Shown: positions 1-64,000 of the stretch, one piece after another
How positions within the stretch are numbered: the first letter of the stretch is position 1
Layout of the letters: every line of letters starts with the position of its first letter
NCBI GenBank assembly: GCA_964291295.2
Contig: OZ219754.1
Span: forward strand, 3,104,001 to 3,168,000
Direction: 5' to 3'
DNA from: an uncultured Candidatus Binatia bacterium
GTDB taxonomy: Bacteria > Desulfobacterota > Binatia > UBA9968 > JAJDTQ01
DNA length: 64,000 nucleotides
Made by a program: the position numbers and the translations under genes
The notes under the pieces: model-generated
Told to the model about the DNA's origin: nothing
The model's input: the letters and a program-made list of their open reading frames with translations, nothing else
Database searches by the model: none

Positions 1-17
1 TCCGGCAGGTTCCGGCC

Positions 18-1187
18 GTGGGCACCGAGGCCGCCGATACCGTCGCGGCCCGGGGCCGCGTGCTGGCCGAGGAGCTGCGTTCCCCGGTCGACCTGCCCCA
101 CTTCAACCGGGCGGCCATGGACGGCTACGCCGTCATGGCCCGGGACACCTTCGGGGCCAGCGCCGCGCTGCCGGCCTGCCTCAGGCTTGCCGGGACGGTG
201 GAGATGGGCCAGGAGGTCACCCGCCGCATGGAACCGCACGAGGCCATGCGCATCTCCACCGGCGGCATGCTCCCGCCCGGCGGCGATGCCGTGGTGATGG
301 TGGAGCACACCGAGGAGACCGGCGACGGCATGGTGGAGATCCATCGGAGCGCCCCGCCCTGGCTCAACGTGATCCAGGTGGGAGACGATATCCGCAAGGG
401 CGAACCGGTCTTCCCGCGGGGCCGGCGGCTTCGGGCCCACGACCTCGGCGCGCTGACCGGCATCGGGGTCGCGTCGGTGCCGGTCTACAGAAAACCGCGC
501 GTGACCCTGGTATCCACCGGCGACGAGATCGTCCCGGTGCACCGGGAGCCGCGCCCCGGACAGGTACGCAACATCAACCAGCATTCCCTGGCGGGGCTTG
601 TCGCCGAATGCGGTGCGGTGTTGAACGATCTCGGCGTTGTCGCCGACAATCCGCGGGAACTGCGCGAGGCGCTGATCACGGGCCTGGACTGGGGCGATCT
701 CGTGCTCCTGTCCGGCGGCAGTTCCATGGGAACCCGCGACGTGGCGCTGGAAGTCATCCGCTCGCTGCCCGACGCCAGAATCCGCTTCCACGGCATCTCC
801 ATCAGTCCGGGCAAACCCACCCTTTATGCCGAGGCGGCCGGGAAGCCCGTGCTCGGCCTGCCCGGGTATCCGGTTTCCGCCCTCGTCATCTTCGATCTGT
901 TCGCCGCACCGCTGATACGGACGCTGGGAGGCGAGGGGGCTGCGGCCGCGCCGTTTTTCCGCGGCACCGCAAGGGCCGTCCTCGCCACCAACATCTCTTC
1001 ACGGACCGGCCGGGAGGACTACGTGCGGGTCACCCTGGAACACAGGGACGGAACCCTCCGCGCCGCGCCGTTGCCGGGCAAGTCCGGAGCCATCTTCACC
1101 CTGGTCAAGGCCGACGGCATGGTCCGCATCGACCTTGACCGCGAGGGCCTGGAACAAGGGGAAGAGGTGGAAGTGGCGCTGTTCTGA
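18..1187 (+). CDS. moeA: Molybdopterin molybdotransferase MoeA (probably 5'-truncated by the window edge)
   Basis: Motifs RAAMDGYAV, STGGMLPPGGDAVVMVE, STGDE, SGGSS, PGKP and GLPGYPVS. The frame is open from the window start. Confidence 0.93.
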   Translation: MGTEAADTVAARGRVLAEELRSPVDLPHFNRAAMDGYAVMARDTFGASAALPACLRLAGTVEMGQEVTRRMEPHEAMRISTGGMLPPGGDAVVMVEHTEETGDGMVEIHRSAPPWLNVIQVGDDIRKGEPVFPRGRRLRAHDLGALTGIGVASVPVYRKPRVTLVSTGDEIVPVHREPRPGQVRNINQHSLAGLVAECGAVLNDLGVVADNPRELREALITGLDWGDLVLLSGGSSMGTRDVALEVIRSLPDARIRFHGISISPGKPTLYAEAAGKPVLGLPGYPVSALVIFDLFAAPLIRTLGGEGAAAAPFFRGTARAVLATNISSRTGREDYVRVTLEHRDGTLRAAPLPGKSGAIFTLVKADGMVRIDLDREGLEQGEEVEVALF

Positions 1188-1188
1188 C

Positions 1189-3123
1189 ATGGCACGGAAA
1201 CGCTACCTCAGGAAGACCCCCCTGGAGCGGGCGCGGCAGGCGTTCCTGGACGCCGTTGACGGCAGCCCCCTGGAGGACGAGACGGTGGCTGTCGGCGAGG
1301 CGCTCCACCGGATCACCGCCGAGCCCGTGTTCGCCAGGATCTCGTCGCCCCACTACCACGGGTCGGCCATGGACGGGATCTGCGTAAGCGCGGAGGATAC
1401 CTTCGGTGCCACGGAGTTCTCCCCCCGGCAACTCCGGCCATTGACCGGCGAAGCCCGGGCCGATGGATGCTTCGCCTACCTGGACACCGGCCAGCCGCTG
1501 CCGTCCTGGGCCAACGCGGTGATCATGATCGAGAAGGTGCGGGAGCTCGAAGATGGCACCGTGTCCATCGACGAAGCGGCGGCGCCGTGGCAGAACGTGC
1601 GCCTGGCGGGCGAGGACGTGGTGGCCACCGAGTTGCTGCTGCCGCGGAACCATCGCCTGCGGCCCCATGACATGGGGGCCGTGCTGGCGGCGGGCCATAC
1701 CACCCTTCGCGTCAAGGCGCGTCCCCGGGTGGCCCTCATTCCCACGGGTGACGAGATCACCGCTCCCGGGGCAGCACCCCGCCCGGGACAGGTCATCGAT
1801 TTCAACTCCACCGTGCTGGCCGCCATGGTAGCCGAGTGCGGCGGCGCGGCGCAGACCTTTCCGGCCGTCGCCGACGACCCGGCGCTCCTGAAACGCGCGC
1901 TTGCGGACGCCCTCGAGGACCACCACCTGGCGGCCCTCATCGCCGGATCGTCCGCGGGCGCGCGGGACTTCACCGCGGCGGTGATCGACGACGCGGGCGA
2001 ACTGCTGGCGCACGGCATCGAAGTCATGCCCGGCAAGCCCGCGGTCCTGGGCGTGGTCGGCGGCAAGCCAGTCATGGGCATCCCCGGCTACCCCGTGTCC
2101 GCCATCGTCATCGCCCGCGAACTCCTCCAGCCGGCACTGCGGCGAATGCTGGGCACGGACCCCGGCGCCCCGGCGGAGGTCCGTGCCGTGGCGCCGCGAA
2201 AGATCCCCTCGCGACTGGGCCTGGAGGAGTTCGTCCGGGTCACGCTGGGAAAGGTCGATGACCGGCTCATGGCCGTTCCGCTGGCGCGCGGCGCGGGGGT
2301 CATCCACACCATGGTGCGGGCCGACGGATTCCTGCGCATTCCGGGGAGAGTGGAGGGGATCAACGCCGGCGAGGAGATCACCGTCGAACTGCTGCGGTCG
2401 CCCGGGGAGATCGCGCATACGGTGCTCTGCACCGGCAGCCACGACCTCTCCATCAGCGTGCTGGAAGACCAGCTCAAGTGCCGGGACCCGCGGTTCAGGA
2501 TCGCCACGGCCAACGTCGGCAGCCTCGGCGGACTGCATTCCATCCGGCGCGCCGAGACGCACATGGCCGGCACCCACCTGCTGGACCCCGCCACCGGCGC
2601 GTACAACATTCCGGACCTCCGGCGCGTGCTCCCGGATGTGCCGGTGGTGCTCGTGCACTGCGTCAGACGCCGCCAGGGCCTGCTGGTGCCCCGGGGCAAT
2701 CCCCTGGGGCTGTCGAGCATCGCCGACCTGGGGAGCCGGGCGCTGCGGTTCGTCAACCGGCAGCCCGGCTCGGGCACCCGCGTGCTGCTGGACTACAATC
2801 TCGCGCAACTCGGCATCGAAACCACCGCGGTCAGGGGATACGAACACGAGGCGTTCACCCACATGGCGGTGGCGGTGGCCGTGGCCAGCGGTCTGGCGGA
2901 CACCGGCCTGGGGATTCTTTCCGCCGCCAATGCGCTGGAACTGGACTTCATTCCGGTGGGCGACGAGCAGTACGACCTGGTGCTGCGGCGGTCGTTCCAC
3001 GACTCGCCGGCAGGCGCCGCGCTGCTGGCGGTCCTCCGCTCCGCCGGATTCCGGCAGGCGATGGAATCCCTCGGCGGCTACGACACCGGCACCAGCGGCG
3101 ACATCCTGTACGAGCAGGGATAG
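1189..3123 (+). CDS. moeA: MoeA fused to a C-terminal periplasmic-binding-protein-like domain
   Basis: ATG 1 nt after the upstream stop. MoeA motifs SAMDG, PTGDE, PGKP, GIPGYPVS, then a PBP-like domain (GSHD, VGSLGG, NRQPGSGTR). Confidence 0.9.
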   Translation: MARKRYLRKTPLERARQAFLDAVDGSPLEDETVAVGEALHRITAEPVFARISSPHYHGSAMDGICVSAEDTFGATEFSPRQLRPLTGEARADGCFAYLDTGQPLPSWANAVIMIEKVRELEDGTVSIDEAAAPWQNVRLAGEDVVATELLLPRNHRLRPHDMGAVLAAGHTTLRVKARPRVALIPTGDEITAPGAAPRPGQVIDFNSTVLAAMVAECGGAAQTFPAVADDPALLKRALADALEDHHLAALIAGSSAGARDFTAAVIDDAGELLAHGIEVMPGKPAVLGVVGGKPVMGIPGYPVSAIVIARELLQPALRRMLGTDPGAPAEVRAVAPRKIPSRLGLEEFVRVTLGKVDDRLMAVPLARGAGVIHTMVRADGFLRIPGRVEGINAGEEITVELLRSPGEIAHTVLCTGSHDLSISVLEDQLKCRDPRFRIATANVGSLGGLHSIRRAETHMAGTHLLDPATGAYNIPDLRRVLPDVPVVLVHCVRRRQGLLVPRGNPLGLSSIADLGSRALRFVNRQPGSGTRVLLDYNLAQLGIETTAVRGYEHEAFTHMAVAVAVASGLADTGLGILSAANALELDFIPVGDEQYDLVLRRSFHDSPAGAALLAVLRSAGFRQAMESLGGYDTGTSGDILYEQG

Positions 3124-3223
3124 GAACAGGCGGTCCATCCACCGGCGCGGCGGCGCCTCCCGGTGGGCGCATCGGGCGGGGCGGGCATCGGGCGGGCTGG
3201 ATACGGAAGCGGGTCCGGGGTGC

Positions 3224-3310
3224 TGGTGCCGGGAGCCGGACTTGAACCGGCACAGGCCAAGGCCCGCGGGATTTTAAGTCCCGTGTGTCTACCCATTCCA
3301 CCATCCCGGC
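3224..3310 (-). tRNA. tRNA-Leu(UAA)
   Basis: Reverse complement GCCGGGATGGTGGAATGGGTAGACACACGGGAC-TTAAAA-TCCCGCGGGCCTTGGCCTGTGCCGGTTCAAGTCCGGCTCCCGGCACCA: anticodon TAA, long variable arm, encoded CCA. Confidence 0.96.
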
Positions 3311-3408
3311 GCAACACGTCTCCATAACTTCCGTCCATCCCTTCGTCAACCGGAGACTCCCGCGGCCGCGCACACGACCCGTTCCCTTGCGTGGCACCCG
3401 GCACTTCG

Positions 3409-3446
3409 CTACCGTGGTCCGTGAGATCTACCGTGGTCCGTGAGAT
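3409..3446. repeat. Exact 19-nt tandem duplication (CTACCGTGGTCCGTGAGAT x2) upstream of the grdB-like gene
   Basis: Copies at 3409-3427 and 3428-3446. Confidence 0.95.
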
Positions 3447-3475
3447 CGGGTCAGCCAATGGCAGGGAGGCCAGGC

Positions 3476-4804
3476 ATGAAGCGCGTGGCACACGTCGTGA
3501 ACCAGTTCTTTGCCGGCATCGGCGGGGAGGAAAAGGCGGATGCCGTTCCGGGGATCCTCGATACCCTGGCGGGACCGTCGCGCGGCCTGCAAGGGCGGCT
3601 GCAGGGCGAGGCGACGGTGGCTCCCACCATCCACTTCGGCGACAACCACTTCCACGAACGGGCCGCGGAGGCACGGGCGGCCCTCCTGCGCGCGGTCGCG
3701 GCTGCGGAGCCGGACATCGTCGTGCTGGGTCCGGCGTTCAATGCCGGGCGCTACGGCCTCGCCTGCGTCGAGATCGGGCACCGGGTGACCACCGAGTTGG
3801 AGCGCGTGTGCGTAACCGCCATGCACGAGGACAATCCGGCGGTGGAAACGTACCGGCGATACCATAACCCCGGGCTGTTCCTCCTGCCCACAACGGAGAC
3901 GGCCGCGGGCATGGGCAAGGCCCTCGACGATCTCGGCCGTTTCATTGCCAGGCGGCTGCGCGGCGAGCCCCCGGGCACCGCCGGGGACGAGGGCTATCTG
4001 CCGCGGGGAATCCGGACCCAGGTGCGGAGTGGCCGGACCGGCGCCGACCGCGCCCTGGCCATGCTGCTCGACAAGCTGGAGGGAAAGCCCTTCGCCACCG
4101 AAATACCCGTCCGGAACTGGGACCGGGTGGCGCCCGCGGCCGCGGTCAAACGCCTCGACAAGGCCAGGGTCGCGCTGGTCACCACCAGCGGGGTGGTGCC
4201 GTGGGGCAATCCGGACGGCTTCAAGACCTTCCGCAACACGTTCTGGCGCAAGTATCCGGTGGCGGAGTTGAAGACCATGGAGCCGGGCATGTGGGAGGCG
4301 GTGCACGGCGGCTACAACGTCGCCGACATGAACACCAACCCACTCTACGGCGTTCCGCTGGACGCGCTGCGGGAGCTCCGGCACGAGGGCCGATACGAGG
4401 ATCTCTACCCCGCCTACTACGTCATACCCGGCAACCAGGGCTCGCCCTCGGCCATGCAGCGGGTGGGACGGGAGATCGCCGCGGAACTCAAGGCCAACAG
4501 CGTGGACGCGGCGCTGCTGGTCAGCACGTGAGGGACCTGCAGTCGCAGCGGAGCTGTGATCAGCAAGGAGTTGGACCGTGCCGGAGTTCCCGTGTCGATG
4601 ATCAGTGCCATGTTCCCTCTGGCGGAGCAGGTGGGCGCCAACCGCATCGTCAAGGGCGTCCGGATTCCCCATCCCTGCGGCGACCCGGGCCTGCCGTCGG
4701 AGGTCGACGGAAAACTGCGCAAGGCCATCGTCGAGACCGCTCTCAAGGCCCTTGAGGAAGACGTCGACGGGAGCACCGTGTTCACCCCGGACGCAGCGTC
4801 ATGA
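3476..4804 (+). CDS. grdB: Glycine/sarcosine/betaine reductase selenoprotein B family (GrdB/GrdH-like); Sec at in-frame TGA 4529-4531
   Basis: N-terminus MKRVAHVVNQFFAGIGGEEKA, motifs GPAFNAGRYG and ALVTTSGVVP. ORFs 3440-4531 and 4556-4804 share a frame and join as VST-U-GTCSRSGA...GANRIV...IPHPCGDP, 442 aa. RBS GGAGG upstream. Confidence 0.92.
4536..4568 (+). promoter_or_regulatory. Putative bacterial SECIS hairpin
   Basis: TCGCAGC (4543-4549) pairs with GCTGTGA (4553-4559) around a GGA loop 18 nt after the UGA; lower stem CCTGC/GCAAGG. Confidence 0.75.
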
Positions 4805-6126
4805 GCAGCGGCCGGCACGGCACGCCGCTGGAGTTGGCGGAATTTCCCGTGAACGAGCTTCGGTCGGGCGGCGCGTTGCGATACCGCGGCCGGACCCTGG
4901 AGGTGGACGAGGCGGCGTTGGCGGAAACCGCTTCACGGGATCCCGGAGTCCTGTCCGCCAGGCTCGACATCATCCGGCCTGGCGAGCGGGTACGGGTCAC
5001 CGGGATTCGCGACATCGTGGAGCCCAGGGTCAAGGTGGCCGGCGGCGGTCAGGTGTTTCCCGGGATCACCAATCCGGTGGCCGCCGTGGGGGCCGGCCGC
5101 ACTCATCGGTTGTCCGGCATGACCCTCACCACCACCGCGGCGTACGAGGGCACCATCCGCACCGGCACCACGGCCCCGCGCAGCGCCATCCTCGACATGT
5201 GGGGACCGGGGTCCGAGCTTACCGGATTCAGCCGCCTCCCGAGCCTGGTCCTCACCCTCGCGCTCTCCCCGGACCTGATCGAGGCCGAGGCGCACCAGGC
5301 GATACAGGCCGCCGAGTACCGGGTGGCCCAGCGGCTGGCGGAAACCACGGTGGAGGCCAGGCCCGCGTCCATCGAGACCCACGGAGCGGCACACGGAAAC
5401 CCGGACCTGCCCAGGGCCGTGCTCATCGTCGGCTGCATCACCGAATCGGAGCACCGGCCGTCAGGCCTGGGATATTACGGGCTGCCGGTGCGTGAGTCGC
5501 TGTCCACGGTGGCCCACCCCAACGAGTTGCTGGACGGCGCGGTCACCGGCAATACCCTGAAGAGCATCGCCTACTACCCCACCACCTGGGACTGGCAGAA
5601 CCAGCCCCTGGCCCTGAGCTTGTCCCGGGAGCACGGCCGCCGGCTCGATTTCGCCGGCGTCATCCTGCTGCGTATCGGCTTCGGAAGGTTCCAGGAGAAG
5701 GAGGTGGCCGCGCACAACGCGGCCCAGGTGGCTGGCGCCCTTGGAGCGAAGGCCGCCCTGGTCACCTGGATCGGTTCCGGCAATGCCTTTATGGAAGTGA
5801 TGCTGGCGGTGCGCGCCTGCGAGCGGAAAGGCATCCGGACCGTGCTGGTTACCTACGAGTATGGCGGCAGGGACGGCGTGGACTCACCGCTGCTTTTCTA
5901 CGACGCCTGCGCCGACGCGGTGGTGAGCACCGGCAGCCGCGACCGCACCCTGGAACTGCCTCCGGCGGACCGGGTGGTGGGGGGGTATGAACGGCTTCAG
6001 GTTCTCAACTACCCCGGCGCACCGGTGGTGCCGGCCGCCGGCGCCATCCACCTCGACGCGGTCGACGCCATCATCGGCGGCACCGATCTCTGGGGCGGCC
6101 GGGACTGGACCTGCCGGGCGCACTGA
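4801..6126 (+). CDS. Glycine/sarcosine/betaine reductase component B proprotein (GrdE/GrdI-like)
   Basis: ATGA overlap with grdB. Motifs DIVEPRVKV, VGAGRTHRL, ILDMWGPG, HPNELLDGAV, ACERKGIRTV and ADAVVSTG. Confidence 0.85.
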   Translation: MSSGRHGTPLELAEFPVNELRSGGALRYRGRTLEVDEAALAETASRDPGVLSARLDIIRPGERVRVTGIRDIVEPRVKVAGGGQVFPGITNPVAAVGAGRTHRLSGMTLTTTAAYEGTIRTGTTAPRSAILDMWGPGSELTGFSRLPSLVLTLALSPDLIEAEAHQAIQAAEYRVAQRLAETTVEARPASIETHGAAHGNPDLPRAVLIVGCITESEHRPSGLGYYGLPVRESLSTVAHPNELLDGAVTGNTLKSIAYYPTTWDWQNQPLALSLSREHGRRLDFAGVILLRIGFGRFQEKEVAAHNAAQVAGALGAKAALVTWIGSGNAFMEVMLAVRACERKGIRTVLVTYEYGGRDGVDSPLLFYDACADAVVSTGSRDRTLELPPADRVVGGYERLQVLNYPGAPVVPAAGAIHLDAVDAIIGGTDLWGGRDWTCRAH

Positions 6127-6223
6127 GCATGCGCACCGGGCTCGCAGACTCCGACAGAGTCATCATCGATATCAGGGAGCACTGACGCGAAACCGCTCCG
6201 GACAACGCTTCCAGGCACACGGC

Positions 6224-6472
6224 ATGGCAACACGACGACGGCTACGCAGAAGAACGCGACGGAAGAGGAGCCGCCGCGCGTGGCTCCTGGTTCCGGCGAT
6301 CATCCTGGCAGTGATGCTGGGGTGGCTGTACCGGATCGAGATCGTGAACCTCGCCACCTTCCGGTTCAGCGGGATCGACTTCAGCCGGCAGCCCGCGGGC
6401 ACTTCCGAGGGCGTTGCCCCGATCACGGAGAAGGAGCGCCGGGAACTGGAGGGGATCCTCAAGAACCGCTGA
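6224..6472 (+). CDS. Small hypothetical single-pass membrane protein with Arg-rich N-terminus
   Basis: MATRRRLRRRTRRKRSRR followed by hydrophobic AWLLVPAIILAVMLGWLY; GC-type codon usage. Confidence 0.6.
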   Translation: MATRRRLRRRTRRKRSRRAWLLVPAIILAVMLGWLYRIEIVNLATFRFSGIDFSRQPAGTSEGVAPITEKERRELEGILKNR

Positions 6473-6501
6473 TCCGGGAGGCTCCGCCGCCACCACTGGC
6501 G

Positions 6502-7581
6502 CTACAGCCCACCGGGCAGACTGTAGAAACGCTGGGCGTTGCGTGACAACACCGCGGTCTTGTCCTCTTCGGTGAGGTCTTCGCTCTCGATGACCTCGCC
6601 CAGTTCTTCCTTGCAGAACTCGTTGTTCACCTCGTGGGGAAAGTCCGAGGAGTAGACCCAAGGCTTGTTCCCCACGGTCTTGATGGCGTGGGCCAGATCC
6701 GGTTCGTGGCCCTCGCAGCCGACGAAAATCCGACCGCCCTCGATGTGCCGCCGGCAGTACTGGCTGACGCTCTCGCCCTTCTCGAGTTGCAGGAACTCGG
6801 CCCGGGGGTCGTGCTGGATGTGCGTTTCGTAGGAGCGGTCGAAGCGCTCGAGACACATGAGCAGCCAGGCGACGCCCCCCTCCAGGAAACCGATGCGCAG
6901 GTTGGGATACTTGTCGAAAATGCCGTTGAAGACGATGCCGCCGAAGGAGATCATCTGTCCGAACGGATGGCCGAGGGCGTGCACCGGGGCGTACGGATGG
7001 AGGTCATCCATGCCCAGGTTCTCGTGCGCGCCGCCGTGGATGCCCAGGCAGCAACCCAGCCGGTCGGCCTCCTGGTAGATGGGCCAGTAGTACTTGTGGC
7101 CGAGATGCAACTGGATGCCGGTGGAGGGCAGCATGGCGCCGCACATCCCCAGCTCCTCCACCGCCCGGCGCAGCTCCTTCACCGCCTCGTCCGGCTCCTG
7201 AAGCGGAATCAGAGCCACCGCCTGGAACCTCGGACTCTTGCTGACGTAGTTCTCGGCAATCCAGTCATTGTAAGCGCGGGCCAGGTCGATGGCCCAGTCC
7301 TGGCTCACCACCTTGCCGTAGGACAGGCCCACGGTGGGATAGAGGACCGTCCGGTCGATGCCGACGTCCTCCAGAAACTCCACCCAGCCGTCGAAGCCCA
7401 CCTGCTGGAATGAACCCTCCGGAAGCTTGTGCGCGTTGGCCGAATGCAGGTGGTCCAGCGGCGGGAACGGGTTGGACCAGCGCATCTGTTCCCGCACCGC
7501 CTTGGGAAAGCGGCTCGTGATGGCCGCCATGTCCTCCACGACGTGACCGTCGCCGTCAATGATCTGATACTTGTTTGCCAT
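6502..7581 (-). CDS. Amidohydrolase family protein (amidohydro_2)
   Basis: Motifs IIDGDGH, ARAYNDW, IHGG, FLEGGVAW, SSDFPH and NAQRFY. Confidence 0.88.
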   Translation of the reverse strand: MANKYQIIDGDGHVVEDMAAITSRFPKAVREQMRWSNPFPPLDHLHSANAHKLPEGSFQQVGFDGWVEFLEDVGIDRTVLYPTVGLSYGKVVSQDWAIDLARAYNDWIAENYVSKSPRFQAVALIPLQEPDEAVKELRRAVEELGMCGAMLPSTGIQLHLGHKYYWPIYQEADRLGCCLGIHGGAHENLGMDDLHPYAPVHALGHPFGQMISFGGIVFNGIFDKYPNLRIGFLEGGVAWLLMCLERFDRSYETHIQHDPRAEFLQLEKGESVSQYCRRHIEGGRIFVGCEGHEPDLAHAIKTVGNKPWVYSSDFPHEVNNEFCKEELGEVIESEDLTEEDKTAVLSRNAQRFYSLPGGL

Positions 7582-7776
7582 GGGTAACCTCCGGGTAGGC
7601 CCGTGTCGTGGTGTCCGCAGATCCGGCGCCGCTGGCGGGCAGGCCCTTTCGACGGACCCGCCCGCCAGCGGGCTCCGGGCATTGAGCGGGTCTTAGCCGG
7701 CTCCGCGGGAATTGTCAAGAATGCGCCGAGGCCGGCCAGTGGCCCGCCCGAGGCGACTCGTGCTAAGGACCATGCC

Positions 7777-9078
7777 ATGAGCAGCACCCGACGAACCGGC
7801 GACTGGTCGCCGCCCGACATCCTCTCCCGCCCCGAGGTGGTCAAACTGTCCGAAGAGACCCTGGCCCTACCCGACATGGCGATCGGGAACCGCGAGGACA
7901 TCTTCCGCATCCAGGCGCTGGACCTGGACTGGGACATCGGTACCATGACCTGCGAACCCGAGGACGCGGGCCGCGTGCCGAAAGTTGCGGACGGAAGGCG
8001 CGCGGGCATCTTCCTGCTGCACGGCGGCACATCGGACTACAAGTCCCTGGAGCCGGTGGCCCGGATGATGGCCGCAAAATACGGCTTCAAGGTGACGCTG
8101 ATGACCTTTCCCGGGCGCCTGTACCTGCTGGACCCCTCCCGGGATTGGCCCGGCGACACCCTCGAACCCGACGGCACCGGCCGGACGCCGCTGTGGATCC
8201 GGGAGACCCGCATCACGCGCGACCAGTACCAGGTGGCCCGGGACGAGTCCCGGCGCGCCAGCTACGGCACCGTCCTGTCGCTGGCGGCCCGCGAGGGAAG
8301 CGAATTCTACCACCGCATGGCCGCCTGGCCCGCGGCCTTCGAGGAAGCGATGCGGGAGGCCTGCCGCCGGGAGTTTCCCGAGGCCGGGTATTCCCTGTAC
8401 GTCCACGGCCACTCCACCGGCGGACCCTTCGCCATGATCGCCGCGCAGCGGGTGGCCAATGTGGCCGGCGTCCTGGGGTACGGCTCGTCGACCTTCGGCT
8501 ACATCTACACCGCGGTCACCGGGGATCGGTGGAACTTGCCCTTCAACCACCTGCGGCTGCGGACTTGGCGCGACACCGCCCGCTACCTCCACGAAGGGCT
8601 CAAGGACAAGGGCTACGGCCTCCCCATGCTGATGGAACTTGCCATGGAGAAGTGGGAAGTGGAGAAGAGGCGCGCCAACTTCAAGGCCGAGGACTTCGTC
8701 CACAAGAACGGCGCCGGCGCGCTGGAACAGGCCGCGCGCGTCACCGCCCGCCGCCTTGGGTTGGGAGCGGCCGCCGAGCGGGAATTGGTGGGGCGCTATC
8801 TCGGATATCTGCGGGAGCTGGCCGGCCCCGGCGTCAAGCCGGTGCCGCCCGTGCTTTCGCTTCACGGTGTGGACGACGACACCGTCACCCTGCAGCGGTG
8901 TGGCGACTCCCGGCCGTTGTACGCCGCCATGAAGCCGGCGCCGAAGGTCGCCTGCGTCTCCCTGGGCGCCGGCGTCCATACCTGGGACCGCACCTGCGAG
9001 GATCTCCCGCGCGGCATCCTGCCGCCGGTGTGCCGGCTCTGGCACGACGCCATCGCGGGTGGCTACTTCGCGCCCTGA
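7777..9078 (+). CDS. Hypothetical alpha/beta-hydrolase-fold protein
   Basis: LLHGG, nucleophile elbow GHSTGG, HGVDD and a C-terminal GVH. Confidence 0.65.
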   Translation: MSSTRRTGDWSPPDILSRPEVVKLSEETLALPDMAIGNREDIFRIQALDLDWDIGTMTCEPEDAGRVPKVADGRRAGIFLLHGGTSDYKSLEPVARMMAAKYGFKVTLMTFPGRLYLLDPSRDWPGDTLEPDGTGRTPLWIRETRITRDQYQVARDESRRASYGTVLSLAAREGSEFYHRMAAWPAAFEEAMREACRREFPEAGYSLYVHGHSTGGPFAMIAAQRVANVAGVLGYGSSTFGYIYTAVTGDRWNLPFNHLRLRTWRDTARYLHEGLKDKGYGLPMLMELAMEKWEVEKRRANFKAEDFVHKNGAGALEQAARVTARRLGLGAAAERELVGRYLGYLRELAGPGVKPVPPVLSLHGVDDDTVTLQRCGDSRPLYAAMKPAPKVACVSLGAGVHTWDRTCEDLPRGILPPVCRLWHDAIAGGYFAP

Positions 9079-9092
9079 TTTCGCGCCCTGAT
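9067..9092. repeat. Exact 13-nt tandem duplication (TTCGCGCCCTGAT x2) spanning the stop codon
   Basis: Copies at 9067-9079 and 9080-9092. Confidence 0.9.
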
Positions 9093-9158
9093 CGTGCCGG
9101 CTCCGCCGGCTTCCGGGTATAGGGTTTCGTGACCGGACGTGAGTCAGACGGGAGAACC

Positions 9159-10055
9159 ATGATCGACGCACGAGCGCCCGCGGGATACAAGCCGCCGTGG
9201 CTCAAGGTCCGGCTGCCTTCCGGTGCCCGCTACAACCGCCTCAAGGAGAGCTTCCGGACCTTGAAGCTGCACACCGTGTGCGAAGAGGCCCGCTGCCCCA
9301 ACCTCGCCGAGTGCTGGCAGTCCGGCACCGCCACCCTCATGATCCTGGGGGACGTCTGCACCCGCGGGTGCCGTTTCTGCGCGGTCAGGACCGCCAGAGC
9401 CGGTACCCCGGTGGACGACGACGAGCCTCGCCGCGTGGCCGAGGCTCTGGCGCGCATGGATCTCCGCTACGTGGTTCTCACCTCCGTGGACCGCGACGAC
9501 CTGGCGGACGGCGGCGCCGGCATCTTCGCCGGGACCATCCAGGAGACCCGAAGGCGCTGTCCCGACCTGCTCATCGAGGCGCTGATCCCGGATTTCCGCG
9601 GCGACGTGCGCGCGCTCCGAAAAGTGGTGGACGCCGCCCCGCACGTCATCGGCCAGAACATCGAGACGGTGGAGCGCCTCACCCGCCCGGTTCGGGACGC
9701 GCGCTGCGGCTACGGGCAGACCCTGGACGTGCTGGCGAACGTCAAGACCCTGAACCCCCGCATCCATACCAAGAGCGCGATCCTGCTGGGCCTCGGAGAA
9801 ACGGCCGCGGAGGTGGCGGCCACCATGCGCGACCTGCGCGCCCGGAGCGTGGACATCCTTACCCTGGGCCAGTATCTACAACCCACCCCGAAACACCTGC
9901 CGGTTGCCGAGTTCCTGCATCCGGACCGCTTTCGCGAGTACGAGGAACAGGGCCGGAAGCTCGGCTTTCGTTACGTCGCCGCCGGTCCCATGGTGCGCAG
10001 TTCCTACCGCGCCGCGGAGTTCTTCGTGGAAAAGATGTGCGCCCCGCAGGGCTGA
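9159..10055 (+). CDS. lipA: Lipoyl synthase
   Basis: [19 protein letters not shown], radical-SAM motif CTRGCRFC and C-terminal VRSSY. Confidence 0.97.
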
Positions 10056-10134
10056 GACCGGCTGGCGCGCCGCCAGGGGCGCGGCGGCCAGCACGCCCTC
10101 ACGTGCGCGCGGCGCCTTCCGGCTCGCGGCAAGA

Positions 10135-11199
10135 TCAGCCGAGCCGGTCTCCGGCCAGCTTCGCGCCCTCCACGCGCGCGCGTATCTTGGCGAAGGCCGT
10201 GGCCCGGGCGGTGGAGGTGTCGTCGCCGAACGGCGCGAAGCCGCAGTCGTCGGTGCACCCGAGCCCGTCGGTGCCCAGTCGGGAGGCCGCTTCCAGGATC
10301 CGCTCGCAGACCTCCCGCGCGCTCTCGACCCGGGGATCGATGGGATCGGTGACGCCGATGAACACCCTCTGACCCGCACGCCGTTCCCGCGCGATGATGT
10401 CGAGAACGCGCGGCCGGTCCGCTTCACTGGCCATCTGGATGAAGAACCGGCCGGCCTTTATGGCGAACAGGTCGGGAAGCAGTTCGGCGTAATCGACGTC
10501 CGCGGAGTGGGTGGAGTCCTGGTCGCCCCCGGGACACGTGTGGACGCCGATGCGGCTGCGCTCCGCATCGGAGAACCGCCCGAGCACCGTGTTGTTGAGC
10601 TCCACGAAGTTTCGCAGCAGCCCGCGCGAGGGATCCAGCTTGCAGCACAGCCGCCCTTCGGTGAAATCCATCTGCACGCTGTCCGCGCCGGCCTCGAAGG
10701 CTGACCGGATGTCCTTCTCGCATTCGTTCACCAAGTCGGCGACAAAGACGTCACGCGGATAACCGTCGATGCCGTCCCGGGGATAGATCAGGCTGATGGC
10801 GGACGGCGCGATGACCGCCTGCTTCACCGGCCGGCGGGCATGCCTCCGAGCCGCGGCCACGTACGCTCCCGAATAGGTGGTGTACCGGAACGGTCCGGCG
10901 GTCAGGCGCGGCAACTGCCGCGTGTGGCCGTCTTCGAAAGGAATCAGGACTCCGTCCGGTGCGAGGGTGTCGAGACCCGCCAGCGGGTAGGTCGCGAAGC
11001 TCGGCTTCGACTGCTCTCCGTCGGTGACCACCGGCGAACCCGTCTCCTCCATGGCCGCCACGGTCTCCGCCACCGCCCGGTCCATGGCCTGGCTCAGATC
11101 GGCATCGTCAAGCCGGCCGGCACCGTGCGCGCGCATGGCCTCGACGAGCCAGCCGGGGCGCGGGATGCTGCCGATGGGTTCGGTCGGGATAGTCATCAT
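10135..11199 (-). CDS. Cobalamin-independent methionine synthase II family (MetE C-terminal-like) protein
   Basis: IGSIPRP, VTDGEQ, Zn ligands HTC and DDCGF; single-barrel length of 354 aa. Confidence 0.85.
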   Translation of the reverse strand: MMTIPTEPIGSIPRPGWLVEAMRAHGAGRLDDADLSQAMDRAVAETVAAMEETGSPVVTDGEQSKPSFATYPLAGLDTLAPDGVLIPFEDGHTRQLPRLTAGPFRYTTYSGAYVAAARRHARRPVKQAVIAPSAISLIYPRDGIDGYPRDVFVADLVNECEKDIRSAFEAGADSVQMDFTEGRLCCKLDPSRGLLRNFVELNNTVLGRFSDAERSRIGVHTCPGGDQDSTHSADVDYAELLPDLFAIKAGRFFIQMASEADRPRVLDIIARERRAGQRVFIGVTDPIDPRVESAREVCERILEAASRLGTDGLGCTDDCGFAPFGDDTSTARATAFAKIRARVEGAKLAGDRLG

Positions 11200-11434
11200 T
11201 TCCTCCCCGGATCGAATGGTGCGCCGACTCTACTGGATGTTCGCCGTGACGACAACCATGCAGCCGTCCCTGGAGCGGGTTTCCAGGCGCCAGGCCGCAG
11301 TCCCCGGCAAGACGGATCCGGCGCGCCTCGACAGCCCTGCAACCTGTCCGGCAGGCCGCCCCGACCCTTGCGTGATGGACGGCTGCCTGGGGTCGATCCA
11401 CATGACTCGGCAGACAGTTTGCTCTCATGAGGAG

Positions 11435-11547
11435 GTGCAAGTGTTCCAAGTGCAAGTGTTCTTCATGATTCTGCCTATATGTTATCCATATTTGCATAAA
11501 GTTATCCTTTTTTGGTGAATTCCGAGTGAATCCCGAGTGAATTTTCG
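11435..11547. promoter_or_regulatory. AT-rich divergent promoter region with direct repeats
   Basis: GTGCAAGTGTTC at 11435 and 11450; GTTATCC at 11481 and 11501; GTGAATTCCGA/GTGAATCCCGA/GTGAATTTTCG at 11515, 11526 and 11537. Confidence 0.55.
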
Positions 11548-11624
11548 CGAAACAGGCCGATAGTCTGTCTCGTCGCGGCATCAAGTATCTTGCCGTGGCA
11601 TCGAAACCACGGAAACCATCTGTC

Positions 11625-13177
11625 ATGGACGCCTCCGCGCAGAATCGCTTTTCAGGCCCGGTTGCCATTTTTCAGGAACGGCGCCTTCCCGTGACCGCGA
11701 CGCCGGCGGGCTACGCCGCGCTGATCGGGGCCTACCATCTCCCGGTGCCGCTTCCCCGGAATCTCAGTGCCATTGGTGAGCGGCACAGGCGCATGGCACA
11801 AGGCGGCTGGCGCATCTATTCGCCGCCCTACAGGCCGAACGCAACCCTGGAAGGCCATCTCACCTTCGCCCTGAAACATGAAGGGCTGGACCTCTGGCCG
11901 TCCTCAAGAGGCTCTTTGCCGCGGCCGGCCCCGACGCCATCGCCCATCTGGTCAGGGCCAGGCCCACGGGCGCCTACGCCCGGCGCATCTGGTTCCTCCA
12001 TGAATGGCTGACCGGCACGCGGCTTGACCTCCCGAACGCCCGTCGTGGAGCCTACGCGCCCGTCGTCGATCCGAACCAGCAATATGCCATCTCCGCGAAA
12101 ACCTCTTCGCGGCACCGGGTCAAGAACAATCTCCCCGGCACACCGGACTTCTGTCCGCTGGTGTTTCGCACCGAAGCGCTGGAGCGCTTCATCGCCAAAG
12201 ACCTGCGGACGCGCGCCCGGGAAGCCATTGCCGCCGTGCCGCGCGACCTGCTCGCGCGCACGGCGGCTTTCCTGCTTCTCAAGGATTCGAAATCGAGTTT
12301 CGCCATCGAGAGCGAACATCCGCCGCAGGATCGCATCCAGCGGTGGGCGCGCGCCATCGGTCAGGCCGGGCGGCAGTCCCTCGATCATGACGAACTGCTG
12401 CGGTTGCAACGCCTCGTGATCGGAGATACGCGCTTCGTCCGTCCCGGTCTGCGGACCGAGGGTGGCTTTGTCGGCCAACACGACCGTGAGCCGCGCATGC
12501 CCATACCCGACCACATCAGCGCGCGGCCGGATGATCTGGGACCTTTGCTGGAGGGCATGGCCGCTTTCGACCGGGGAGCCGCGCGTCAACTCGATCCCAT
12601 TGCAGCCGCATCGGTCCTGGCCTTCGGCTTTGTCTACATCCATCCTTTTGACGACGGCAATGGCCGGCTGCACCGTTACCTGATTCACCACGTGCTGGCC
12701 CAGTGCGGTTTCAACCCGCCGGGACTGGCCTTTCCGGTATCGGCGGCCATTCTGGACCGGATCGGAGACTACCGCGCCGCCCTCGAAGACTACTCGCAGC
12801 GGCTGCTGCCGGCGGTACGGTGGGAACCGACAGAACAAGGCAATGTCCGGGTGTTGAACGATACCGGAGATTTCTACCGGTATTTCGACGCCACGCCGCA
12901 AACCGAGTTCCTGTACGGCAGCGTGCAGCGGACCATCGAACTGGATTTGCCGCAGGAAGCCGTATTCCTGCGGCGCCATGACGCGTTTCGGCACCACCTG
13001 AACCTGATCGTGGATATGCCGGACCGCCTGTCGGATCTCCTTTTCCGGTTCCTCCACCAGAACGGCGGCACGCTTTCCCGCCGCGGACGGGAAACGGAAT
13101 TCGCCGCGCTGACGGACCACGAGGTCGCGCGTATCGAGGCCATTTACCGGGAAGAATTCGCCGGCCACCCTTGCTGA
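11625..13177 (+). pseudogene. Fic family protein, frameshifted by an apparent 2-nt (CT) duplication at 11892-11895
   Basis: The first frame ends FALKHEGLDL. The second frame continues AVLKRLF...YARRIWFLHEWL into ORF 12161-13177, which has the Fic motif HPFDDGNGRLHR. Confidence 0.82.
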
Positions 13178-13434
13178 ACGCGAACGGAGGTCATCCCGCG
13201 AAAGCAGAGCGCCGCGGCGGCTGTCGCCGGCGCGGAACAGGCTTGCGCGAACAGGCCGGGTGCAAAGGCGCTCCTGTCGACGAACCTGACAAGCGGGCGG
13301 CGGGCCGAACCCGCGGCGCCCTTCCGCGGCGCCGTTCATCCCGGTGGCCGGCCCGGTGCGAGGAACGCCGCCGCCTTGACATCCCGCCGGAGTGCGTGCA
13401 GGTAAATGGAAAACCGCGCAGGAAAGGAATACGC

Positions 13435-14373
13435 ATGAGCACCCTGATAACCGGCATCGGTCTGGTAGGCACCGCCTTCGCGCAACGCGCCCTCCAACGG
13501 GGCGAGAAGATCATATTCTTCGACATGGCACCCCGGATGGACTTCCTGGAGCGGAAGCTGGGGAAAACCGACGTCACCGTCCTCAAACGGGACATCCGCG
13601 ACCTGCCCGCGCTGATCGACGCCATGCAGACCCACAAGGTGGAGACCGTGCTGCATACCGCCGGCCTCATCGGCGGCGCGGTGGCCGATCCCGTCTACAG
13701 CGGCCTTCAGATCAATGTCATGGGCACGGTGAACGTGGCCGAGGCCGTGCGCCTCACAGGCGTCCGGCGGCTGATCCAGATCAGTACCATGGGCGTGTAC
13801 AACCGCCGCATGGAGGGCGCCCACCCCATCGGCGAGGGTTTCGTCCGGGGCGACGGCAACGCCTACGGCAACTCCAAGGTCGCCAAGGAGCTCATGGTGG
13901 AGGCCTACCAGCGGCTCTACGGGTTCGAACTCCTGGTGCTGCGGCTGGCCAACGTGTTCGGCTTCGGCCACTTTGCCGGCGGCTCCGCCGGCGGCGAGAT
14001 GCTCCAGAACCTGGTGGAGGCCGGCATTCGGGGCGGCGTGGCCCACATTCCGCGGGAGTCCGCGCGGGATTTCGAGTACGTCTACTTCAAGGATGTGGGG
14101 CGGGCCATCGAACTCGCCGCCACCGTTCCCGCCCCGGCTGAGACCACCTTCAACATCGGCACCGGAGTGGTCCTCAAATTCGACGATCTGGTGACCCTGG
14201 TCCAGGGGCTCCTGCCGAACCTGGAGGTGGAGATCATTCCCGGCAAGCCGCCGCGGTCCTCGAAGCAGCCCATGGTCATCGACCGGGCCAGGGAGATGCT
14301 GGGCTGGGAGCCCGAATTCAGCGTCGAAGCCGGCTTCAAGGACTACATCGAAGACTTCAGATCGGCTCCGTGA
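13435..14373 (+). CDS. NAD-dependent epimerase/dehydratase (extended SDR)
   Basis: LITGIGLVG, INVMGT and catalytic YGNSK; RBS AAAGGA upstream. Confidence 0.88.
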   Translation: MSTLITGIGLVGTAFAQRALQRGEKIIFFDMAPRMDFLERKLGKTDVTVLKRDIRDLPALIDAMQTHKVETVLHTAGLIGGAVADPVYSGLQINVMGTVNVAEAVRLTGVRRLIQISTMGVYNRRMEGAHPIGEGFVRGDGNAYGNSKVAKELMVEAYQRLYGFELLVLRLANVFGFGHFAGGSAGGEMLQNLVEAGIRGGVAHIPRESARDFEYVYFKDVGRAIELAATVPAPAETTFNIGTGVVLKFDDLVTLVQGLLPNLEVEIIPGKPPRSSKQPMVIDRAREMLGWEPEFSVEAGFKDYIEDFRSAP

Positions 14374-14471
14374 ACTGACGCCTCGTCCGGGCGGAGAGCC
14401 CGCCACACCTTGACGGGCGCTTCCGGAGCGGCTAATGAACCTCTTCCACGGGCGGCCTTTCCGGCCGCCCG

Positions 14472-14639
14472 GTTCTCGGGTCCCTCACGGGATAAAAGGG
14501 AAACCGGTTGAAATCCGGTGCGGTCCCGCCACTGTGAATGGGAAGGCTTGCCTGAAGCCACTGTTCCCCACCGGGAATGGGAAGGCGGCAAGCCGGTCGA
14601 TGACGACCGGCCCATGAGCCAGGAGACCTGCCCGAGAAT
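14472..14639 (+). ncRNA. Cobalamin riboswitch 1
   Basis: P1 TTCTCGGG/CCCGAGAA; AAAAGGGAAACCGGTTGAAATCCGGTGCGGTCCCGCCACTGT; GCCACTG...GGGAAGG; B12 box GAGCCAGGAGACCTGCC. Confidence 0.95.
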
Positions 14640-14759
14640 CCACCGCAACCATGCTCTCCGAGGAGAGAGGAGGTGTCGCCATCCGCACTTGTACCCTGAA
14701 CGCTCCCGTTCCCGCCCGGTCGAAGCGGCACTGACCTGCGGCCGCCTGCAGCGAACGGG

Positions 14760-15503
14760 ATGCGCCGGCTTCTCTACTGCCTGTTGGGCTCGACGCTGAT
14801 CCACGGTCTGCTCCTGTGGGTACCTTTTCCCATGCGCGCCGGCGGCGAGGACGAGAGCGCTCTTCGGCCGTTGCGGATACGACTGGTGACGGCACCCCGC
14901 GCCGAGCCGGACCGCCGCGTTTCCCGACAGTCCCGACAATCCCGGCAGCACCGTGGAGTGCGGACGGCGGTACCTGCCAAGGCGCGGAAGTCCCCGCCGG
15001 CAAGGAAGCGGCCGGAAACGCCGGCCCGCCCCCGGATGGCGGTCGTGCCGGCACCACCGGAACCTGCCGCCACCACACCGGTTCGAGTCCGCCCGCTGGT
15101 GCAGGAGCCGGGGAAACGGCAGCCAGCCGGCCGTGACGGGAGCGTTGCGGAGAGAACGCATCGCGCCCGCGCCATCGCCCCCGACAAGCCCGCGGACCGG
15201 GGCATCGAGGCCAGCGCCGGTTTCAATCCGGTCCGCTATGCACGGACCGTGAAGCCCCGCTACCCCGCCACGGCACGACGGGCCGGATGGCAGGGCACCA
15301 CCGTTCTCAAGGTACGGGTGGACAGCCAGGGTGCGCCGGACCGGGTCACGGTGGATCGGACTTCCGGCTTCGACATCCTTGATGCGGCGGCCGTCAAGGC
15401 CATGGGACGCTGGAGATTTCATCCGGCGCGCCGCGGCAACCACCGCGTGGCCGCTTGGGTCCGGATCCCGGTGACATTCAAACTGAAGGAGGACAAGCGC
15501 TAG
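14760..15503 (+). CDS. tonB: Energy transducer TonB
   Basis: N-terminal TM with S-x3-H (STLIHG), Pro/Arg-rich linker and TonB_C domain (PRYPATARRAGWQG...SGFDILDAAA...WRFHPA). Confidence 0.88.
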   Translation: MRRLLYCLLGSTLIHGLLLWVPFPMRAGGEDESALRPLRIRLVTAPRAEPDRRVSRQSRQSRQHRGVRTAVPAKARKSPPARKRPETPARPRMAVVPAPPEPAATTPVRVRPLVQEPGKRQPAGRDGSVAERTHRARAIAPDKPADRGIEASAGFNPVRYARTVKPRYPATARRAGWQGTTVLKVRVDSQGAPDRVTVDRTSGFDILDAAAVKAMGRWRFHPARRGNHRVAAWVRIPVTFKLKEDKR

Positions 15504-15538
15504 CAAACCGATTGCGAGTCACCAGCAAACGACAAACT

Positions 15539-15711
15539 GAAGGCGGACGCCAGGGAAAGGGGTGAGAATCCCCTGCTGCCCCGCAACTGTAACGGCGACG
15601 AAAACCGCAACACGAGCCACTGCCCCTGCGACGGGCGGGAAGGCGCGGCGAGTAGGCCGGCAGCATCCAAGGACTGCCAGAAAGCCCAAGCCAGGAGACC
15701 TGTCCGTCTTC
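15539..15711 (+). ncRNA. Cobalamin riboswitch 2
   Basis: P1 GAAGGCGGAC/GTCCGTCTTC; AGGGAAAGGGGTGAGAATCCCCTGCTGCCCCGCAACTGTAA; GCCACTG...GGGAAGG; B12 box AAGCCAGGAGACCTG. Confidence 0.93.
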
Positions 15712-15747
15712 CACAGCAATCCGCTTTCGCGGGAAAGGAAGATTGCC

Positions 15748-17682
15748 ATGAAGTTTCTGTTCCCGGGTGTTGTCACCCTTCTCGTCCTTGTCGTCCTTCT
15801 GACCGTTCAACCCGGCGCCGCGCAGTCCCTGGGAGACGACCCGCGGAAGACTCCGGCTGCCGCCAACGACATCCGGCAGCTTCCCGAAATCGTGGTGTCG
15901 GCCAGCCGCGTACCGCTGGAAGCCAAGGCCGTGGGCAGCGCGGTCACGGTCATCACCGCGGAGGAGATCGAGCGCAGGCAGATCCGCGTCGTATCCGACC
16001 TGTTGCGCCAGGTCCCGGGGTTGGCGGTACACCGTTCCGGCCCCGTCGGCACCCTCACCGCCGTGCGAATCCGCGGCGCCGAAAGCCGCCATACCCTGGT
16101 CGTCATCGACGGCATGAAGGCCAACGACCCGAGCAACACGGGAGCCACGTTCAACTTCGCGAACCTGCTCGCCGCGAACATCGAACGCGTCGAGATCCTG
16201 CGCGGACCGCAGAGCGGCCTCTACGGCAGCGACGCCATCGGCGGCGTGATCAACATCATCACGAAACGGGGGCGAGGGCCGTCGAAGGCGAGTCTGGCCG
16301 TCGAGGGCGGTTCATTCCGAACCGGCAATGTCTCCGCCGGTCTGAGCGGCGGCGGCGACCGCTACCACTACTCCGTGAACGCCGCCGGCTTCAGAACAGC
16401 CGGGATATCCATCGCCGCGGGTGGCGAGAAGGACGGCTACCGGAATCAGACCTACGGTGCCAGACTCGGGTTCGAACCACTCGGACGGCTGGAAATGGAG
16501 TTGTCCGGCCGTTACGTCAAGGACGACGTGGAAACGGACAACGTACCGACGGACAGCAGCGACGAGACCGCCTCGGACCACGCCATGGGCCGCATCCGAC
16601 TCGCCTACAGCCTTTTCGATGGCACATGGAAGCATGCGCTGGAGGCCGCCATGGACCGCACCCGCCGCACCTTCGTTAGCCAGCAGTCGGGAACGTTCCG
16701 GTACGACGGCAGGAAGTCGCGCTTCGGCTACGAGACGAGCCTCTCCTTCGAGACTTCCGCCGTGACCGAGGCCGCGCACACCATCGTCCTGGCCACCGAG
16801 CGGGGGAAGGACACCCGGACATCCGGCGGAACCAGCGACAACGCCACCCACCACGGCTACTCCGGCGAATACCAGCTGGGACTCGCAGACCGGCTCTTTC
16901 TTTCCGGCGGCCTTCGCTACGACGACAACCAACGCTTCAAGGACACGGCCACATTCCGGTTGACGGCGGCCTATGTGTTCGACGGTCTCAGAACGCGCCT
17001 GCACGGCAGCTACGGCACGGGGATCAAGAACCCCACCCTGTCGCAACTGTTCCAGCAGTTCGGCCGCGTCGGACCGAATCCCGACGTCGAGCCGGAGGAA
17101 AGCAGGGGATGGGACATCGGTATCGAGCAGGAACTGGCCGGCGGGCGGCTTGCCGTGGACGCGACCTATTTCGACAACCGTCTCGAGAATCTGATCCATT
17201 GGAACGACGCCGGCACTCCCTGGTCCGTGAACCCCGACGACGACTTCTACGACAACCTGGACGGGACATCGCGAATCCGCGGGCTGGAGCTTGCCCTGAG
17301 GGGCGAACCGGCGGCGGGGTTCAGTCTGTCCGCTCACTACACCTACACCGACGCAAAGGATCCGGACGGCAAACGGCTGCCGCGGCGCGCCCGGCACGTG
17401 GCGAGCGTGAACCTCGGTTACCAATGGCTCGACAGCAGGGCCAACGTCGACCTCGGCGTCGACTACAACGGCGAGCAACCGAACCGGATAACCGATCCCG
17501 TGATGCTGCACGACTTCACCCTGGTCCGCCTCGCGGCCGCCTACAGGATCACCCGGCAAGTCGAACTCTTCGGACGGATCGAAAATCTCCTGAACGCGGA
17601 CTACGAGGAAGTACCCGACTACCAGACCACGGGCATCGGCTTCTTCGCCGGCATCCGGGGCACGCTGGAACTGCTGCCGTGA
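15748..17682 (+). CDS. btuB: TonB-dependent vitamin B12 receptor
   Basis: Signal peptide, TonB box EIVVSASR, plug motifs IRGAESRHTLVVIDG and IERVEILRGPQSGLYGSDAIGGVINIIT; directly behind a B12 riboswitch. Confidence 0.9.
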   Translation: MKFLFPGVVTLLVLVVLLTVQPGAAQSLGDDPRKTPAAANDIRQLPEIVVSASRVPLEAKAVGSAVTVITAEEIERRQIRVVSDLLRQVPGLAVHRSGPVGTLTAVRIRGAESRHTLVVIDGMKANDPSNTGATFNFANLLAANIERVEILRGPQSGLYGSDAIGGVINIITKRGRGPSKASLAVEGGSFRTGNVSAGLSGGGDRYHYSVNAAGFRTAGISIAAGGEKDGYRNQTYGARLGFEPLGRLEMELSGRYVKDDVETDNVPTDSSDETASDHAMGRIRLAYSLFDGTWKHALEAAMDRTRRTFVSQQSGTFRYDGRKSRFGYETSLSFETSAVTEAAHTIVLATERGKDTRTSGGTSDNATHHGYSGEYQLGLADRLFLSGGLRYDDNQRFKDTATFRLTAAYVFDGLRTRLHGSYGTGIKNPTLSQLFQQFGRVGPNPDVEPEESRGWDIGIEQELAGGRLAVDATYFDNRLENLIHWNDAGTPWSVNPDDDFYDNLDGTSRIRGLELALRGEPAAGFSLSAHYTYTDAKDPDGKRLPRRARHVASVNLGYQWLDSRANVDLGVDYNGEQPNRITDPVMLHDFTLVRLAAAYRITRQVELFGRIENLLNADYEEVPDYQTTGIGFFAGIRGTLELLP

Positions 17683-18134
17683 AACCCGGGCCCGGCAACG
17701 TCCCTCCACCGCCAGGGAGCGGCGCACTGGCCGCTCCCTGGCGCGCACGAGGCCGCGGCCGGTGATACGGAACTCGGGGAGCGTGACGGGATTGCGGTAC
17801 CGGCTCGCGAAGTACCGGGTCACGGGACACCGGGTTGTTTGAGGGTATCCTCTTTTCAGGGTATCTTTCCGGTGCGCCGGACACCGGCCTGCGGTCGGCA
17901 CCATGAACGACACACCTTGCGGACCTGCTCCGACCTCCCTTCACCGGAGCGCCGGCCCGGCTGCGGTGCGGGCGGCCGCGGGAAGACGCCCTCGGCCGCC
18001 GCCATGCCCCCCCGGGGCCGGACACGAGGAGGCGGCCGGTTCCCGACATCCCGCACCGGGTGGCGCCACCCGATGCCCCTGCGCGGAGGGATGGCAGGCG
18101 GATTCGGAGCCCGGCGATGCCGGTCAAGGCTAAT

Positions 18135-18229
18135 GGAGAAGGAAGGTGCCCGGTGGCGCCGCTGGTCTTCAAAACCAGTCTGAGGGCCGTAAGGTTCTCG
18201 GAGGGTTCGACTCCCTCCCTTCTCCGCCA
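18135..18229 (+). tRNA. selC: tRNA-Sec(UCA)
   Basis: 95 nt; 8-bp acceptor stem GGAGAAGG/CCTTCTCC plus GCCA; anticodon arm CTGGT-CT-TCA-AA-ACCAG; long variable arm; T arm GAGGG-TTCGACT-CCCTC. Confidence 0.96.
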
Positions 18230-18395
18230 GCCAAGGCACCCGGACCCGGAAGGCTTGGTGCTCAGCGCCGCGGAGTCCCGTGACGCGCCAAGGCCGGCGG
18301 ACCGGAGCAGACCGTCCCGGCGGCCAGTCCCGGCAGGAGACAGGCCGGCCGCGCGCCTCGCTGCCATCCGAAGCGCATCCTGCGGCGCAAGGCTT

Positions 18396-18914
18396 CTAGA
18401 GCGGCGGAATGAAGGCCCCGAACAGAACCCCGGCGAAAAGATCGACGGCGAGGATTTCCTCGAAGATGAAGTAGAAGAAACCCAGCGCCAGGGCGGTGAT
18501 GAAAGTCGAACCGGGCCAGCCGATGCGGCCCTGGTAACGGGTGAAGAAGACCGCGAACAGAAAAGTCGACAAGTAGAATCCGCACAGGAACACCAGCAGC
18601 CCGAACGCGCCGAACCACACGAACATGCGGACGATGAGGCCCAACTCGCCGGCCCGGGGGCCGTGCCCGGCCTCCGCCGTTTCGTCGCCTGCGGTCCCGG
18701 CGGCGTTGGAGAGAACGTCCTCAAGACTGACCTCGAACGCGCTCAGGATGGCTGGCCAGCGCTCCCCGGCCAGGCACAGCGCCGCCAGCACCACGGTGGG
18801 AAACGCCAGCACCAGGGGAACGAAGCCGGCCATGCCCCCGTAGGAGAACGACCAAGTGAAGAACAGCAGCGCGGTGGCCACCAGGATCACACCCAGGAGC
18901 ACCGACCCCTTCAT
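18396..18914 (-). CDS. tctB: Tripartite tricarboxylate transporter small membrane subunit TctB
   Basis: About 4-5 TM helices; ATGA overlap with the tctA stop. Confidence 0.8.
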   Translation of the reverse strand: MKGSVLLGVILVATALLFFTWSFSYGGMAGFVPLVLAFPTVVLAALCLAGERWPAILSAFEVSLEDVLSNAAGTAGDETAEAGHGPRAGELGLIVRMFVWFGAFGLLVFLCGFYLSTFLFAVFFTRYQGRIGWPGSTFITALALGFFYFIFEEILAVDLFAGVLFGAFIPPL

Positions 18915-20404
18915 GACACCGCCTTCGCTTTCCGGCTCGACAGCCACGGCAGGCAGAGCATGAGAATGCTCAGCAACATCAGCGCGATGGTCACGGGCCG
19001 CGTGAGGAAGATGGCGTAGCTGCCGGCGGAGATCTGCAGCGATTGCACGAAGGACAGCTCGGCGCGGACCCCCAGCAGAAAGCCGATGACCAGCGTCACC
19101 AGCGAGAAACCGAAACGGTTGAACGCGAAGCCGAGAACGCCCGCGGCGATGGCGATGCCGATGTCCCAGACGTTCTCCCGGGCGGCATACGCGCCGCCGA
19201 TGGAGAGCAGGAACGCCGCCGGAACCACATAGCCCACCCGCAGCGTGGTGACCCGGGCCAGAATGTCGGCGCCGAATGCGGCCATGAGACTCGCCAGAAA
19301 GTTGGATATCACGAAGCCGAAGATCAGCACGAACACGATGTCCATGTGCTCGCGCACGAAGAAGAAACCGGGCTGAAGCCCGTGGAGGATGAAGGCGCCC
19401 AGGAGCACGGCCATGCCGGCGCTGCCCGGGATGCCGAAGATGATGGTGGGCAGCAGCGCGCCGCCGTCCTTGGCGTCATTGGAAGCCTCGGAAGCGATGA
19501 TGCCCTCCGCGGTGCCGGTGCCGAACTTCTCCGGATTCTTCGAGAACTGCACGGTCATGGAATAGGAAAGAAAGTTCGCCAATACCCCGCCGATACCGGG
19601 GATGATGCCCGCCAGGATCCCTATCGCCGAGCTTCGCACCAGCGTCAACTTGTACTGGAACACCTCCAGGAATCCCCTGAAGGCGCCGAACAGGCCCACC
19701 TTGAGCCGTGCGCCGCCCTCGGCGATGGTCTCGCCCCGCAGCACGTGGTTGACCAGTTCGGCGATGGCGAAAAGGCCGATGAAGAAGGGCACCAGCGGGA
19801 TCCCGTCCCACAGGTAGTTGTCGCTGCCGAAATTGAACCGCAGCACCCCGTGCACCGGGCTGAAGCCGATGAGTGAGAGCAACACGCCGATGCCGGCGGA
19901 GACCAGCCCCTTCAGCATGTTGCCGCGGGCCGCGTAGGCCACCGTCAGCAGGCCGAAGACCACCAGCATGAAGAACTCGGGAGGTCCGAAGGAGAGCACG
20001 ATGATCTTCACGAACGGGATCAGGATCATCAGGAAGCACATGCCCACCACGGCGCCCAGAAAGGACGAGGCCGCGGCCAGACCCACCGCCCGGCCCGCCT
20101 CGCCGCGCCGGGCCATGGGATGGCCGTCAAAGCAGGTGGCCGCATTGGGCGCCTCGCCCGGGATGTTGAGCAGGATCGCCGGAACCGACCCCCCTTCGGT
20201 GGCCGCCCCCATCATCCCGGCCATGAGGAACATGGCCGTTACCGGGTCCCACCCGAAGGTGAAGGTCATGCCGATGGTCAGGCCGGCCAGGAACAGTCCG
20301 GGGAGTGCTCCCAGGATCAGGCCGGTGACGGCGCCGACGGCGAGCACGAGCAGATTCGCCGGCTGGCTGAGCTGGCCCATCGCCTGCACGAGAGGTTCCC
20401 ACAT
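18911..20404 (-). CDS. tctA: Tripartite tricarboxylate transporter large permease TctA
   Basis: GALPGL, ILLNIPG, TCFDGHPMA, GPPEFF, EASNDA and GIPGS. Confidence 0.92.
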   Translation of the reverse strand: MWEPLVQAMGQLSQPANLLVLAVGAVTGLILGALPGLFLAGLTIGMTFTFGWDPVTAMFLMAGMMGAATEGGSVPAILLNIPGEAPNAATCFDGHPMARRGEAGRAVGLAAASSFLGAVVGMCFLMILIPFVKIIVLSFGPPEFFMLVVFGLLTVAYAARGNMLKGLVSAGIGVLLSLIGFSPVHGVLRFNFGSDNYLWDGIPLVPFFIGLFAIAELVNHVLRGETIAEGGARLKVGLFGAFRGFLEVFQYKLTLVRSSAIGILAGIIPGIGGVLANFLSYSMTVQFSKNPEKFGTGTAEGIIASEASNDAKDGGALLPTIIFGIPGSAGMAVLLGAFILHGLQPGFFFVREHMDIVFVLIFGFVISNFLASLMAAFGADILARVTTLRVGYVVPAAFLLSIGGAYAARENVWDIGIAIAAGVLGFAFNRFGFSLVTLVIGFLLGVRAELSFVQSLQISAGSYAIFLTRPVTIALMLLSILMLCLPWLSSRKAKAVS

Positions 20405-20527
20405 ATCGGTTTCGTTCCCTGGATGCGGCCCTTGCGGTTCCCGGTGTCCCGCCGGTTGTCCGCGTGATGGTGACAAGCGCTCGCGACGGGGCCTGACTCC
20501 GGCCGCGGGCGCTGTCGGGGCCGGCGC

Positions 20528-21511
20528 CTACCTGGCCCTGGCGGCCTCCTTCATTTCCTCGAGGTTGGTCTCGAACAGGTTCTGATAGTACTTCAGATCC
20601 TGGGCCACGGCCGTCCCGGGACCCTCCGTGAGGACGATGGACGAGGCCTTCTTCCAGTCGAGGTAGAGCTTGTCCCTCATGGCCTTGAGCAGCAGATCTT
20701 CAAGGATCTTCGCCCGCTCCTCGGGGACGCCCGGCGGGGCGCCGAAGGCGCGCAGGTCGCTGAAGTAGAAGTCGTGGCCCATTTCGTAGGAGGTCGGCAC
20801 GTCGGGGGCGTTGATGGCCCGCTTCCTGTCCAGTTGCACCACCGGGCGCAGGTCCGTCCCCAGGTAGGAGGTCACCGACGGATGGTCGATGGGCTGCGCC
20901 CAGACATCGAAGTCACCGCGCAGCAGCGCCGGCAGCGACTCGCCCGTGCCCCGGTAACCGGCCACCACGTGAAAGTCGATGCCGAAGGCCTTGGCGGCCA
21001 GGAACGAGCCCAGCCACCGGCCCACGCCCACACCCTCGACTCCCCAGGTGACCCGCTTGGCCTTTTGCAGGTCCGCGATGGACTTGTGGGGGCCCTTGGC
21101 CGATACATGAAGCCCGAAGGGGTCCGCGCCCACCCGGGCAAGCCAGGTGTATTTGCCGGTCTCGAAGCCGAGGGGCCTGTCCGACAGCATCTGCTGCCCG
21201 AGCATCCCCGACGACTGGAAGTGGGCGATGGTGTAGCCGTCAGGCTTGGCGCGGTACACGAACACGGCGGCGCGAAGGCCGGCGGCGCCGGTGACGTTCT
21301 TGACGATGACGTTCACGCCCTCGGGCAGGAATTTCTTCATGCTCCGGGCCACGGCGCGGGCGATGGCGTCGTAGCCGCCGCCGGGAGAGAAGGGCACGAT
21401 CAGGTTGATGTTGCGGTCGGGAAAGGCCGCCCGGGCCTGGGACAGGGGCAGACTTGCGGCCAGGCCGAGGACGGCGGCGCCCACCAGAATTCGGGTCATC
21501 AGATTGCGCAT
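20528..21511 (-). CDS. tctC: Tripartite tricarboxylate transporter substrate-binding protein (Bug/TctC)
   Basis: Signal peptide, IVPFSPGGGYD, NVTGAAG, KPDGYT and DVPT. Confidence 0.92.
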   Translation of the reverse strand: MRNLMTRILVGAAVLGLAASLPLSQARAAFPDRNINLIVPFSPGGGYDAIARAVARSMKKFLPEGVNVIVKNVTGAAGLRAAVFVYRAKPDGYTIAHFQSSGMLGQQMLSDRPLGFETGKYTWLARVGADPFGLHVSAKGPHKSIADLQKAKRVTWGVEGVGVGRWLGSFLAAKAFGIDFHVVAGYRGTGESLPALLRGDFDVWAQPIDHPSVTSYLGTDLRPVVQLDRKRAINAPDVPTSYEMGHDFYFSDLRAFGAPPGVPEERAKILEDLLLKAMRDKLYLDWKKASSIVLTEGPGTAVAQDLKYYQNLFETNLEEMKEAARAR

Positions 21512-21530
21512 CGTGTTCCTCCCGTCAAGT

Positions 21531-21554
21531 GGACTGAAACGCGGACTGAAACGC
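21531..21554. repeat. Exact 12-nt tandem duplication (GGACTGAAACGC x2)
   Basis: Copies at 21531-21542 and 21543-21554, upstream of tctC. Confidence 0.9.
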
Positions 21555-21822
21555 GTTCCAGGTTCGTGCTGCAATGGGACTAAAGGTTTGCCGATGGCTG
21601 CCGACATGCAAAACAGGCAATAAGCCTGACCTTTTATGGGCTGTGCCCCGGACTTGTCAAGGGCACCGCCCCAAATTGTCCGTCGCCGGCCGTTCGTCGC
21701 CGGCCGCCGGGAACCGCGGGGACCGGGCGCGGCGGCGGGGCCCGGAGCCGGCAAGGTCCGGATTGACTCGGGACGGCGCAAACGATAAGTTCCGGCGATA
21801 TGATCCACGCAGATTTGTCTTG

Positions 21823-21850
21823 CGCAAACCTGCTCCACGCAAACCTGCTC
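21823..21850. repeat. Direct repeat CGCAAACCTGCTC x2 (period 15) upstream of ssb
   Basis: Copies at 21823-21835 and 21838-21850, with a degenerate copy near 21808. Confidence 0.85.
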
Positions 21851-21873
21851 GCCACCATCCGGATGAGGTCGTC

Positions 21874-22305
21874 ATGTCGGTAAACATCGCAATTGTCGTC
21901 GGGAACCTTGGCAAGGATCCGGAAGTCCGTTTCACGCAGAGCGGTCGTGCGGTCGCCAATTTCTCCCTCGCCACATCCGATTCCTGGACCGGACAGGACG
22001 GCAACCGCCAGGAGCGCACCGAGTGGCACAACATCGTCGTGTGGGGCAAACAGGCCGAGGCGTGCGGCCAGTACCTGGCCAAGGGACGGCAGGTGTTCGT
22101 CCAGGGCAGGATCCAGACCCGCTCCTACGACGACAAGGAGGGCAACAAGCGGTACATCACCGAGATCGTTGCCCAGCGGGTGCAGTTCCTGGGCGGTGCC
22201 GGCGGTGCCCGGGCTTCGCAGGAAGCCCAGGACCAGGGCTTCGGCGATCCTTCCCCCTCACCCTCGATCCCGTCGCCGCCCATCGACGACGACATTCCGT
22301 TCTAG
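21874..22305 (+). CDS. ssb: Single-stranded DNA-binding protein
   Basis: [20 protein letters not shown] and C-terminal DDDIPF. Confidence 0.98.
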
Positions 22306-22691
22306 CGATCCCGCTCCAGGGAGCCGTTCCAGCGATCCGGGCTCCATCCGGAGACCGCGGACTTCCAACCACCCGAACCGTCCGTCCTTTCAAGCACCGG
22401 ACCGGAAGTCGGCCGTTACGCCCCCGGTCCGCCGCGCAAGGCTCCTGATCCACCCTCCCGTGCGTGCGTTCTTGCACGCGCTGCCTGGTTCCGTCCCGCG
22501 AGTGTTCCACCGCATCCGTGAAACCATTCGTTCAGAAACGTCAACCTGTGGCAGCCTTGACCGTACAGCCTGTTTCACAACGCTGCACCGGAAAGTGCCA
22601 ATGCACTGACAGAGCAATTCGGTGAGCATGTTTTTACGCACGGAACAAGAATGCTCATTTGCAGATTTTTTGCCTTATTTGAAAAGCTGCA

Positions 22692-23525
22692 ATGCGCAAC
22701 AAGAGGACGCCGCTGCCTTCGAGCCGCGCCAAAAGCCAGATAAGGGACTTCATCGACGACGAGAAATCCCTCGGGAGAGCGACCAAGAGCCAGATCGCGG
22801 CGGCCATCGGCATTCGCCCCAGCCATTTCTCGAACCTGTTGAACGGGCGCAACGAGTGGAAACTCGACCAACTGGAGAAGCTGGCGGACTTCCTCGACGT
22901 ACCCATCGCGCGATTGTTCGAGGATCGCACCGGATCCGATTCTTCGGAGTCGGGCACGGAAGACAGGATGGTCCGGGCGTTGAGGACCGAGAACCGGCAC
23001 CTGCGCAGCGGACTGCGCGCGGACCTGAGCGCCCTGCTGCGCCAACACCTCACCGACCGGCGAAGACAGGGGACCGGGGACTACCCGGGAAACGCCGCAC
23101 CAACCTACCCGGATACGGACATTGATGTATCCCGCGCCCTTCCCATCGGCATACGTGACCTGGACGCCCTCTACGACAGGCCCTCCACCGGACCGGCCTC
23201 GGAATCTCTCTGGTTCGGAAGAGACTGGTTGCATCGCCACGGGCTGGACCCCGCCCAGTGCCTGATCGTCAGGGTGCAGGATGAATCCATGGGGAACACA
23301 TTGCCCGACGGCTGTACCGTACTGGTGAACCGGGGCCAGCGAGAGCCGCGCGAAGGCCGCATCTACGCTTTGCACACCGATGAGGGTCTGGTGATCCGAC
23401 GCGCGGGCAGAGACGATGCCGGGGCGTGGCTGCTGGAAAGCGACCACCCCGAGTCGAGAGCGGTGGCGTGGCCCGACAGCGCCGAGGTCATCGGCCACGT
23501 GTGCTGGATGGCGCGGTCCCTGTGA
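22692..23525 (+). CDS. XRE-type HTH plus S24 peptidase-like domain protein (LexA/CI-like repressor)
   Basis: HTH segment KSQIAAAIGIRPSHFSNLLNG...LEKLADFLDV; S24 segment VQDESMGNTLPDGCTVLVN...LLESDHP...VIGHV. Confidence 0.8.
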   Translation: MRNKRTPLPSSRAKSQIRDFIDDEKSLGRATKSQIAAAIGIRPSHFSNLLNGRNEWKLDQLEKLADFLDVPIARLFEDRTGSDSSESGTEDRMVRALRTENRHLRSGLRADLSALLRQHLTDRRRQGTGDYPGNAAPTYPDTDIDVSRALPIGIRDLDALYDRPSTGPASESLWFGRDWLHRHGLDPAQCLIVRVQDESMGNTLPDGCTVLVNRGQREPREGRIYALHTDEGLVIRRAGRDDAGAWLLESDHPESRAVAWPDSAEVIGHVCWMARSL

Positions 23526-23712
23526 ACCGCCGCGAAGCCGGACGCACGCCCACCCGCATCCGCACGCCTGAACGCATCGCCCCGCCGCCGGTCCGGAAGG
23601 ACGCGACCTTGACCCGTGACCCTTCCGGTTGTAAGAGCCCCTCAGCAGGTGCAACGACCCGGCCGGCAGGGTGCGGGCGGCCTGCATTCCGGGCCGAAAG
23701 GAGGGCAAAGAC

Positions 23713-24624
23713 ATGGCTGAACGGGTCAGGATAAACGTGGAAAGCGCCGAGGCGGTACTCGGACTTCACTGGTTCGTGGCGCAGGAGGAAGGTCTTTTCG
23801 ACGAGGAAGGCATGGAGATCGATATCTTCCTGCCAGGTGTCCGCGAAACCAGGTTTGCAGACGACGACCCGCGCCGGACCGACCACACGCTGGTGAAGTC
23901 CACCAACTACCAGTTCCTCTTCGAGCAGAAGAAGGTGGACATCTATCGGGCCTGCTCATGGGGACAGGTGCGGCGGGCCTACGACAGCGAGCGCCGCAGC
24001 CCCATCTGGACCAAGCGTCCCGCGGTGGTCTGCCAAGGTATCTACGTCCTGCCGGATTCCCCGGTGAACGCGCCCATGCAGCTCGCCAACAAGAGCGTCG
24101 GCGTCCAGTATCACCAAGGTTCCCACTACCATACGCTGTCCCTGCTCGAAGGCTTCCTCTCCCGGGACGAGATGAACGTGGTGCACGCCGGCACGGTGCG
24201 CGAACGGTTCGTGGCGCTGGAGAACGGCAGCGTGGACGCCGCCACCCTGATGGAGCCGTGGATCTCGCTGGCCGAGAAGCGCGGCTACAAGAAGATCGTC
24301 GAGGGTCATTACCTGGGGGTGGAGAACGGACCCACGGACATGGACCCCGAGTTGCTCAAGGGCATGCTGCGGGCCATCAGGAAGTCGGTCACCTACATCA
24401 ACAGGAACCCCAGGAAGTACATCAGGCACATGCTGGAGGAGATCCCCGAGCACTACGCCAACGAGCTCACGCCGGACGACTTCCACCTGCCGCGGCTGCG
24501 CTACGTGAATCCGGAGCCCTACACCCGGGAAGAGTTCGACCGGCAGTACCGGTGGATGCGGACCTGGAACCTCATTCCCGAAGACGCGGAGTACACCGAA
24601 CTGGTGTGCAACGTCACGGAGTAG
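23713..24624 (+). CDS. ABC transporter substrate-binding-like protein (NMT1/SsuA-like fold)
   Basis: FVAQEEGLFDEEG, LANKSVGV, ALENGSVDAATLMEPW; no obvious signal peptide. Confidence 0.75.
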   Translation: MAERVRINVESAEAVLGLHWFVAQEEGLFDEEGMEIDIFLPGVRETRFADDDPRRTDHTLVKSTNYQFLFEQKKVDIYRACSWGQVRRAYDSERRSPIWTKRPAVVCQGIYVLPDSPVNAPMQLANKSVGVQYHQGSHYHTLSLLEGFLSRDEMNVVHAGTVRERFVALENGSVDAATLMEPWISLAEKRGYKKIVEGHYLGVENGPTDMDPELLKGMLRAIRKSVTYINRNPRKYIRHMLEEIPEHYANELTPDDFHLPRLRYVNPEPYTREEFDRQYRWMRTWNLIPEDAEYTELVCNVTE

Positions 24625-24683
24625 GCGTACCCCACGTCACGGTGCGGACGCACCGGTACCGGCGGGACGAAAAGGCCCGTGCG

Positions 24684-27098
24684 TCACGGCTGACCGGGCC
24701 GTGACGCGCGGGCCTTTTCGATCTCTTCCCACACCCGCTCGGGCGTGAGCGGCAAGTGGTCGAAGGCGCAGCCCAGGGGCGCCAGCGCGTTCTCCACCGC
24801 ATTGCAGATGGCGGCCGGCGCGGGAATGGCGCCGCCCTCCCCCACCCCCTTCATCCCAAGAGGCGTGTAGGGCGACGGCGTCACAAGGTGGTCCATGCGC
24901 ACGTCGGGGATCTCCACCGCAGTGGGCTTGAGATAGTCCACGAAGGTGGTGGCCTTCAGATTTCCCTGCTCGTCGTAGTCGAACTCCTCGTACAGCGCCG
25001 CGCCGATGCCGTGGGCGGTGGCCCCCTGCACCAGCCCCTCCACGATGGACGGATTGAGCACGGTGCCGCAGTCGTGCACCACGCCGTAGTTGAGGATGGT
25101 GACGCCGCCGGTGTCCGCATCCACCTCGACGGTCACGGCGTGGGCCGCATTGCTGGCAAAGAGCTGGTTCCTTACCCGGCGGTTCTCGTCGGGGAGATTG
25201 GCGATGGCCGGCTTGTAGTAGAACCGGCCCTCCAGGCCCGGCTCCATGTCGGGCGGCAGCGACAGCAGGTCGCGGTAGGCGACGAAGGCCAGCTCGGCCA
25301 GCGTCTTGCGGTGCTCGTGGCGGTCCCGGGCGCGCACGCCGCCCTGGGCCAGCTCCAGGTTCTCCACCGGTTCCCGCAGCAGATGGGCCGCCAGCTCCAG
25401 CAGCTTGTGGCGCACCTTGCCGGCGGCGCCGAGGATGGCGCCCACGTCGGTGCCGGCGAACTTGTTCGAGTAGTTGCCGGTGGCGTAGAGCCACGGCGTC
25501 ACCGCGGAATCGAAGAACGGCGACACGCGGACGCCGTCCATGGGCACCCCCAGCTCGTCGGCGACGATCTGCGCCGCCGCGGTCTCGTGCCCCTGCCCGC
25601 TGCCCACGTCGCCCAGCAGCACCAGGATGCTGCCGTCGTGTTCCACCCGCACCATGGCGGCCTCGGCCGCCCCCGAGGCGCCCCGCCGACCCGACGACAG
25701 GATATAGGCCGACGCGTTGGAGGTGCTGGGCTCCAGGCCGATGGCAATGCCGATGCCCAGATACCGGCCCTGGGCGCGGGCCTCCCGCTGCTCCCGCAGG
25801 AACCCGTCGTAGTCGATGAGCGGCAGCAGCTTGTCGAGGGTGCCGTTGAAGTCGCCGCTGTCGATGAGCGCGCCGCTGGGACCGGTGTAGGGCATGGCGT
25901 CGGGCAGCACCAGATTCCTGCGCCGCAACTCGACGGGGTCCATGTCGAGTTGCCGGGCAAGGTGGTCCATCATGCGCTCCATGGCCAGGCACATGAACGG
26001 CTTGCCGATACCCCGGTTGGCGCCCGACGGACACTTGTGGGTCATCACCGAGTTGACCTCGTAGCGCACCACCGGAATGCGGTAGCAGTTGGTCAGGTTG
26101 CCGAGCTTCAGGATCGAATGGACCGTGGGATTGAGGACGTTGGCGCCTTCGTCGGCGATGTCCCGCACCTTCATGCCGAGGATGCGGCCTTCCGCGTCCA
26201 GCGCCGCCTCCAGGTCCATGACGCCGTTGCAGGCATGGATCAACGCCATGAGGTTCTCGCGGCGGTCCTCCAGGTAGTGCACCGGCCTGCCGCCGCTCAG
26301 CCGGGACAGCAGCGCCGCGATGATCAGGTAGTGGGCCTTGCGCTTGTTGCCGAAACCACCGCCCACGTCCGGCGTGACGAAGCGGATCTGCGCGTGGGAG
26401 AGGCCCAGGCTGTGGGCCACGATGGGCATGGCCTGACCCGGGCGCTGGTCGTTGGACCAGAGGGTGAGCTGCTCGCGGCGGTGGTCGTAGACGGCGGTGC
26501 AGCCGAAGGTCTCGAGTGCGGTGGACGAGTAACGCTGGATGTAGAACCGCTTCCCGACAACCCGCGCGGCGCGGCCGAAGGCCTCGTCCACATCGCCGTA
26601 GTCGAAGCGGTCCTGCCACATGACGTTGGTGCCCATGGACTCGAACAGCAGCGGGGCGTCCGGCTCCATGGCCGCCTCCGGATCCACCACCGCGGGCAAC
26701 GGCTCGTACGCCACGCGGATCTTCTCCAGTGCGTCCTCGGCCAGATAGCGGCTGGTGGCCAGGACCGCCGCCACCGGCTCGCCCACGTAGGTCACCTTGT
26801 CGCAGGCCAGACAATAGGCGTCGAGGTTCGCGGGTATGGGAATGAGGGAACGCAGCGGCGCGCTCATGCGGCGCGCGTCTTCGCCGGTGAGACCGCACAC
26901 CACGCCGGGCATCTTCAACGCCTCGCGGATGTCCACGTCAAGGATGCGGGCGTGGGCGTGGACGCTCCGGAGCAGCGCCACGTGCAGCGTGTCGGGAAAT
27001 TTCATGTCGTCGATGTAGGTGCCCCGGCCGGTGGAAAACCTCAGGTCCTCCCGGAGCGGCACCGCCCGGCCCTTCCACCGCGTGGATGAAACTTCCAT
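24684..27098 (-). CDS. Xanthine dehydrogenase family molybdopterin-binding large subunit (CoxL-like)
   Basis: EDLRFSTGRGTYIDD, LRSVHAHA, DVGGGFG, GQGHET, HDCG, GMKGVGEG; active-site loop PSGANRGIG. Confidence 0.92.
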   Translation of the reverse strand: MEVSSTRWKGRAVPLREDLRFSTGRGTYIDDMKFPDTLHVALLRSVHAHARILDVDIREALKMPGVVCGLTGEDARRMSAPLRSLIPIPANLDAYCLACDKVTYVGEPVAAVLATSRYLAEDALEKIRVAYEPLPAVVDPEAAMEPDAPLLFESMGTNVMWQDRFDYGDVDEAFGRAARVVGKRFYIQRYSSTALETFGCTAVYDHRREQLTLWSNDQRPGQAMPIVAHSLGLSHAQIRFVTPDVGGGFGNKRKAHYLIIAALLSRLSGGRPVHYLEDRRENLMALIHACNGVMDLEAALDAEGRILGMKVRDIADEGANVLNPTVHSILKLGNLTNCYRIPVVRYEVNSVMTHKCPSGANRGIGKPFMCLAMERMMDHLARQLDMDPVELRRRNLVLPDAMPYTGPSGALIDSGDFNGTLDKLLPLIDYDGFLREQREARAQGRYLGIGIAIGLEPSTSNASAYILSSGRRGASGAAEAAMVRVEHDGSILVLLGDVGSGQGHETAAAQIVADELGVPMDGVRVSPFFDSAVTPWLYATGNYSNKFAGTDVGAILGAAGKVRHKLLELAAHLLREPVENLELAQGGVRARDRHEHRKTLAELAFVAYRDLLSLPPDMEPGLEGRFYYKPAIANLPDENRRVRNQLFASNAAHAVTVEVDADTGGVTILNYGVVHDCGTVLNPSIVEGLVQGATAHGIGAALYEEFDYDEQGNLKATTFVDYLKPTAVEIPDVRMDHLVTPSPYTPLGMKGVGEGGAIPAPAAICNAVENALAPLGCAFDHLPLTPERVWEEIEKARASRPGQP

Positions 27099-27106
27099 GG
27101 GAACGG

Positions 27107-27607
27107 TCAGCCTTTCATCACGGACGCCGCCGCGCGCACCGCGCGGATGATGCCGGCGTAGCCGGTGCACATGCAGAGATTGCCGGACAGGGCCTCGCGG
27201 ACCTGGGTCTCGGTGGGGTGGGGGCAACGCCTCAACAGGTCCAGGGCCGCCAGCAGCATGCCGGGTGTGCAAAAACCGCACTGGAGCGCGTGGTGGTCCA
27301 CGAAAGCCTGCTGCAGCGGACTCGGCTCCCGCTCGCTGCCGAGGCCCTCCACCGTCAGGATCTCGTGGCCGTCGGCCTGCACCGCGAACAGGATGCACGA
27401 CCGGATCACCTGGCCATCCATCAACACCGAACAGGCGCCGCAGACACCGTGCTCGCAGCCCACGTGGACGCCGGTGCACCCCGCGTCCTCGCGCAGGAAG
27501 TCGGCAAGGGTCTTGCGCACCTCCACCGCGGCCTCGCAGCGGGTTCCGTTGACCGTCACCGCGACGGTTCTTCTGTCGGTCGGTCCGGTGGTCAATTCCG
27601 GCTCCAT
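27107..27607 (-). CDS. (2Fe-2S)-binding small subunit (CoxS-like)
   Basis: GCEHGVCGAC, QCGFCTPG and GNLCMCTGY. Confidence 0.94.
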   Translation of the reverse strand: MEPELTTGPTDRRTVAVTVNGTRCEAAVEVRKTLADFLREDAGCTGVHVGCEHGVCGACSVLMDGQVIRSCILFAVQADGHEILTVEGLGSEREPSPLQQAFVDHHALQCGFCTPGMLLAALDLLRRCPHPTETQVREALSGNLCMCTGYAGIIRAVRAAASVMKG

Positions 27608-28470
27608 CGCTCCAGCGCCTTCGCCAGCGCGCGCTTCACGAGAACCGCGGCCAGGCGGCGCTGGTAGGCCGTGGCGTCCGCGTGGGCCGCCAGCGCCGCC
27701 TCGGCCGTCCGGCCCGTCTCCTCCACCAGGTCGCGCTGCGCCGCGCTGTCCGTCCGGCTCACCCCGGAGGCGGCCACGAGCCGCTCCACCGGCGCCAGCC
27801 GCGACGGCGTCCACGCCGGACCGGCCGCCACCACCCGCCCGGCCCTCAAGGTTCCGTCACCCTCCAGCACCACCGCGGCTTCCGCCAGCGCGAAGTCCCC
27901 GTGACGGCGGCTGAACTCGACGAAGCTCACCGCCGGAGGCGCCGGCGCCAGCGGCACCGCCGCCTCCACGAGGATCTCACCGGGCGACAGCGCGGTCTCG
28001 TAGGGGCCCAGAAAGAAGTCGCCGGCCGGCACCCGCCGTTGGCCCGACGGACCGGCCAGCACCAGTTCCGCCTCCAGCGCCGTCATGACACAGGGAAGCT
28101 CGGCCACGGGGTCGGCGTGGGCCAGACTGCCGCCCACGGTACCGCGGTTGCGGATGGCGGGATGACCCACCTGGGCCAGCGCCTCCACCACCAGCGGGCA
28201 CCGCTCCGACAGCAGCGTCGAGAACTCCGCCTCCCGCTGCCGGGTCATGGCGCCGATGCAGAGCCGGTCCCCTTCTTCGCGTATGTGGGAAAGCCCCTCC
28301 ACCTGGTTCAGATCCACCAGGACGTCGGGCCAGGCCAGCCGCAGATTCAGCAGCGGCACCAGGCTCTGGCCCCCGGCCAGAACCCGCGCCTCTTCCGGCG
28401 AGTCCCGCAGCAGGTCCAGCGCTTCGGACAGGGACCGGGGCGTATGGTAACGGAAGGGCGGTGGTTTCAT
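27592..28470 (-). CDS. FAD-binding medium subunit (CoxM-like)
   Basis: MKPPPFRY, LAGGQSL and IRNRGTVGGSLAHADP. Confidence 0.93.
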   Translation of the reverse strand: MKPPPFRYHTPRSLSEALDLLRDSPEEARVLAGGQSLVPLLNLRLAWPDVLVDLNQVEGLSHIREEGDRLCIGAMTRQREAEFSTLLSERCPLVVEALAQVGHPAIRNRGTVGGSLAHADPVAELPCVMTALEAELVLAGPSGQRRVPAGDFFLGPYETALSPGEILVEAAVPLAPAPPAVSFVEFSRRHGDFALAEAAVVLEGDGTLRAGRVVAAGPAWTPSRLAPVERLVAASGVSRTDSAAQRDLVEETGRTAEAALAAHADATAYQRRLAAVLVKRALAKALERWSRN

Positions 28471-28703
28471 GACAGGATGCCGGTACGACGGAGCCGGAGA
28501 CCGGGAGGAGACCGCCTCGTGCCAACTTCTCCCCTGCGGGAATGCGGCACAAGATCCTCCCCAGCCACGCGAAAGGCACCGCGAAGGTACAGCACGCAGG
28601 CCGGGAGGCTTTTCGCCCACCGGCACCTCCCTGAACCGGCGGAACAGCAATGGGCTGATTGCACAGGTGTAGCGTTTCGCGGCAACACCCGTCAAACGGT
28701 GCC

Positions 28704-28730
28704 GTATCGATCCAGTATCGATCCAGTATC
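28704..28730. repeat. 11-nt tandem repeat (GTATCGATCCA x2.5)
   Basis: Copies at 28704-28714 and 28715-28725, partial at 28726-28730. Confidence 0.9.
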
Positions 28731-29065
28731 CCGGCGCCGTTCGGCGCCGCCGGGCCGACCCGGGCCGCCGGCGGACATGCCGCAATGCAGGAAGGCCGGC
28801 ACGTCCCTGCAAAACCCGGTGGAATACACCTTGACCGCACCCCGCCGGGGTCGCAACCCTGTCGTGGTTCGTCTGCGGACCCCCGGTGGAGGATACCTTG
28901 AGCCCACCCTGACCTCCGGTCCGATTCTCCGGGGCCACCTCTCCCATCGGCGACCGTACCACGTGGGACAACGACCTGGGACAATGCAACAGGCACCCGG
29001 CCGACCCTCCCATGCCCACCGCCTCGTTTGCCTGACCTTCCGCTTTCGGCTACAGAGAAGGCTGC

Positions 29066-29929
29066 ATGCGCCCTGAAATCGTTCCCTTCCTCTCCGCCAT
29101 GGGCTGGGCCGTGGACTCAATTCTGGTGCGCAAGGGCGCGCGCACTTCGAGCGTTCTCAGCGCCGCATTCCTCAGCTATGTCGTGACCACCGTGCTGATG
29201 TGGTCCTTCGTGCTGCTCAACTTCCCGCTGGCCATCGTCCGCACCCGCGCCTCCCTCTACTTCATGACCAGCGGCACGATCCAGCCCCTGCTGGCCCGCA
29301 TTCTCCTCTACATCGGCATCGACCGTCTGGGAGTCGCCCGGGCCATGCCCCTGCGCGGCACCGGACCGTTCTTCTCCATAGCCATGGCGGTGATGTTCCT
29401 GGCCGAACGTCCAACGGCCCCGGTCTGGCTGGGAGCGGTCCTGATCGTGGCCGGCGGGTGGATGGTGCTCTATCGGAAGGGCGCCGCCAAGAGCGACTGG
29501 CGGTTCCTGGACGCCCTCTATCCGCTGCTGGCGGCCTTCCTGGCCGGGGTCTCCCAGAACTTCCGCAAGGTGGGACTGCTCATTCTGCCCAACCCGTTCG
29601 TGGCCGGCGCGGTCACCACCGGCACGTCGCTCACCCTCTTCGTGCTCTACCTCTGGATCAGACGGCAGTTCCCGGTGGTCGTACCAAGCCGGGAGAGCCT
29701 CCCCTACTTCGGACCCACCGCCTTCGTCTCGGCGGTCTCGCAACTCCTGGTCTTCACCTCGTTGAACCTGGGCGACGTGTCGGTGATGATCCCGCTGCTC
29801 AACACCACCCCGCTTTTCTCGCTCCTCTTCAGCGCGATCTTCCTGAGAGACCTGGAACGGGTCACGGTTCCCGTCATGCTCGGGGCATTGTCGCTGCTGG
29901 GCGGGGTGATCCTGATCGCGGCCCGGTAG
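29066..29929 (+). CDS. EamA/DMT family transporter
   Basis: 287 aa with about 10 hydrophobic helices in two repeats. Confidence 0.85.
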   Translation: MRPEIVPFLSAMGWAVDSILVRKGARTSSVLSAAFLSYVVTTVLMWSFVLLNFPLAIVRTRASLYFMTSGTIQPLLARILLYIGIDRLGVARAMPLRGTGPFFSIAMAVMFLAERPTAPVWLGAVLIVAGGWMVLYRKGAAKSDWRFLDALYPLLAAFLAGVSQNFRKVGLLILPNPFVAGAVTTGTSLTLFVLYLWIRRQFPVVVPSRESLPYFGPTAFVSAVSQLLVFTSLNLGDVSVMIPLLNTTPLFSLLFSAIFLRDLERVTVPVMLGALSLLGGVILIAAR

Positions 29930-30032
29930 CACTTCATGGAGACCGGGGAGGGCGCACGCCCGTGGCTCCCGGCGTTGCCCCGGTCACCATGGCACGTTCC
30001 CGGAGATGACCGAGAGAAGCGCCGCCGCCGGC

Positions 30033-31001
30033 TCAGTCCACCCGGTTCCGCCGCTCCCCGCGCCGGAACGCCTGGATGTTCTCGAACACTTCATCCATCA
30101 ACCGCTGGCGGGTCTCCCGGGCAGCCCAGGCGCAGTGGGGCGTGATCCACAGGCTGTCGAGGCGGGCGGCCGCAGCCATCATCGGATGGCCCGCCTCCGG
30201 CGGTTCCCGCGAGATCACGTCCAGGGCCGCGCCGGCGATCCGTCCCTGCTCCAGCGCCTCGATCAACGCCGCCTCGTCCACCAGGCCGCCGCGGGCCGTA
30301 TTGATCAGGTAGGCCGTGCGCTTCATCAGCGACAGGCTGCGCCGGTTGATGAACCCCTCGGTAAGCGGCGTCAGCGGACAGTGCAGGCTGACGAAGTCGG
30401 CCTGCCGCAGCACCTCGGCCACCGAGAACCGCTCCGGCTGCGGCCGCTCCTCTCCCACACGCCCGGCGACCATCACCCGCAGCCCGAGCACCCGAGCCAT
30501 CTCCGCCACCTTGCGGCCGATATTGCCGTAACCGACGATGCCCAGCACCCGCCCCCGGAGTTCGAAGCTCGGATAGTCGTGGCGCGTGAAGATGGTGCTT
30601 TCCTGCCAACGGCCCAGGCGCGTTCCCTGGGCGTAGCGGGCCGCCTGGGTGGCCAGTTCCAGGATCAGCGCCAAGGTGTACTGCGCCACCGCGGTGGTGG
30701 CGTAGCCCGGTACGTTGCACACGGCGATGCCGCGTTCCCTGGCGCATGCGATATCGACGTTGTCCGTGCCGGTGGCGCCCACCGCGATGAGCTTGAGCTG
30801 CGCGGCCGACGGGTGCTCCAGCCGCGGCCGGTCGAGAACCAACTTGTTGATCACCGCGCACTGGCAGCCGTCGAGCCGCCCGGGCAGTTGGTCCGCCTCG
30901 GTCAACTCGTGCACCGCGCACCCGCCGGCTTCCTCGAACCGGTCCAGTGCCACGACGCCGAACGTCGCCGCGTCCAGGAACGCCGTACGAAATCCGCTCA
31001 C
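30033..31001 (-). CDS. D-2-hydroxyacid dehydrogenase (glycerate dehydrogenase-like)
   Basis: ATGTDNVD, GIVGYGNIG, SLHCPLT, INTARG, EPP and ITPH; GTG start overlaps the cupin stop. Confidence 0.92.
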   Translation of the reverse strand: MSGFRTAFLDAATFGVVALDRFEEAGGCAVHELTEADQLPGRLDGCQCAVINKLVLDRPRLEHPSAAQLKLIAVGATGTDNVDIACARERGIAVCNVPGYATTAVAQYTLALILELATQAARYAQGTRLGRWQESTIFTRHDYPSFELRGRVLGIVGYGNIGRKVAEMARVLGLRVMVAGRVGEERPQPERFSVAEVLRQADFVSLHCPLTPLTEGFINRRSLSLMKRTAYLINTARGGLVDEAALIEALEQGRIAGAALDVISREPPEAGHPMMAAAARLDSLWITPHCAWAARETRQRLMDEVFENIQAFRRGERRNRVD

Positions 31002-31516
31002 GGCTCGTCCTTGCCCCCGGGACCGGTCTCGTCCTGGAAGTACGGCACCTCGGTCCCCTTCCGGTAGATGCCGCGGAACGGCTTCCGGCCCGACACCGAA
31101 GGGCCGGCGTACACGCCCACCTTGCCGGAGTCGGGGTAGTGGACGATGTCGGGGTACTGCATGGTGCTCACGCACAGATAGCGCAGGTCGCGCGCCGACG
31201 TGTTCACGAGCTGATGGGCCGTATCCAGGCCGCCCGGGCAGGCGATGAACATGCCCGCGCGCACGGCCACGGTCTCGCCGCCGAACCGCAGCGTCCCCTC
31301 CCCCTCCAGAATGTAGATCATCTCCTCGTTCAGGGTGTGGACGTGGAGCGGGAAAGCCGTCTTGCCCGGCGGGACGACAAAGAGGCCGCAGCCCAGCTTC
31401 CGCGCGCCCACGGCCACGCCGACGCGCTGCCGTGTACCGCCGAACGCGGTGCCCTCGGGAGCCGGCAACGGTTCCTCCGGAACGTCGGCAATGTGGACGA
31501 TATGTCTGTGACTCAT
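30998..31516 (-). CDS. Cupin domain protein
   Basis: PLHVHTLNEEMIYILEGEG, AHQLVN and YPDSGK. Confidence 0.88.
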   Translation of the reverse strand: MSHRHIVHIADVPEEPLPAPEGTAFGGTRQRVGVAVGARKLGCGLFVVPPGKTAFPLHVHTLNEEMIYILEGEGTLRFGGETVAVRAGMFIACPGGLDTAHQLVNTSARDLRYLCVSTMQYPDIVHYPDSGKVGVYAGPSVSGRKPFRGIYRKGTEVPYFQDETGPGGKDEP

Positions 31517-31559
31517 GCCGGACCCCTTCCGCTAAAGCAGGGTATAACTTGAACTTACA

Positions 31560-31596
31560 ATGACAACCCTATGATAATGAAAGTAATTCTGTCATA
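31560..31596. promoter_or_regulatory. AT-rich operator-like site (Fur-box-like, with inverted repeats)
   Basis: GATAATGAAAGTAATTCTG (31573-31591) matches the Fur consensus at 14/19 positions; flanked by ATGACA...TGTCAT. Confidence 0.4.
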
Positions 31597-31698
31597 CATC
31601 CCGGCGTTGCGGACCGCTTTCGGAAAGCCTCTTTCGGCCCGGAATCTGCATGACGGCGCCGATTGTGTTTCGCGGCGCGGCGTTGCTACACTCGGGCC

Positions 31699-32319
31699 AT
31701 GAGCCTGTGGCTGGCCTGCGCAATGGGTTTTTCCATCGCCTCCATGCCGGGCCCCATCCTGGCCCTCATCACCACCGAGACGCTCCGCCGGGGCGCGTGG
31801 CCCGGCGCGCAGGTGGCCTTGGCGCCCATGTGCGTCGACGCCTGCGTCATGCTGCCGCTGGTGATGGCACTCCAGTCCTCCATCCCCTCGGGCACCGGCG
31901 CGGTGGCCTTGGGAGTTGCCGGCGGCGGCTTCCTTTCATGGCTTGGAATCCAGTCCGTCCGCGCCGGTTCCACGGTGGCCGTGCCGGGCCGCCACCGGGG
32001 TTCGAGACGGATTCCCTCCTTCCTCAAGAGCGTACTCACCCACCTCGTGAACCCCTACGCCTACATCTTCTGGGGAACGGTGGGCTTCGCCTTTGTCCGC
32101 GAGGGGTTCGAGGCCCGGGGCCTCCGAGGGGCAATGTCCTTTCCCATGGGTTTCTGGCTCGGCGCCGCCGCCATGAACTTCCTGGTGGTCTGCCTCGTGA
32201 GCCGCGGACGCCGCTACCTGCCCCCTCGACTGGAACCCTGCGTGCACGTACTCTCGGGAGTCCTGTTGCTGGGCGCCGGCATCTTCCTCGCCTGGTCCGT
32301 CCTGGAGGATCATCTGTGA
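31699..32319 (+). CDS. LysE family translocator
   Basis: MPGP near the N-terminus, NPYAYIFW and about 6 TM helices. Confidence 0.8.
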   Translation: MSLWLACAMGFSIASMPGPILALITTETLRRGAWPGAQVALAPMCVDACVMLPLVMALQSSIPSGTGAVALGVAGGGFLSWLGIQSVRAGSTVAVPGRHRGSRRIPSFLKSVLTHLVNPYAYIFWGTVGFAFVREGFEARGLRGAMSFPMGFWLGAAAMNFLVVCLVSRGRRYLPPRLEPCVHVLSGVLLLGAGIFLAWSVLEDHL

Positions 32320-33155
32320 AGCCGTCCCGGACTCGCCTGCGCTCCGCCCGCTCCCAGGAGCTTGGCCTGCTCCCACAACTCGTCCATCTCCTCCAGGGAG
32401 GCCTCGTCCGGACTCTTGCCGCGGGCCGAGAGCTCCCGCTCGATGTGGGCGAAGCGCTTCTGGAACCGCTCGATGGCGCCCGCCAGCGCCTCCTCGGACT
32501 GCACCTTCAGGAACCGCCCGAGGTTGACCACCGAAAACAACAGGTCGCCAAGCTCCGCCTCCACCCGATGAGCCTCGCCGGTCCCGGCGGCCTCTCTCAG
32601 CTCTCGCAATTCCTCCTCCACCTTGGCCCAGACCGGCCCCGGCTCCGGCCAGTCGAACCCCACGCCGGCGGCCTTGTCGCCGATGCGCTGGGCGCGCGCC
32701 AGCGCCGGCATGGCGCGGGGCACCGAGGTGAACAGAGAATGACCCTGGGTTCTGCCTGACGGCTTCTCCAGCGCCTTCACCCTCTCCCAGTTCCGCAGCA
32801 CCGCCCCCGCGTCGGTCGCCTGCCCGTCGCCGAAGACATGAGGATGCCGCCGCACCAGCTTGTCCCGCAGACCGGTCATCACCTCCTCGATGCCGAAGCG
32901 GCCCTCCTCGCTGGCCATCCGGGCGTGGAACAGCACTTGCAGCAGCACGTCCCCCAGCTCCTCGCCGATGGCGTCGTCGTCGTCCTCGTCAATGGCTTCC
33001 AGGAGCTCGTAGGTCTCCTCCAGCGCATAGCGCTTGAGCGACGCGTGGGTCTGCTCGCGGTCCCACGGGCAGCCGTCCTCGCCGCGCAGGCGGGCCATGA
33101 CCCCGACCAGTTCCTCGAACAGCTCGCCGGCCTTCTTCCGCTTGCCGTCGTTCAC
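32310..33155 (-). CDS. mazG: Nucleoside triphosphate pyrophosphohydrolase MazG
   Basis: GCPWDREQT, EETYE, EELGDVLLQ, RRHPHVF, GFDW and ELGDLLF. Confidence 0.96.
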   Translation of the reverse strand: MNDGKRKKAGELFEELVGVMARLRGEDGCPWDREQTHASLKRYALEETYELLEAIDEDDDDAIGEELGDVLLQVLFHARMASEEGRFGIEEVMTGLRDKLVRRHPHVFGDGQATDAGAVLRNWERVKALEKPSGRTQGHSLFTSVPRAMPALARAQRIGDKAAGVGFDWPEPGPVWAKVEEELRELREAAGTGEAHRVEAELGDLLFSVVNLGRFLKVQSEEALAGAIERFQKRFAHIERELSARGKSPDEASLEEMDELWEQAKLLGAGGAQASPGRLHR

Positions 33156-33556
33156 GAGGGGTCCGTCGAATCCTGGCGGGGCGCCCCCACCCATCCGGTA
33201 TCGGAGACGTCGATCTCCTGCTGGTCCGGACCGGTGACCTTGACCTCGAAGTAGGACTGGGGATGAGACGGGTCCGTGGGAGCGACCCGCGCCAGATCCG
33301 TGAGTTGTCCGCCGCCCAGTTCCGCGACCCGCGCCACCGTCTCCTCGAGACTGTCCACCTGAAAGCCGAAATGGTCCACGCCCGCGGGCGATGTCGGTGT
33401 CTTCAGATTCAGGATCGCCATGTTGACATGCCCGTCGGAGAGATAGACGCCGTTCCGTCCCTTGCCGACCTCCCGGAGGTCGAACGCCTCCTTGTAGAAC
33501 GCCGCGGTCTTCGCCACGTCCCGGGTTCTTATCGCGATGTGCTTGAGTCGTGCCAT
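33152..33556 (-). CDS. VOC/glyoxalase family protein
   Basis: LKHIAI, AFYKEAF and DHFGFQV. Confidence 0.85.
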   Translation of the reverse strand: MARLKHIAIRTRDVAKTAAFYKEAFDLREVGKGRNGVYLSDGHVNMAILNLKTPTSPAGVDHFGFQVDSLEETVARVAELGGGQLTDLARVAPTDPSHPQSYFEVKVTGPDQQEIDVSDTGWVGAPRQDSTDPS

Positions 33557-33607
33557 GTCACCCTCCCGCAAACAGCTTTGCCTTGTCCCACTCTATCGCA
33601 AAGCCGG

Positions 33608-33630
33608 CCCGGTTTCATTCCCGGTTTCAT
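33608..33630. repeat. Direct repeat CCCGGTTTCAT x2 (period 12)
   Basis: Copies at 33608-33618 and 33620-33630. Confidence 0.85.
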
Positions 33631-33695
33631 CCCGCATCCGGACCAGCCGGGGCCTTCCCTCACAAACGGCCGCACGAACGGCTAGACTCGGCCCC

Positions 33696-34925
33696 ATGAA
33701 CTTCGGACGCCAAGTCATCTCCCTGTCCCTGTTCTGGTTCACGTTCTTCGGCGCCCTGGGCCTCTTCTTCCCCTATTACAGCCTCTACCTCAAGGAGAAC
33801 GCCGGCCTGAGCGGAACCCAACTGGGCATGGTTCTCTCCGTCATGCCGCTGGTAGGCATCGTGGCGCAGCCCTTCTGGGGCCAGGTGGCCGACCGCACCG
33901 GTGCCCGGAGCCGTGTCGTCGCCTTCCTTTCGGTGATCGCGGCCGCCGGTTTCGTGCTGCTGGGGCTGGCGCAGGGGTTCGTGCCGATTCTCCTCGCAGC
34001 CATCTTCCTGGCGTTCTTCTCGACCCCGGTGATTCCCCTTTCGGTGTCCGTGGCGCTGGCGGCTTTCCGCCATTCCGGACCCCATGCCTACGGCTTCGCG
34101 CGGTCTTGGGGGACCGTGGGCTTTCTGGCCTCGGTGCTGGTCTTCCCGCTGGTGCTGGACCGGGTGCAGCGATGGCGCGGGCTCGACCCGATGCCGGGCG
34201 GCCCCTCCGAACCGGGACTGGGGATCATGTTCCTGGGCACCGCCGTGATCGTGCTGCTGTCGTCGGCCGCGGCCCTCGCCCTTCCCCGGGAGGGCCTGGC
34301 GTCGCTGCGCGCCGCCCGGAACGAGTGGCGCGCGCTGCTCCTCAGGGCGCCCATGCGCCGCATGCTGCTCCTCGCCTTCAGCGCCTACCTCTTCGTCACC
34401 GGCCCCATGGGCCTGCTGCCGGTCTACGTCCGCGCCCACGGCGGCACGCTGGAGACGGTGCAGACCATGTGGATCCTGATGCTCATCGTCGAGATTCCCC
34501 TCATCCTGTGCACCGGCATGGGCCTCCAGCGCATCGGCGCCCGGGGCCTGCTGGCGGCGGGCGTGCTGGCCGGCGGCGTCCGCTGGACGGTCTGCGGCCT
34601 CACCGCCAATCCCTACTGGATCTATCCGGTGCAGCTGCTCCACGGCGTGATGGTCACGGGTCTGATGATGGGCGGGCCGCTCTACGTGGACCGGGTGGCT
34701 CCCGGACGGCTGCGGTCCACCGCGCAGGGCCTGGTGGCCATGGTGGGCATGGGACTCGGCGGCATCGCCTCCAACACCGCCGCCGGCTGGATTCTGGACC
34801 ATGTCGGGGCCAACGCGCCGTACCTCATCGGCGGTGCCGGCGCGCTGGGGGTGGGGCTGGCGATTCGCTGGGTTCTCCCCGCGGTGGAGCGCGAGGACGA
34901 GACCCGGCAGGCGCCGCGCTGCTGA
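33696..34925 (+). CDS. MFS transporter (MFS_1_like)
   Basis: About 12 TM helices; WGQVADRTG, RSWGTVGF and QLLHG. Confidence 0.88.
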   Translation: MNFGRQVISLSLFWFTFFGALGLFFPYYSLYLKENAGLSGTQLGMVLSVMPLVGIVAQPFWGQVADRTGARSRVVAFLSVIAAAGFVLLGLAQGFVPILLAAIFLAFFSTPVIPLSVSVALAAFRHSGPHAYGFARSWGTVGFLASVLVFPLVLDRVQRWRGLDPMPGGPSEPGLGIMFLGTAVIVLLSSAAALALPREGLASLRAARNEWRALLLRAPMRRMLLLAFSAYLFVTGPMGLLPVYVRAHGGTLETVQTMWILMLIVEIPLILCTGMGLQRIGARGLLAAGVLAGGVRWTVCGLTANPYWIYPVQLLHGVMVTGLMMGGPLYVDRVAPGRLRSTAQGLVAMVGMGLGGIASNTAAGWILDHVGANAPYLIGGAGALGVGLAIRWVLPAVEREDETRQAPRC

Positions 34926-34944
34926 CCGATACCGGGGTGCACGG

Positions 34945-35907
34945 TCAGTCCAGCTTCACCAGCTTCTGCAGGCTGCGCATCTCCCGAGGCGGTTCGAGCC
35001 GCCGGCCCCGGATCGTCCACGACACCTCGGCGACGTAGAGGTTGCGGTTCGAATCCAGACAGATGCCGTGGGGTGCGATGAACTGGCCCGGCCCCTCCCC
35101 CATCACCGGACCGCCGAAACGCGCCAGTTCGATGCCCCGGGCGTCGCGGACGACGATGCGGTGGCCGATGTTGGGATAGTTGCCGTTCTGGGAAGTCCCG
35201 GGACCCAGCTCGCCGATGTAACAGACGGCGTCCGCGCCGTCGTCCATGTTCTCCATGTACAGTGCGCACGGACGGTGCAGATTGTCGCACCACTGGGTCT
35301 CGAACCGGCCCTTGCCGTCGAACACCTGAATGCGGTGGTTCTCCCGGTCGGCCACGTAGACCCAGCCGTCCCGGTCGGTGCAGATGTTGTGGACCAGATT
35401 GAACTGGCCAGGATCGGTGCCCGGCTCGCCCCATGAAAAGAGCCGTTTTCCGTCCGGCGCATACTTGTGCACCCGCGAGTTGCCGTAGCCGTCCGACACG
35501 TAGATGTCGCCCTGCGGCGAGAACGCCACATGGGTGCAGCGGTTGAAGGGTTCCCCTTCCTGGAAGGCCGCGGGCTTGCCGGGCACCCCGAGGGTCATCA
35601 GCACCTTGCCGTCCAGGGTGCACTTGCGCACCGTGTGGTCACCGTCATCGGTGAGGAAAATCGTGTCGTCCGGCCCCATGGTGACGCCGTGCGGACGGGT
35701 GAACAACCCCTCGCCCCAGGTGCGCAGGAACCGCCCCTCCCGGTCGAACACGATGACCGGATGGTCGCCCCGGGTGAAGCAGTAGACATCGTCGTCTCCG
35801 CTCACCCCCACGCCGGCCACCTCCCGGAACGTCATGCCGTCGGGCAGTTGCGCCCAGTCTTCCCTGACCTCGTAACGGAACGCGCCGCTTCCCAGTATCG
35901 TGCCCAT
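34945..35907 (-). CDS. NHL-repeat protein (peptidyl-alpha-hydroxyglycine amidating lyase-like)
   Basis: FTRPHG, IYVSDGYGNSRVHK, VYVADRENHRIQVFD and FIAPHG. Confidence 0.87.
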   Translation of the reverse strand: MGTILGSGAFRYEVREDWAQLPDGMTFREVAGVGVSGDDDVYCFTRGDHPVIVFDREGRFLRTWGEGLFTRPHGVTMGPDDTIFLTDDGDHTVRKCTLDGKVLMTLGVPGKPAAFQEGEPFNRCTHVAFSPQGDIYVSDGYGNSRVHKYAPDGKRLFSWGEPGTDPGQFNLVHNICTDRDGWVYVADRENHRIQVFDGKGRFETQWCDNLHRPCALYMENMDDGADAVCYIGELGPGTSQNGNYPNIGHRIVVRDARGIELARFGGPVMGEGPGQFIAPHGICLDSNRNLYVAEVSWTIRGRRLEPPREMRSLQKLVKLD

Positions 35908-36263
35908 GTCGCTCCTTTCGTCCGCCGCACGGACTGATCCGGCCGGTTCGATGTCGTCCGATGGCGTGGCGTCCGCCCGGCGAGCCGCCGCTACGCCTGC
36001 TCCCAGGAGCATGATCCAGCAATTGCCCCGTGGTTGCAATCCGCCGCCGAAACCGCGTCGGACACCCCGCAGCCTGCGGGCTCTGCCCGGGTCCGCCCGC
36101 ACGGTCCTCGTCCGATACGAAGCGATCCAGCGGCGGCGGGCGCAACCGGCGGTGCCGCCGCGGCGGCGGAGCCGAACCCCTCGCTCCGGTGGACGGACGG
36201 CGAACCACCGGACCGGCATCCGGCCCGGTTGAACAATCATACCCGGGTGTCTAAGCTCCTGCG

Positions 36264-37994
36264 ATGGCCGTTCGGCTGGAAACGGATGTGCTGGTCATCG
36301 GCGGCGGCATGGCCGGGGCCTTCGCCGCCTGGCGGGCGCGGGAGGCCGGAGCACGGGTGCTGCTGGTGGACCGTTCCTGCTTCGGACGCAGCGGCTGCAG
36401 CGCCCTGGCTTCGGGGGTCTACCCGGCCTTCATGCCGGGCGACGACCGGGACGCGTGGATGCGGGCCTTCGGCGGGCCGCTGGTGAACCAGCCGCTGGTG
36501 GCCCGGTCGCTGCCGGTGATGCACGAGCACGTGATGCTCATGGACCGCTGGGGCGTCAAGTGGGTCAAGGAGGGGCGCCGGATCGTCCGCATGGGCGCCC
36601 CCGGGCGTTCCTTCGCCAACGGGGTGTGGATGGCCGAAGGCGGCCCGCAGATGATGATGGCGGTGCGCTCGGGCGTCGTCGGACACGGCGTCGAGGTGCT
36701 GAACCGGGTGGCCCTCACCGAACTGCTGACCTCCGACGGCGAACTCCCCACGGGTGGGCGTGTGGTGGGCGCCTGCGGCTTCCACACCCGCACCGGCGAG
36801 GTGCACGCCATCGTCGCCAACGCCACCGTGGTCTGCACCGGCCCCTACAAGTTTCCCTATCCCTGGCCCGGAAGCACGCTGGGCTACATGCCCATCGACC
36901 TTTCCGGCGACGGCATCGCCATGATGATGCGCGCCGGCGCGGAGCTGTCGCGGCTGGAACTGGGCGGCATCAACCTGAATCCCGACAACGCCCTGTCCGC
37001 GCCCGGGCTGGAATCGCTGATGCCCTCCGGGGCCCGGTGGGTGGACAAGGACGGCCGGCGCTTCCTGGAGGACTACGACCCCGGGCGCATGGAAATGACC
37101 AACCGGGCGCTGCTCTACTTCGCCGTGGCGCACCAGAAAGAACAGGGGCGGGTGCCCTCCATGGACCTGCGGGAGGTGGCACCGGAGCGGATGCAACTCA
37201 TCCGGCGGGTGATCCCCATTGTCGTGGGCAACCAGGAGGCGCTGGTGGGCGACCTCACCGAGTCGCCGGTGCCCTACACCTACCAGGTGGCGGGCACCAG
37301 CGGCATCTTCGGGGCCGGCGCGCGGGTCAACGAACGCGGCGAGACCACCGTACCGGGGCTCTACGCCGCCGGCACCTGCACCGACATGAACTATCTCCCG
37401 GGCGGCAATCTGCCCTTCTGCTCCGTGACCGGCGACTGGACCGGCCGCGCCGCCGGGACAGCCGCCCGGCGGACGGGGCGCCCGCAACCGCCGGCGGAAC
37501 AGGTTGAGCGAGTGGCCGCGGAGATCCTCGAACCGCTCCGGCGCCGGGACGGCACCGGGTTCGCGCCGGTCCACCGGCGCCTCGGCGAACTCCTGATGGA
37601 GAAGGTCGGGCTCGTGCTCCACGCCGACCGCCTCGACGCGGCCCTCGCCGAAATCCGCACCATCCGGGAGCAGGACGTGCCCCGGCTCACGGCGCCGGAC
37701 CCTCACGAGCTGGCCAAGGTATGGGGACTGGCCCAGTACATGCAGGTGCTGGAAGCCACGCTGCGCGCCTACCGCCACCGGACCGAGAGCCGGGTGGCGT
37801 TCATCCGCGAGGACTACCCCGTCATCGACAATGTCAACTGGGTCAGGATGGTGGTGGTCCGGCAGGAGAACGGCGCCCTCCGGCTGTGGGACGAGCCCGT
37901 GCCGGAGTCCTGGCACGACCCCCACCCGGTGCGTCCGACGCAGAACCGGCATCTCGTGTTCCGCAGCCAGGAGTCCCGCCATGCCGCTCGTTGA
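36264..37994 (+). CDS. FAD-dependent oxidoreductase of the AprA/succinate dehydrogenase flavoprotein family
   Basis: DVLVIGGGMAG, GRSGCS, SGDGIAM, TTVPGLYAAG, RTESR and REDYP. Confidence 0.85.
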   Translation: MAVRLETDVLVIGGGMAGAFAAWRAREAGARVLLVDRSCFGRSGCSALASGVYPAFMPGDDRDAWMRAFGGPLVNQPLVARSLPVMHEHVMLMDRWGVKWVKEGRRIVRMGAPGRSFANGVWMAEGGPQMMMAVRSGVVGHGVEVLNRVALTELLTSDGELPTGGRVVGACGFHTRTGEVHAIVANATVVCTGPYKFPYPWPGSTLGYMPIDLSGDGIAMMMRAGAELSRLELGGINLNPDNALSAPGLESLMPSGARWVDKDGRRFLEDYDPGRMEMTNRALLYFAVAHQKEQGRVPSMDLREVAPERMQLIRRVIPIVVGNQEALVGDLTESPVPYTYQVAGTSGIFGAGARVNERGETTVPGLYAAGTCTDMNYLPGGNLPFCSVTGDWTGRAAGTAARRTGRPQPPAEQVERVAAEILEPLRRRDGTGFAPVHRRLGELLMEKVGLVLHADRLDAALAEIRTIREQDVPRLTAPDPHELAKVWGLAQYMQVLEATLRAYRHRTESRVAFIREDYPVIDNVNWVRMVVVRQENGALRLWDEPVPESWHDPHPVRPTQNRHLVFRSQESRHAAR

Positions 37995-38199
37995 GGTGAA
38001 CGCCCAAGCGTGCACCGGTTGCGGCGTCTGCGTCGAGACCTGCCCCACCGACGTGCTGCGGCTCGACGGCCGCCGCAAGGCGGTGACGGCCTATCCCGCG
38101 GACTGCCAGGGATGCTTCGTGTGCCAGTGGGACTGCGCCTACGGGGCCATCCGCGTGCGCGTCAACCCCCTGGACCCATCCACGGCAGGCTCTGCCTGA
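37981..38199 (+). CDS. 2x[4Fe-4S] ferredoxin (AprB-like, no C-terminal tail)
   Basis: CTGCGVCVETCP and CQGCFVCQWDC; overlaps the upstream flavoprotein gene. Confidence 0.9.
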   Translation: MPLVEVNAQACTGCGVCVETCPTDVLRLDGRRKAVTAYPADCQGCFVCQWDCAYGAIRVRVNPLDPSTAGSA

Positions 38200-39778
38200 G
38201 CACCCGCTTGTCCACCTTGTCGCCCGAGGCGACCCTGGGCAATGCCTCCACCCGCTCCAGCCGATCGGGGCGCTTGAAAAGGGCCAGACCCTGGTCGCGC
38301 AGAAACGCCCAAACCTCCTCCAGGGTCAACGAGGCGCCGCGCTCCAGGACCACGCAGGCGGCGATGCGCTCGCCCATCTCCGGATCGGCGCAACCCACCA
38401 CCGCGGCCTCGCGCACCTTGGCGTGACGCACCAGCAGATTCTCGATGTCCGCCGGAAAGACATTCTGTCCGCCGCGAATGATGAGATCCTGGTCCCGGCC
38501 CATGAGATGGATGTGGCCGCCCTCGTCCATGCGGCCCCACTCCTGCAAGTCCAGGAACCCGTCGGCGCGCCGGCGCGCGTCAAGGTCCGGATTGTTGAAG
38601 AAGCGTGCGTCCGAGGGCAGTCCCCGGACCCACAGACGGCCGGTCTCGCCCCGGGGCACCTCCTGGCCGCCGGCGTCCATGATCCGCATCTCGTTGCCCT
38701 CCAGGGGCCGTCCCACCGAGCCGATGCGGACCTCCGGCGGGTCGTCCCAGGACGTGGCGCACAGGCCGCCGCAGTCCACGCTGCCGTAGCCCTGCATGAT
38801 GCGGCAACCCAGCCGCGCCTCGGCGGCGCGACCCACCTCCCCGGGCAGGGGCGAGCCGTGGCTGACGATGATGCGCAGGGAACCCAGGTCGAAGTCGTCC
38901 AGCCCCGTCAGGGCCAGCAACCGGGAGATCATGGTGGGGACCATGGGGAGCACGTTCACCCGCTCCCGGGCCACCGCCGCGCAAGTGTCGCGCGGGTCGA
39001 AGCGGTCCAGCAGCACGACCCGCGCTCCGGCCTGGCAGACGCCGTTGTACACCAAGCCGTCCGCCACTCCCGAAATGATGGCGGTGACCGCGGCCAGGGT
39101 ATCGTCAGCGCCCACGCGGAACCGCCGGAGGTGGAACCAGGCGGTGAGAAGGCGCGTGTAGAGGGGCACGGCCGCACACTTGGGGGTGCCCGTGGAGCCG
39201 CTGGTGGTGGCGAGCTGACAGATATCCTCGATGCCGTAGCGGGTGGCCGACAGGCGCTGCCGCCGTCCTGCGGACACCTTCGCCGCAAGCATCTCTTCAA
39301 GGGAAAGACAGCCGGCCGGAACCTCGTTCCAGGCCGCCAGCACATGGCGCAACTCCGGCACACGGACCTGCTCCAGCAGTTCGACGTGCCTGAACCCGCG
39401 ATAGGCCGCGGGAACAATGGCGGCCTCGGGACGGGTGAAGCGCAGGACAGGCTCCAGCTCCGCGCGCCGGAAGCCGGGAGCGACCGTCACCAGCCGGAGT
39501 CCCGCCTTCTCGCACGCAAGCCGGGCGAGAAAAAGCTCCGCGGAGTTGGGCATCTGGATGAGGACAGGGCTGTCGCGCTCCAGGCCCAGATCCAGCAGTC
39601 CCAGAGCCAGAGCGTCGGAAAGCTCCGCGACCTGCTCCCAGGACAAGCGCCGTCGCGTGTCCACCAGCGCCTCCTTCGAACCCGCGCGGCGCGCGTTGTC
39701 GTCGCAGAAGTCCGCCGCGGTCTTGAGCGGCATGTAGCGGGAGATGGCGTCCCGCAACGCCGTGCGTGGGTCCGACAT
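38162..39778 (-). CDS. AMP-binding acyl/aryl-CoA ligase
   Basis: TTSGSTGTPK, QGYGSVD, GRDQDLIIRGGQN and SGDKVDK. Confidence 0.88.
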   Translation of the reverse strand: MSDPRTALRDAISRYMPLKTAADFCDDNARRAGSKEALVDTRRRLSWEQVAELSDALALGLLDLGLERDSPVLIQMPNSAELFLARLACEKAGLRLVTVAPGFRRAELEPVLRFTRPEAAIVPAAYRGFRHVELLEQVRVPELRHVLAAWNEVPAGCLSLEEMLAAKVSAGRRQRLSATRYGIEDICQLATTSGSTGTPKCAAVPLYTRLLTAWFHLRRFRVGADDTLAAVTAIISGVADGLVYNGVCQAGARVVLLDRFDPRDTCAAVARERVNVLPMVPTMISRLLALTGLDDFDLGSLRIIVSHGSPLPGEVGRAAEARLGCRIMQGYGSVDCGGLCATSWDDPPEVRIGSVGRPLEGNEMRIMDAGGQEVPRGETGRLWVRGLPSDARFFNNPDLDARRRADGFLDLQEWGRMDEGGHIHLMGRDQDLIIRGGQNVFPADIENLLVRHAKVREAAVVGCADPEMGERIAACVVLERGASLTLEEVWAFLRDQGLALFKRPDRLERVEALPRVASGDKVDKRVLRQSLPWMGPGG

Positions 39779-40058
39779 GGAAGTCTCCGGCCGCGCGGCG
39801 CCAGAGCCGCCAGCCATCTCGCAGGGTCTTTGTACTGCACCCGCCGGACGCGCATCAACGGCCGGAAATGGACCGGCCGACTGTTTCGTAGTAGATTCCC
39901 GCCAGACCGGCCCCCGAGGAGAGCAGGGCGGTGCTGGACAAGGCCCACAACGCGGGTGGGGCAACTGGCGGGGACCTTCCCGGCGAGTGGTTCCCGGCGC
40001 ACCTCGCGGCCCGGTCCGCCAAGGCCTGGGCGCCGGTGCCACATCGGGAAGCCGTACC

Positions 40059-41150
40059 ATGACCGACACCGAACTCGCCGGGCTGGCCCGACGCATCAGG
40101 ACGTGGGGCCGCGAACTGGGGTTCCAGCAGGTGGGCATCACCGGCGTGGACCTGACCGAGGACGAGGCGTTGCTGGAACGCTGGCTGGCCGAGGGACGTC
40201 ACGGCGAGATGGCGTACATGGAACGGCACGGCTCCCGGCGCACGCGCCCGGCGGAACTGGTGCCGGGCACGGCCCGGGTGATATCCGCCCGCATGGATTA
40301 CCTCCCCGAGAGCGGCGCGGACCCGTGGCGGGTGCTCGGCGAGCCGCGCCTCGGCTACGTCTCCCGCCATGCGCTTGGCCGCGACTACCACCGGCTGCTG
40401 CGCAAGCGGCTGCAGGCGCTGGCGGACCGGATCGCCGCGGCCGCCGGCCCCTTCGGCTACCGGGTGTTCACCGACAGCGCGCCGGTGCTGGAGAAGCCGC
40501 TGGCGCGCAATGCCGGGCTGGGCTGGATCGGCAAGCACACCAATCTCATCAACACCCGCGCCGGCTCGTGGTTCTTCCTGGGCGAGATCTATACCGACCT
40601 GGCGCTGCCCACGGACGCTGCCGCCAAGGACCGCTGCGGCACCTGCCGCGCGTGCATCGACGTCTGCCCCACCGGCGCCATCACCGGGCCGTACCGGCTG
40701 GATGCCCGCCGGTGCATCTCCTACCTCACCATCGAGCTTCGCGGCTCCATTCCGGTGGAACTGCGGCCCCTGGTGGGGAACCGCATCTACGGCTGCGACG
40801 ACTGTCAGCTCGTCTGCCCCTGGAACCGTTACGCCCGCTTCACGGGCGAGGCCGGCTTCCGGCCCCGAAACGGGCTGGACGCGCCCGCGTTGCTGGAACT
40901 CCTTCGCTGGAGCGAGGCGGACTTCCTGCACTTCATGAACGGCAGCGCGACCCGCCGGATCGGCTGGGTCTGCTGGCTCCGCAACGTCGCCGTAGCCTTG
41001 GGCAACGCGCCCTACGATCCCCTCATCGTACAGGGACTGCGGCAACGATGCGCGCATCCGTCGCCGCTGGTGCGGGAGCACGTGGCCTGGGCCCTGGAAC
41101 AGCAGCATCGCAAGCGCCCCGGACCGCGGGCGGCCGCCGGAACGCCTTGA
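40059..41150 (+). CDS. queG: tRNA epoxyqueuosine(34) reductase
   Basis: GRDYH, DSAPVLE, GLGWIGK, CGTCRACIDVCPT, RCISYLTIE and GCDDCQLVCPWN. Confidence 0.96.
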   Translation: MTDTELAGLARRIRTWGRELGFQQVGITGVDLTEDEALLERWLAEGRHGEMAYMERHGSRRTRPAELVPGTARVISARMDYLPESGADPWRVLGEPRLGYVSRHALGRDYHRLLRKRLQALADRIAAAAGPFGYRVFTDSAPVLEKPLARNAGLGWIGKHTNLINTRAGSWFFLGEIYTDLALPTDAAAKDRCGTCRACIDVCPTGAITGPYRLDARRCISYLTIELRGSIPVELRPLVGNRIYGCDDCQLVCPWNRYARFTGEAGFRPRNGLDAPALLELLRWSEADFLHFMNGSATRRIGWVCWLRNVAVALGNAPYDPLIVQGLRQRCAHPSPLVREHVAWALEQQHRKRPGPRAAAGTP

Positions 41151-41193
41151 CGCCCCGCCAGGAATCTCGCCAACGGTTCAGGCCCGACCTCAT

Positions 41194-42009
41194 TCACCCG
41201 CGCCGGGACCGGACACGGCCAGGAACCTGGAAGACCTTCCCGTCCTCGAGACGCAGGGCCGTCAGCGGACCGCCCCAGACACAGCCGCTGTCGAGGCACA
41301 CGGTGCCGTTCTCGCGGTGGAGTCCCAGGGCTGCCCAGTGGCCGTAGAGAAGCGTTTCGTCCATGCGCCCGCGGCGCAGGGCGAACCAGGGACGGTACCC
41401 GGCGGGTGCGTCCGCCGGCACCCCCGAGAACGACAACGCCATGCGGCCGTCGGACGTGCAACAGCGCAGGCGCGTGAACACGCCGAGGATGCAATTCCAG
41501 CGCGCCGGTCCGGTCAGGTCTGTGGTCCATGCGGCGACCGAGTGAACGGTCTGTCGCCGCAGGAAGTCCCTGAAGTCGGGGCCGCGCATCCGCGACTCCA
41601 CTTCCCGCGCCAGTCCCACCGCCTCCGGGACGCTCCACTGCGGCAACACACCCGCGTGGGAAAGGACGTAGCCGTGCTCGCGGTGGATCAGCGGAAGACG
41701 GCGCAGCCAGTCCACGAGGGCGTCCCGGTCCGGGGCGCCCAGGACGTCGTCCAGACTGTCCCGCGGCCTGGCGAAGGAGATGGCTTCAGCGCGGCAAATG
41801 AGGTGGAGGTCATGGTTGCCGAGGACCGCGACCCCGCGGGACCCCAGCCCCTTGACGAAGCGCAGGACGGAGAGGGAGTCCGGTCCGCGGTTCACCAGAT
41901 CGCCGGCGAACCACAGCCGGTCGGCGGCCGGGTCGAAGCCGACGGCGTCCAGCAACCGCCGGAGGGCGTCGTAACAGCCCTGTATGTCGCCGATGGCGTA
42001 CGTGGCCAC
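41194..42009 (-). CDS. apaH: Symmetrical bis(5'-nucleosyl)-tetraphosphatase
   Basis: IGDIQGC, GDLVNRGPDSL, LGNHDLH, GHWAALG and LDSGCVWGG. Confidence 0.95.
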   Translation of the reverse strand: MATYAIGDIQGCYDALRRLLDAVGFDPAADRLWFAGDLVNRGPDSLSVLRFVKGLGSRGVAVLGNHDLHLICRAEAISFARPRDSLDDVLGAPDRDALVDWLRRLPLIHREHGYVLSHAGVLPQWSVPEAVGLAREVESRMRGPDFRDFLRRQTVHSVAAWTTDLTGPARWNCILGVFTRLRCCTSDGRMALSFSGVPADAPAGYRPWFALRRGRMDETLLYGHWAALGLHRENGTVCLDSGCVWGGPLTALRLEDGKVFQVPGRVRSRRG

Positions 42010-42149
42010 GATCTACGCCCGGATCCGCGAGGCGGGCCTTCCGTCACGGCGTTCTCCTCGTTCCCTGCGGCTGTCCCGCGCCTCCTGGCCACGCCTGCGG
42101 GCGCCGCAGGCCGGTGCGATGACGGCGTGCCGGCACTTCGAAGAGACCC

Positions 42150-42554
42150 CTATTCGTGCCCCTCCAGGTAGGTGATCAGGGTGAGGAAGGCCCCCTGCGG
42201 ATCCTGGATGACGCAGAACCGGCCGACGCCCGGGATGTCTTTCAGCGGCACGACGACTTCGCCTCCGAGTTCCCGGGCCTTCCCGGCCGCCGCCTCCACG
42301 TCGTCGACGGTCACATACGCGCCCCAGTTGGGTGGCATTCCCTGGGCCTGGGGCGGTATCGCCATGATTCCGCCGACCTCGGTCCCATCCACCTTCACGA
42401 CGTTGTATTCAAGGTCCTGGTTGTCTTCGAAGCACTCGTGGACCACCGTCTCCGTGGTCCACCCCAGGAGTTCGGAATAGAACCTCTTGGCCCCCTCCAC
42501 GTCCGTGGTCAACAGTTCACACCAACTGAAAGCTCCATGCTTCATGGCATTCAT
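42150..42554 (-). CDS. VOC family protein (glyoxalase/bleomycin-resistance-like)
   Basis: HGAFSWCEL, FYSELLGW, DIPGVGRF and DPQGA. Confidence 0.88.
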   Translation of the reverse strand: MNAMKHGAFSWCELLTTDVEGAKRFYSELLGWTTETVVHECFEDNQDLEYNVVKVDGTEVGGIMAIPPQAQGMPPNWGAYVTVDDVEAAAGKARELGGEVVVPLKDIPGVGRFCVIQDPQGAFLTLITYLEGHE

Positions 42555-42873
42555 GAACGACCCCCTTTCTTTCCCCGCACCGGGTGGTCTGTGGCACGCC
42601 GCCTGGCTGCGCCAGCCATCATATCACGTCCGTTGCCGGCGGCAACCGTCGTGCTGCCGAGCGGGACTGGATGCGCCCGCCGCTTCGCGACAGACTGTGC
42701 GCCCGTCCCACGGGCGTGTTCGGAGGCGTTTCGTGCCGGAGTTCCGGCCCGGGCGGCGTGCCTCCCGCCGCCGCGGGTGCGCATGCAAGGCACGGAAGCC
42801 TTCCGCGTCGACGGCCCCTTCAGGTCCCCCGCGTCCGGGAGGCGGCCGGCATGCGCAAGACACGCGCACCCGT

Positions 42874-44924
42874 CTACTCATGGCGCAGCGCTTCGATGGG
42901 GTTGAGCCGGGCGGCCCGGTTGGCGGGCTGGAAACCGAAGAACACGCCGATGACCGCCGCAAAGACGAAGGCCAGCAGGATGGAGCCGGCGGAGATGACG
43001 ATCTGCCAATCACCCATGTAGGAAAGGCCCAGGGAGGCCGCGGCGCCGGCGGCGATGCCCGTGATGCCACCCAGGAGGCTCAGCACCAGGGACTCGGTGA
43101 GAAACTGCCGGCGGATGTCCCGTCGTCTCGCTCCCACCGCCAGCCGCACGCCGATCTCCCGGGTACGTTCGGTCACCGATACCAGCATGATGTTCATGAT
43201 GCCGATACCGCCCACCAGAAGCGCCACGCCGGCGATGCCCGCGAGCAGGTAGCCCAGGGTGCTGGCGGCCTCGCTGGCCGCCTCGACGATGTCGGTACGG
43301 TTGCGGACCCGGAAGTCGTCCAGCTTGGTGCCGGTGATCTTGTGGCGAATCCTCAACAGCGCGGTGACCGCGTCCTGCACGTCCGAGGTGGCCTCCTTGC
43401 TCTCGGCGCTCACCTCGACGCCCCGAACGTGCCGGATGCCGAGCAGCTTTCGCTGGGCCGTCCGCAGCGGCACCAGGACCACGTCGTCGAGGTCGCCGGC
43501 GAACGACGAGGTGCCCCGCTCCTTCAGCACCCCCACCACCTCGAACGGAATGTGCTTGAGCCGGATGGTCTGACCGATGGGATAGTCGTCGCCGAATAGC
43601 TCCTTGACGACGGTCTGCCCGATGAGGGCCACCTTGCGGTTGAGCCGCATGTCCTCTTCCGTGAAGCTGTATCCCGACTCCACTCCCCAGTTCATGATCT
43701 GGAGATAGTCCGGAGTGGTACCCGTGAAGGCCGGATGCCAGTTCCTGTTGCCGTAGACCACCTGGGCCGAGCCCCGGACATGGGGAGCCACCCGGACCAC
43801 CCCCGGCACCTCCGCCAGAATGGCCCGGGCGTCCGCTTCGGTGAGGGTGGTGATGCGGGCACCGCGCACACGACGCCCGCCGCGGGTCACCGCGCCGGCA
43901 TGGACCGAGATGCGGTTGCTGCCCAGGCGCTCCATCTGCTTGGCCACCCTGGCCTTGGCCCCTTCCCCCAAGGCGACCATGGCGATGACCGCGCCGACGC
44001 CGATGATGACCCCCAGCATGGTCAATGCGGACCGGAGCTTGTTCACCCGTATGGCTCGCAGCGCGATGCGAACGTTGGCCCGGATATCGGCCCCCAGACG
44101 CTTCCTGCGGCGGCGGGGGCCGTCGCTGCCATCGCCGCCGCCGGCAGCATGGCCGTCCCCGGCTCCGGCACCCGCGCCGGTCACGGTGCCGGCCACCGCG
44201 AAAGACGAGCCGGGTGCGGCGGCTTCCGCCATGCTCCCGGCCTCCTCCCGCTCCACCCGGCCGTCCTTGAAATGAACGACGCGCTGCCCGTGGGAGGCCA
44301 CCGCGGGATCATGGGTGACGAAAACGACAGTGATGCCCCGCTCCCGGTTGAGGGTCTTGAACAATCGATGATCTCGGCGCCGGTGCGGGTATCGAGATTG
44401 CCGGTGGGTTCGTCGGCCAGGATGATGCGGGGGTCGTTGAGCAGCGCCCGGGCGATGGCGACCCGCTGCTGCTGGCCGCCCGACAACTGCGTGGGCCGGT
44501 GCGCCGCCCGGTCACCGAGTCCCACCAGATCCAGCATCGCCCGCGCCTTGCGTCGGCCCGCCGCCGGCGGTACGCCGTTGTAGAGGGACGGCAACTCGGC
44601 GTTCTCCAACGAGGTGGTGCGGGCCAGGAGGTTGTAGTTCTGGAAGACGAAGCCGATCTCGTGGTTGCGCAGGGCGGCCATCTCGTCGGATGACAGCTCG
44701 CCGACATCCCTACCGTTCAGGAGATACCGGCCCGAGGTCGGCCGGTCCAGAAAACCCAGGAGGTTCATCAGGGTGGACTTGCCGGAGCCCGAAGGCCCCA
44801 TGAGGGCCACCATCTCGCCCGCGAGAATCCGCAGAGAGACGCGCTTCAGCGCTTCCACCTTCTGCTCGCCAAGATCGTAGACCTTGGTGACCTCTTCCAC
44901 TTCGATGACGGGCGGGCGGTCCAC
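42874..44924 (-). pseudogene. macB: MacB-type ABC transporter (ATPase plus FtsX permease), frameshifted at about 44363
   Basis: [28 protein letters not shown]...EIID, then a shift to [13 protein letters not shown]; permease motifs LRSALTMLG and GIMNIMLVSVTERTREIG. One base is missing (GAT-TG-TTC). Confidence 0.85.
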
Positions 44925-44939
44925 GTGAATGGCGTCCTG

Positions 44940-46370
44940 TCAGAGGCCCCCGAGAATCCGCGAGCGCACGCGCGCGGTCGTGGTGGTGGCCCGTTTCATG
45001 GCCTCGGAGCGAATCCCCACGATGACCGGGTCGTCGGTCCGGAGACCCGAGACGATCTCCATGTTCCGGGCGTCGGTGGCGCCGAAACGGATGCGCTCCC
45101 GGACGGGCTTGCCGTCCCGGTAGACCCACACGGCCCCCCGCCCTTCCAGCAGCCTCCTGCGTCTTTGCTCGGCGCTGGGCCGCTGACCACGGCGCGGTCC
45201 GGCACGCCCGGGCAGGTCGGGGTAGAGCTTGCGGATATCCCGTCCGTTGACCCTCAACGCCGCGCTGGGAACAATGAGGACGTCCTGCCGCCGGGCCAGG
45301 ATGATGGTGACATTGGCGGTCATGCCGGGCTTGAGGGCCAGATCCCGGTTGCGCACCCGGATCTCGGTGTCGTAGGTGACGACGTTGTCCTTGATGAGCG
45401 GCGACGGGAAGATGCGTACCACCTTGCCCCTGAAGGTTCGGCCGGGAAACGAATCCACCTGGAACTCCACGTCCTGATCGACCTCGACCTTGCCGATGTC
45501 CGCCTCATCCACCCAGGCGTCCACCTTCATTTCCGCCAGCTCGGCGATTGTCACCAGCGGCGGCGACGACAGGCTCGCCGCCACCGTCTGCCCCGCCTCC
45601 ACGGTCTTCTGGATCACCACGCCGGAGATGGGCGCCCGGATGACGCTGCGGTCGAGCCGCACCCGCGCCATCTCCAGCTCGGCTTCCGCCTGCTGCACGT
45701 CGGCGCGGATGCCGGCGATGACCGCCCGCTTCACCTTGATCTCGTCAACCCGGGCGGACTCTTCCTTGAAACGGGCCGCCGCCCGTTCGTACTCCGCCTT
45801 GACGGATTCGTACTGCTCGCTTGAGATCAGGTTCCGTCCGATGAGATCCTTGTTGCGGCGGTGCTTCTCTTCCAGATTCCGGAACGCCGCCCGGGCACCG
45901 TCGATGCTGGCCGCGACGCGGGACTGCAGCATCGTGACCCCGGCCAGCTCCCGGGCGAGATTGGCCCTGGCCTTGGCCACCTTGGCTTCCGCCTGAAGCA
46001 CCTGCGCCCGGAACAGGTCCTGATCCAGCCGCGCAATGACGTCTCCCTTCTCGACCCTGGCGGGTACGTCCACCGGGAGATCCTTGATGGTGCCCGAAAC
46101 CTGGGTGGAAACGGTGACCGACGACACCGGATTCACCGTACCCGTGGTGGTGATGCGCGAGAAGATTTCGCCCGTCTCGACCTTGGCGAGCCGGAACGGA
46201 AACACCGCTTTCTCTTCCGCCGGAAGAAACCGGCGCGTGAGCGACGAGAGCCCCTCCCGGACAGAGCCGGCATGGCTCTCCACCCTCGCCGGCGCGTACC
46301 AGAACAGACCCGCGCCGCCGGCTCCCAGGAGAACCACGACCAAGGCCATTGTCCACAAGAACCGCTTCAT
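44940..46370 (-). CDS. macA: MacA-like efflux periplasmic adaptor
   Basis: TGTVNP, STQVSG, IRAPISG, GQTVAASL and LKPGMTA. Confidence 0.88.
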   Translation of the reverse strand: MKRFLWTMALVVVLLGAGGAGLFWYAPARVESHAGSVREGLSSLTRRFLPAEEKAVFPFRLAKVETGEIFSRITTTGTVNPVSSVTVSTQVSGTIKDLPVDVPARVEKGDVIARLDQDLFRAQVLQAEAKVAKARANLARELAGVTMLQSRVAASIDGARAAFRNLEEKHRRNKDLIGRNLISSEQYESVKAEYERAAARFKEESARVDEIKVKRAVIAGIRADVQQAEAELEMARVRLDRSVIRAPISGVVIQKTVEAGQTVAASLSSPPLVTIAELAEMKVDAWVDEADIGKVEVDQDVEFQVDSFPGRTFRGKVVRIFPSPLIKDNVVTYDTEIRVRNRDLALKPGMTANVTIILARRQDVLIVPSAALRVNGRDIRKLYPDLPGRAGPRRGQRPSAEQRRRRLLEGRGAVWVYRDGKPVRERIRFGATDARNMEIVSGLRTDDPVIVGIRSEAMKRATTTTARVRSRILGGL

Positions 46371-46438
46371 TCGTTTTGCTCCGGTGCCGCCATGACGCTC
46401 GAACCCATCCCATTGGACTGCGGATGGTTCCGCGAAGT

Positions 46439-46470
46439 GTTGCCCGGGGGTTGCCCGGGGGTTGCCCGGG
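46439..46470. repeat. 11-nt tandem repeat (GTTGCCCGGGG x3)
   Basis: Copies at 46439, 46450 and 46461 (the third is 10 nt). Confidence 0.9.
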
Positions 46471-46630
46471 CGCCCGCGACCTTTCCACCGGAGCATTGTA
46501 CCGCCCAAGGCGGGCAGAAAGAAACCGTCCCCGCAAGGGCCTTGGACCGCATCTGCTCTCGCCACCCGCGGTGGAATCTGATAGAGCATGCGAACGCACT
46601 ACCGTCTTGCCGCTCGCGGAGGCAACGCCG

Positions 46631-47524
46631 ATGTTCAGCACACGTTACGACTACAGTCCTATCATCCACCGGCCGCGACTGGAGTGGCCGGGGGAAGCGC
46701 GGGTGGCGCTCTGGCTGGGTCCGAACATCGAGTGCTTTCATATCGACAAGAGCCTGCCGAGAGTCTCCGAGCCACTGCCGGACGTGCCGTCCTACGCGCT
46801 CAGGGACTACGGCTCGCGAGTGGGCGTGTTCCGCATGATGGAGGTGTTCGACCGCTACGACATGCGGGCGAGCGTGCTGCTAAACGCCGAGGTCTGCTCC
46901 CGGCACCCGGCCATCATCGAGGAGGGCAACAAGCGCTCCTGGGAGTGGCTGGGCCACGGCATGAACAACAACACGCGGCTCAACGCCTACGGTGCCAAGA
47001 AGCAACGCAAGGTCATCCGCAAGGTCCGCGACATCATCGCCCACGCCACCGGCAAGGCTCCCAGGGGATGGCTGGGACCGGGACTCTCGGAGACTTGGGA
47101 CACCCCGGACTTCCTGGCCGCGGCGGGTTTCGAGTACCTGTGCGACTGGGGCTGCGACGACCAGCCGGTGCCCATGCGGGTGAAGGCCGGCCGCATGGTC
47201 ACGGTGCCGTATCAGCAGGGAATCAACGACATCTCCCTGTTCGTTCACGCCAACCACACGCCGGCGGACTACTACAGGATCGTCTGCGACCAGTTCGACA
47301 CCCTCTACCGGGACGGCCGGAACGGCGGGCGGGTCATGTGCATCCCGCTGCATCCCTACGTGACCGCGATGCCCTTCCGCATCGGCGCCCTGGACCGCGC
47401 CCTGGAACATATCTGCTCTCACGAGGGCGTATGGAAGACCACCGCGGGCGAGATCGCGGACTGGTACTACCAGCACTACTACAAGGCTCCGGACAGGCTG
47501 GACGCCTGGACGCCGGAGGGATGA
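46631..47524 (+). CDS. Polysaccharide deacetylase family protein (PuuE-like), paralog 1
   Basis: WPGEARVA, DYGSRVG, EWLGHG, GWLGP and PLHPY. Confidence 0.87.
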   Translation: MFSTRYDYSPIIHRPRLEWPGEARVALWLGPNIECFHIDKSLPRVSEPLPDVPSYALRDYGSRVGVFRMMEVFDRYDMRASVLLNAEVCSRHPAIIEEGNKRSWEWLGHGMNNNTRLNAYGAKKQRKVIRKVRDIIAHATGKAPRGWLGPGLSETWDTPDFLAAAGFEYLCDWGCDDQPVPMRVKAGRMVTVPYQQGINDISLFVHANHTPADYYRIVCDQFDTLYRDGRNGGRVMCIPLHPYVTAMPFRIGALDRALEHICSHEGVWKTTAGEIADWYYQHYYKAPDRLDAWTPEG

Positions 47525-47678
47525 GCCCTGGCCGGTCCGGCCCGGGAGGGAGGGTGCGGGGCATGGCGGAGTCGCGCCGCGGCCGCACGCCCTCCCCGCC
47601 GGCGGCGCGCATGACCGGAATGGGCATGGCTGCGGTAACCCGCCTGAGAGGCTCGACGGTCGAGCACCGGAGCACGAC

Positions 47679-48554
47679 ATGGAGAACCACCGCTACGACT
47701 ATCGACCCATCACGAAACGCCCCAGGCTCCGATGGCCCGGTGACGCCAGAATCGCCCTGTGGGTGTGCCCCAACATCGAATACTTCCACATCGATCAGCC
47801 CATCCCCAATTTCGGCATGTCCCGGGTGCCGGACGTGCGCGGCTACTCGCAACGCGACTACGGCGCACGGGTGGGCGTTTTCCGGATGATGGAGGTGCTG
47901 GACAAGCACGGCATCCGGGCCAGTGCCCCGTTGAACTCCGAGTGCTGCATCCACCAGGGGGAGATCATCGACGAGGGCCGCCGACGGGACTGGGAATGGC
48001 TCGGCCACGGCATCACCAACAACCTGCCCCTCACCGCCTATCCTGCCACGGAGGAGCGCTCGGTCATCCAGCAGGTCCGGGACGAGATCGCGGCGGCCAC
48101 CGGAAAGGCCCCCCGGGGCTGGCTCGGACCCGCCCTGGCCGAAACCTTCGACACCCCGGACCACCTGGCCGACGCGGGCTTCGACTACCTGTGCGACTGG
48201 GGCCTCGACGACCAACCCGTGCCCATGCGCGTGAAGACCGGGCGCATGATCGTGATGCCCTACGAGCAGGGCCTCAACGACATCAACTTCTTCCTGCGCT
48301 CCGACCACACGCCCCGGGAGTACTTCCGGCAGGTCTGCGACCAGTTCGACGTGCTCTACCGGGACGGCGAACGGAGCGGCACGGTGATGTGCCTTCCCCT
48401 GCATCCCTTCATCATCGGCGTCCCGCTCCGCATCCAGTACCTGGACCGCGCCCTGGAGTACATCCGCGCGCACGACGGCGTCTGGTTCGCCACCGGCGGC
48501 GAGATCGCGGACTGGTACTACGCGCACGGTCACGAAGACCCGGGCAGACCGTAG
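47679..48554 (+). CDS. Polysaccharide deacetylase family protein (PuuE-like), paralog 2
   Basis: WPGDARIA, DYGARVG, EWLGHG, GWLGP and PLHPF. Confidence 0.87.
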   Translation: MENHRYDYRPITKRPRLRWPGDARIALWVCPNIEYFHIDQPIPNFGMSRVPDVRGYSQRDYGARVGVFRMMEVLDKHGIRASAPLNSECCIHQGEIIDEGRRRDWEWLGHGITNNLPLTAYPATEERSVIQQVRDEIAAATGKAPRGWLGPALAETFDTPDHLADAGFDYLCDWGLDDQPVPMRVKTGRMIVMPYEQGLNDINFFLRSDHTPREYFRQVCDQFDVLYRDGERSGTVMCLPLHPFIIGVPLRIQYLDRALEYIRAHDGVWFATGGEIADWYYAHGHEDPGRP

Positions 48555-48619
48555 AACCGGACGCTCTCCCTGGCATCGTGGAAGATCGACGCCGAATTCC
48601 GGAGACCTCCCGAATTGCC

Positions 48620-49558
48620 ATGACACAGTCGTTCGAGATCATCCCGCAGGCGCCGTATTCGTTCGATCTCACCGTCGCGCGCTTCATGCGATTCACCAGC
48701 GAGGTCGTCGATCTGGTGGAGGGTGGCCGCTACCAGCGCCTGCTGACCGCCGGCCGCCAGCTGGCCCTGGCCACGGTCACGGACATCGGCACGACGGCGC
48801 GGCCGAGGCTCGCCGTCACGCTGGACAGCCCGTCCCGGACACCGCTGAAGCGGGCCGAGTTCGAGGCCCAGCTGCGGCACATCCTGTGCACCGACCTCGA
48901 TCTCGGGCCATTCTATCGGCTGGCACGCCGGGACGCGCTGCTGGCACCGATGGTGCGGCGGTTTCGCGGACTGCGCGTCGCCGCCAGCCCGACGCTGTTC
49001 GAAGCCCTGGTGACGGCCATCCTCTCCCAGCAGGTCCACCTCACCTTGGCGTACTCCATCAAGAAGGCGCTGGTGGAGAGCTTCGGCCGCAAGTGGCGGC
49101 GGCAGGGACGCACCTACCACGCGTTTCCCGAGATGCGCCGATTCGCCGCCCAGAGCCTGGAGGCCATGCGCGGCTTCCGGCTGAGCCAGGCCAAGGCGGG
49201 CGCACTGATCCGCCTCGGCCAGACGTTCGCCTCCGACGCGGGCTTTCGCGGGCTGGCGGCGCGGTCCGACGAACAGATCGTCGAGCGGCTGACCGGCATC
49301 AAGGGCATCGGCCGCTGGTCGGCGGAGATCGCGATGATGCGCGGACTGGCGCGCCCGGACGCCTTCCCGGCCGGCGACCTGGGAGTGGTCAAGTACGTGG
49401 CCCAGGGTCTGCTGGGAAAGAGCGGCAAGGCCACCGAGGCCGAAATGCGCGCTTTTGCCCAACGCTGGCGGCCGTATCGCGGGCTGGCCCTGGCCTACTG
49501 CTACGCCGAACTGGCAACACGCCGCGGCACCACCACCCCGAGCCTCGGCCGGGAATAG
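48620..49558 (+). CDS. alkA: DNA-3-methyladenine glycosylase II
   Basis: FEALVTAILSQQV, HhH motif LTGIKGIGRWSA, FPAGDLG and WRPYRG. Confidence 0.88.
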   Translation: MTQSFEIIPQAPYSFDLTVARFMRFTSEVVDLVEGGRYQRLLTAGRQLALATVTDIGTTARPRLAVTLDSPSRTPLKRAEFEAQLRHILCTDLDLGPFYRLARRDALLAPMVRRFRGLRVAASPTLFEALVTAILSQQVHLTLAYSIKKALVESFGRKWRRQGRTYHAFPEMRRFAAQSLEAMRGFRLSQAKAGALIRLGQTFASDAGFRGLAARSDEQIVERLTGIKGIGRWSAEIAMMRGLARPDAFPAGDLGVVKYVAQGLLGKSGKATEAEMRAFAQRWRPYRGLALAYCYAELATRRGTTTPSLGRE

Positions 49559-49583
49559 CCCGGAGAGCCTGACGGTCCGGCAC

Positions 49584-50732
49584 ATGCCGAATACACCCGT
49601 GACGCCACGGACCGCCGGCCAGACCCTGTCGATCATCGTGCCGACGTTCCGGGAGGCAGCCAACCTCCCCACCCTGGCGGACCGTATCCACCAGGTCCTG
49701 TCCGGCACCGGCATCGAATGGGAATTGCTGCTCGTGGACGACGATTCCGGCGATGGCAGCGGGGCCGTGGCCGCGGCGCTTGCGCAGCGCCTGCCCCTGC
49801 GCCGGGTGGTCCGCCGGGGCACGGTCCGGGACCTGTCCCTGGCCGTGATCGACGGCATCCGGCTGTGCCGGTTCGACCGCCTCGTGGTCATGGACGCGGA
49901 TCTGTCACATCCGCCCGAGCGCATCGTCGATCTGCTCGCCGCCCTGGACGCCGATTGCGACATGGTCATCGGCAGTCGCTACGCGCCCGGCGGCAGCCGC
50001 GACCGCTCCTGGAACCGTTACCGCGTGCTGATTTCGCGGCTTGGAACCTGGCTGGCGCGCCCCCTGGTGGACTGCGCCGACCCCATGTCCGGCTTCTTTG
50101 CCACCCGCCGCCGCACCCTTCCGGACCTCTCCACCTCGCGGCCCCTGGGTTACAAGATCGCGCTGGAGTTCATGGTGCGCGGCGACCTGCGCGTGCGCGA
50201 GATTCCCATCGACTTCCGCGACCGCAGCGTGGGCGCCAGCAAGATGAACTGGCGCCAGCAGGTCCGGTTCGCGCGGCACCTTTCGCGATTGTACAACTTC
50301 AAGTTCGGCAGCCGGGCCCGGGTTCCCTTCTTCAGCGCGGTGGGCGCCAGCGGCCTTGCCGTCGACCTCGCCGCCTGTCTCGCGCTTCAAGGGATCGGCG
50401 TGGAGCACCGGCTGGCGCGTTTCCTGTCCTTCTGGACAGCGGTGAACTGGAACTGGGCCCTGAACCGCGGCCTGACCTTCAGCGAACGGGTGCGCCAGCC
50501 CCGCCTGGGCCAGTGGGCGCGCTCCATGGCGGGCAGCCTCTTCGGCCTTGTCCTCAACGCCGGCACCTACGCGCTGTTGACGAGCACCCTGGCGTTCTTC
50601 GACCGCCACCGCCTGCTGGCGTTCTTCGGCGGCGTCGGCCTGGGGAGCCTCATCAACTTCCTGGTCGCCGACCTGTACGTCTACGGCCGGCACCCGGGGC
50701 GCCGGCCCGGATCATGGACGGAGGCCTCGTGA
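49584..50732 (+). CDS. GT2 polyprenol-phosphate mannose synthase (DPM1-like) fused to a GtrA-like membrane domain
   Basis: IIVPTFRE, VDDDSGD, MDADLSHPP, GSRY, DPMSGFF, then 4 TM helices (FSAVGASG, NWALNRGLTF). Confidence 0.85.
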   Translation: MPNTPVTPRTAGQTLSIIVPTFREAANLPTLADRIHQVLSGTGIEWELLLVDDDSGDGSGAVAAALAQRLPLRRVVRRGTVRDLSLAVIDGIRLCRFDRLVVMDADLSHPPERIVDLLAALDADCDMVIGSRYAPGGSRDRSWNRYRVLISRLGTWLARPLVDCADPMSGFFATRRRTLPDLSTSRPLGYKIALEFMVRGDLRVREIPIDFRDRSVGASKMNWRQQVRFARHLSRLYNFKFGSRARVPFFSAVGASGLAVDLAACLALQGIGVEHRLARFLSFWTAVNWNWALNRGLTFSERVRQPRLGQWARSMAGSLFGLVLNAGTYALLTSTLAFFDRHRLLAFFGGVGLGSLINFLVADLYVYGRHPGRRPGSWTEAS

Positions 50733-50786
50733 GCCCCGGCCGTTCCTCCCGCACCGGCGGGCACGTCACACCACCACCGCACCGCA

Positions 50787-52241
50787 TCAACCGTCGCCGT
50801 CTCCGGGACCGGCGCGACCGTAGGCGTCCTCGTAGCGGACGATATCGTCCTCTTCCAGGTACGATCCGCACTGGACCTCCACCACCTCCAGCGGCACGGT
50901 GCCGGGATTCGCCAGCCGGTGCTTCATCCCCCGGGAAATACAGGTGGACTGATTCTCCGACAGCACCAAAGTTGCCTCCCCCCGGGTCACACGTGCGCGG
51001 CCGCGGACGACGGTCCAGTGCTCGGAGCGGTGTTCATGAGATTGCAGGGAGAGGGCGTGGCCGGGCCGGACGACGATGAGCCTGACCTTGAAACCATCGC
51101 CCACCCGCAAGTCCCGGAACGTGCCCCAGGGACGCCGGACCTCGCGGTGCACCCGGTGCTCGCGCCGGCCCGCCGACCGGAGCACGGCCACCACCCTCTC
51201 CATGTCCCGGGCCGCGTCCCGGCCGGCCACCAGCACGACATCGCCGGTGTCCACGATGACAAGGTCGGACACGCCCACCGCCGCCACCAGACGCTCCCCG
51301 GCACGGATGCAGGTGTCGCGAACGCCCTCCAGGACGGTGTCGCCGTGGACCACGTTGCCGGCCACGTCCTTCTCGCCAAGATCAGCCAGCGCCGCCCAGG
51401 AACCGATGTCCGACCACCCGGCGGCCAGCGGCACCATCACCGCGGCGGCCGTGCGTTCCATGATCGCGTGGTCCACCGAAACGGCCGGAGACGCGGCGAA
51501 CGGCACCGCCCCCAGCCGGAGGAAACCGGCGTCCCGGACCGCGGCGCGGTGGGCCTGTGCCGCCGCCTCGTTCACCGCCGGCGCATGAACGCCGAGTTCC
51601 CGCAGGAACACCGCGGCCGAGAACGCGAACAGGCCGCTGTTCCAGTAGTAACCGCCCTCCCGCAGGAAGCCGGCGGCTTCCGCGGCATCGGGCTTCTCGA
51701 CGAACCGCTCCACCCTGCGGCCGTCGTCGCTGACGCCGGTGGCCCCGGCCGCCTTGATGTAGCCGTATCCGGTATCCGCATGTGCCGGAGCGACGCCGAA
51801 GGTCACCAGGTGGCCGGCGGCGGCCTCCAGGACGGCGGCCCGGACCGCGGCGGCGAAGCGGTGGGGCTCCGACATCACATGGTCGGCCGGAAGCACCAAC
51901 AGGAGGACGTCGTGCCCGCGGTCGCCCAGCGCGAGCGCTTCCAGTGCCGCCGCGGCCACGGCCGGCGCGGTATTCCGCCCCGCGGGCTCCAGCAGCACGG
52001 CCGACGGCGTCGCGCCGAGGGCGTCCATCTGCTCGGCCACCATGAACCGGTGCGACTCGTTGCAGACCACGATGGGGGCCTCCACCGCATCAAGCGAAGC
52101 CAGCCGCCGGACCGTGGACTGGAACGGCGTGTGTGCCTCCAGCAGCGGGATGAACTGCTTCGGATAAAGCTCCCGGGAAAGGGGCCAGAGGCGCGTTCCC
52201 GCACCGCCCGAGAGGATCACGGGGAAGAGGACGTGGCTCAT
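50787..52241 (-). CDS. manC: Mannose-1-phosphate guanylyltransferase/mannose-6-phosphate isomerase
   Basis: GGAGTRLWPLSRELYPKQF, EPAGRNTA, FVEKP, WSDIGSW, RPWG and LSLQSH. Confidence 0.95.
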   Translation of the reverse strand: MSHVLFPVILSGGAGTRLWPLSRELYPKQFIPLLEAHTPFQSTVRRLASLDAVEAPIVVCNESHRFMVAEQMDALGATPSAVLLEPAGRNTAPAVAAAALEALALGDRGHDVLLLVLPADHVMSEPHRFAAAVRAAVLEAAAGHLVTFGVAPAHADTGYGYIKAAGATGVSDDGRRVERFVEKPDAAEAAGFLREGGYYWNSGLFAFSAAVFLRELGVHAPAVNEAAAQAHRAAVRDAGFLRLGAVPFAASPAVSVDHAIMERTAAAVMVPLAAGWSDIGSWAALADLGEKDVAGNVVHGDTVLEGVRDTCIRAGERLVAAVGVSDLVIVDTGDVVLVAGRDAARDMERVVAVLRSAGRREHRVHREVRRPWGTFRDLRVGDGFKVRLIVVRPGHALSLQSHEHRSEHWTVVRGRARVTRGEATLVLSENQSTCISRGMKHRLANPGTVPLEVVEVQCGSYLEEDDIVRYEDAYGRAGPGDGDG

Positions 52242-52642
52242 GCCGGCCAACCCGCCTCCCAGCCCTGGAACGAACTTGTCACGGCCCCAGACTATACCAG
52301 AGCGGGAACAGCGGCAAAGGGGCGCGCGGACGGGACGACCGGCGACGGGTTGGAGTCGCCGGCCGCGCACGGGTGCGAGCATATTCCAGCAAGAAGATGA
52401 GCCTGTGCAGGGGGCCGTGGGAAGGTTGAGGAAGGCACGGTGGAGGAGATGCCTGATCTTTGCGTTGGAATCGCCTCGCCTTTTCAGGCTCACCTTGCAT
52501 TGGACAAGACTTTGCGTTGACCCGCGGTTTCGGGCCGAATATACTGGCCGGACCGATGCTTGGCCCTTGGGCGTCCACGGGCCTCTGCGATCTTTGGGAA
52601 GCCGCACGAAGCCGCGGCAGACCCGCGGACACTGAAAACATC

Positions 52643-53095
52643 ATGGGTACGGTCCACGAAATCCATATCGCACCCCGGGGCGGTGCACGCATGCGCAAGG
52701 TGGACGAGGCCGAGGCGGTGGCTGGCATGGGGCTCAAGGGCGACCGCTACTGCGAGCGAACCGGCTGCTACAGCGGCGGGGACGAATGTCAGGTGACCCT
52801 CATCGAAGCCGAGGAGCTCGAAGCCATCGCGGCGGACTCCGGCCTGCGAGTGCTGGACGGAGAGCACCGGCGCAACATCGTCACCCGCGGCGTCCGGCTT
52901 GACGCGTTGGCGGGGCATGCCTTCCGCGTCGGGGACGCGGTACTGGCCTTCGACCGGCCGCGGCCGCCGTGCGCCTATATCCAGTCCATCACCGAACCCG
53001 GCATGACCCGGGCCCTGGCCGGCCGCAGCGGCATCTGCGCACAGGTGGTCAAGGGCGGCATCATCCGGCCCGGCGACGACATCGCCGTGCCGTAG
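52643..53095 (+). CDS. MOSC domain protein
   Basis: GLKGDRY, RRNIVT, RPPC and GGIIRPGD. Confidence 0.88.
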   Translation: MGTVHEIHIAPRGGARMRKVDEAEAVAGMGLKGDRYCERTGCYSGGDECQVTLIEAEELEAIAADSGLRVLDGEHRRNIVTRGVRLDALAGHAFRVGDAVLAFDRPRPPCAYIQSITEPGMTRALAGRSGICAQVVKGGIIRPGDDIAVP

Positions 53096-53121
53096 GCAGG
53101 ACCGGAAACGGACCGCGGCCC

Positions 53122-54402
53122 GTGCAAGACAGCGTGCCCCACGACCCGCCGTCCCGTCCGCCCCCCACGTTCTTCTACGGCTGGATCATCCTCCTGGGCG
53201 GCTTCCTCATCCTGGTGGTGGACGGCGGCGTTCGTTTCTCCTTCGGCGTCCTGGTGAAGCCGCTGGCGGCCGAGTTCGGTTGGCACCGGGGCGCCATCAC
53301 GTTCGCCTACACCCTGAACATGCTGGTGTTCGGCCTCGGGCAGATGACGGCCGGGCGGCTGCTGGACCGGTACGGGCCGCGCGTGCTGTTCCCGGTGTCG
53401 GCCCTGCTGGCTTCCGCCGGCCTCTTGTTGACATCCCGGACCCATTCCATCGCCGAACTCTATCTCTACTACGGCGTCGTCACCGCGGTGGGGGTGTCGG
53501 GCATCACCATCGGCGTCGTGTCGTCCACCGTATCCCGCTGGTTCAGGAGCCTGCGGGGCCTCATCGGCGGCATCGCCGTCACCGGCACCGCCTTCGGACA
53601 CTTCACGGTCGTCCCGGTGCTGGCCTTCTCGCTGGAGCGTTTCGGCTGGCGCGGTTCGTGGATGGGCTTGGGCATCCTGGTCTCCGCAGTGGTGATCCCG
53701 GTGTCGCTGGCGGTGATGAAGAAGGAGCCGGCGGACATGGGGTTGTTGCCCTACGACAGGAGCCTCAGGATCAGGCCGGGCATCACACCGCCCGCCCCGG
53801 ACTTCTCGCCCAGGGAAGCGTTCCTCTCCCGCAGCTTCCTGTTCGTGGCCTGTGCCTACGGCATATGCGGCTTTCAGGACTTCTTCTTCGTGACCCAGTT
53901 CATCCCCTTCGCCACGGACACCGGCCTCACCGGCCAGCACGCCTCGAACATCCAGGGCCTGTCCGGACTGTTGAGCCTGGCCGGCGTGCTGATCTTTCCG
54001 GCGTTGACGGAAAAGGCGGGCCACGGCCTTCCCCTGTCCTTCATGTTCCTCCTGCGCCTGCTCTGTTTCGGGCTGCTGGCGGTCTCGTCCGCGGAACCGG
54101 CCCTGTTCGCGGCCGCCTTGTTGATGGGGTTCACGCTGATGGCCACGGCGCCGCTGGCGGCGGCCATGACCGGCGACTACTTCGGAGTCCGGCACATCGG
54201 CCTGATCACCGGAGCGATTCTCTGGATCCACCACACCGGCGGGGCGCTGGGCGCCCTTCTCGGGGGCCTGGTCCATGATGCCACGGGTTCCTATGCCGGC
54301 ATGTTCCTGACCTGCCTGATGATGGCGCTCATGGGCGCGGCCGCATGTCTCGGCATCCGGCCGCCCGGCGGATCGCTGATACCCCGGCCCCTCCGCCCTT
54401 GA
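53122..54402 (+). CDS. MFS transporter (OFA/MCT-like); start approximate
   Basis: FFYGW, GRLLDRYGPR, SRWF and about 12 TM helices. Confidence 0.87.
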   Translation: MQDSVPHDPPSRPPPTFFYGWIILLGGFLILVVDGGVRFSFGVLVKPLAAEFGWHRGAITFAYTLNMLVFGLGQMTAGRLLDRYGPRVLFPVSALLASAGLLLTSRTHSIAELYLYYGVVTAVGVSGITIGVVSSTVSRWFRSLRGLIGGIAVTGTAFGHFTVVPVLAFSLERFGWRGSWMGLGILVSAVVIPVSLAVMKKEPADMGLLPYDRSLRIRPGITPPAPDFSPREAFLSRSFLFVACAYGICGFQDFFFVTQFIPFATDTGLTGQHASNIQGLSGLLSLAGVLIFPALTEKAGHGLPLSFMFLLRLLCFGLLAVSSAEPALFAAALLMGFTLMATAPLAAAMTGDYFGVRHIGLITGAILWIHHTGGALGALLGGLVHDATGSYAGMFLTCLMMALMGAAACLGIRPPGGSLIPRPLRP

Positions 54403-54835
54403 GCGGGTCCTTCGCCGTTCGCCTCCGCTCCCGCAGCGCTCTGCCCCTCGGTCCTCCAGGGGCCACGCATCCGCATGGACGGGGTCGGTTCCGCACCCTG
54501 ATCGAGGCTGGCATGGGTGCCGGGCCCACGCTCCCGCATGGACGGAGGTCCGGATTCTTGTACGGCGAGGGGCGACGCGGGCCGGTTCACCGGTCCGGGA
54601 GCAGCGGTCCATGGGGGAGGCGACCGCGTTGTCGATGGGCCGGTTGCGGCCTCGAAGGAGGCGCCACCAGGGCAGCAACGCCACAGCGGTGGCCGGTCAC
54701 GACAGGTGCCCGGGGCGGACATGACCCCGCGCGGGCAGCCCCCGGATGCGGGGATCGCGCGGCCGCCACCGCCAGGGACGACAAGATGCGGAAAACCGTG
54801 CGCGGGGCAGGGCGGCAAGCGCGGCGGGGCGGCCG

Positions 54836-55969
54836 TCAGTCGCCGGCCACCCGGAACCGCTCCATGAAACGGCTGTCCAGGTGGTCCTTGAGCCGCCAGC
54901 ACCAGCGGGCGTGGGCCGTCCATCCCCGGTAGTCCATCAACGCCTTGCCGTCGCCGGTGTTCAGGAGCCGCAGGAAGTCGCGCTGCGGCCGGAACGCCGA
55001 CAGCGGCTCGCCGCGCAGCCGCGCGCCGATATTCCGCCACAGGACCGGGCCCTGGCGCACCGCGTACACGCCCGCCCTGGGAACGGTGGCGTCCACCAGG
55101 GTGGCGCTGTCGCCCACCGCGAAGACATTGTCCGGACCGGTGGACTGGAGGGTATCGCGGGTGAGCAGGAAGCCCCTGGAATCCTTCGGAAGGTTCATGT
55201 TCGCCACCAGCGGCGGCGGGGCCGCCCCGGTGGCCAGCACCGCCAGGTCCGCGGGGATGCGGCGGTCGTCGGCGCACACCACTTCCCGGTCCCCGACGCG
55301 CGTGACCCGGGCGTCCGTCACCATTTCCACCTCCCGCGCCGCCAGCAGGGCCTCTGCCTTGCACAGGGCCGGTGGAGCCAGTCCGCCGCCGACGCGCCGC
55401 CCCGCCTCCACAAGGGTGATCGTGTAGCTCGATCCGTCCAGCACCCGGTGCAGGCAGGCGGGCAGACAAAGGGTGATCTCGATGCCCCCCGCCCCGCCAC
55501 CGATGACCACCACCCGCGTCGCCTCGCGACCCTGATGGCGCAACTCCTGCAGACGCTCATGGAGACGCAGGAGAAACGTCTGCATGGGCTTGATGGGCAC
55601 CCCGACGCCAGCGGACGCATCCATGCCGATGCGGTTCGGCACCGACCCGACACCCACGGACAGGATGTCGAAGCGTATCGGCTCATGGCGCCCGAACCGC
55701 ACGGTCCGCGTTTCCGTGTCCACGCCGAGAGCCGCTTCCACCACGAGGTCGGCCCCGGCGGCACGGGCGAGTCCCCGGAGATCGATCTCCAGCGTGCCCG
55801 GAGCGTACTGGCCCGACAGGGTGCCGGGCAGCATGCCGGAATAGCTGGAAACGGCGAAGCTCGATATGCAGACCAGGCGGGCGCCGGGGAGAGGCTGCCG
55901 CCGCCACATCTCCAGGACGTGCGCATTGGTGTGGCCGATGCCCAGAAGGACGATCTGCTGCTCAGGCAA
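54836..55969 (-). CDS. FAD-dependent pyridine nucleotide-disulfide oxidoreductase (NDH-2-like; resembles the domain found N-terminal to SelD)
   Basis: VLLGIGHTN, YSGMLPG, IKP, GGGAGGIE, FAVGD, AGVYAVRQG, LLNTGDG and WRLKDHLD; TTG start overlaps the GST stop. Confidence 0.82.
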   Translation of the reverse strand: MPEQQIVLLGIGHTNAHVLEMWRRQPLPGARLVCISSFAVSSYSGMLPGTLSGQYAPGTLEIDLRGLARAAGADLVVEAALGVDTETRTVRFGRHEPIRFDILSVGVGSVPNRIGMDASAGVGVPIKPMQTFLLRLHERLQELRHQGREATRVVVIGGGAGGIEITLCLPACLHRVLDGSSYTITLVEAGRRVGGGLAPPALCKAEALLAAREVEMVTDARVTRVGDREVVCADDRRIPADLAVLATGAAPPPLVANMNLPKDSRGFLLTRDTLQSTGPDNVFAVGDSATLVDATVPRAGVYAVRQGPVLWRNIGARLRGEPLSAFRPQRDFLRLLNTGDGKALMDYRGWTAHARWCWRLKDHLDSRFMERFRVAGD

Positions 55970-56573
55970 TGGTACGGACCGACGGACGCCCGGTGACGCG
56001 CGGGTACCACGCGCGCAGGAGCGGCAGGCTCGGATGCGGCAGGGTCCCCCACTGGACGTGGCGCATGATCCGGGGCACGTGGGCGGCATCCAGGAGCGAG
56101 AAAGCGCCGGCCATGTAGTCGCGCCCTTCGAGTGCGCGTTCCAGCGGCTGCAACTGCTCGACGAACCGGGCCCTGGCCGCGGCCAGGGCCGAGGCGTCGC
56201 GCCCGCCCTCAGCCTTCATCATCTCGGCACGAACCGCCTGGTGGCTGTCGTTGGTGTGATGGATGCCGTAGTCGATGAGGAGCCGTATCCTGGCGCGCGC
56301 CGCGGCGTCGGCCGGAAGCAGCGGCGGCTCCGGGTACCTGTCCTGCAGGTATTCGTTGATGATGCAGGACTCGTAGAGCACGGTGTCGCCGTCCACCAGC
56401 ACCGGCACCTTGCCGTAGGGGTTCATGGCGAGATACGCGGGGGTCTTCTGCTCCAGCTTGCGCAGATCCACCGGGACCGTTTCGTACGCCAGCCCCTTCT
56501 CCTCCAGCACGATCTTCACCCGCTGGCAGTTGGGCGAGGACTTGAAGTCGTACAAACGGATGGCATCACTCAT
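55962..56573 (-). CDS. Glutathione S-transferase family protein
   Basis: SSPNC, NPYGKVPVL, ESCIINEYL and FSLLD. Confidence 0.92.
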   Translation of the reverse strand: MSDAIRLYDFKSSPNCQRVKIVLEEKGLAYETVPVDLRKLEQKTPAYLAMNPYGKVPVLVDGDTVLYESCIINEYLQDRYPEPPLLPADAAARARIRLLIDYGIHHTNDSHQAVRAEMMKAEGGRDASALAAARARFVEQLQPLERALEGRDYMAGAFSLLDAAHVPRIMRHVQWGTLPHPSLPLLRAWYPRVTGRPSVRTIA

Positions 56574-56631
56574 GTCCGGCTCCTTGCCGGCAGTACGCAC
56601 GGAGGTCACGCCGGCGCAGGTTCGCGTCCCG

Positions 56632-58113
56632 CTACCGCCGGTGGCCCCGCACCAGCCGGTCCAGTTCGTCCCTCCACCGGCCGGACACGGCGTCACGGGT
56701 CTCCTTGTCGATCTGGCTGACCGGCGGAAATTCGTCCTTCCACTCGAAGGGCCGGGTGGCGTCGATGATGGCGCGGGAATTGAGCCCCTTCCGGTGGCGG
56801 GGAATGATCGGATCCAGCGGTCCGCTCCAGGTGCGGCGGAGGATGTCGATGGACTCCTCCGGGTTCGAGCGGGTGCACAGGGCCCACACCACCTCGTTCA
56901 GGTTGGTGATGTCCACGTCGTCGTCCACCACCACCACATACCGCCCCAGATAGGCGCCGGCGTGGCACTGGGCGGCCATGAGGGCGGCCTGCCTGGCGTG
57001 ACCGGGGTAGCGCTGCCTGATGGCAACGACGATCATGAAACGCTGGGCCGGCGGCGGCACGTACACGCCGCATACGTCGGGCACCCCGCCCTTCTCGACT
57101 CCGTTCCAGATCATTGCCGAGCGCAGCATGGAGCGGTACATGCCGTGGATGGTGGGACGGAACGGGGGCGCCCCGGTGAGGATCGGATCGTCCCGGTGAT
57201 AGAGCGCCTTCAACCGCACCACCGGTTCGGCCCTGCGGGCGCTGGCGTAATAGCCGGTCCACTCGCCGAAGGGCCCCTCGGGCCGGGTGTCGCCGGGTAC
57301 GATCTCCCCTTCCACCACGATCTCGGCGGCCGCCGGCACCCGGAGGCCGGTGAGCGGCGCCTCGATGACGCTCAGGGGCTGCTCCACCAGGCCGCCGGCC
57401 CAGGCGTACTCGCTCATGCCCGGCGGCACCGCCTGCGACGCCGCCACGAACAGGAGCGGGTGCTGGCCGAAGGCCATGGCCACCGGCACCGGCTTGCCCG
57501 CCCGGAGCGCTTTCTCCATGTGCATGCGTCCATGCTTTCCCGGGGAGATGTAGAGGGCCAGCTTGTCCGGCTCGTGGACCATGACACGGTAGCAGCCGAC
57601 GTTCTCCGCGCCGGTCTCGGGATCCCGCGTGACCACCAGGTGGGCGGTGCCGAGATAGCGGCCGCCGTCGCCCGCATGCCAGCGGGGTACCGGGATGCCG
57701 AGGATGTCGATGTCCTTGCCGGTCTTGCGATTCTCCAGCACCGGACCCGCGGGCAGCACGCGCGGCTCCACGGGAACCAGGTTCCCCAATCGCCGGCGCA
57801 ACCGGTCGATGACCTCCATGGTACCGATGTCCCGGGGCAGGTTGAGGGTGAGCGCGGTGCGTTCCATGGTCTCCATCATGTTGACCAGGACACGTCCGTT
57901 GCCGTCGTGGCCGGCGACATTCTCGAACAGGAGCGCCGGCGGTGCCGGCAGCCGCTCGCAGATGATCTCGTTCAGCGCCCCCATCTCCCGGTCCCAGTGG
58001 GCGCCGGAAATGCGCTCCAACTGACCCATCGCCTCCACCTGCCCGAGCCACGCGCGCAGATCGTCAAAGGCTGTCAACTCCGGGTCCTGCCGGCGTTGCG
58101 GTCTTGCCATCAT
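56632..58113 (-). CDS. UbiD family (prFMN-dependent) decarboxylase
   Basis: DLRAWL, ALLFEN, NVGCYR, AEIVVEG, EGPFGEWTGYY and VVVVDDDVD. Confidence 0.93.
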   Translation of the reverse strand: MMARPQRRQDPELTAFDDLRAWLGQVEAMGQLERISGAHWDREMGALNEIICERLPAPPALLFENVAGHDGNGRVLVNMMETMERTALTLNLPRDIGTMEVIDRLRRRLGNLVPVEPRVLPAGPVLENRKTGKDIDILGIPVPRWHAGDGGRYLGTAHLVVTRDPETGAENVGCYRVMVHEPDKLALYISPGKHGRMHMEKALRAGKPVPVAMAFGQHPLLFVAASQAVPPGMSEYAWAGGLVEQPLSVIEAPLTGLRVPAAAEIVVEGEIVPGDTRPEGPFGEWTGYYASARRAEPVVRLKALYHRDDPILTGAPPFRPTIHGMYRSMLRSAMIWNGVEKGGVPDVCGVYVPPPAQRFMIVVAIRQRYPGHARQAALMAAQCHAGAYLGRYVVVVDDDVDITNLNEVVWALCTRSNPEESIDILRRTWSGPLDPIIPRHRKGLNSRAIIDATRPFEWKDEFPPVSQIDKETRDAVSGRWRDELDRLVRGHRR

Positions 58114-58255
58114 GAACCTCCCGGTGGTTGTCCGCGCCGCGCCGCCGCTGCCCGGGTTCCGCTCGGGAAAGGCTCCCGGGGGGAGCGACGGCGCCCGCCG
58201 ATTCCCCGGACCTCGCGGTGTCCGACGAACCTGCCGAAAAGCTCGCGGTCGGACA

Positions 58256-59883
58256 TCAACCCGGCTTCACCCGGCGCCGGGCCAGCTTGGCGCCGGTCTG
58301 GAGGTAGTCGCCCTTCACCGCGAGCCGGGCCTCTTCCGCCCACTCCTCGTCCCACTGCCCCAGCGAATGACCGTACCACGGCGCCTGGGGCTCCAGGGGC
58401 GGCAGCTCCAGCCGGTTCCACAGTTCCCGGGCGTGCTCCATGAACTCGCGCCCGGGCAGCGAGATGGGCGGAAACGGCTCCTTCAGGATGGCGTTGATGA
58501 GCATGCCGGAATCGGTGGCCGGCTGGTGGAACAACTCCCTGGCCGTGACCAGGTGGCCCTCGTCCTCGAACGGCGGGGCATGGCCCTTGACCCGTCCCGG
58601 CTGGATGAGCACATCCTGGTGGGGCCTGGAGCGGTAGCAGATGGCCCACCAGACGGCGTCCAGATTGTGGGGATCGATGTCGTCGTCCACCGCGATGGCG
58701 ATCTTGCCGACGCCGTGCTGATAGTTGGCGATGCTGTGGAGGGCACGCCAGACCTCGCCTTCCGCGGGCTTGCGCATCTGCACGATGACGAGCTTGCGCA
58801 GGTTGGTGAGGGGCTCGTGCATGGCCACCCGGGTGACGCTGCCGATGCCCACGGTGTCCCGCAGGTAGCGCCGGAGCAGCGGCTCGTAACCCACCTTCTT
58901 GATGACGCTGGACTCGCTGGGAGTCACCTGGCTGATGAACGAACACAGCACGGGCCTGCGCTTCATGGTGAGGGCGGTCACCTCCATGAACGGGGACACC
59001 GTGCGCGGATGCAGGTAGCCGTGGGACTCGCCGAAAGGACCCTCGGGCTCCAGCAGGTCCGTGCGGATGAGGCCCTCGGTGACGATCTCGGCGTCGGCCG
59101 GCACCTCGAGGTCCACGGTCCGGCAGCGGACCAGCCGGATCGGCTCTCCGGCCAGGCCGCCGGCGATGGCCATCTCGTCCACCCCCGGCGGCACCTTCTG
59201 CACGGTGCCGCAGGAGACCACCGGCGGTGCCCCCACCACCAGTGCGGCCGGCAGCGGCACGCCGCGCTCGCGGCACTTGTCCCAGTGCGGGAAGATGTGC
59301 TGGTGCGCGCCGGCGTACATGCCCATCCGTCTCTGACTCTTGATCTGTCCGCGGTAGTTGCCCTGGTTGCGGACGCCGGTGTCGGGATCCCGGGTGAACC
59401 AATGCGAGCAGGTGGTGTAGGGCGCGTTGTCGAAACCCGGCGTGGAGATGGGCACCGGTAGCTGGAGCAGGCCGCCGCCCTCCGCATCCAGGTCCGCTCC
59501 CTGCAGCACCACCTCATGGACCGGCCCCGAATCCACGACATGGACCGGCCCCGAATCCACGATGGCGGGTCGACGGGATGCGCCAGCGCCTGCGCCCACA
59601 GCTCGGGGATCTCCGCCACCGGCCGCCCCAGCCCGACCGCGTAGACCTGGGGCGAAGCCGCCAGCGCCGCCACCGCCACCGGCATGTCGTAGAGGCGCCC
59701 GTGGCTGTCCACCACGTTCTCGAACAGGAAGGCCTTGCGCTCCGCCTCGGGGATACCGCCGCGGAACTGCCAGCGCACCAGCGGGTGCATCTCCGTGTCC
59801 TTGTTGATGGGGTGGCGGATGCGCAGCAGGAGCCCTGCGGACTCCAGGTTCTCCAGGTGCGCTTGAAGGTCCGGACAGGCCAT
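58256..59883 (-). pseudogene. Second UbiD family decarboxylase, frameshifted at about 59568 next to a 24-nt duplication
   Basis: N-terminus MACPDLQAHL..AFLFENV..HPVDP is in one frame; the rest (GNYR, AEIVTEG, EGPFGESHGY, AVDDDID) is in another. One base is missing. Confidence 0.85.
59515..59562. repeat. Exact 24-nt in-frame tandem duplication (CATGGACCGGCCCCGAATCCACGA x2)
   Basis: Copies at 59515-59538 and 59539-59562; encodes VDSGPVH twice. Confidence 0.95.
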
Positions 59884-59905
59884 GTTCGGCTCGCACGATC
59901 GATGG

Positions 59906-60925
59906 CTACCCGACGTTGCCGCCCGGACGCCGCTCCTCGCGGTAGAGCTCCAGCGATCGTAGCACCGGCCGGTCATCCATGGAGAAGAGCACGGCCTCCT
60001 GGTCGAAAGGGTTCTCGTGGCGGTGCCACTGCCAGTTGGGGATCACGAACGAGTCGCCCTTCTCCCACTCAAGCCACCCCTCGCCCACCGCGGTCCGCCC
60101 GCGGCCCCGGAACACGTGGTACAGCGAGGTGCTGGTATGGCGGTGGGTGCCGGTGACCCAGCCCGGCTTCAGCAGCTGCGCCCCGCACGACAGGGTCGCC
60201 AGGGTGTCGCCGCCGGTCACCGGGTTGATGTAGGCGACCCGGTGACCATCGAAGGGGTCGGCTTCGGCATCGGCGATATTATGGAGCGAGGCGTCGGTGT
60301 CCTCCCACGGGTAGCGGAACGGCAGCCCCCGGCCGGCGGTCTCCGCGCGGGCCGGCGGGCGGGCGAAACCGAAGCGCCTCTGCGCATCGCCGTCGGCGCG
60401 AGTCACCCCCTGGGTCTCCTTGTCGTGGTCTTCGAAGAACAGCAGGTTCAACGCGTTGATGAGCGGGCCATCAAGGCCGTCGAGCCACACGATGGGCTCG
60501 CCGGACTCGTTGTGATGCTCGTGCCAGGTCCAGTTGGGGGTGAGGATCAGGTCGCCCTCCTGCATGGGAAAGCGCTCCCCTTCCACCAGCGTGAAAGCGC
60601 CGCCGCCCTTCACGACGAAGCGGATGGCCGCCATGTTGTGACGATGGGGTCGCGCCACCTCGCCCGGGTTCACCACCGAGAAGGTGAACAGCAGCGTCCG
60701 GGAGGTGGCTCGGGCCGGGTTCTGCGGATTCACCAGCCGGATCGCCCGGCGCTCCGCCAACTCCAGCCCCACGGACTCCCTGGCGTCCATGAGGCACGGA
60801 TAGACCTCCCGCCATTTCCACAGGTGCGGCGCCTCGTCCTGGTGCGCGGGGGTGCGCGTGTTCCAGAAGCCCGAAAGGTCGTGCTCGGCCAGTGAGTCGT
60901 TGAGGTCCTTGAGGTCCATCCTCAT
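59906..60925 (-). CDS. Gentisate 1,2-dioxygenase-like bicupin ring-cleavage dioxygenase
   Basis: AERRAIRLVNP, PGEVARPHRH, LILTPNWTWHEH, WLDGLD, YINPVTG and HRHT. Confidence 0.88.
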   Translation of the reverse strand: MRMDLKDLNDSLAEHDLSGFWNTRTPAHQDEAPHLWKWREVYPCLMDARESVGLELAERRAIRLVNPQNPARATSRTLLFTFSVVNPGEVARPHRHNMAAIRFVVKGGGAFTLVEGERFPMQEGDLILTPNWTWHEHHNESGEPIVWLDGLDGPLINALNLLFFEDHDKETQGVTRADGDAQRRFGFARPPARAETAGRGLPFRYPWEDTDASLHNIADAEADPFDGHRVAYINPVTGGDTLATLSCGAQLLKPGWVTGTHRHTSTSLYHVFRGRGRTAVGEGWLEWEKGDSFVIPNWQWHRHENPFDQEAVLFSMDDRPVLRSLELYREERRPGGNVG

Positions 60926-60997
60926 GGGCGTTTCCCCGGAGTTCGGGCAGGGGCGGGCGCGAAACCGGCCCCGCCGGTGACGCCACGCGACCGCAGC

Positions 60998-61705
60998 TCA
61001 GGACAGCCGCGCCATGGCCGCGGCCATGCCGCCGAAATAGGCGCGGTGGAGCTCCATGGACTCCCGGGTGGTGCGGAGTACGCCATCCTCCCCGCCCTCG
61101 GGCACATGGCGCTCCAGGATGTCCAGGAACATCTCCGAGTGCTTCTCGTCCGCGGCCCGATGGGCGGTGAAATTGGGCATCTGCGCGTCGGTGAAGTTCA
61201 GATCCCGGCTCCAGCGTTCGTACAGCCGGCCGCAGTTGCCGCCGCCGAGATCCCCGAGCAGGCGGTCGTCGTTGGTCCACTCGGCTACGGTGGAGGCGGC
61301 CAGACCCTCCTGCCACGGCCGTGTACGGGCGATCCAGAACCAGCCGTAGACCGCCGCGCGGGTGGTGGGCAGCGGCTCGGCGTCCACCACCTCCTGCTCG
61401 CTCAATCCCACCTCGCGGGCCTGCCGGAAGATCAGGTCCAGGTGGCCGTGGTCCGAGTACTCGTCCTCCACCAGCTCCTCGTACTCGTGGGACATGATGC
61501 GCTGCTTCACCACGAACACGGTACAGTTGGCCGCCACCTGAGGCCAGTAGTCCCGCCGGCGGCGCACGTAGATCCCCAGTTGCGACAGATAGAGCCGCGC
61601 CCGCTCCAGCGTCACCCGGGTGTCGTAGAACTGTCCCAACTCCGGGGAGCGGAAGTAGTCCCTGACGATCTCGCCAAGCTCCCGGCGCCATTCCTTCGCA
61701 TTCAT
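60998..61705 (-). CDS. Heme-oxygenase-like dimetal oxidase (CADD/TenA/PqqC-like)
   Basis: HEYEE...HGH, VAEW and AHRAADEKH pattern of Glu/His/Asp ligands in a helical protein; ATGA overlap with the aldolase gene. Confidence 0.75.
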   Translation of the reverse strand: MNAKEWRRELGEIVRDYFRSPELGQFYDTRVTLERARLYLSQLGIYVRRRRDYWPQVAANCTVFVVKQRIMSHEYEELVEDEYSDHGHLDLIFRQAREVGLSEQEVVDAEPLPTTRAAVYGWFWIARTRPWQEGLAASTVAEWTNDDRLLGDLGGGNCGRLYERWSRDLNFTDAQMPNFTAHRAADEKHSEMFLDILERHVPEGGEDGVLRTTRESMELHRAYFGGMAAAMARLS

Positions 61706-62685
61706 GGCCGTCCTCCCGGCGTCTGCTGCCGCACGGACGGGACCCCCGTGCCGTCCCTCGACTTCGCCGCCCCATGCTCGGGACCGACGCCCGGGTCGCG
61801 CGCGGCGGCCAGCGCGTTTCGGAGCCGCGCGGCCTGTTCGCCGCTCAGGTCCCGGGTGGGCCAGCGCGGGAAGTCCACCACCGGGAGGTCCCGCAACTTG
61901 AGCGACTCGCGCAGCACCGAACGGCCCGCGGCCCGCTGCAGGTCGACGATGACCGCGGTGAATTCGATCACCCGCCGCTGCAACGCCGCCGACTCTTCCA
62001 GCCGGCCCGCGGTGACCGCCTCCCACAGATTCACCAGCAGCTCGGGAATAGCCACCGTCAACGGGTGAATCGATCCCGCCAGACCCCACAACGCCCCGGG
62101 CATGATCAGCGTGGCGGAACCGGAAAAGACCGAGCAGGTGGCCGGGAGAGCCCGGACGAAGGCGAGTTGCTGATCCAGGGGGATGAACGACATCTTGATG
62201 CCGCACGCCTCGGGCACCTCCTCGCACAACCGCCGGGTCCACGGCGCGGTCATGCGATAGCCGCTGTTCACCGCGTTGTTGTAGATGAACAGGGGGTATC
62301 GGATGGCCTCGTACACCTGGACGTAGTGCGCCAGCACCTCGTCGTCGAGATGGTCGAAGTAGTACGGCGGCACCACACCCACCACGTCGGCGCCCTGGTC
62401 CCTGGCGTCCCTGGCCAGGTCGATGGTGGTAGGGGTGTCCGCGGTGCCCGCATGGATGACCACCGGAATGCGCCCGGCCACACGTTCAAGAACGAGCCGC
62501 GCCGTGCGCTTGCGCTCGTCCGGCGTCAGCGCGGGACCCTGACCGAAGGTGCCGAGCACGAACAGACCGTGCACGCCCGCCTCCACATAGAAGTCCGTCA
62601 ACGCCCGTACCGCATTCTCGTCCACCGCGCCGGTGTCGGTGAAAGGCGTCGGCAGCGGGATATAGATTCCTTTCAGAGGTTCCAT
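61702..62685 (-). CDS. Dihydrodipicolinate synthase/NAL family aldolase (not DapA)
   Basis: PTPF, LGTFGQG, PPYY, FIYN and Schiff-base GIK. Confidence 0.87.
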   Translation of the reverse strand: MEPLKGIYIPLPTPFTDTGAVDENAVRALTDFYVEAGVHGLFVLGTFGQGPALTPDERKRTARLVLERVAGRIPVVIHAGTADTPTTIDLARDARDQGADVVGVVPPYYFDHLDDEVLAHYVQVYEAIRYPLFIYNNAVNSGYRMTAPWTRRLCEEVPEACGIKMSFIPLDQQLAFVRALPATCSVFSGSATLIMPGALWGLAGSIHPLTVAIPELLVNLWEAVTAGRLEESAALQRRVIEFTAVIVDLQRAAGRSVLRESLKLRDLPVVDFPRWPTRDLSGEQAARLRNALAAARDPGVGPEHGAAKSRDGTGVPSVRQQTPGGRP

Positions 62686-62689
62686 GACA

Positions 62690-62714
62690 TGACTCCCTGC
62701 GACGTGACTCCCTG
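62690..62714 (-). repeat. Duplicated RBS-containing segment (CAGGGAGTCA x2, period 15)
   Basis: TGACTCCCTG at 62690-62699 and 62705-62714; a third GACTCCC at 62726. Confidence 0.8.
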
Positions 62715-62733
62715 TCTCATGAGAGGACTCCCG

Positions 62734-63771
62734 TCACCGGCCTTCGACCACTGCCAGGACCCGGGCCTTGTCGTCCGCCGGCATTCCCAGAAACTCCCGC
62801 ACGTTGGACTGCAGCTCCGCGCCCGGTACGGGATCGATCTCGACGCGCCGCCTTTTGGCTTCGGCGAGAAATTCGGGGTCCGCCATGGTGGCGTCGAAGG
62901 CCCTGCGAAGCTCCGCCACGCGCTCTGCCGGCACATCCGGACCCACCAGGAAGGCGCGCGCAAACTGGTACGGCACCGTGGTGGTCAGACGAATCAGGCG
63001 CCGCTGCGCGTCCGTCCTGGCAAGCTGCGGCATGGCGGGGACGCCGCCAAGTTCCCGAATGGGTTTCGGACTCACCTGCATCAGTACCTTGTAGTCGCCA
63101 TTGCCGAGCTGTTCGCTGCTGGTGGACTTGAGGGAGGCCCAGCCGTTGAAGACACCGTCCAGTTCCCCGCTCTCCATGGCCAGCCGTATGCGGGAGGTGC
63201 CCGCGTACCCCGTCACGAGCCGGACCTTGCCGCCGAGCACGTCCCGCAACAGCAACGCCGCCACGTCCGTCGGGGATCCCGTACCGATGCCGCCCAGCGC
63301 GATCTCCCTGGCCTCGGGGCCAAGCAGATCCTCGACGCCGTTGAAGCCGGACTGGCGGGTCACCACCAGCACCGAAGACTGGACATGCGTGGCGCCGATG
63401 TATTGAAAGCGCCGCGCGTCGTATCTGGCCTGCGCAATGCCCGTCAACTGCTTGATCACGGAGGAGCCGCCGACATGCAGCACCTCCGTGCCATCCTGTT
63501 GCGACGCGTGGTAGACGTAGTTCGCGGACACGAGACCGCCGGCGCCCGGACGGTTCTCCACGATCATCCTGGGCGTGCCGGGAAGATGCTTGTGGAAGTA
63601 CCGCGCGACATGGCGCGCGTAGGTATCGTATCCGCCACCGGGCGAGTACGCGACGATGATGCGCACGGTCCTGCCCTGGTAGAACTCGGCGGCGGCCGCG
63701 CCGCTCCACGCTACGAGTGCGCCAACAAAGGCCGCAAGCACGCATGTCCGCACGAAACGCCTGTTTGTCAT
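62734..63771 (-). CDS. Tripartite tricarboxylate transporter substrate-binding protein (Bug/TctC-like)
   Basis: Signal peptide, IIVAYSPGGGYD, ENRPGAGG and LAMESGELDG. Confidence 0.9.
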   Translation of the reverse strand: MTNRRFVRTCVLAAFVGALVAWSGAAAAEFYQGRTVRIIVAYSPGGGYDTYARHVARYFHKHLPGTPRMIVENRPGAGGLVSANYVYHASQQDGTEVLHVGGSSVIKQLTGIAQARYDARRFQYIGATHVQSSVLVVTRQSGFNGVEDLLGPEAREIALGGIGTGSPTDVAALLLRDVLGGKVRLVTGYAGTSRIRLAMESGELDGVFNGWASLKSTSSEQLGNGDYKVLMQVSPKPIRELGGVPAMPQLARTDAQRRLIRLTTTVPYQFARAFLVGPDVPAERVAELRRAFDATMADPEFLAEAKRRRVEIDPVPGAELQSNVREFLGMPADDKARVLAVVEGR

Positions 63772-64000
63772 CACGTCCCCCCTGTGCTGAAGACCGCCGG
63801 CCGCGGGGCAAGGCGCATGGACCCGGTCACACGAAATCAACAAAGGGCTAATAGGCCAGGCGCTGGCGGGTGTCAACCGAGCGGACCAGGGTGATGGGCT
63901 GGTTCTTCCCCCCTGATCCACCGCGCGATGCCTCGACGGCGGCGGAAACCACCGGTACGGGAGACATGCGAGCCTCGAACGTACCCCGATCGAATCCGAC

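Follow-up and report, generated by a model that had tools for sequence, protein, structure and literature searches.

Can a GrdE-like subunit serve a glycine reductase-type system without the cysteine that gives rise to the pyruvoyl group of GrdE? The question is raised by two overlapping genes in the window (the whole 64-kb stretch of DNA that was analysed), which encode a GrdB-like selenoprotein and a GrdE-like subunit. The features concerned are as follows.

3476..4804, plus strand: gene for a GrdB-like selenoprotein B, of 442 codons and a stop; Sec352 lies in the motif S-T-U-G-T-C-S-R-S-G.
4529..4531, plus strand: in-frame TGA, read as selenocysteine, with the frame open and conserved beyond it.
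4538..4565, plus strand: hairpin and possible SECIS element, 9 nt past the TGA, conserved.
4801..6126, plus strand: GrdE-like (PF09338) subunit gene, 441 aa, its ATG overlapping the TGA stop of the partner (ATGA).
5554..5559, plus strand: codons for T252 (ACC, 5554-5556) and L253 (CTG, 5557-5559), L253 standing at the column of the Cys of Cys-type GrdE.
18135..18229, plus strand: tRNA-Sec with anticodon TCA (ARAGORN; Rfam RF01852, 75.2 bits against a gathering score of 47).

We found the reading frame at 4801-6126 as an earlier note on this DNA had described it, with D-G-A-V-T-G-N-T-L-K-S at residues 245-255 and Thr252 encoded by ACC at 5554-5556. Its product is a member of the Pfam family PF09338 (Gly_reductase; 277.8 bits against a cut-off of 22.2), residues 10-435 matching profile positions 3-422 of 426, and it scored below every curated equivalog cut-off tried, those of GrdG, FarE and PrdA. 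Only three of the 115 family representatives scanned came near any curated Grd model, and the bulk of PF09338 diversity is uncharacterised. The database names of representatives are generic ('glycine reductase', 'glycine/sarcosine/betaine reductase component B subunit').

The earlier note had aligned Thr252 by eye with the pyruvoyl-forming Cys, recalling the Cys-type motif as approximately DGAIVSGN-C-VSAC. That motif was seen in three Cys-type relatives (P0201, P0213 and P0252, which read DGAI(L/V)SGN-C-VSAC), but the register was one residue off. We aligned 119 full-length 50%-cluster representatives with MAFFT and compared clade A1 (25 sequences) with the Cys-type A2 (13 sequences) by profile-profile alignment in hhalign (probability 100, 415 columns, 29% profile identity). 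Both alignments were ungapped from P240 to N267 and set the Cys (residue 242 of P0214) opposite Leu253 and Asn241 opposite Thr252, while the second Cys of the SGNCVSAC motif corresponded to Ala257. The residue count from the DGA anchor to the TT(W/Y) anchor was equal in the GrdE-like and the Cys-type protein, so there is no indel to justify the by-eye shift. Judged from its residue number and its SGNC motif, Cys242 of P0214 is probably the processing Cys; the C. difficile GrdE peptide is given as aa242-266 in the available part of PMC9908766.

The formal alignment that had been proposed as a check places Leu, neither Cys nor Ser, at the cleavage position. Pyruvoyl groups are made from the nucleophilic side chains of Cys or Ser, and Leu has no such side chain. 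The alignments show that the GrdE-like protein would be unable to form a pyruvoyl group at this column, because its aligned residue is Leu, and it most likely stays a single chain of 441 aa. The Cys that marks pyruvoyl proproteins (at SGN-C, residue 242 in C. difficile numbering) is absent from it. With Leu at the cleavage column and Ala257 for the second Cys, the uncleaved subunit that the note had offered as one of two alternatives is supported.

The other alternative was an alpha-ketobutyryl cofactor derived from Thr, by self-cleavage at Thr252. Among 92 clade copies (from 74 related loci and the window), position 252 was T, A, V, P or M and position 253 was T, I, L, M, R, A or V; neither position is conserved, and no copy had Cys or Ser at either, so that the basic point of the note, a site lacking the Cys, holds. 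A Thr-derived cofactor would agree with the frequency of Thr (68/92 copies at 252, where a further 21/92 have Ala, and 46/92 at 253) and with the AlphaFold2 model of the subunit (pLDDT 93.9, pTM 0.93), in which T252 and L253 lie in a loop immediately past strand 248-250. However, Thr252 faces Asn241 and lies off the cleavage column, where the window has Leu. Among the 18 orthologues, Thr252 is replaced by Val in L007 and by Pro in L015, and Leu or Met stands at 253; the Ala-Ile copies (L030, one copy in L042, and P0106) have no hydroxyl at either position. In PrdA, according to the part of PMC11229817 available, Cys-to-Ser replacement alone already abolished processing. We regard a cofactor of this kind as extremely improbable.

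A PDB sequence search with the GrdE-like protein returned a single chance match (E 0.39), and Foldseek returned no match of its model to the PDB at E <= 0.001 (best TM-score ~0.2); there is therefore no solved homologue for placing the active site. For the Cys-type GrdE P0214 the model was of low quality (pLDDT 58.3, and under 50 for residues 202-285).

The earlier note had taken the missing Cys to be unusual, which the wider family contradicts: Cys occupies the cleavage column in only 5 of the 119 representatives. In a tree of 137 rows, the GrdE-like protein falls in a deep branch of 49 rows (support 99), none of which has Cys at this column, and the four SGNC sequences all fall in the other branch of 88 rows. 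On these alignments, most of the family lacks the Cys, and its absence is normal for this large uncharacterised branch. Nor is Thr in place of the catalytic Cys a surprise, given the precedent of GrdI and FarE in the literature.

GrdI, the partner of GrdH, resembles the GrdE-like protein in its PF09338 domain, its Sec-containing B partner and its lack of a processing Cys, and is described as unprocessed in the accessible text of PMC10838667; this likeness is to the description of GrdI, not to its sequence. Our subunit shares with GrdI the absence of the Cys, and probably of processing, but its partner scored below the GrdH cut-off (NF040795; 375.5 bits against 775). Unlike GrdI, the pair does not lie beside grdA, grdC, grdD or a betaine transporter gene, and its host is Binatia-like and, with a TonB-dependent receptor gene in the window, Gram-negative, not an amino-acid-fermenting Firmicute.

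FarE, which acts with FarB on fluoroacetate in Cloacibacillus porcorum MFA1, is similarly an unprocessed GrdE homologue. In the same accessible text (PMC10838667), the two conserved cysteines are missing from FarE, which is no more a proprotein than GrdI is; FarB has an altered Cys pattern near Sec; and the Far module feeds shared A and C proteins, one reductase system being supplied by several protein B modules. Unlike FarE, the GrdE-like protein scored 87.5 bits against 675 on the FarE model (NF053623), and whereas FarB is described there as lacking the CxxC cysteines, the partner here keeps U-x-x-C and has only the last Cys replaced, by Ser. The GrdE and GrdG proproteins share with our subunit the family, a length of ~430 aa, 29% profile identity over the 415 columns, and the anchors HPNE-x-x-DGA and T-(W/Y)-x-x-Q-N around the site. 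They differ in the two Cys that are Leu253 and Ala257 here and in lying on the other deep branch of the tree, and the GrdG model (NF040793) gave 180.3 bits against 780.

The partner is a selenoprotein of the GrdB type. Its part ahead of the TGA matched Pfam GRDB at 351.6 bits, and the read-through product exceeded the cut-off of NCBIfam TIGR01918 (415.4 bits against 65.45) and fell below those of GrdB (385.5 against 602.2) and GrdF (391.1 against 800). In 18/18 orthologous loci the frame likewise has 442 codons and a single in-frame TGA, and all 47 GrdB-like copies (loci plus window) had TGA at the Sec site within the motif [S/A]TUG[T/S]C[S/T]RSG. These copies read U-x-x-C-x-x-S throughout and not the full U-x-x-C-x-x-C, as the GrdB motif is named in the available portion of PMC13188914; the motif shows that the predicted selenoprotein keeps a Sec-x-x-Cys centre. 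For the hairpin at 4538..4565, RNAalifold on 16 sequences gave 10 pairs, mostly invariant, synonymous codon positions included, and with no compensatory changes. Folded as a single sequence, the stretch after the TGA was no more stable than shuffles (z -0.49). The hairpin is consistent with a SECIS element, without demonstrating one.

We considered whether the pair could be what is left of a Grd module that is decaying or no longer catalytic. The flanking genes typical of most orthologous loci are absent from the window and one orthologue (L028) has an apparent frameshift, as might be expected of a remnant. Against decay, both reading frames are intact, orthologues are 76-84% identical, and 18/18 orthologous loci retain both the Sec codon and the ATGA overlap. 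GC3 (0.86) is a typical coding value here, and the structure model of the GrdE-like subunit is confident. A remnant is thus very improbable. The N-terminal part of the GrdB-like protein is 72-85% identical across orthologues, and GGGAGG lies upstream of its ATG at 3476.

Searches of the 64-kb window (Pfam on scanned ORFs; tblastn) detected neither grdA, grdC nor grdD, and no thioredoxin gene; none of these lay closer than 10 kb to any of the 18 orthologous pairs either. In relatives with GrdE-like proteins 57-59% identical, however, GrdC (NF040746, 499.5 bits against 450) and GrdA (NF040748, 189.6 against 130, with a C-F-V-U motif) are encoded directly downstream of the pair; both occur in nine loci and each alone in one further locus. 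A GrdC homologue (P0490, 476.9 bits against 450) appears to lie on the window's own contig, outside the window, and GrdC homologues appear to be present in four ortholog-bearing genomes (those of L003, L007, L009 and L011). The neighbours in the orthologous loci are not of Stickland type and comprise Rieske oxygenase, cupin, VOC/glyoxalase, quinone oxidoreductase and TctC/TctA transporter genes. The Rieske oxygenase was tried as glycine betaine monooxygenase (GbcA) and rejected (35 bits against 670). Near some clade GrdE-like genes there is a radical SAM gene of the anaerobic sulfatase maturase type; the window itself showed no maturase gene.

This lack of linkage in the window and in 18/18 orthologous loci is what a self-contained, two-subunit reductase resembling PrdA/PrdB would predict. 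Proteins A and C would then be uninvolved and no acetyl phosphate would be made; Sec would attack the substrate, Cys355 would resolve the selenoether, and a dithiol or thioredoxin would re-reduce the enzyme. The catabolic oxygenase-type and transporter neighbours would suit such an enzyme, as would a partner that keeps only U-x-x-C. PrdA also works with a Sec subunit and is a distant homologue of our subunit over residues 236-352, but it is larger and, in the part of PMC11229817 available, undergoes PrdH-assisted cleavage at Cys421, whereas the GrdE-like protein has no processing residue and scored only 23.1 bits against 700 on the PrdA model (TIGR04480). The partner, too, is a full-length 442-aa protein of GrdB type that scored 89.6 against 300 on the PrdB model, relatives of the same clade lie directly upstream of grdC and grdA, and GrdC is apparently encoded in the same genomes. 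On balance, a PrdA/PrdB-like enzyme is unlikely.

Less likely still is a B module of the usual glycine or sarcosine reductase kind, activating its amine substrate by a carbonyl placed elsewhere, for example on the GrdB-like subunit. The Ser of S-T-U-G, a motif present here, is proposed as a candidate in the accessible part of PMC10838667, and the radical SAM gene near some clade members could be read in the same direction. However, both subunits fall below the curated GrdB/GrdF and GrdG cut-offs, the high scorers on the GrdG model (P0201, P0214 and P0252) all retain the Cys, and the window lacks a visible maturase gene.

We consider it probable that the pair is a protein B module with an unprocessed subunit, belonging to a Grd-type system in a Binatia-like host that has shared A and C proteins. 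The GrdE-like protein would be the non-processed alpha-type subunit of this substrate-specific module, and the ATGA overlap would couple its translation to that of the GrdB-like selenoprotein within a glycine/sarcosine/betaine-reductase-type system. GrdH/GrdI and FarB/FarE suggest, by analogy, an alpha-substituted acetate as the substrate, with a leaving group that requires no Schiff base; the partner's Sec352 would attack the alpha-carbon and the Se-carboxymethyl group would be handed on to selenoprotein A. Acetyl phosphate would then be made from this group by protein C, whose gene presumably lies at another place on the chromosome. Against this explanation stand the absence of grdA, grdC, grdD and thioredoxin genes from the window and from the 10 kb around the 18 orthologous pairs, the neighbours of other than Stickland type, the U-x-x-C-x-x-S of the partner, and scores below the curated equivalog cut-offs of GrdG, FarE and PrdA for the subunit and of GrdB, GrdF and GrdH for its partner. 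The onium substrate suggested in the earlier note would draw solely on the analogy with GrdI (betaine) and FarE (fluoroacetate).

A well-conserved, predicted Sec-dependent protein B module is widespread in Binatia and related MAGs. Binatia have been described as aerobic methane or methyl oxidisers, and their metabolism is known mainly as oxidative. We found no mention of Grd-type reductases in Binatia or Binatota in the literature, and grdH is reported as not detected in PMC9999580. Tentatively, and with the balance somewhat against it, the Binatia pair may represent a novel protein B of the Grd selenoenzyme system with a substrate specificity of its own. The acetate on which it acts would be alpha-substituted and distinct from glycine, sarcosine, betaine and fluoroacetate, such as a sulfonium or other onium acetate. 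If so, Binatia genomes would hold several modules, a Sec-linked pair together with an orphan GrdE-like paralogue, and there would be relatives with three tandem GrdE-like genes per GrdB. The identity of the substrate would give a Binatia lineage a reductive C-X cleavage reaction.

In the window (G+C ~68%), the GrdE-like gene opens with an ATG that shares the bases ATGA with the stop codon of the GrdB-like selenoprotein gene directly upstream, its partner; the two genes are referred to here as the pair.

Features of the window bearing on the pair
3224–3310, minus strand: tRNA-Leu(UAA), the sole gene in the upstream gap 3124–3475
3476–4804, plus strand: GrdB-like partner gene, matching Pfam GRDB as far as an in-frame TGA at 4529–4531
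4801–6126, plus strand: GrdE-like gene, 441 aa, full-length match to Pfam PF09338 (277.8 bits; cut-off 22.2)
6502–7581, minus strand: amidohydrolase_2 gene, the other flank of the pair
18135–18229, plus strand: tRNA-Sec, 13.6 kb 3' of the selenoprotein gene, with TonB-dependent receptor and TctA transporter genes on either side

The GrdE-like protein fell below every curated NCBIfam cut-off (GrdG, 180.3 bits against 780; FarE, 87.5 against 675; PrdA, 23.1 against 700). The family was sampled with 150 representatives of 50%-identity clusters, and the 119 full-length sequences, including the query, were aligned with MAFFT. Only the database proteins P0201, P0214 and P0252, out of 115 representatives scanned, reached an E-value below 1e-120 with any NCBIfam model; all three were under the GrdG cut-off (631, 484 and 475 bits, respectively).

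It had been proposed by eye, in the earlier note, that Thr252 replaces the pyruvoyl-forming Cys of GrdE. The stretch DGAVTGNTLKS does span residues 245–255, with Thr252 encoded by ACC at 5554–5556, and the Cys-type motif is real, as SGNC(V)(S/A) occurs in 4 of the 119 aligned representatives. The register, however, was one residue off. Both MAFFT and a profile-profile alignment of the window's clade A1 (25 sequences) with the Cys-type set A2 (13 sequences) paired the Cys with Leu253 and set Thr252 opposite Asn. The profile-profile alignment (probability 100, 415 columns, 29% identity) was ungapped from P240 to N267 and placed Ala257 opposite the second Cys of the motif. In P0214 (428 aa, named glycine reductase by its sources) the motif Cys is residue 242, matching the first residue of the C. 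difficile GrdE peptide that bears the pyruvoyl group, aa242–266 (PMC9908766). The lack of Cys or Ser at the site stood up to formal alignment, while its occupant proved to be Leu253.

At the Cys column, the 119 representatives had Tyr (48), Phe (14), a gap (9), Leu (7), His, Asn, Cys and Ser (5 each) and others, and one of the five Cys (P0254) sits in a different motif. We then drew on a scan of relatives, with one genome per species, from which the best 80 of 309 were kept, giving 74 loci. Searched by tblastn with the window protein, these loci and the window yielded 92 copies covering the site, with position 252 occupied by Thr (68), Ala (21), Val (1), Pro (1) or Met (1), and position 253 by Thr (46), Ile (22), Leu (14), Met (7), Arg (1), Ala (1) or Val (1). 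Neither Cys nor Ser was present at either position in any of the 92 copies from the window and these best 80 of 309 relatives. Among the 18 orthologues (76–84% identity) and the window, residue 252 was Thr in 17, Val in locus L007 and Pro in L015, and residue 253 was either Leu (12) or Met (7). On these sequences, neither position 252 nor the cleavage column is conserved.

Of the more distant copies, half do have Thr at the true cleavage column, but the window protein and its orthologues never do. That this Thr is interchangeable with Ile, Leu, Met and Val speaks for a structural position and against a catalytic one. A Thr-derived alpha-ketobutyryl cofactor, one of two options raised earlier beside an uncleaved subunit, is very unlikely, since Thr252 lies outside the cleavage column and is Val or Pro in two orthologues. 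In a FastTree phylogeny of 137 sequences, the window protein fell in a 49-row branch (support 99) devoid of Cys at the cleavage column, and the four sequences with SGNC lay within a 6-row clade of the other, 88-row branch. An AlphaFold2 model from the 137-sequence alignment (pLDDT 93.9, pTM 0.93) predicted a strand at 248–250 and a loop at 251–253. No solved homologue was found by sequence, nor by fold at E ≤ 0.001, and the model of a Cys-type protein (pLDDT 58.3) was too poor for loop comparison. The analysis shows a subunit without a residue at the cleavage column able to yield a pyruvoyl group.

The partner frame past the TGA is open and conserved. Read through, it scored 415.4 bits on TIGR01918 (selenoprotein B subfamily; cut-off 65.45) and stayed under the specific-model cut-offs (GrdB, 385.5 against 602.2; GrdF, 391.1 against 800; GrdH, 375.5 against 775). 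A 442-codon GrdB-like frame with a single in-frame TGA and the ATGA overlap was present in 18/18 orthologous loci, 72–85% identical to the window's. All 47 GrdB-like copies in the loci and window carry the TGA at the same site, within [S/A]TUG[T/S]C[S/T]RSG; the copies thus read U-x-x-C-x-x-S, unlike the U-x-x-C-x-x-C named for GrdB (PMC13188914). A hairpin 3' of the TGA is conserved, with no compensatory changes. The codons following Sec (AGT CGC AGC GG; window 4532–4560) are near-invariant at synonymous positions in 16 diverged genes, suggesting a constraint at the RNA level, for instance a SECIS element. The window ORFs scanned included no selA, selB or selD family member.

The top loci are from MAGs titled Candidatus Binatia, with some from MAGs titled Thermodesulfobacteriota, Syntrophobacterales or Deltaproteobacteria. 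Most orthologous loci have Rieske oxygenase, cupin, solute-binding protein and ABC permease genes before the pair and VOC/glyoxalase, quinone oxidoreductase, TctC and TctA genes after it. The window pair has none of these, and its version of the locus is the most compact (gaps 3124–3475 and 6127–6501, compared with L001–L017). The downstream gap holds a small ORF (6226–6472, plus strand, ~82 aa) with an Arg-rich N-terminus, then a hydrophobic stretch, and no Pfam match. Tandem MoeA-type molybdopterin molybdotransferase genes lie upstream (18–1187 and 1135–3123), the latter with a fused PBP-like domain (PRK14498, 743 against 534), and their synteny with the pair extends to many orthologous loci. 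A 491-aa protein (7603–9078, plus strand) of no Pfam or NCBIfam family is conserved beside lipoyl synthase in 12 loci. Cobalamin riboswitches at 14461–14649 and 15528–15721 (109 and 80 bits) precede a TonB C-terminal-domain gene (14700–15503) and a TonB-dependent B12-receptor-like gene (15562–17682). In L028 (10001–11351) the orthologous GrdE-like gene matches as two overlapping pieces, suggesting a frameshift or assembly error; its database protein, P0058, has just 361 aa.

GrdA, GrdC, GrdD and thioredoxin families were absent from the window ORFs scanned, a non-exhaustive set of long ORFs and, outside these, ORFs of at least 60 aa with coding-like GC3. The lack of linkage favours the main rival reading, a self-contained PrdAB-like reductase. 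In more distant relatives (57–59% identity), genes for GrdC (NF040746, 499.5 against 450) and a selenoprotein A with a C-F-V-U motif (NF040748, 189.6 against 130) stand directly 3' of the pair. Both occur in L029, L032, L034, L035, L037, L038, L040, L047 and L074, GrdC alone in L059 (contig end) and GrdA alone in L042. A Binatia GrdC query retrieved the homologue P0490 (476.9 against 450) on a contig of 3,648,015 bases, equal in length to that listed for the window protein; further GrdC homologues match in chromosome length the L003, L007, L009 and L011 genomes. From these equal lengths we infer that GrdC and the pair share a genome. The subunit has a Sec-x-x-Cys protein as its coupled partner, and its clade shows an association with proteins A and C.

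A second GrdE-like paralogue, ~60% identical and with no GrdB-like gene beside it, is encoded on the same Binatia chromosomes (match ~10001–11296; L018–L027, L030, L033, L036, L043, L045, L048, L068). Its residues 252–253 are Thr-Ile (Ala-Ile in L030), and its flanks hold SDR, amidohydrolase_2, TctC, class II aldolase, TauD and molybdopterin oxidoreductase genes. In L029, L035, L038 and L040, and likewise in L044, L055 and L057, one GrdB-like selenoprotein gene is surrounded by two or three tandem GrdE-like genes; in the first four loci grdC and grdA come next, and solute-binding-protein genes are interspersed.

A less probable reading places a carbonyl at some other site, such as on the GrdB-like subunit, where formylglycine has been speculated to be the missing carbonyl (PMC10838667). 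An anaerobic-sulfatase-maturase-type radical SAM gene (TIGR03942, 476.5 against 349.45) precedes clade GrdE-like genes by a few kb in L041, L053, L058, L060 (340–1743, minus strand), L062, L063 and L064; its relation to a carbonyl on GrdB is a lead only.

For an uncleaved subunit working with proteins A and C, we build on the established Grd mechanism (Andreesen 2004, via PMC9908766, PMC10838667 and PMC13188914). The module would bind an alpha-substituted acetate with no need of a Schiff base, and the Sec of the partner would take over the carboxymethyl group, which proteins A and C would turn into acetyl phosphate. Grd-type enzymes (glycine reductase, betaine reductase) appeared in no paper found on Binatota/Binatia, supplements aside; the sole match for Binatota and selenocysteine, PMC9999580, reports grdH as not detected. 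GrdI and FarE are published unprocessed GrdE homologues (PMC10838667), to which the window protein adds a new, uncharacterised example.

Follow-up and report, generated by a model that had tools for sequence, protein, structure and literature searches.

The grdB-like locus at positions 3476 to 4804 raises two related questions: whether a pair of open reading frames separated by a TGA codon is one gene encoding a selenoprotein, and how the active site of this protein should be understood when a cysteine of the characterised enzymes is replaced in it by serine. The locus belongs to the window, which here means the whole 64-kb stretch of DNA that was analysed. A sequence-only reading of this DNA proposed a hidden reductase of the GrdB family with a U-x-x-C-x-x-S motif, in which altered redox chemistry or substrate may have been shaped by a constraint of the RNA structure.

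Reading frame and recoding signals

The features of the gene are as follows:

3464..3469, + strand: Shine-Dalgarno-like GGGAGG, 6 nt before the ATG, from reading the sequence
3476..4804, + strand: grdB-like selenoprotein gene, 442 aa when translated through UGA352
4529..4531, + strand: UGA codon 352, read as selenocysteine; TGA in the aligned column of 26/26 related loci and 5/5 reference grdB/F/H genes
4538..4540, + strand: Cys355 codon TGC (U+3); Cys in 27/27 clade sequences, with synonymous TGC/TGT variation
4547..4549, + strand: Ser358 codon AGC (U+6); AGC in 27/27 clade sequences, its first base pairing with 4555
4542..4560, + strand: predicted SECIS hairpin, 8-bp stem (4542-4549/4553-4560) with a GGA loop (4550-4552)
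18135..18229, + strand: selC, tRNA-Sec with anticodon TCA, found by ARAGORN and by Rfam RF01852 (75.2 bits against a cut-off of 47)

The frame starts with the ATG at 3476-3478, passes the TGA at codon 352 and remains open until the TGA at 4802-4804. The two mechanically predicted open reading frames, 3440..4531 and 4556..4804, share this single frame; the earlier proposal that they join into 442 residues reading VST-U-GTCSRSGA was correct in every coordinate, and the active-site peptide translates as LLVST-U-GTCSRSGAV. Related genome loci (n = 26, of which 18 are labelled Binatia) are 60-86% identical, and all 26 keep the TGA, the string U-G-T-C-S-R-S and a frame that stays open as far as the same stop. 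The alignment across the TGA that the sequence-only reading had suggested as a check thus finds the homologous loci reading on past this codon in every case. At the position equivalent to the Shine-Dalgarno-like element, related loci carry AAGGAGG or GGGAGG.

The variation at codon positions 1, 2 and 3 (entropy 0.228/0.137/0.696 before the UGA and 0.106/0.055/0.528 after it) gives a clear signature of purifying selection on the clade. In the AlphaFold2 model (mean pLDDT 84.7), the 90 residues that follow the UGA are folded into beta-alpha-beta elements with pLDDT of 85-97, and U352 is placed between the strand 345-350 and the helix 353-368. The gene is predicted from the DNA to encode a genuine selenoprotein, and its motif is a clade-wide variant.

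The loop of the hairpin is spaced 18 nt from the UGA, as the sequence-only reading had it, and the structure agrees with all four criteria of the bacterial SECIS model quoted in PMC13188914. The 19-nt hairpin alone has a predicted energy of -9.4 kcal/mol, which was equalled by none of 200 shuffles. In wider contexts the fold energy is ordinary for DNA with 68% G+C and no better than that of shuffles (z of 0.29 for 60 nt and -0.90 for 121 nt), so energy alone proves little; it was dropped as evidence for the SECIS and conservation was used instead. Across 23 gapless sequences, codons 356-361 do not vary at any nucleotide, and they constitute the sole run of four or more such invariant codons among 443. 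Silent changes are found in 218 of the 262 degenerate codons whose amino acid is invariant, and the probability that six given codons would be free of them is 1.7e-5. In the alignment of the stem, 96.2% of the cells are paired. Compensatory changes distinguish the clade from the references at two pairs, 18-28 and 19-27, of which the second is A-U in the serine clade and U-A in the cysteine references; because these changes separate just two groups, they count as roughly one event for each pair. The reference genes have this hairpin too, at the same codons and with a GGN triloop. The presence of selC in the window, noted in the sequence-only reading, was borne out by both search methods, and no selA, selB or selD gene lies within the 64 kb.

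Family membership and the partner subunit

The protein matches the family model PF07355 (GRDB) with 350.7 bits against a cut-off of 22 (1.3e-104, residues 2-351) and TIGR01918 with 415.6 bits against 65.45 over residues 3-436. The second alignment spans the TGA and, together with the 26 open frames, upholds the proposal of a hidden GrdB-family selenoprotein. Judged by profile, selenocysteine column and SECIS model, all of which agree, the protein falls within the selenoprotein B superfamily. It scores below the curated cut-offs for GrdB (385.6 vs 602.2), GrdF (391.1 vs 800) and GrdH (375.6 vs 775), and by score, motif and partner cysteine it appears to be none of these three proper. In the tree, the clade is separate from the references with a support of 95/96.

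The closest characterised systems are GrdB, GrdF and GrdH of Peptoclostridium acidaminophilum and its relatives. They share with the window protein the length, the domain architecture, a selenocysteine column that follows (L/V)(T/S)(S/A)T, the subsequent G-T-C and the GGN-loop SECIS at the same codons. In both systems a partner gene of the Gly_reductase family stands alongside, and relatives within the clade adjoin grdC and grdA. The window protein is only 36-40% identical to the references, however, and lies on its own well-supported branch. The third cysteine of the references is serine in 27/27 clade sequences, and the gene order differs: the E, G or I gene precedes B in the known systems, whereas in the clade B precedes E with an ATGA overlap. 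The selenocysteine column is occupied by cysteine in three homologues (P0125, P0150 and P0167), each of which is a single polypeptide, and across the superfamily the residues at U+3 and U+6 are both variable.

At least 2,300 relatives are found in predicted-protein databases at E <= 0.001. None of the best 120 matches extends over more than 79% of the query, 117 of these matches are 350-353 aa long, and many C-terminal pieces of 70-100 aa are stored as separate predicted proteins. When residues 335-443 were compared with a word-indexed protein database for full-length forms, none of 776 candidates scored. The clade is therefore stored truncated at the selenocysteine codon, which makes the active-site string invisible in protein databases. 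The PDB holds no sequence relative, and Foldseek returned only generic two-Rossmann-domain matches with TM below 0.3.

The second subunit is encoded directly downstream:

4801..6126, + strand: grdE/grdG/grdI-like partner gene, 441 aa, its start overlapping the grdB-like stop (ATGA); Pfam Gly_reductase, 1.5e-82
5434..5436, + strand: Cys212 codon of the partner, an invariant clade-specific Cys in a QGC(I/L)T(D/E)-type motif
5557..5559, + strand: Leu253 codon of the partner, aligned with the column of the pyruvoyl-forming Cys (Cys242 of GrdG/GrdE, Cys429 of PrdA)

The partner is intact and adjacent in 23/26 loci, and it scores 180 bits with the NCBIfam GrdG model (cut-off 780) and 87.5 bits with the FarE model (cut-off 675). 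PMC9908766 places the pyruvoyl group of C. difficile GrdE at residue 242. Among the 28 clade copies none has a cysteine in the corresponding column, where 22 carry L or M and 6 carry T; a cysteine is present there in PrdA and in 4/5 Grd references, and GrdI, too, lacks it at this column. Since this residue is lacking, the partner is probably not a proprotein. A precedent exists in FarE and GrdI, which also lack the pyruvoyl-forming cysteine and are described in PMC10838667 as not being proproteins. The clade copies carry three cysteines of their own, Cys212, Cys340 and Cys438, invariant in 28/28; in the references, the Cys212 column holds Leu, Ala or a gap. Cys212 was considered as a relocated processing site when a first alignment showed an apparent two-residue insertion, and this was rejected after a more careful alignment resolved it into a Leu/Ala replacement in QG(L/A)(L/M)HD.

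Origin of the serine and rival readings of the locus

All five reference genes (two grdF of P. acidaminophilum, grdH of E. gilvus and the grdB-type genes of A. noterae and Photobacterium) read U-G-T-C-T-R-C. This agrees with the U-x-x-C-x-x-C motif that the sequence-only reading ascribed to characterised GrdB, GrdF and GrdH, and that two papers give for these proteins with a citation of Wagner 1999. The replacement of the last cysteine also stands, as the window and 26/26 related loci read UGTCSRS with TGC of the references changed to AGC; the string "UxxCxxS" was not found in the literature searched. The AGC codon does lie in the 5' arm of the SECIS stem (4542-4549), from which the sequence-only reading went on to suggest that RNA structure had shaped the serine. 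This last step did not hold. The Ser and Cys codons differ in their first base (A or U), whose pairing partner in the stem is the third position of the alanine codon two codons further on; this third position is U in the serine clade and A in the cysteine references. The change of residue is thus matched by a silent change in the alanine codon, the stem takes either residue, and serine is not imposed by the RNA. What the RNA can account for is the use of AGC instead of TCN and the freezing of the codons, but not the choice of serine. An explanation in which Ser358 is present because the stem demands its codon would draw on the frozen AGC in all 27 sequences and on its distance of one base from TGC; given that both versions fold the same hairpin, and that PrdB-type proteins also lack the third cysteine with a different downstream sequence, it is improbable. 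The suggestion of altered redox chemistry or substrate remains plausible from sequence, and it is sharpened by the PrdB-type motif, the absence of the pyruvoyl-forming cysteine from the partner and the grdC and grdA genes beside relatives.

Two readings would deprive the locus of its function as a selenoenzyme. If UGA 4529-4531 were an ordinary stop, a 351-aa protein would be made with a separate small protein from GTG 4556, which is exactly what gene callers predict and what the lengths of the database entries, including the C-terminal pieces, repeat. The stretch of eight codons from the TGA to GTG 4556 nevertheless keeps its protein sequence while GGN, ACN and TGY codons change silently; a curated family model continues across the TGA, a SECIS and a tRNA-Sec are present, and homologues with cysteine in the selenocysteine column are single chains, all of which makes termination at this codon very improbable. 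Equally remote is the reading of the gene as a decaying or inactive paralogue, for which one may cite PMC6778437, a genome paper that calls a B component without UxxCxxC a likely pseudogene, as well as the loss of the pyruvoyl cysteine from the partner. Decay is hard to reconcile with a TGA, motif, frame and stop retained over loci of 60-86% identity, with the codon-position pattern of purifying selection, or with a partner that is mostly intact and has three invariant cysteines.

A stronger rival, although still unlikely, is a self-contained two-subunit reductase similar to PrdAB, in which a dithiol or an electron-transfer protein would supply the electrons for direct reduction of the substrate by Sec352 and Cys355, and no selenoprotein A, protein C or acetyl-phosphate would take part. 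Proline reductase is described in PMC10298544 as working without proteins A and C. The motif U-GTC-xR-S is indeed of the PrdB type and not of the GrdB/F/H type: the string U/C-G-T-C-x-R-(S/T) is common to both proteins, and neither has a third cysteine (L. salivarius prdB reads U-GTC-HR-T and a P. bifermentans homologue C-GTC-HR-S). Moreover, the window and the Binatia-type loci contain only these two genes of such a system; grdA, grdC, grdD, thioredoxin, selA, selB and selD are missing from the 64-kb window and from the 6 kb around the Binatia-type loci. The homology with PrdB is nevertheless limited to the C-terminal half of the window protein, where TIGR04483 gives 89.7 bits against a cut-off of 300 (2e-25, residues 224-428 only), and PrdB, with about 240 aa, has no N-terminal half, in contrast to the full GrdB architecture of 442 aa matched by TIGR01918. 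PrdA retains the pyruvoyl cysteine that the clade partner lacks. By these comparisons the protein would not be a PrdB, as the motif type alone matches; no prd genes lie nearby in the window.

The isolation of the gene pair also has a parallel among the references, as the grdG-grdF modules of P. acidaminophilum stand apart from grdA, grdC and grdD. The related locus L022 has a UGTCSRS gene of 60% identity with its partner, and downstream of this pair, in the same orientation, come grdC (NF040746, 510.9 bits vs a cut-off of 450) and grdA with the CFVU motif, which puts the same motif type in one gene string with both. A GrdC gene also appears to be encoded elsewhere in the genome of the window (homologue P0355, 476.9 bits vs 450), and GrdC homologues P0366 and P0376 appear in the genomes of two other Binatia that carry the clade (L013 and L008). 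These observations speak against the PrdAB-like reading, and they weaken the idea that the third cysteine was lost for want of protein A. Within the window, the open reading frame 7603-9075 was considered as GrdC and discarded, as BLASTP against the L022 GrdC found no similarity (E 0.19) and there was no Pfam or NCBIfam match. The neighbours of the Binatia loci include VOC/glyoxalase, TctA/TctC, Rieske, cupin and hydrolase genes; they vary between loci and were set aside as uninformative about the substrate.

A precedent for non-canonical protein B modules is provided by the fluoroacetate reductase FarB/FarE of Cloacibacillus and by GrdI, which, according to PMC10838667, still feed GrdA and protein C. 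The text of the same paper describes FarB as lacking CxxC, whereas the clade keeps the first cysteine of this motif. In the window, no radical-SAM or antiporter gene was found alongside the grdB-like pair.

Proposed mechanism and significance

The reading preferred here, to which a probability of roughly 60% is given, is that the gene product is the selenocysteine subunit of a protein B module, specific for its substrate, within a reductase of the glycine/sarcosine/betaine type, belonging to a Binatia-rich lineage and feeding GrdA and protein C. The gene structure, the recoding signals, the clade-wide motif, the family assignment and the absence of the cysteine from the partner follow from the sequences; the chemistry, the substrate class and the hand-off to GrdA/GrdC are proposed by analogy with the family. 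UGA352 would be recoded to selenocysteine by SelB and Sec-tRNA(Sec), directed by the hairpin 18 nt downstream as in the characterised grdB, grdF and grdH, and the protein would be made together with a translationally coupled GrdE-like subunit. Sec352, at the N-terminal end of a helix, would attack the alpha-carbon of an acetate-type substrate and expel the leaving group. Cys355, by analogy the likely partner of Sec352, would then form a selenenylsulfide with it. As the usual third cysteine is Ser358, a two-member Se-S couple remains, an arrangement similar to that of PrdB; a motif of this type could, instead, point to a module that does not depend on protein A. The probably unprocessed partner would suit substrates for which no Schiff base is required, such as quaternary amines or compounds with a non-amine leaving group. 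The betaine-type GrdH of E. gilvus keeps UxxCxxC, so an unprocessed partner alone does not predict the loss of the third cysteine. Selenoprotein A and protein C, with genes presumably in another part of the genome, would most likely then receive the carboxymethyl unit.

A wider and more doubtful extension of this proposal is that Binatia and related uncultured lineages share a widespread, uncharacterised class of protein B. Such a class would combine a minimal PrdB-type Sec-Cys couple with an unprocessed, pyruvoyl-free partner that has its own invariant Cys212, feed the GrdA/GrdC acetyl-phosphate machinery, and act on a substrate incapable of forming a Schiff base, for instance a betaine or another quaternary amine. 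The literature searched contains no link between Binatia or Binatota and glycine, betaine or sarcosine reductase, and a Binatota paper that mentions grdH reports failing to detect it.

For annotation, the locus means that a whole clade of selenoenzymes is held in truncated form, cut at the selenocysteine codon. In genome papers UxxCxxC serves as the test by which protein B genes are admitted or dismissed, and this rule fails here, as U+3 and U+6 vary across the superfamily while the clade shows the pattern of purifying selection. The combination of a PrdB-type motif, a GrdB-type body, a pyruvoyl-free partner and relatives with grdC and grdA offers a route to the role of the third cysteine and to substrates reduced without a Schiff base. 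For the organisms, the finding would give an uncultured phylum, known from genomes alone, a reductive pathway that depends on selenium. Binatia are associated with methylotrophy. If the substrate is indeed similar to betaine, the pathway would link the breakdown of osmolytes to the supply of methylamines in this methylotroph-rich phylum.

Predicted read-through of the in-frame UGA

The two mechanical ORFs at 3440..4531 and 4556..4804 lie in a common frame, and the peptide around the UGA of the grdB-like gene reads ...LLVST-U-GTCSRSGAVISKELDRAG....

Features of the grdB-like gene, its partner and the tRNA-Sec gene
3464-3469, +, GGGAGG, 5′ of the ATG at 3476
3476 (ATG) to 4802-4804 (TGA), +, grdB-like gene, 442 residues, frame open through the UGA
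4529-4531, +, in-frame TGA, codon 352
4542-4549 and 4553-4560, hairpin arms with GGA loop 4550-4552, 18 nt after the UGA
4547-4549, +, AGC codon of Ser358, read from the sequence
4801-6126, grdE-like partner gene overlapping the grdB-like stop (ATGA), Gly_reductase family, 1.5e-82
18135-18229, tRNA-Sec (selC), ARAGORN; Rfam 75.2 bits (cut-off 47)

The Pfam model GRDB covers residues 2-351 of the protein (1.3e-104), and the NCBIfam model TIGR01918 spans the UGA (residues 3-436, 415.6 bits, cut-off 65). The scores with the models of the named types fall under all three curated cut-offs (385.6 against 602 for GrdB, 391.1 against 800 for GrdF, 375.6 against 775 for GrdH). The predicted product is a single polypeptide belonging to the selenoprotein B family. 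In a large protein database, none of the best 120 relatives covers more than 79% of the query, and the length is 350-353 aa in 117; this cut at the Sec codon is an annotation habit and not evidence of termination.

The related genomes settle the predicted read-through of UGA352. A single scan across species-representative genomes returned 26 loci with 60-86% identity, labelled as Binatia (18), Deltaproteobacteria (3), Thermodesulfobacteriota (2), Syntrophobacterales (2) and Anaerolineae (1, partial). Every one of the 26 has the TGA at the same column, the motif U-G-T-C-S-R-S-G-A and a frame open to the same stop. The codon analysis included 23 gapless sequences, namely the window and 22 loci; L009, L020, L022 and L026 were excluded because they differ in length or are partial. 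The mean column entropy at codon positions 1, 2 and 3 was 0.228, 0.137 and 0.696 before the UGA, and 0.106, 0.055 and 0.528 in codons 364-442. This pattern, on both sides of the UGA, is what a translated protein under constraint leaves; the first three codons 3′ of the UGA show silent variation only (GGG/GGC/GGA, ACC/ACG, TGC/TGT). The sequence-only reading had joined the ORFs through this TGA into 442 residues, placed selC in the window and described a hidden selenoprotein of the GrdB type, and this description is upheld. Read from the sequences, this locus encodes a genuine and conserved selenoprotein, which represents a variant of protein B shared by the whole clade.

Upstream of the ATG, at a distance of 28 nt, a 19-nt segment is perfectly duplicated in tandem (3410-3428 and 3429-3447). 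A promoter-like element, TTGCGT-17 nt-TACCGT, has its -10-like hexamer within this duplication. The element occurs in single copy in at least 11 related loci, and other loci differ in their upstream region.

The motif with serine at U+6

Five reference grdB/grdF/grdH genes were taken from large replicons in a plasmid collection. P. acidaminophilum DSM 3953 carries two grdG-grdF pairs and grdA, E. gilvus the string grdA-grdC-grdD-grdI-grdH, and A. noterae and Photobacterium grdB-type genes. All five read LTST-U-GTCTRCGATM (TGA GGN ACN TGY ACN CGT TGC GGN GCA ACG ATG), in agreement with the U-x-x-C-x-x-C motif that the sequence-only reading had given for the characterised proteins and that two papers report for GrdB, GrdF and GrdH. 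The references have Cys (TGC) at U+6, whereas the window and 26/26 loci have Ser (AGC). The string 'UxxCxxS' is absent from the literature searched. A precedent for departures from the motif is FarB of fluoroacetate reductase, described without CxxC in PMC10838667. The clade's motif follows the pattern of the D-proline reductase component PrdB, which is U-GTC-HR-T in L. salivarius prdB and C-GTC-HR-S in a homologue from P. bifermentans.

The distribution of the motif was surveyed by an exhaustive profile-free search with the C-terminal 108 residues against 1.84 billion cluster representatives, which gave 292 matches at E <= 0.001, with 150 of them listed. From these 150, 22 sequences reaching the motif region were taken (19 clean, two irregular upstream and one starting after the motif). 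In the 19 clean sequences among the matches listed, the Sec column holds C in 11, W in four and other residues in four, the +3 position C in five, S in nine, G in four and A in one, and the +6 position C in 15, S in two and A in two. The W probably represents UGA rendered as Trp by the gene caller. The superfamily is plastic at +3 and +6, and the window's clade alone was seen to combine Cys at +3 with Ser at +6, a pairing found in 0/19 clean outside sequences among the matches listed. Two database proteins are fusions in which a GrdE-like part is joined to a GrdB-like C-terminal half; the Sec column and the residues after it read WGTCTRC in P0179 (697 aa) and CGTCTRC in P0167 (415 aa).

In a tree of 15 rows, rooted only for drawing (the window, six of the 26 clade loci, five references, two database Cys forms and one PrdB), the clade has support of 95/96 and stands apart from the GrdB/GrdF/GrdH group (88/88). 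No solved structure of a relative was found. The AlphaFold2 model (14-row alignment, mean pLDDT 84.7) places Sec352 between a predicted strand (345-350) and helix (353-368), with Cys355 and Ser358 on the first two turns of this helix; the 90 post-UGA residues are modelled as confident beta-alpha-beta elements (pLDDT 85-97).

The SECIS hairpin and the choice of serine

The 19-nt hairpin alone folds with -9.4 kcal/mol, and 0/200 shuffles were as good; longer contexts give fold energies that are ordinary for DNA this rich in G+C. Conservation is the stronger evidence for the SECIS. Codons 356-361 form the sole run of at least four nucleotide-invariant codons in the 443-codon gene (23 sequences), in which 218 of the 262 aa-invariant degenerate codons vary silently, and the chance of the six named codons all being silent-invariant is 1.7e-5. 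The bacterial SECIS model, as quoted in PMC13188914 (Fig. 2 legend), has a loop of 3-9 nt and a stem of 4-16 bp, G at the first two loop positions, and a spacing of 16-37 nt with MFE <= -7.5 kcal/mol; the hairpin at 4542-4560 agrees with 4/4 criteria as quoted there. The same hairpin, with a GGN triloop, forms at these columns in the reference genes as well, and in the 32-sequence alignment 96.2% of the cells of the 8-pair stem are paired, with all 3′ slides far below. Pairs 18-28 (C-G in the clade, U-A in the references) and 19-27 (A-U against U-A) changed on both sides; these changes divide just two groups and amount to about one event per pair.

The hairpin lies where the sequence-only reading had placed it, with the Ser codon within the 5′ arm, and the serine was there suggested to be shaped by RNA-structure constraint. 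Pair 19-27 joins the first base of the Ser/Cys codon (column 19) to the wobble position of the Ala codon (column 27). The A-U and U-A forms of this pair indicate that the RNA tracked the residue via a silent change. RNA constraint as the cause of the serine is thus unsupported, since pair 19-27 is compensated by the silent Ala-codon change in the references. The stem would fix the codon choice (AGC, not TCN) without dictating serine.

The partner gene and the link to proteins A and C

The partner is only a remote relative of GrdG (180 bits, cut-off 780). It follows directly and intact at 23/26 loci. L014 (7326-7443) has an intact grdB-like gene with an amidohydrolase next and no GrdE-like gene after it; in L012 (7326-8676), matches to the GrdE-like gene fall in two reading frames, possibly because of a frameshift or an assembly error, and the contig of L020 ends where the partner is expected. 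The clade has B then E, whereas the references have the partner then B. The pyruvoyl group of C. difficile GrdE is formed on the residue derived from Cys242, according to PMC9908766, and Cys occupies this column in GrdG (Cys242), two GrdE-type references and PrdA (Cys429). The clade has Leu/Met in 22 and Thr in six of 28 copies, with no Cys in the loop in 28/28. FarE and GrdI are reported (PMC10838667) to have no cysteine for pyruvoyl formation and not to be proproteins; E. gilvus GrdI, with Phe, also misses the Cys. The clade-specific cysteines 212, 340 and 438 are each invariant in 28/28 copies, and Cys212 stands where the conserved motif has Leu or Ala. The partner is apparently unprocessed.

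Molybdenum cofactor genes (MoeA and MoeA fused to a PBP-like domain, 18-3123) lie just upstream, with tRNA-Leu(TAA) at 3224-3310 (-) between moeA and the grdB-like gene. A 491-aa ORF (7603-9075, +) has coding-like composition and no Pfam or NCBIfam match, and has conserved counterparts (70-79% identity) close to the amidohydrolase of L001, L014 and L015. One cobalamin riboswitch (14461-14649) is followed by a TonB C-terminal-domain ORF (14700-15500) and another (15528-15721) by a BtuB-like TonB-dependent receptor (15541-17682). CO-dehydrogenase/xanthine-dehydrogenase-family large and FAD subunits lie at 24684-29049. A pyridine nucleotide-disulfide oxidoreductase at 54839-56215 (-), which has no adjacent SelD gene, belongs to the 'N-terminal to SelD' family TIGR03169 (353.4 bits, cut-off 310).

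The genes grdA, grdC and grdD, thioredoxin and sel genes other than selC are absent from the 64-kb window and Binatia-type flanks. The P. acidaminophilum grdG-grdF modules are also apart from grdA/C/D, like the window pair. At the related locus L022 (60% identical, same motif), the grdB-like gene, grdE-like gene, grdC (510.9 bits against a cut-off of 450) and grdA (canonical C-F-V-U) lie on one strand with short gaps, followed by hydantoinase A/B; this region of 13 kb contains no grdD. Over 793-13322 of L022, one GrdB-like gene is accompanied by three GrdE-like paralogues (57-60% identity to the window's partner), two of them upstream of the gene string and interleaved with two solute-binding genes (SBP_bac_8; NMT1/OpuAC-like), and L020 has the same upstream arrangement. 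A search with the L022 GrdC found P0355 (59% identical, 476.9 bits against 450), which seems to be a GrdC of the window's own genome, encoded elsewhere than the window, so that this genome seems to encode protein C; the GrdC homologues P0366 and P0376 seem to belong to the genomes of L013 and L008, respectively. The pair, with its PrdB-type Sec-Cys couple and apparently unprocessed partner, most likely serves as a substrate-specific module that supplies GrdA/GrdC, and the missing pyruvoyl site of the partner argues for a substrate that would not need a Schiff base.
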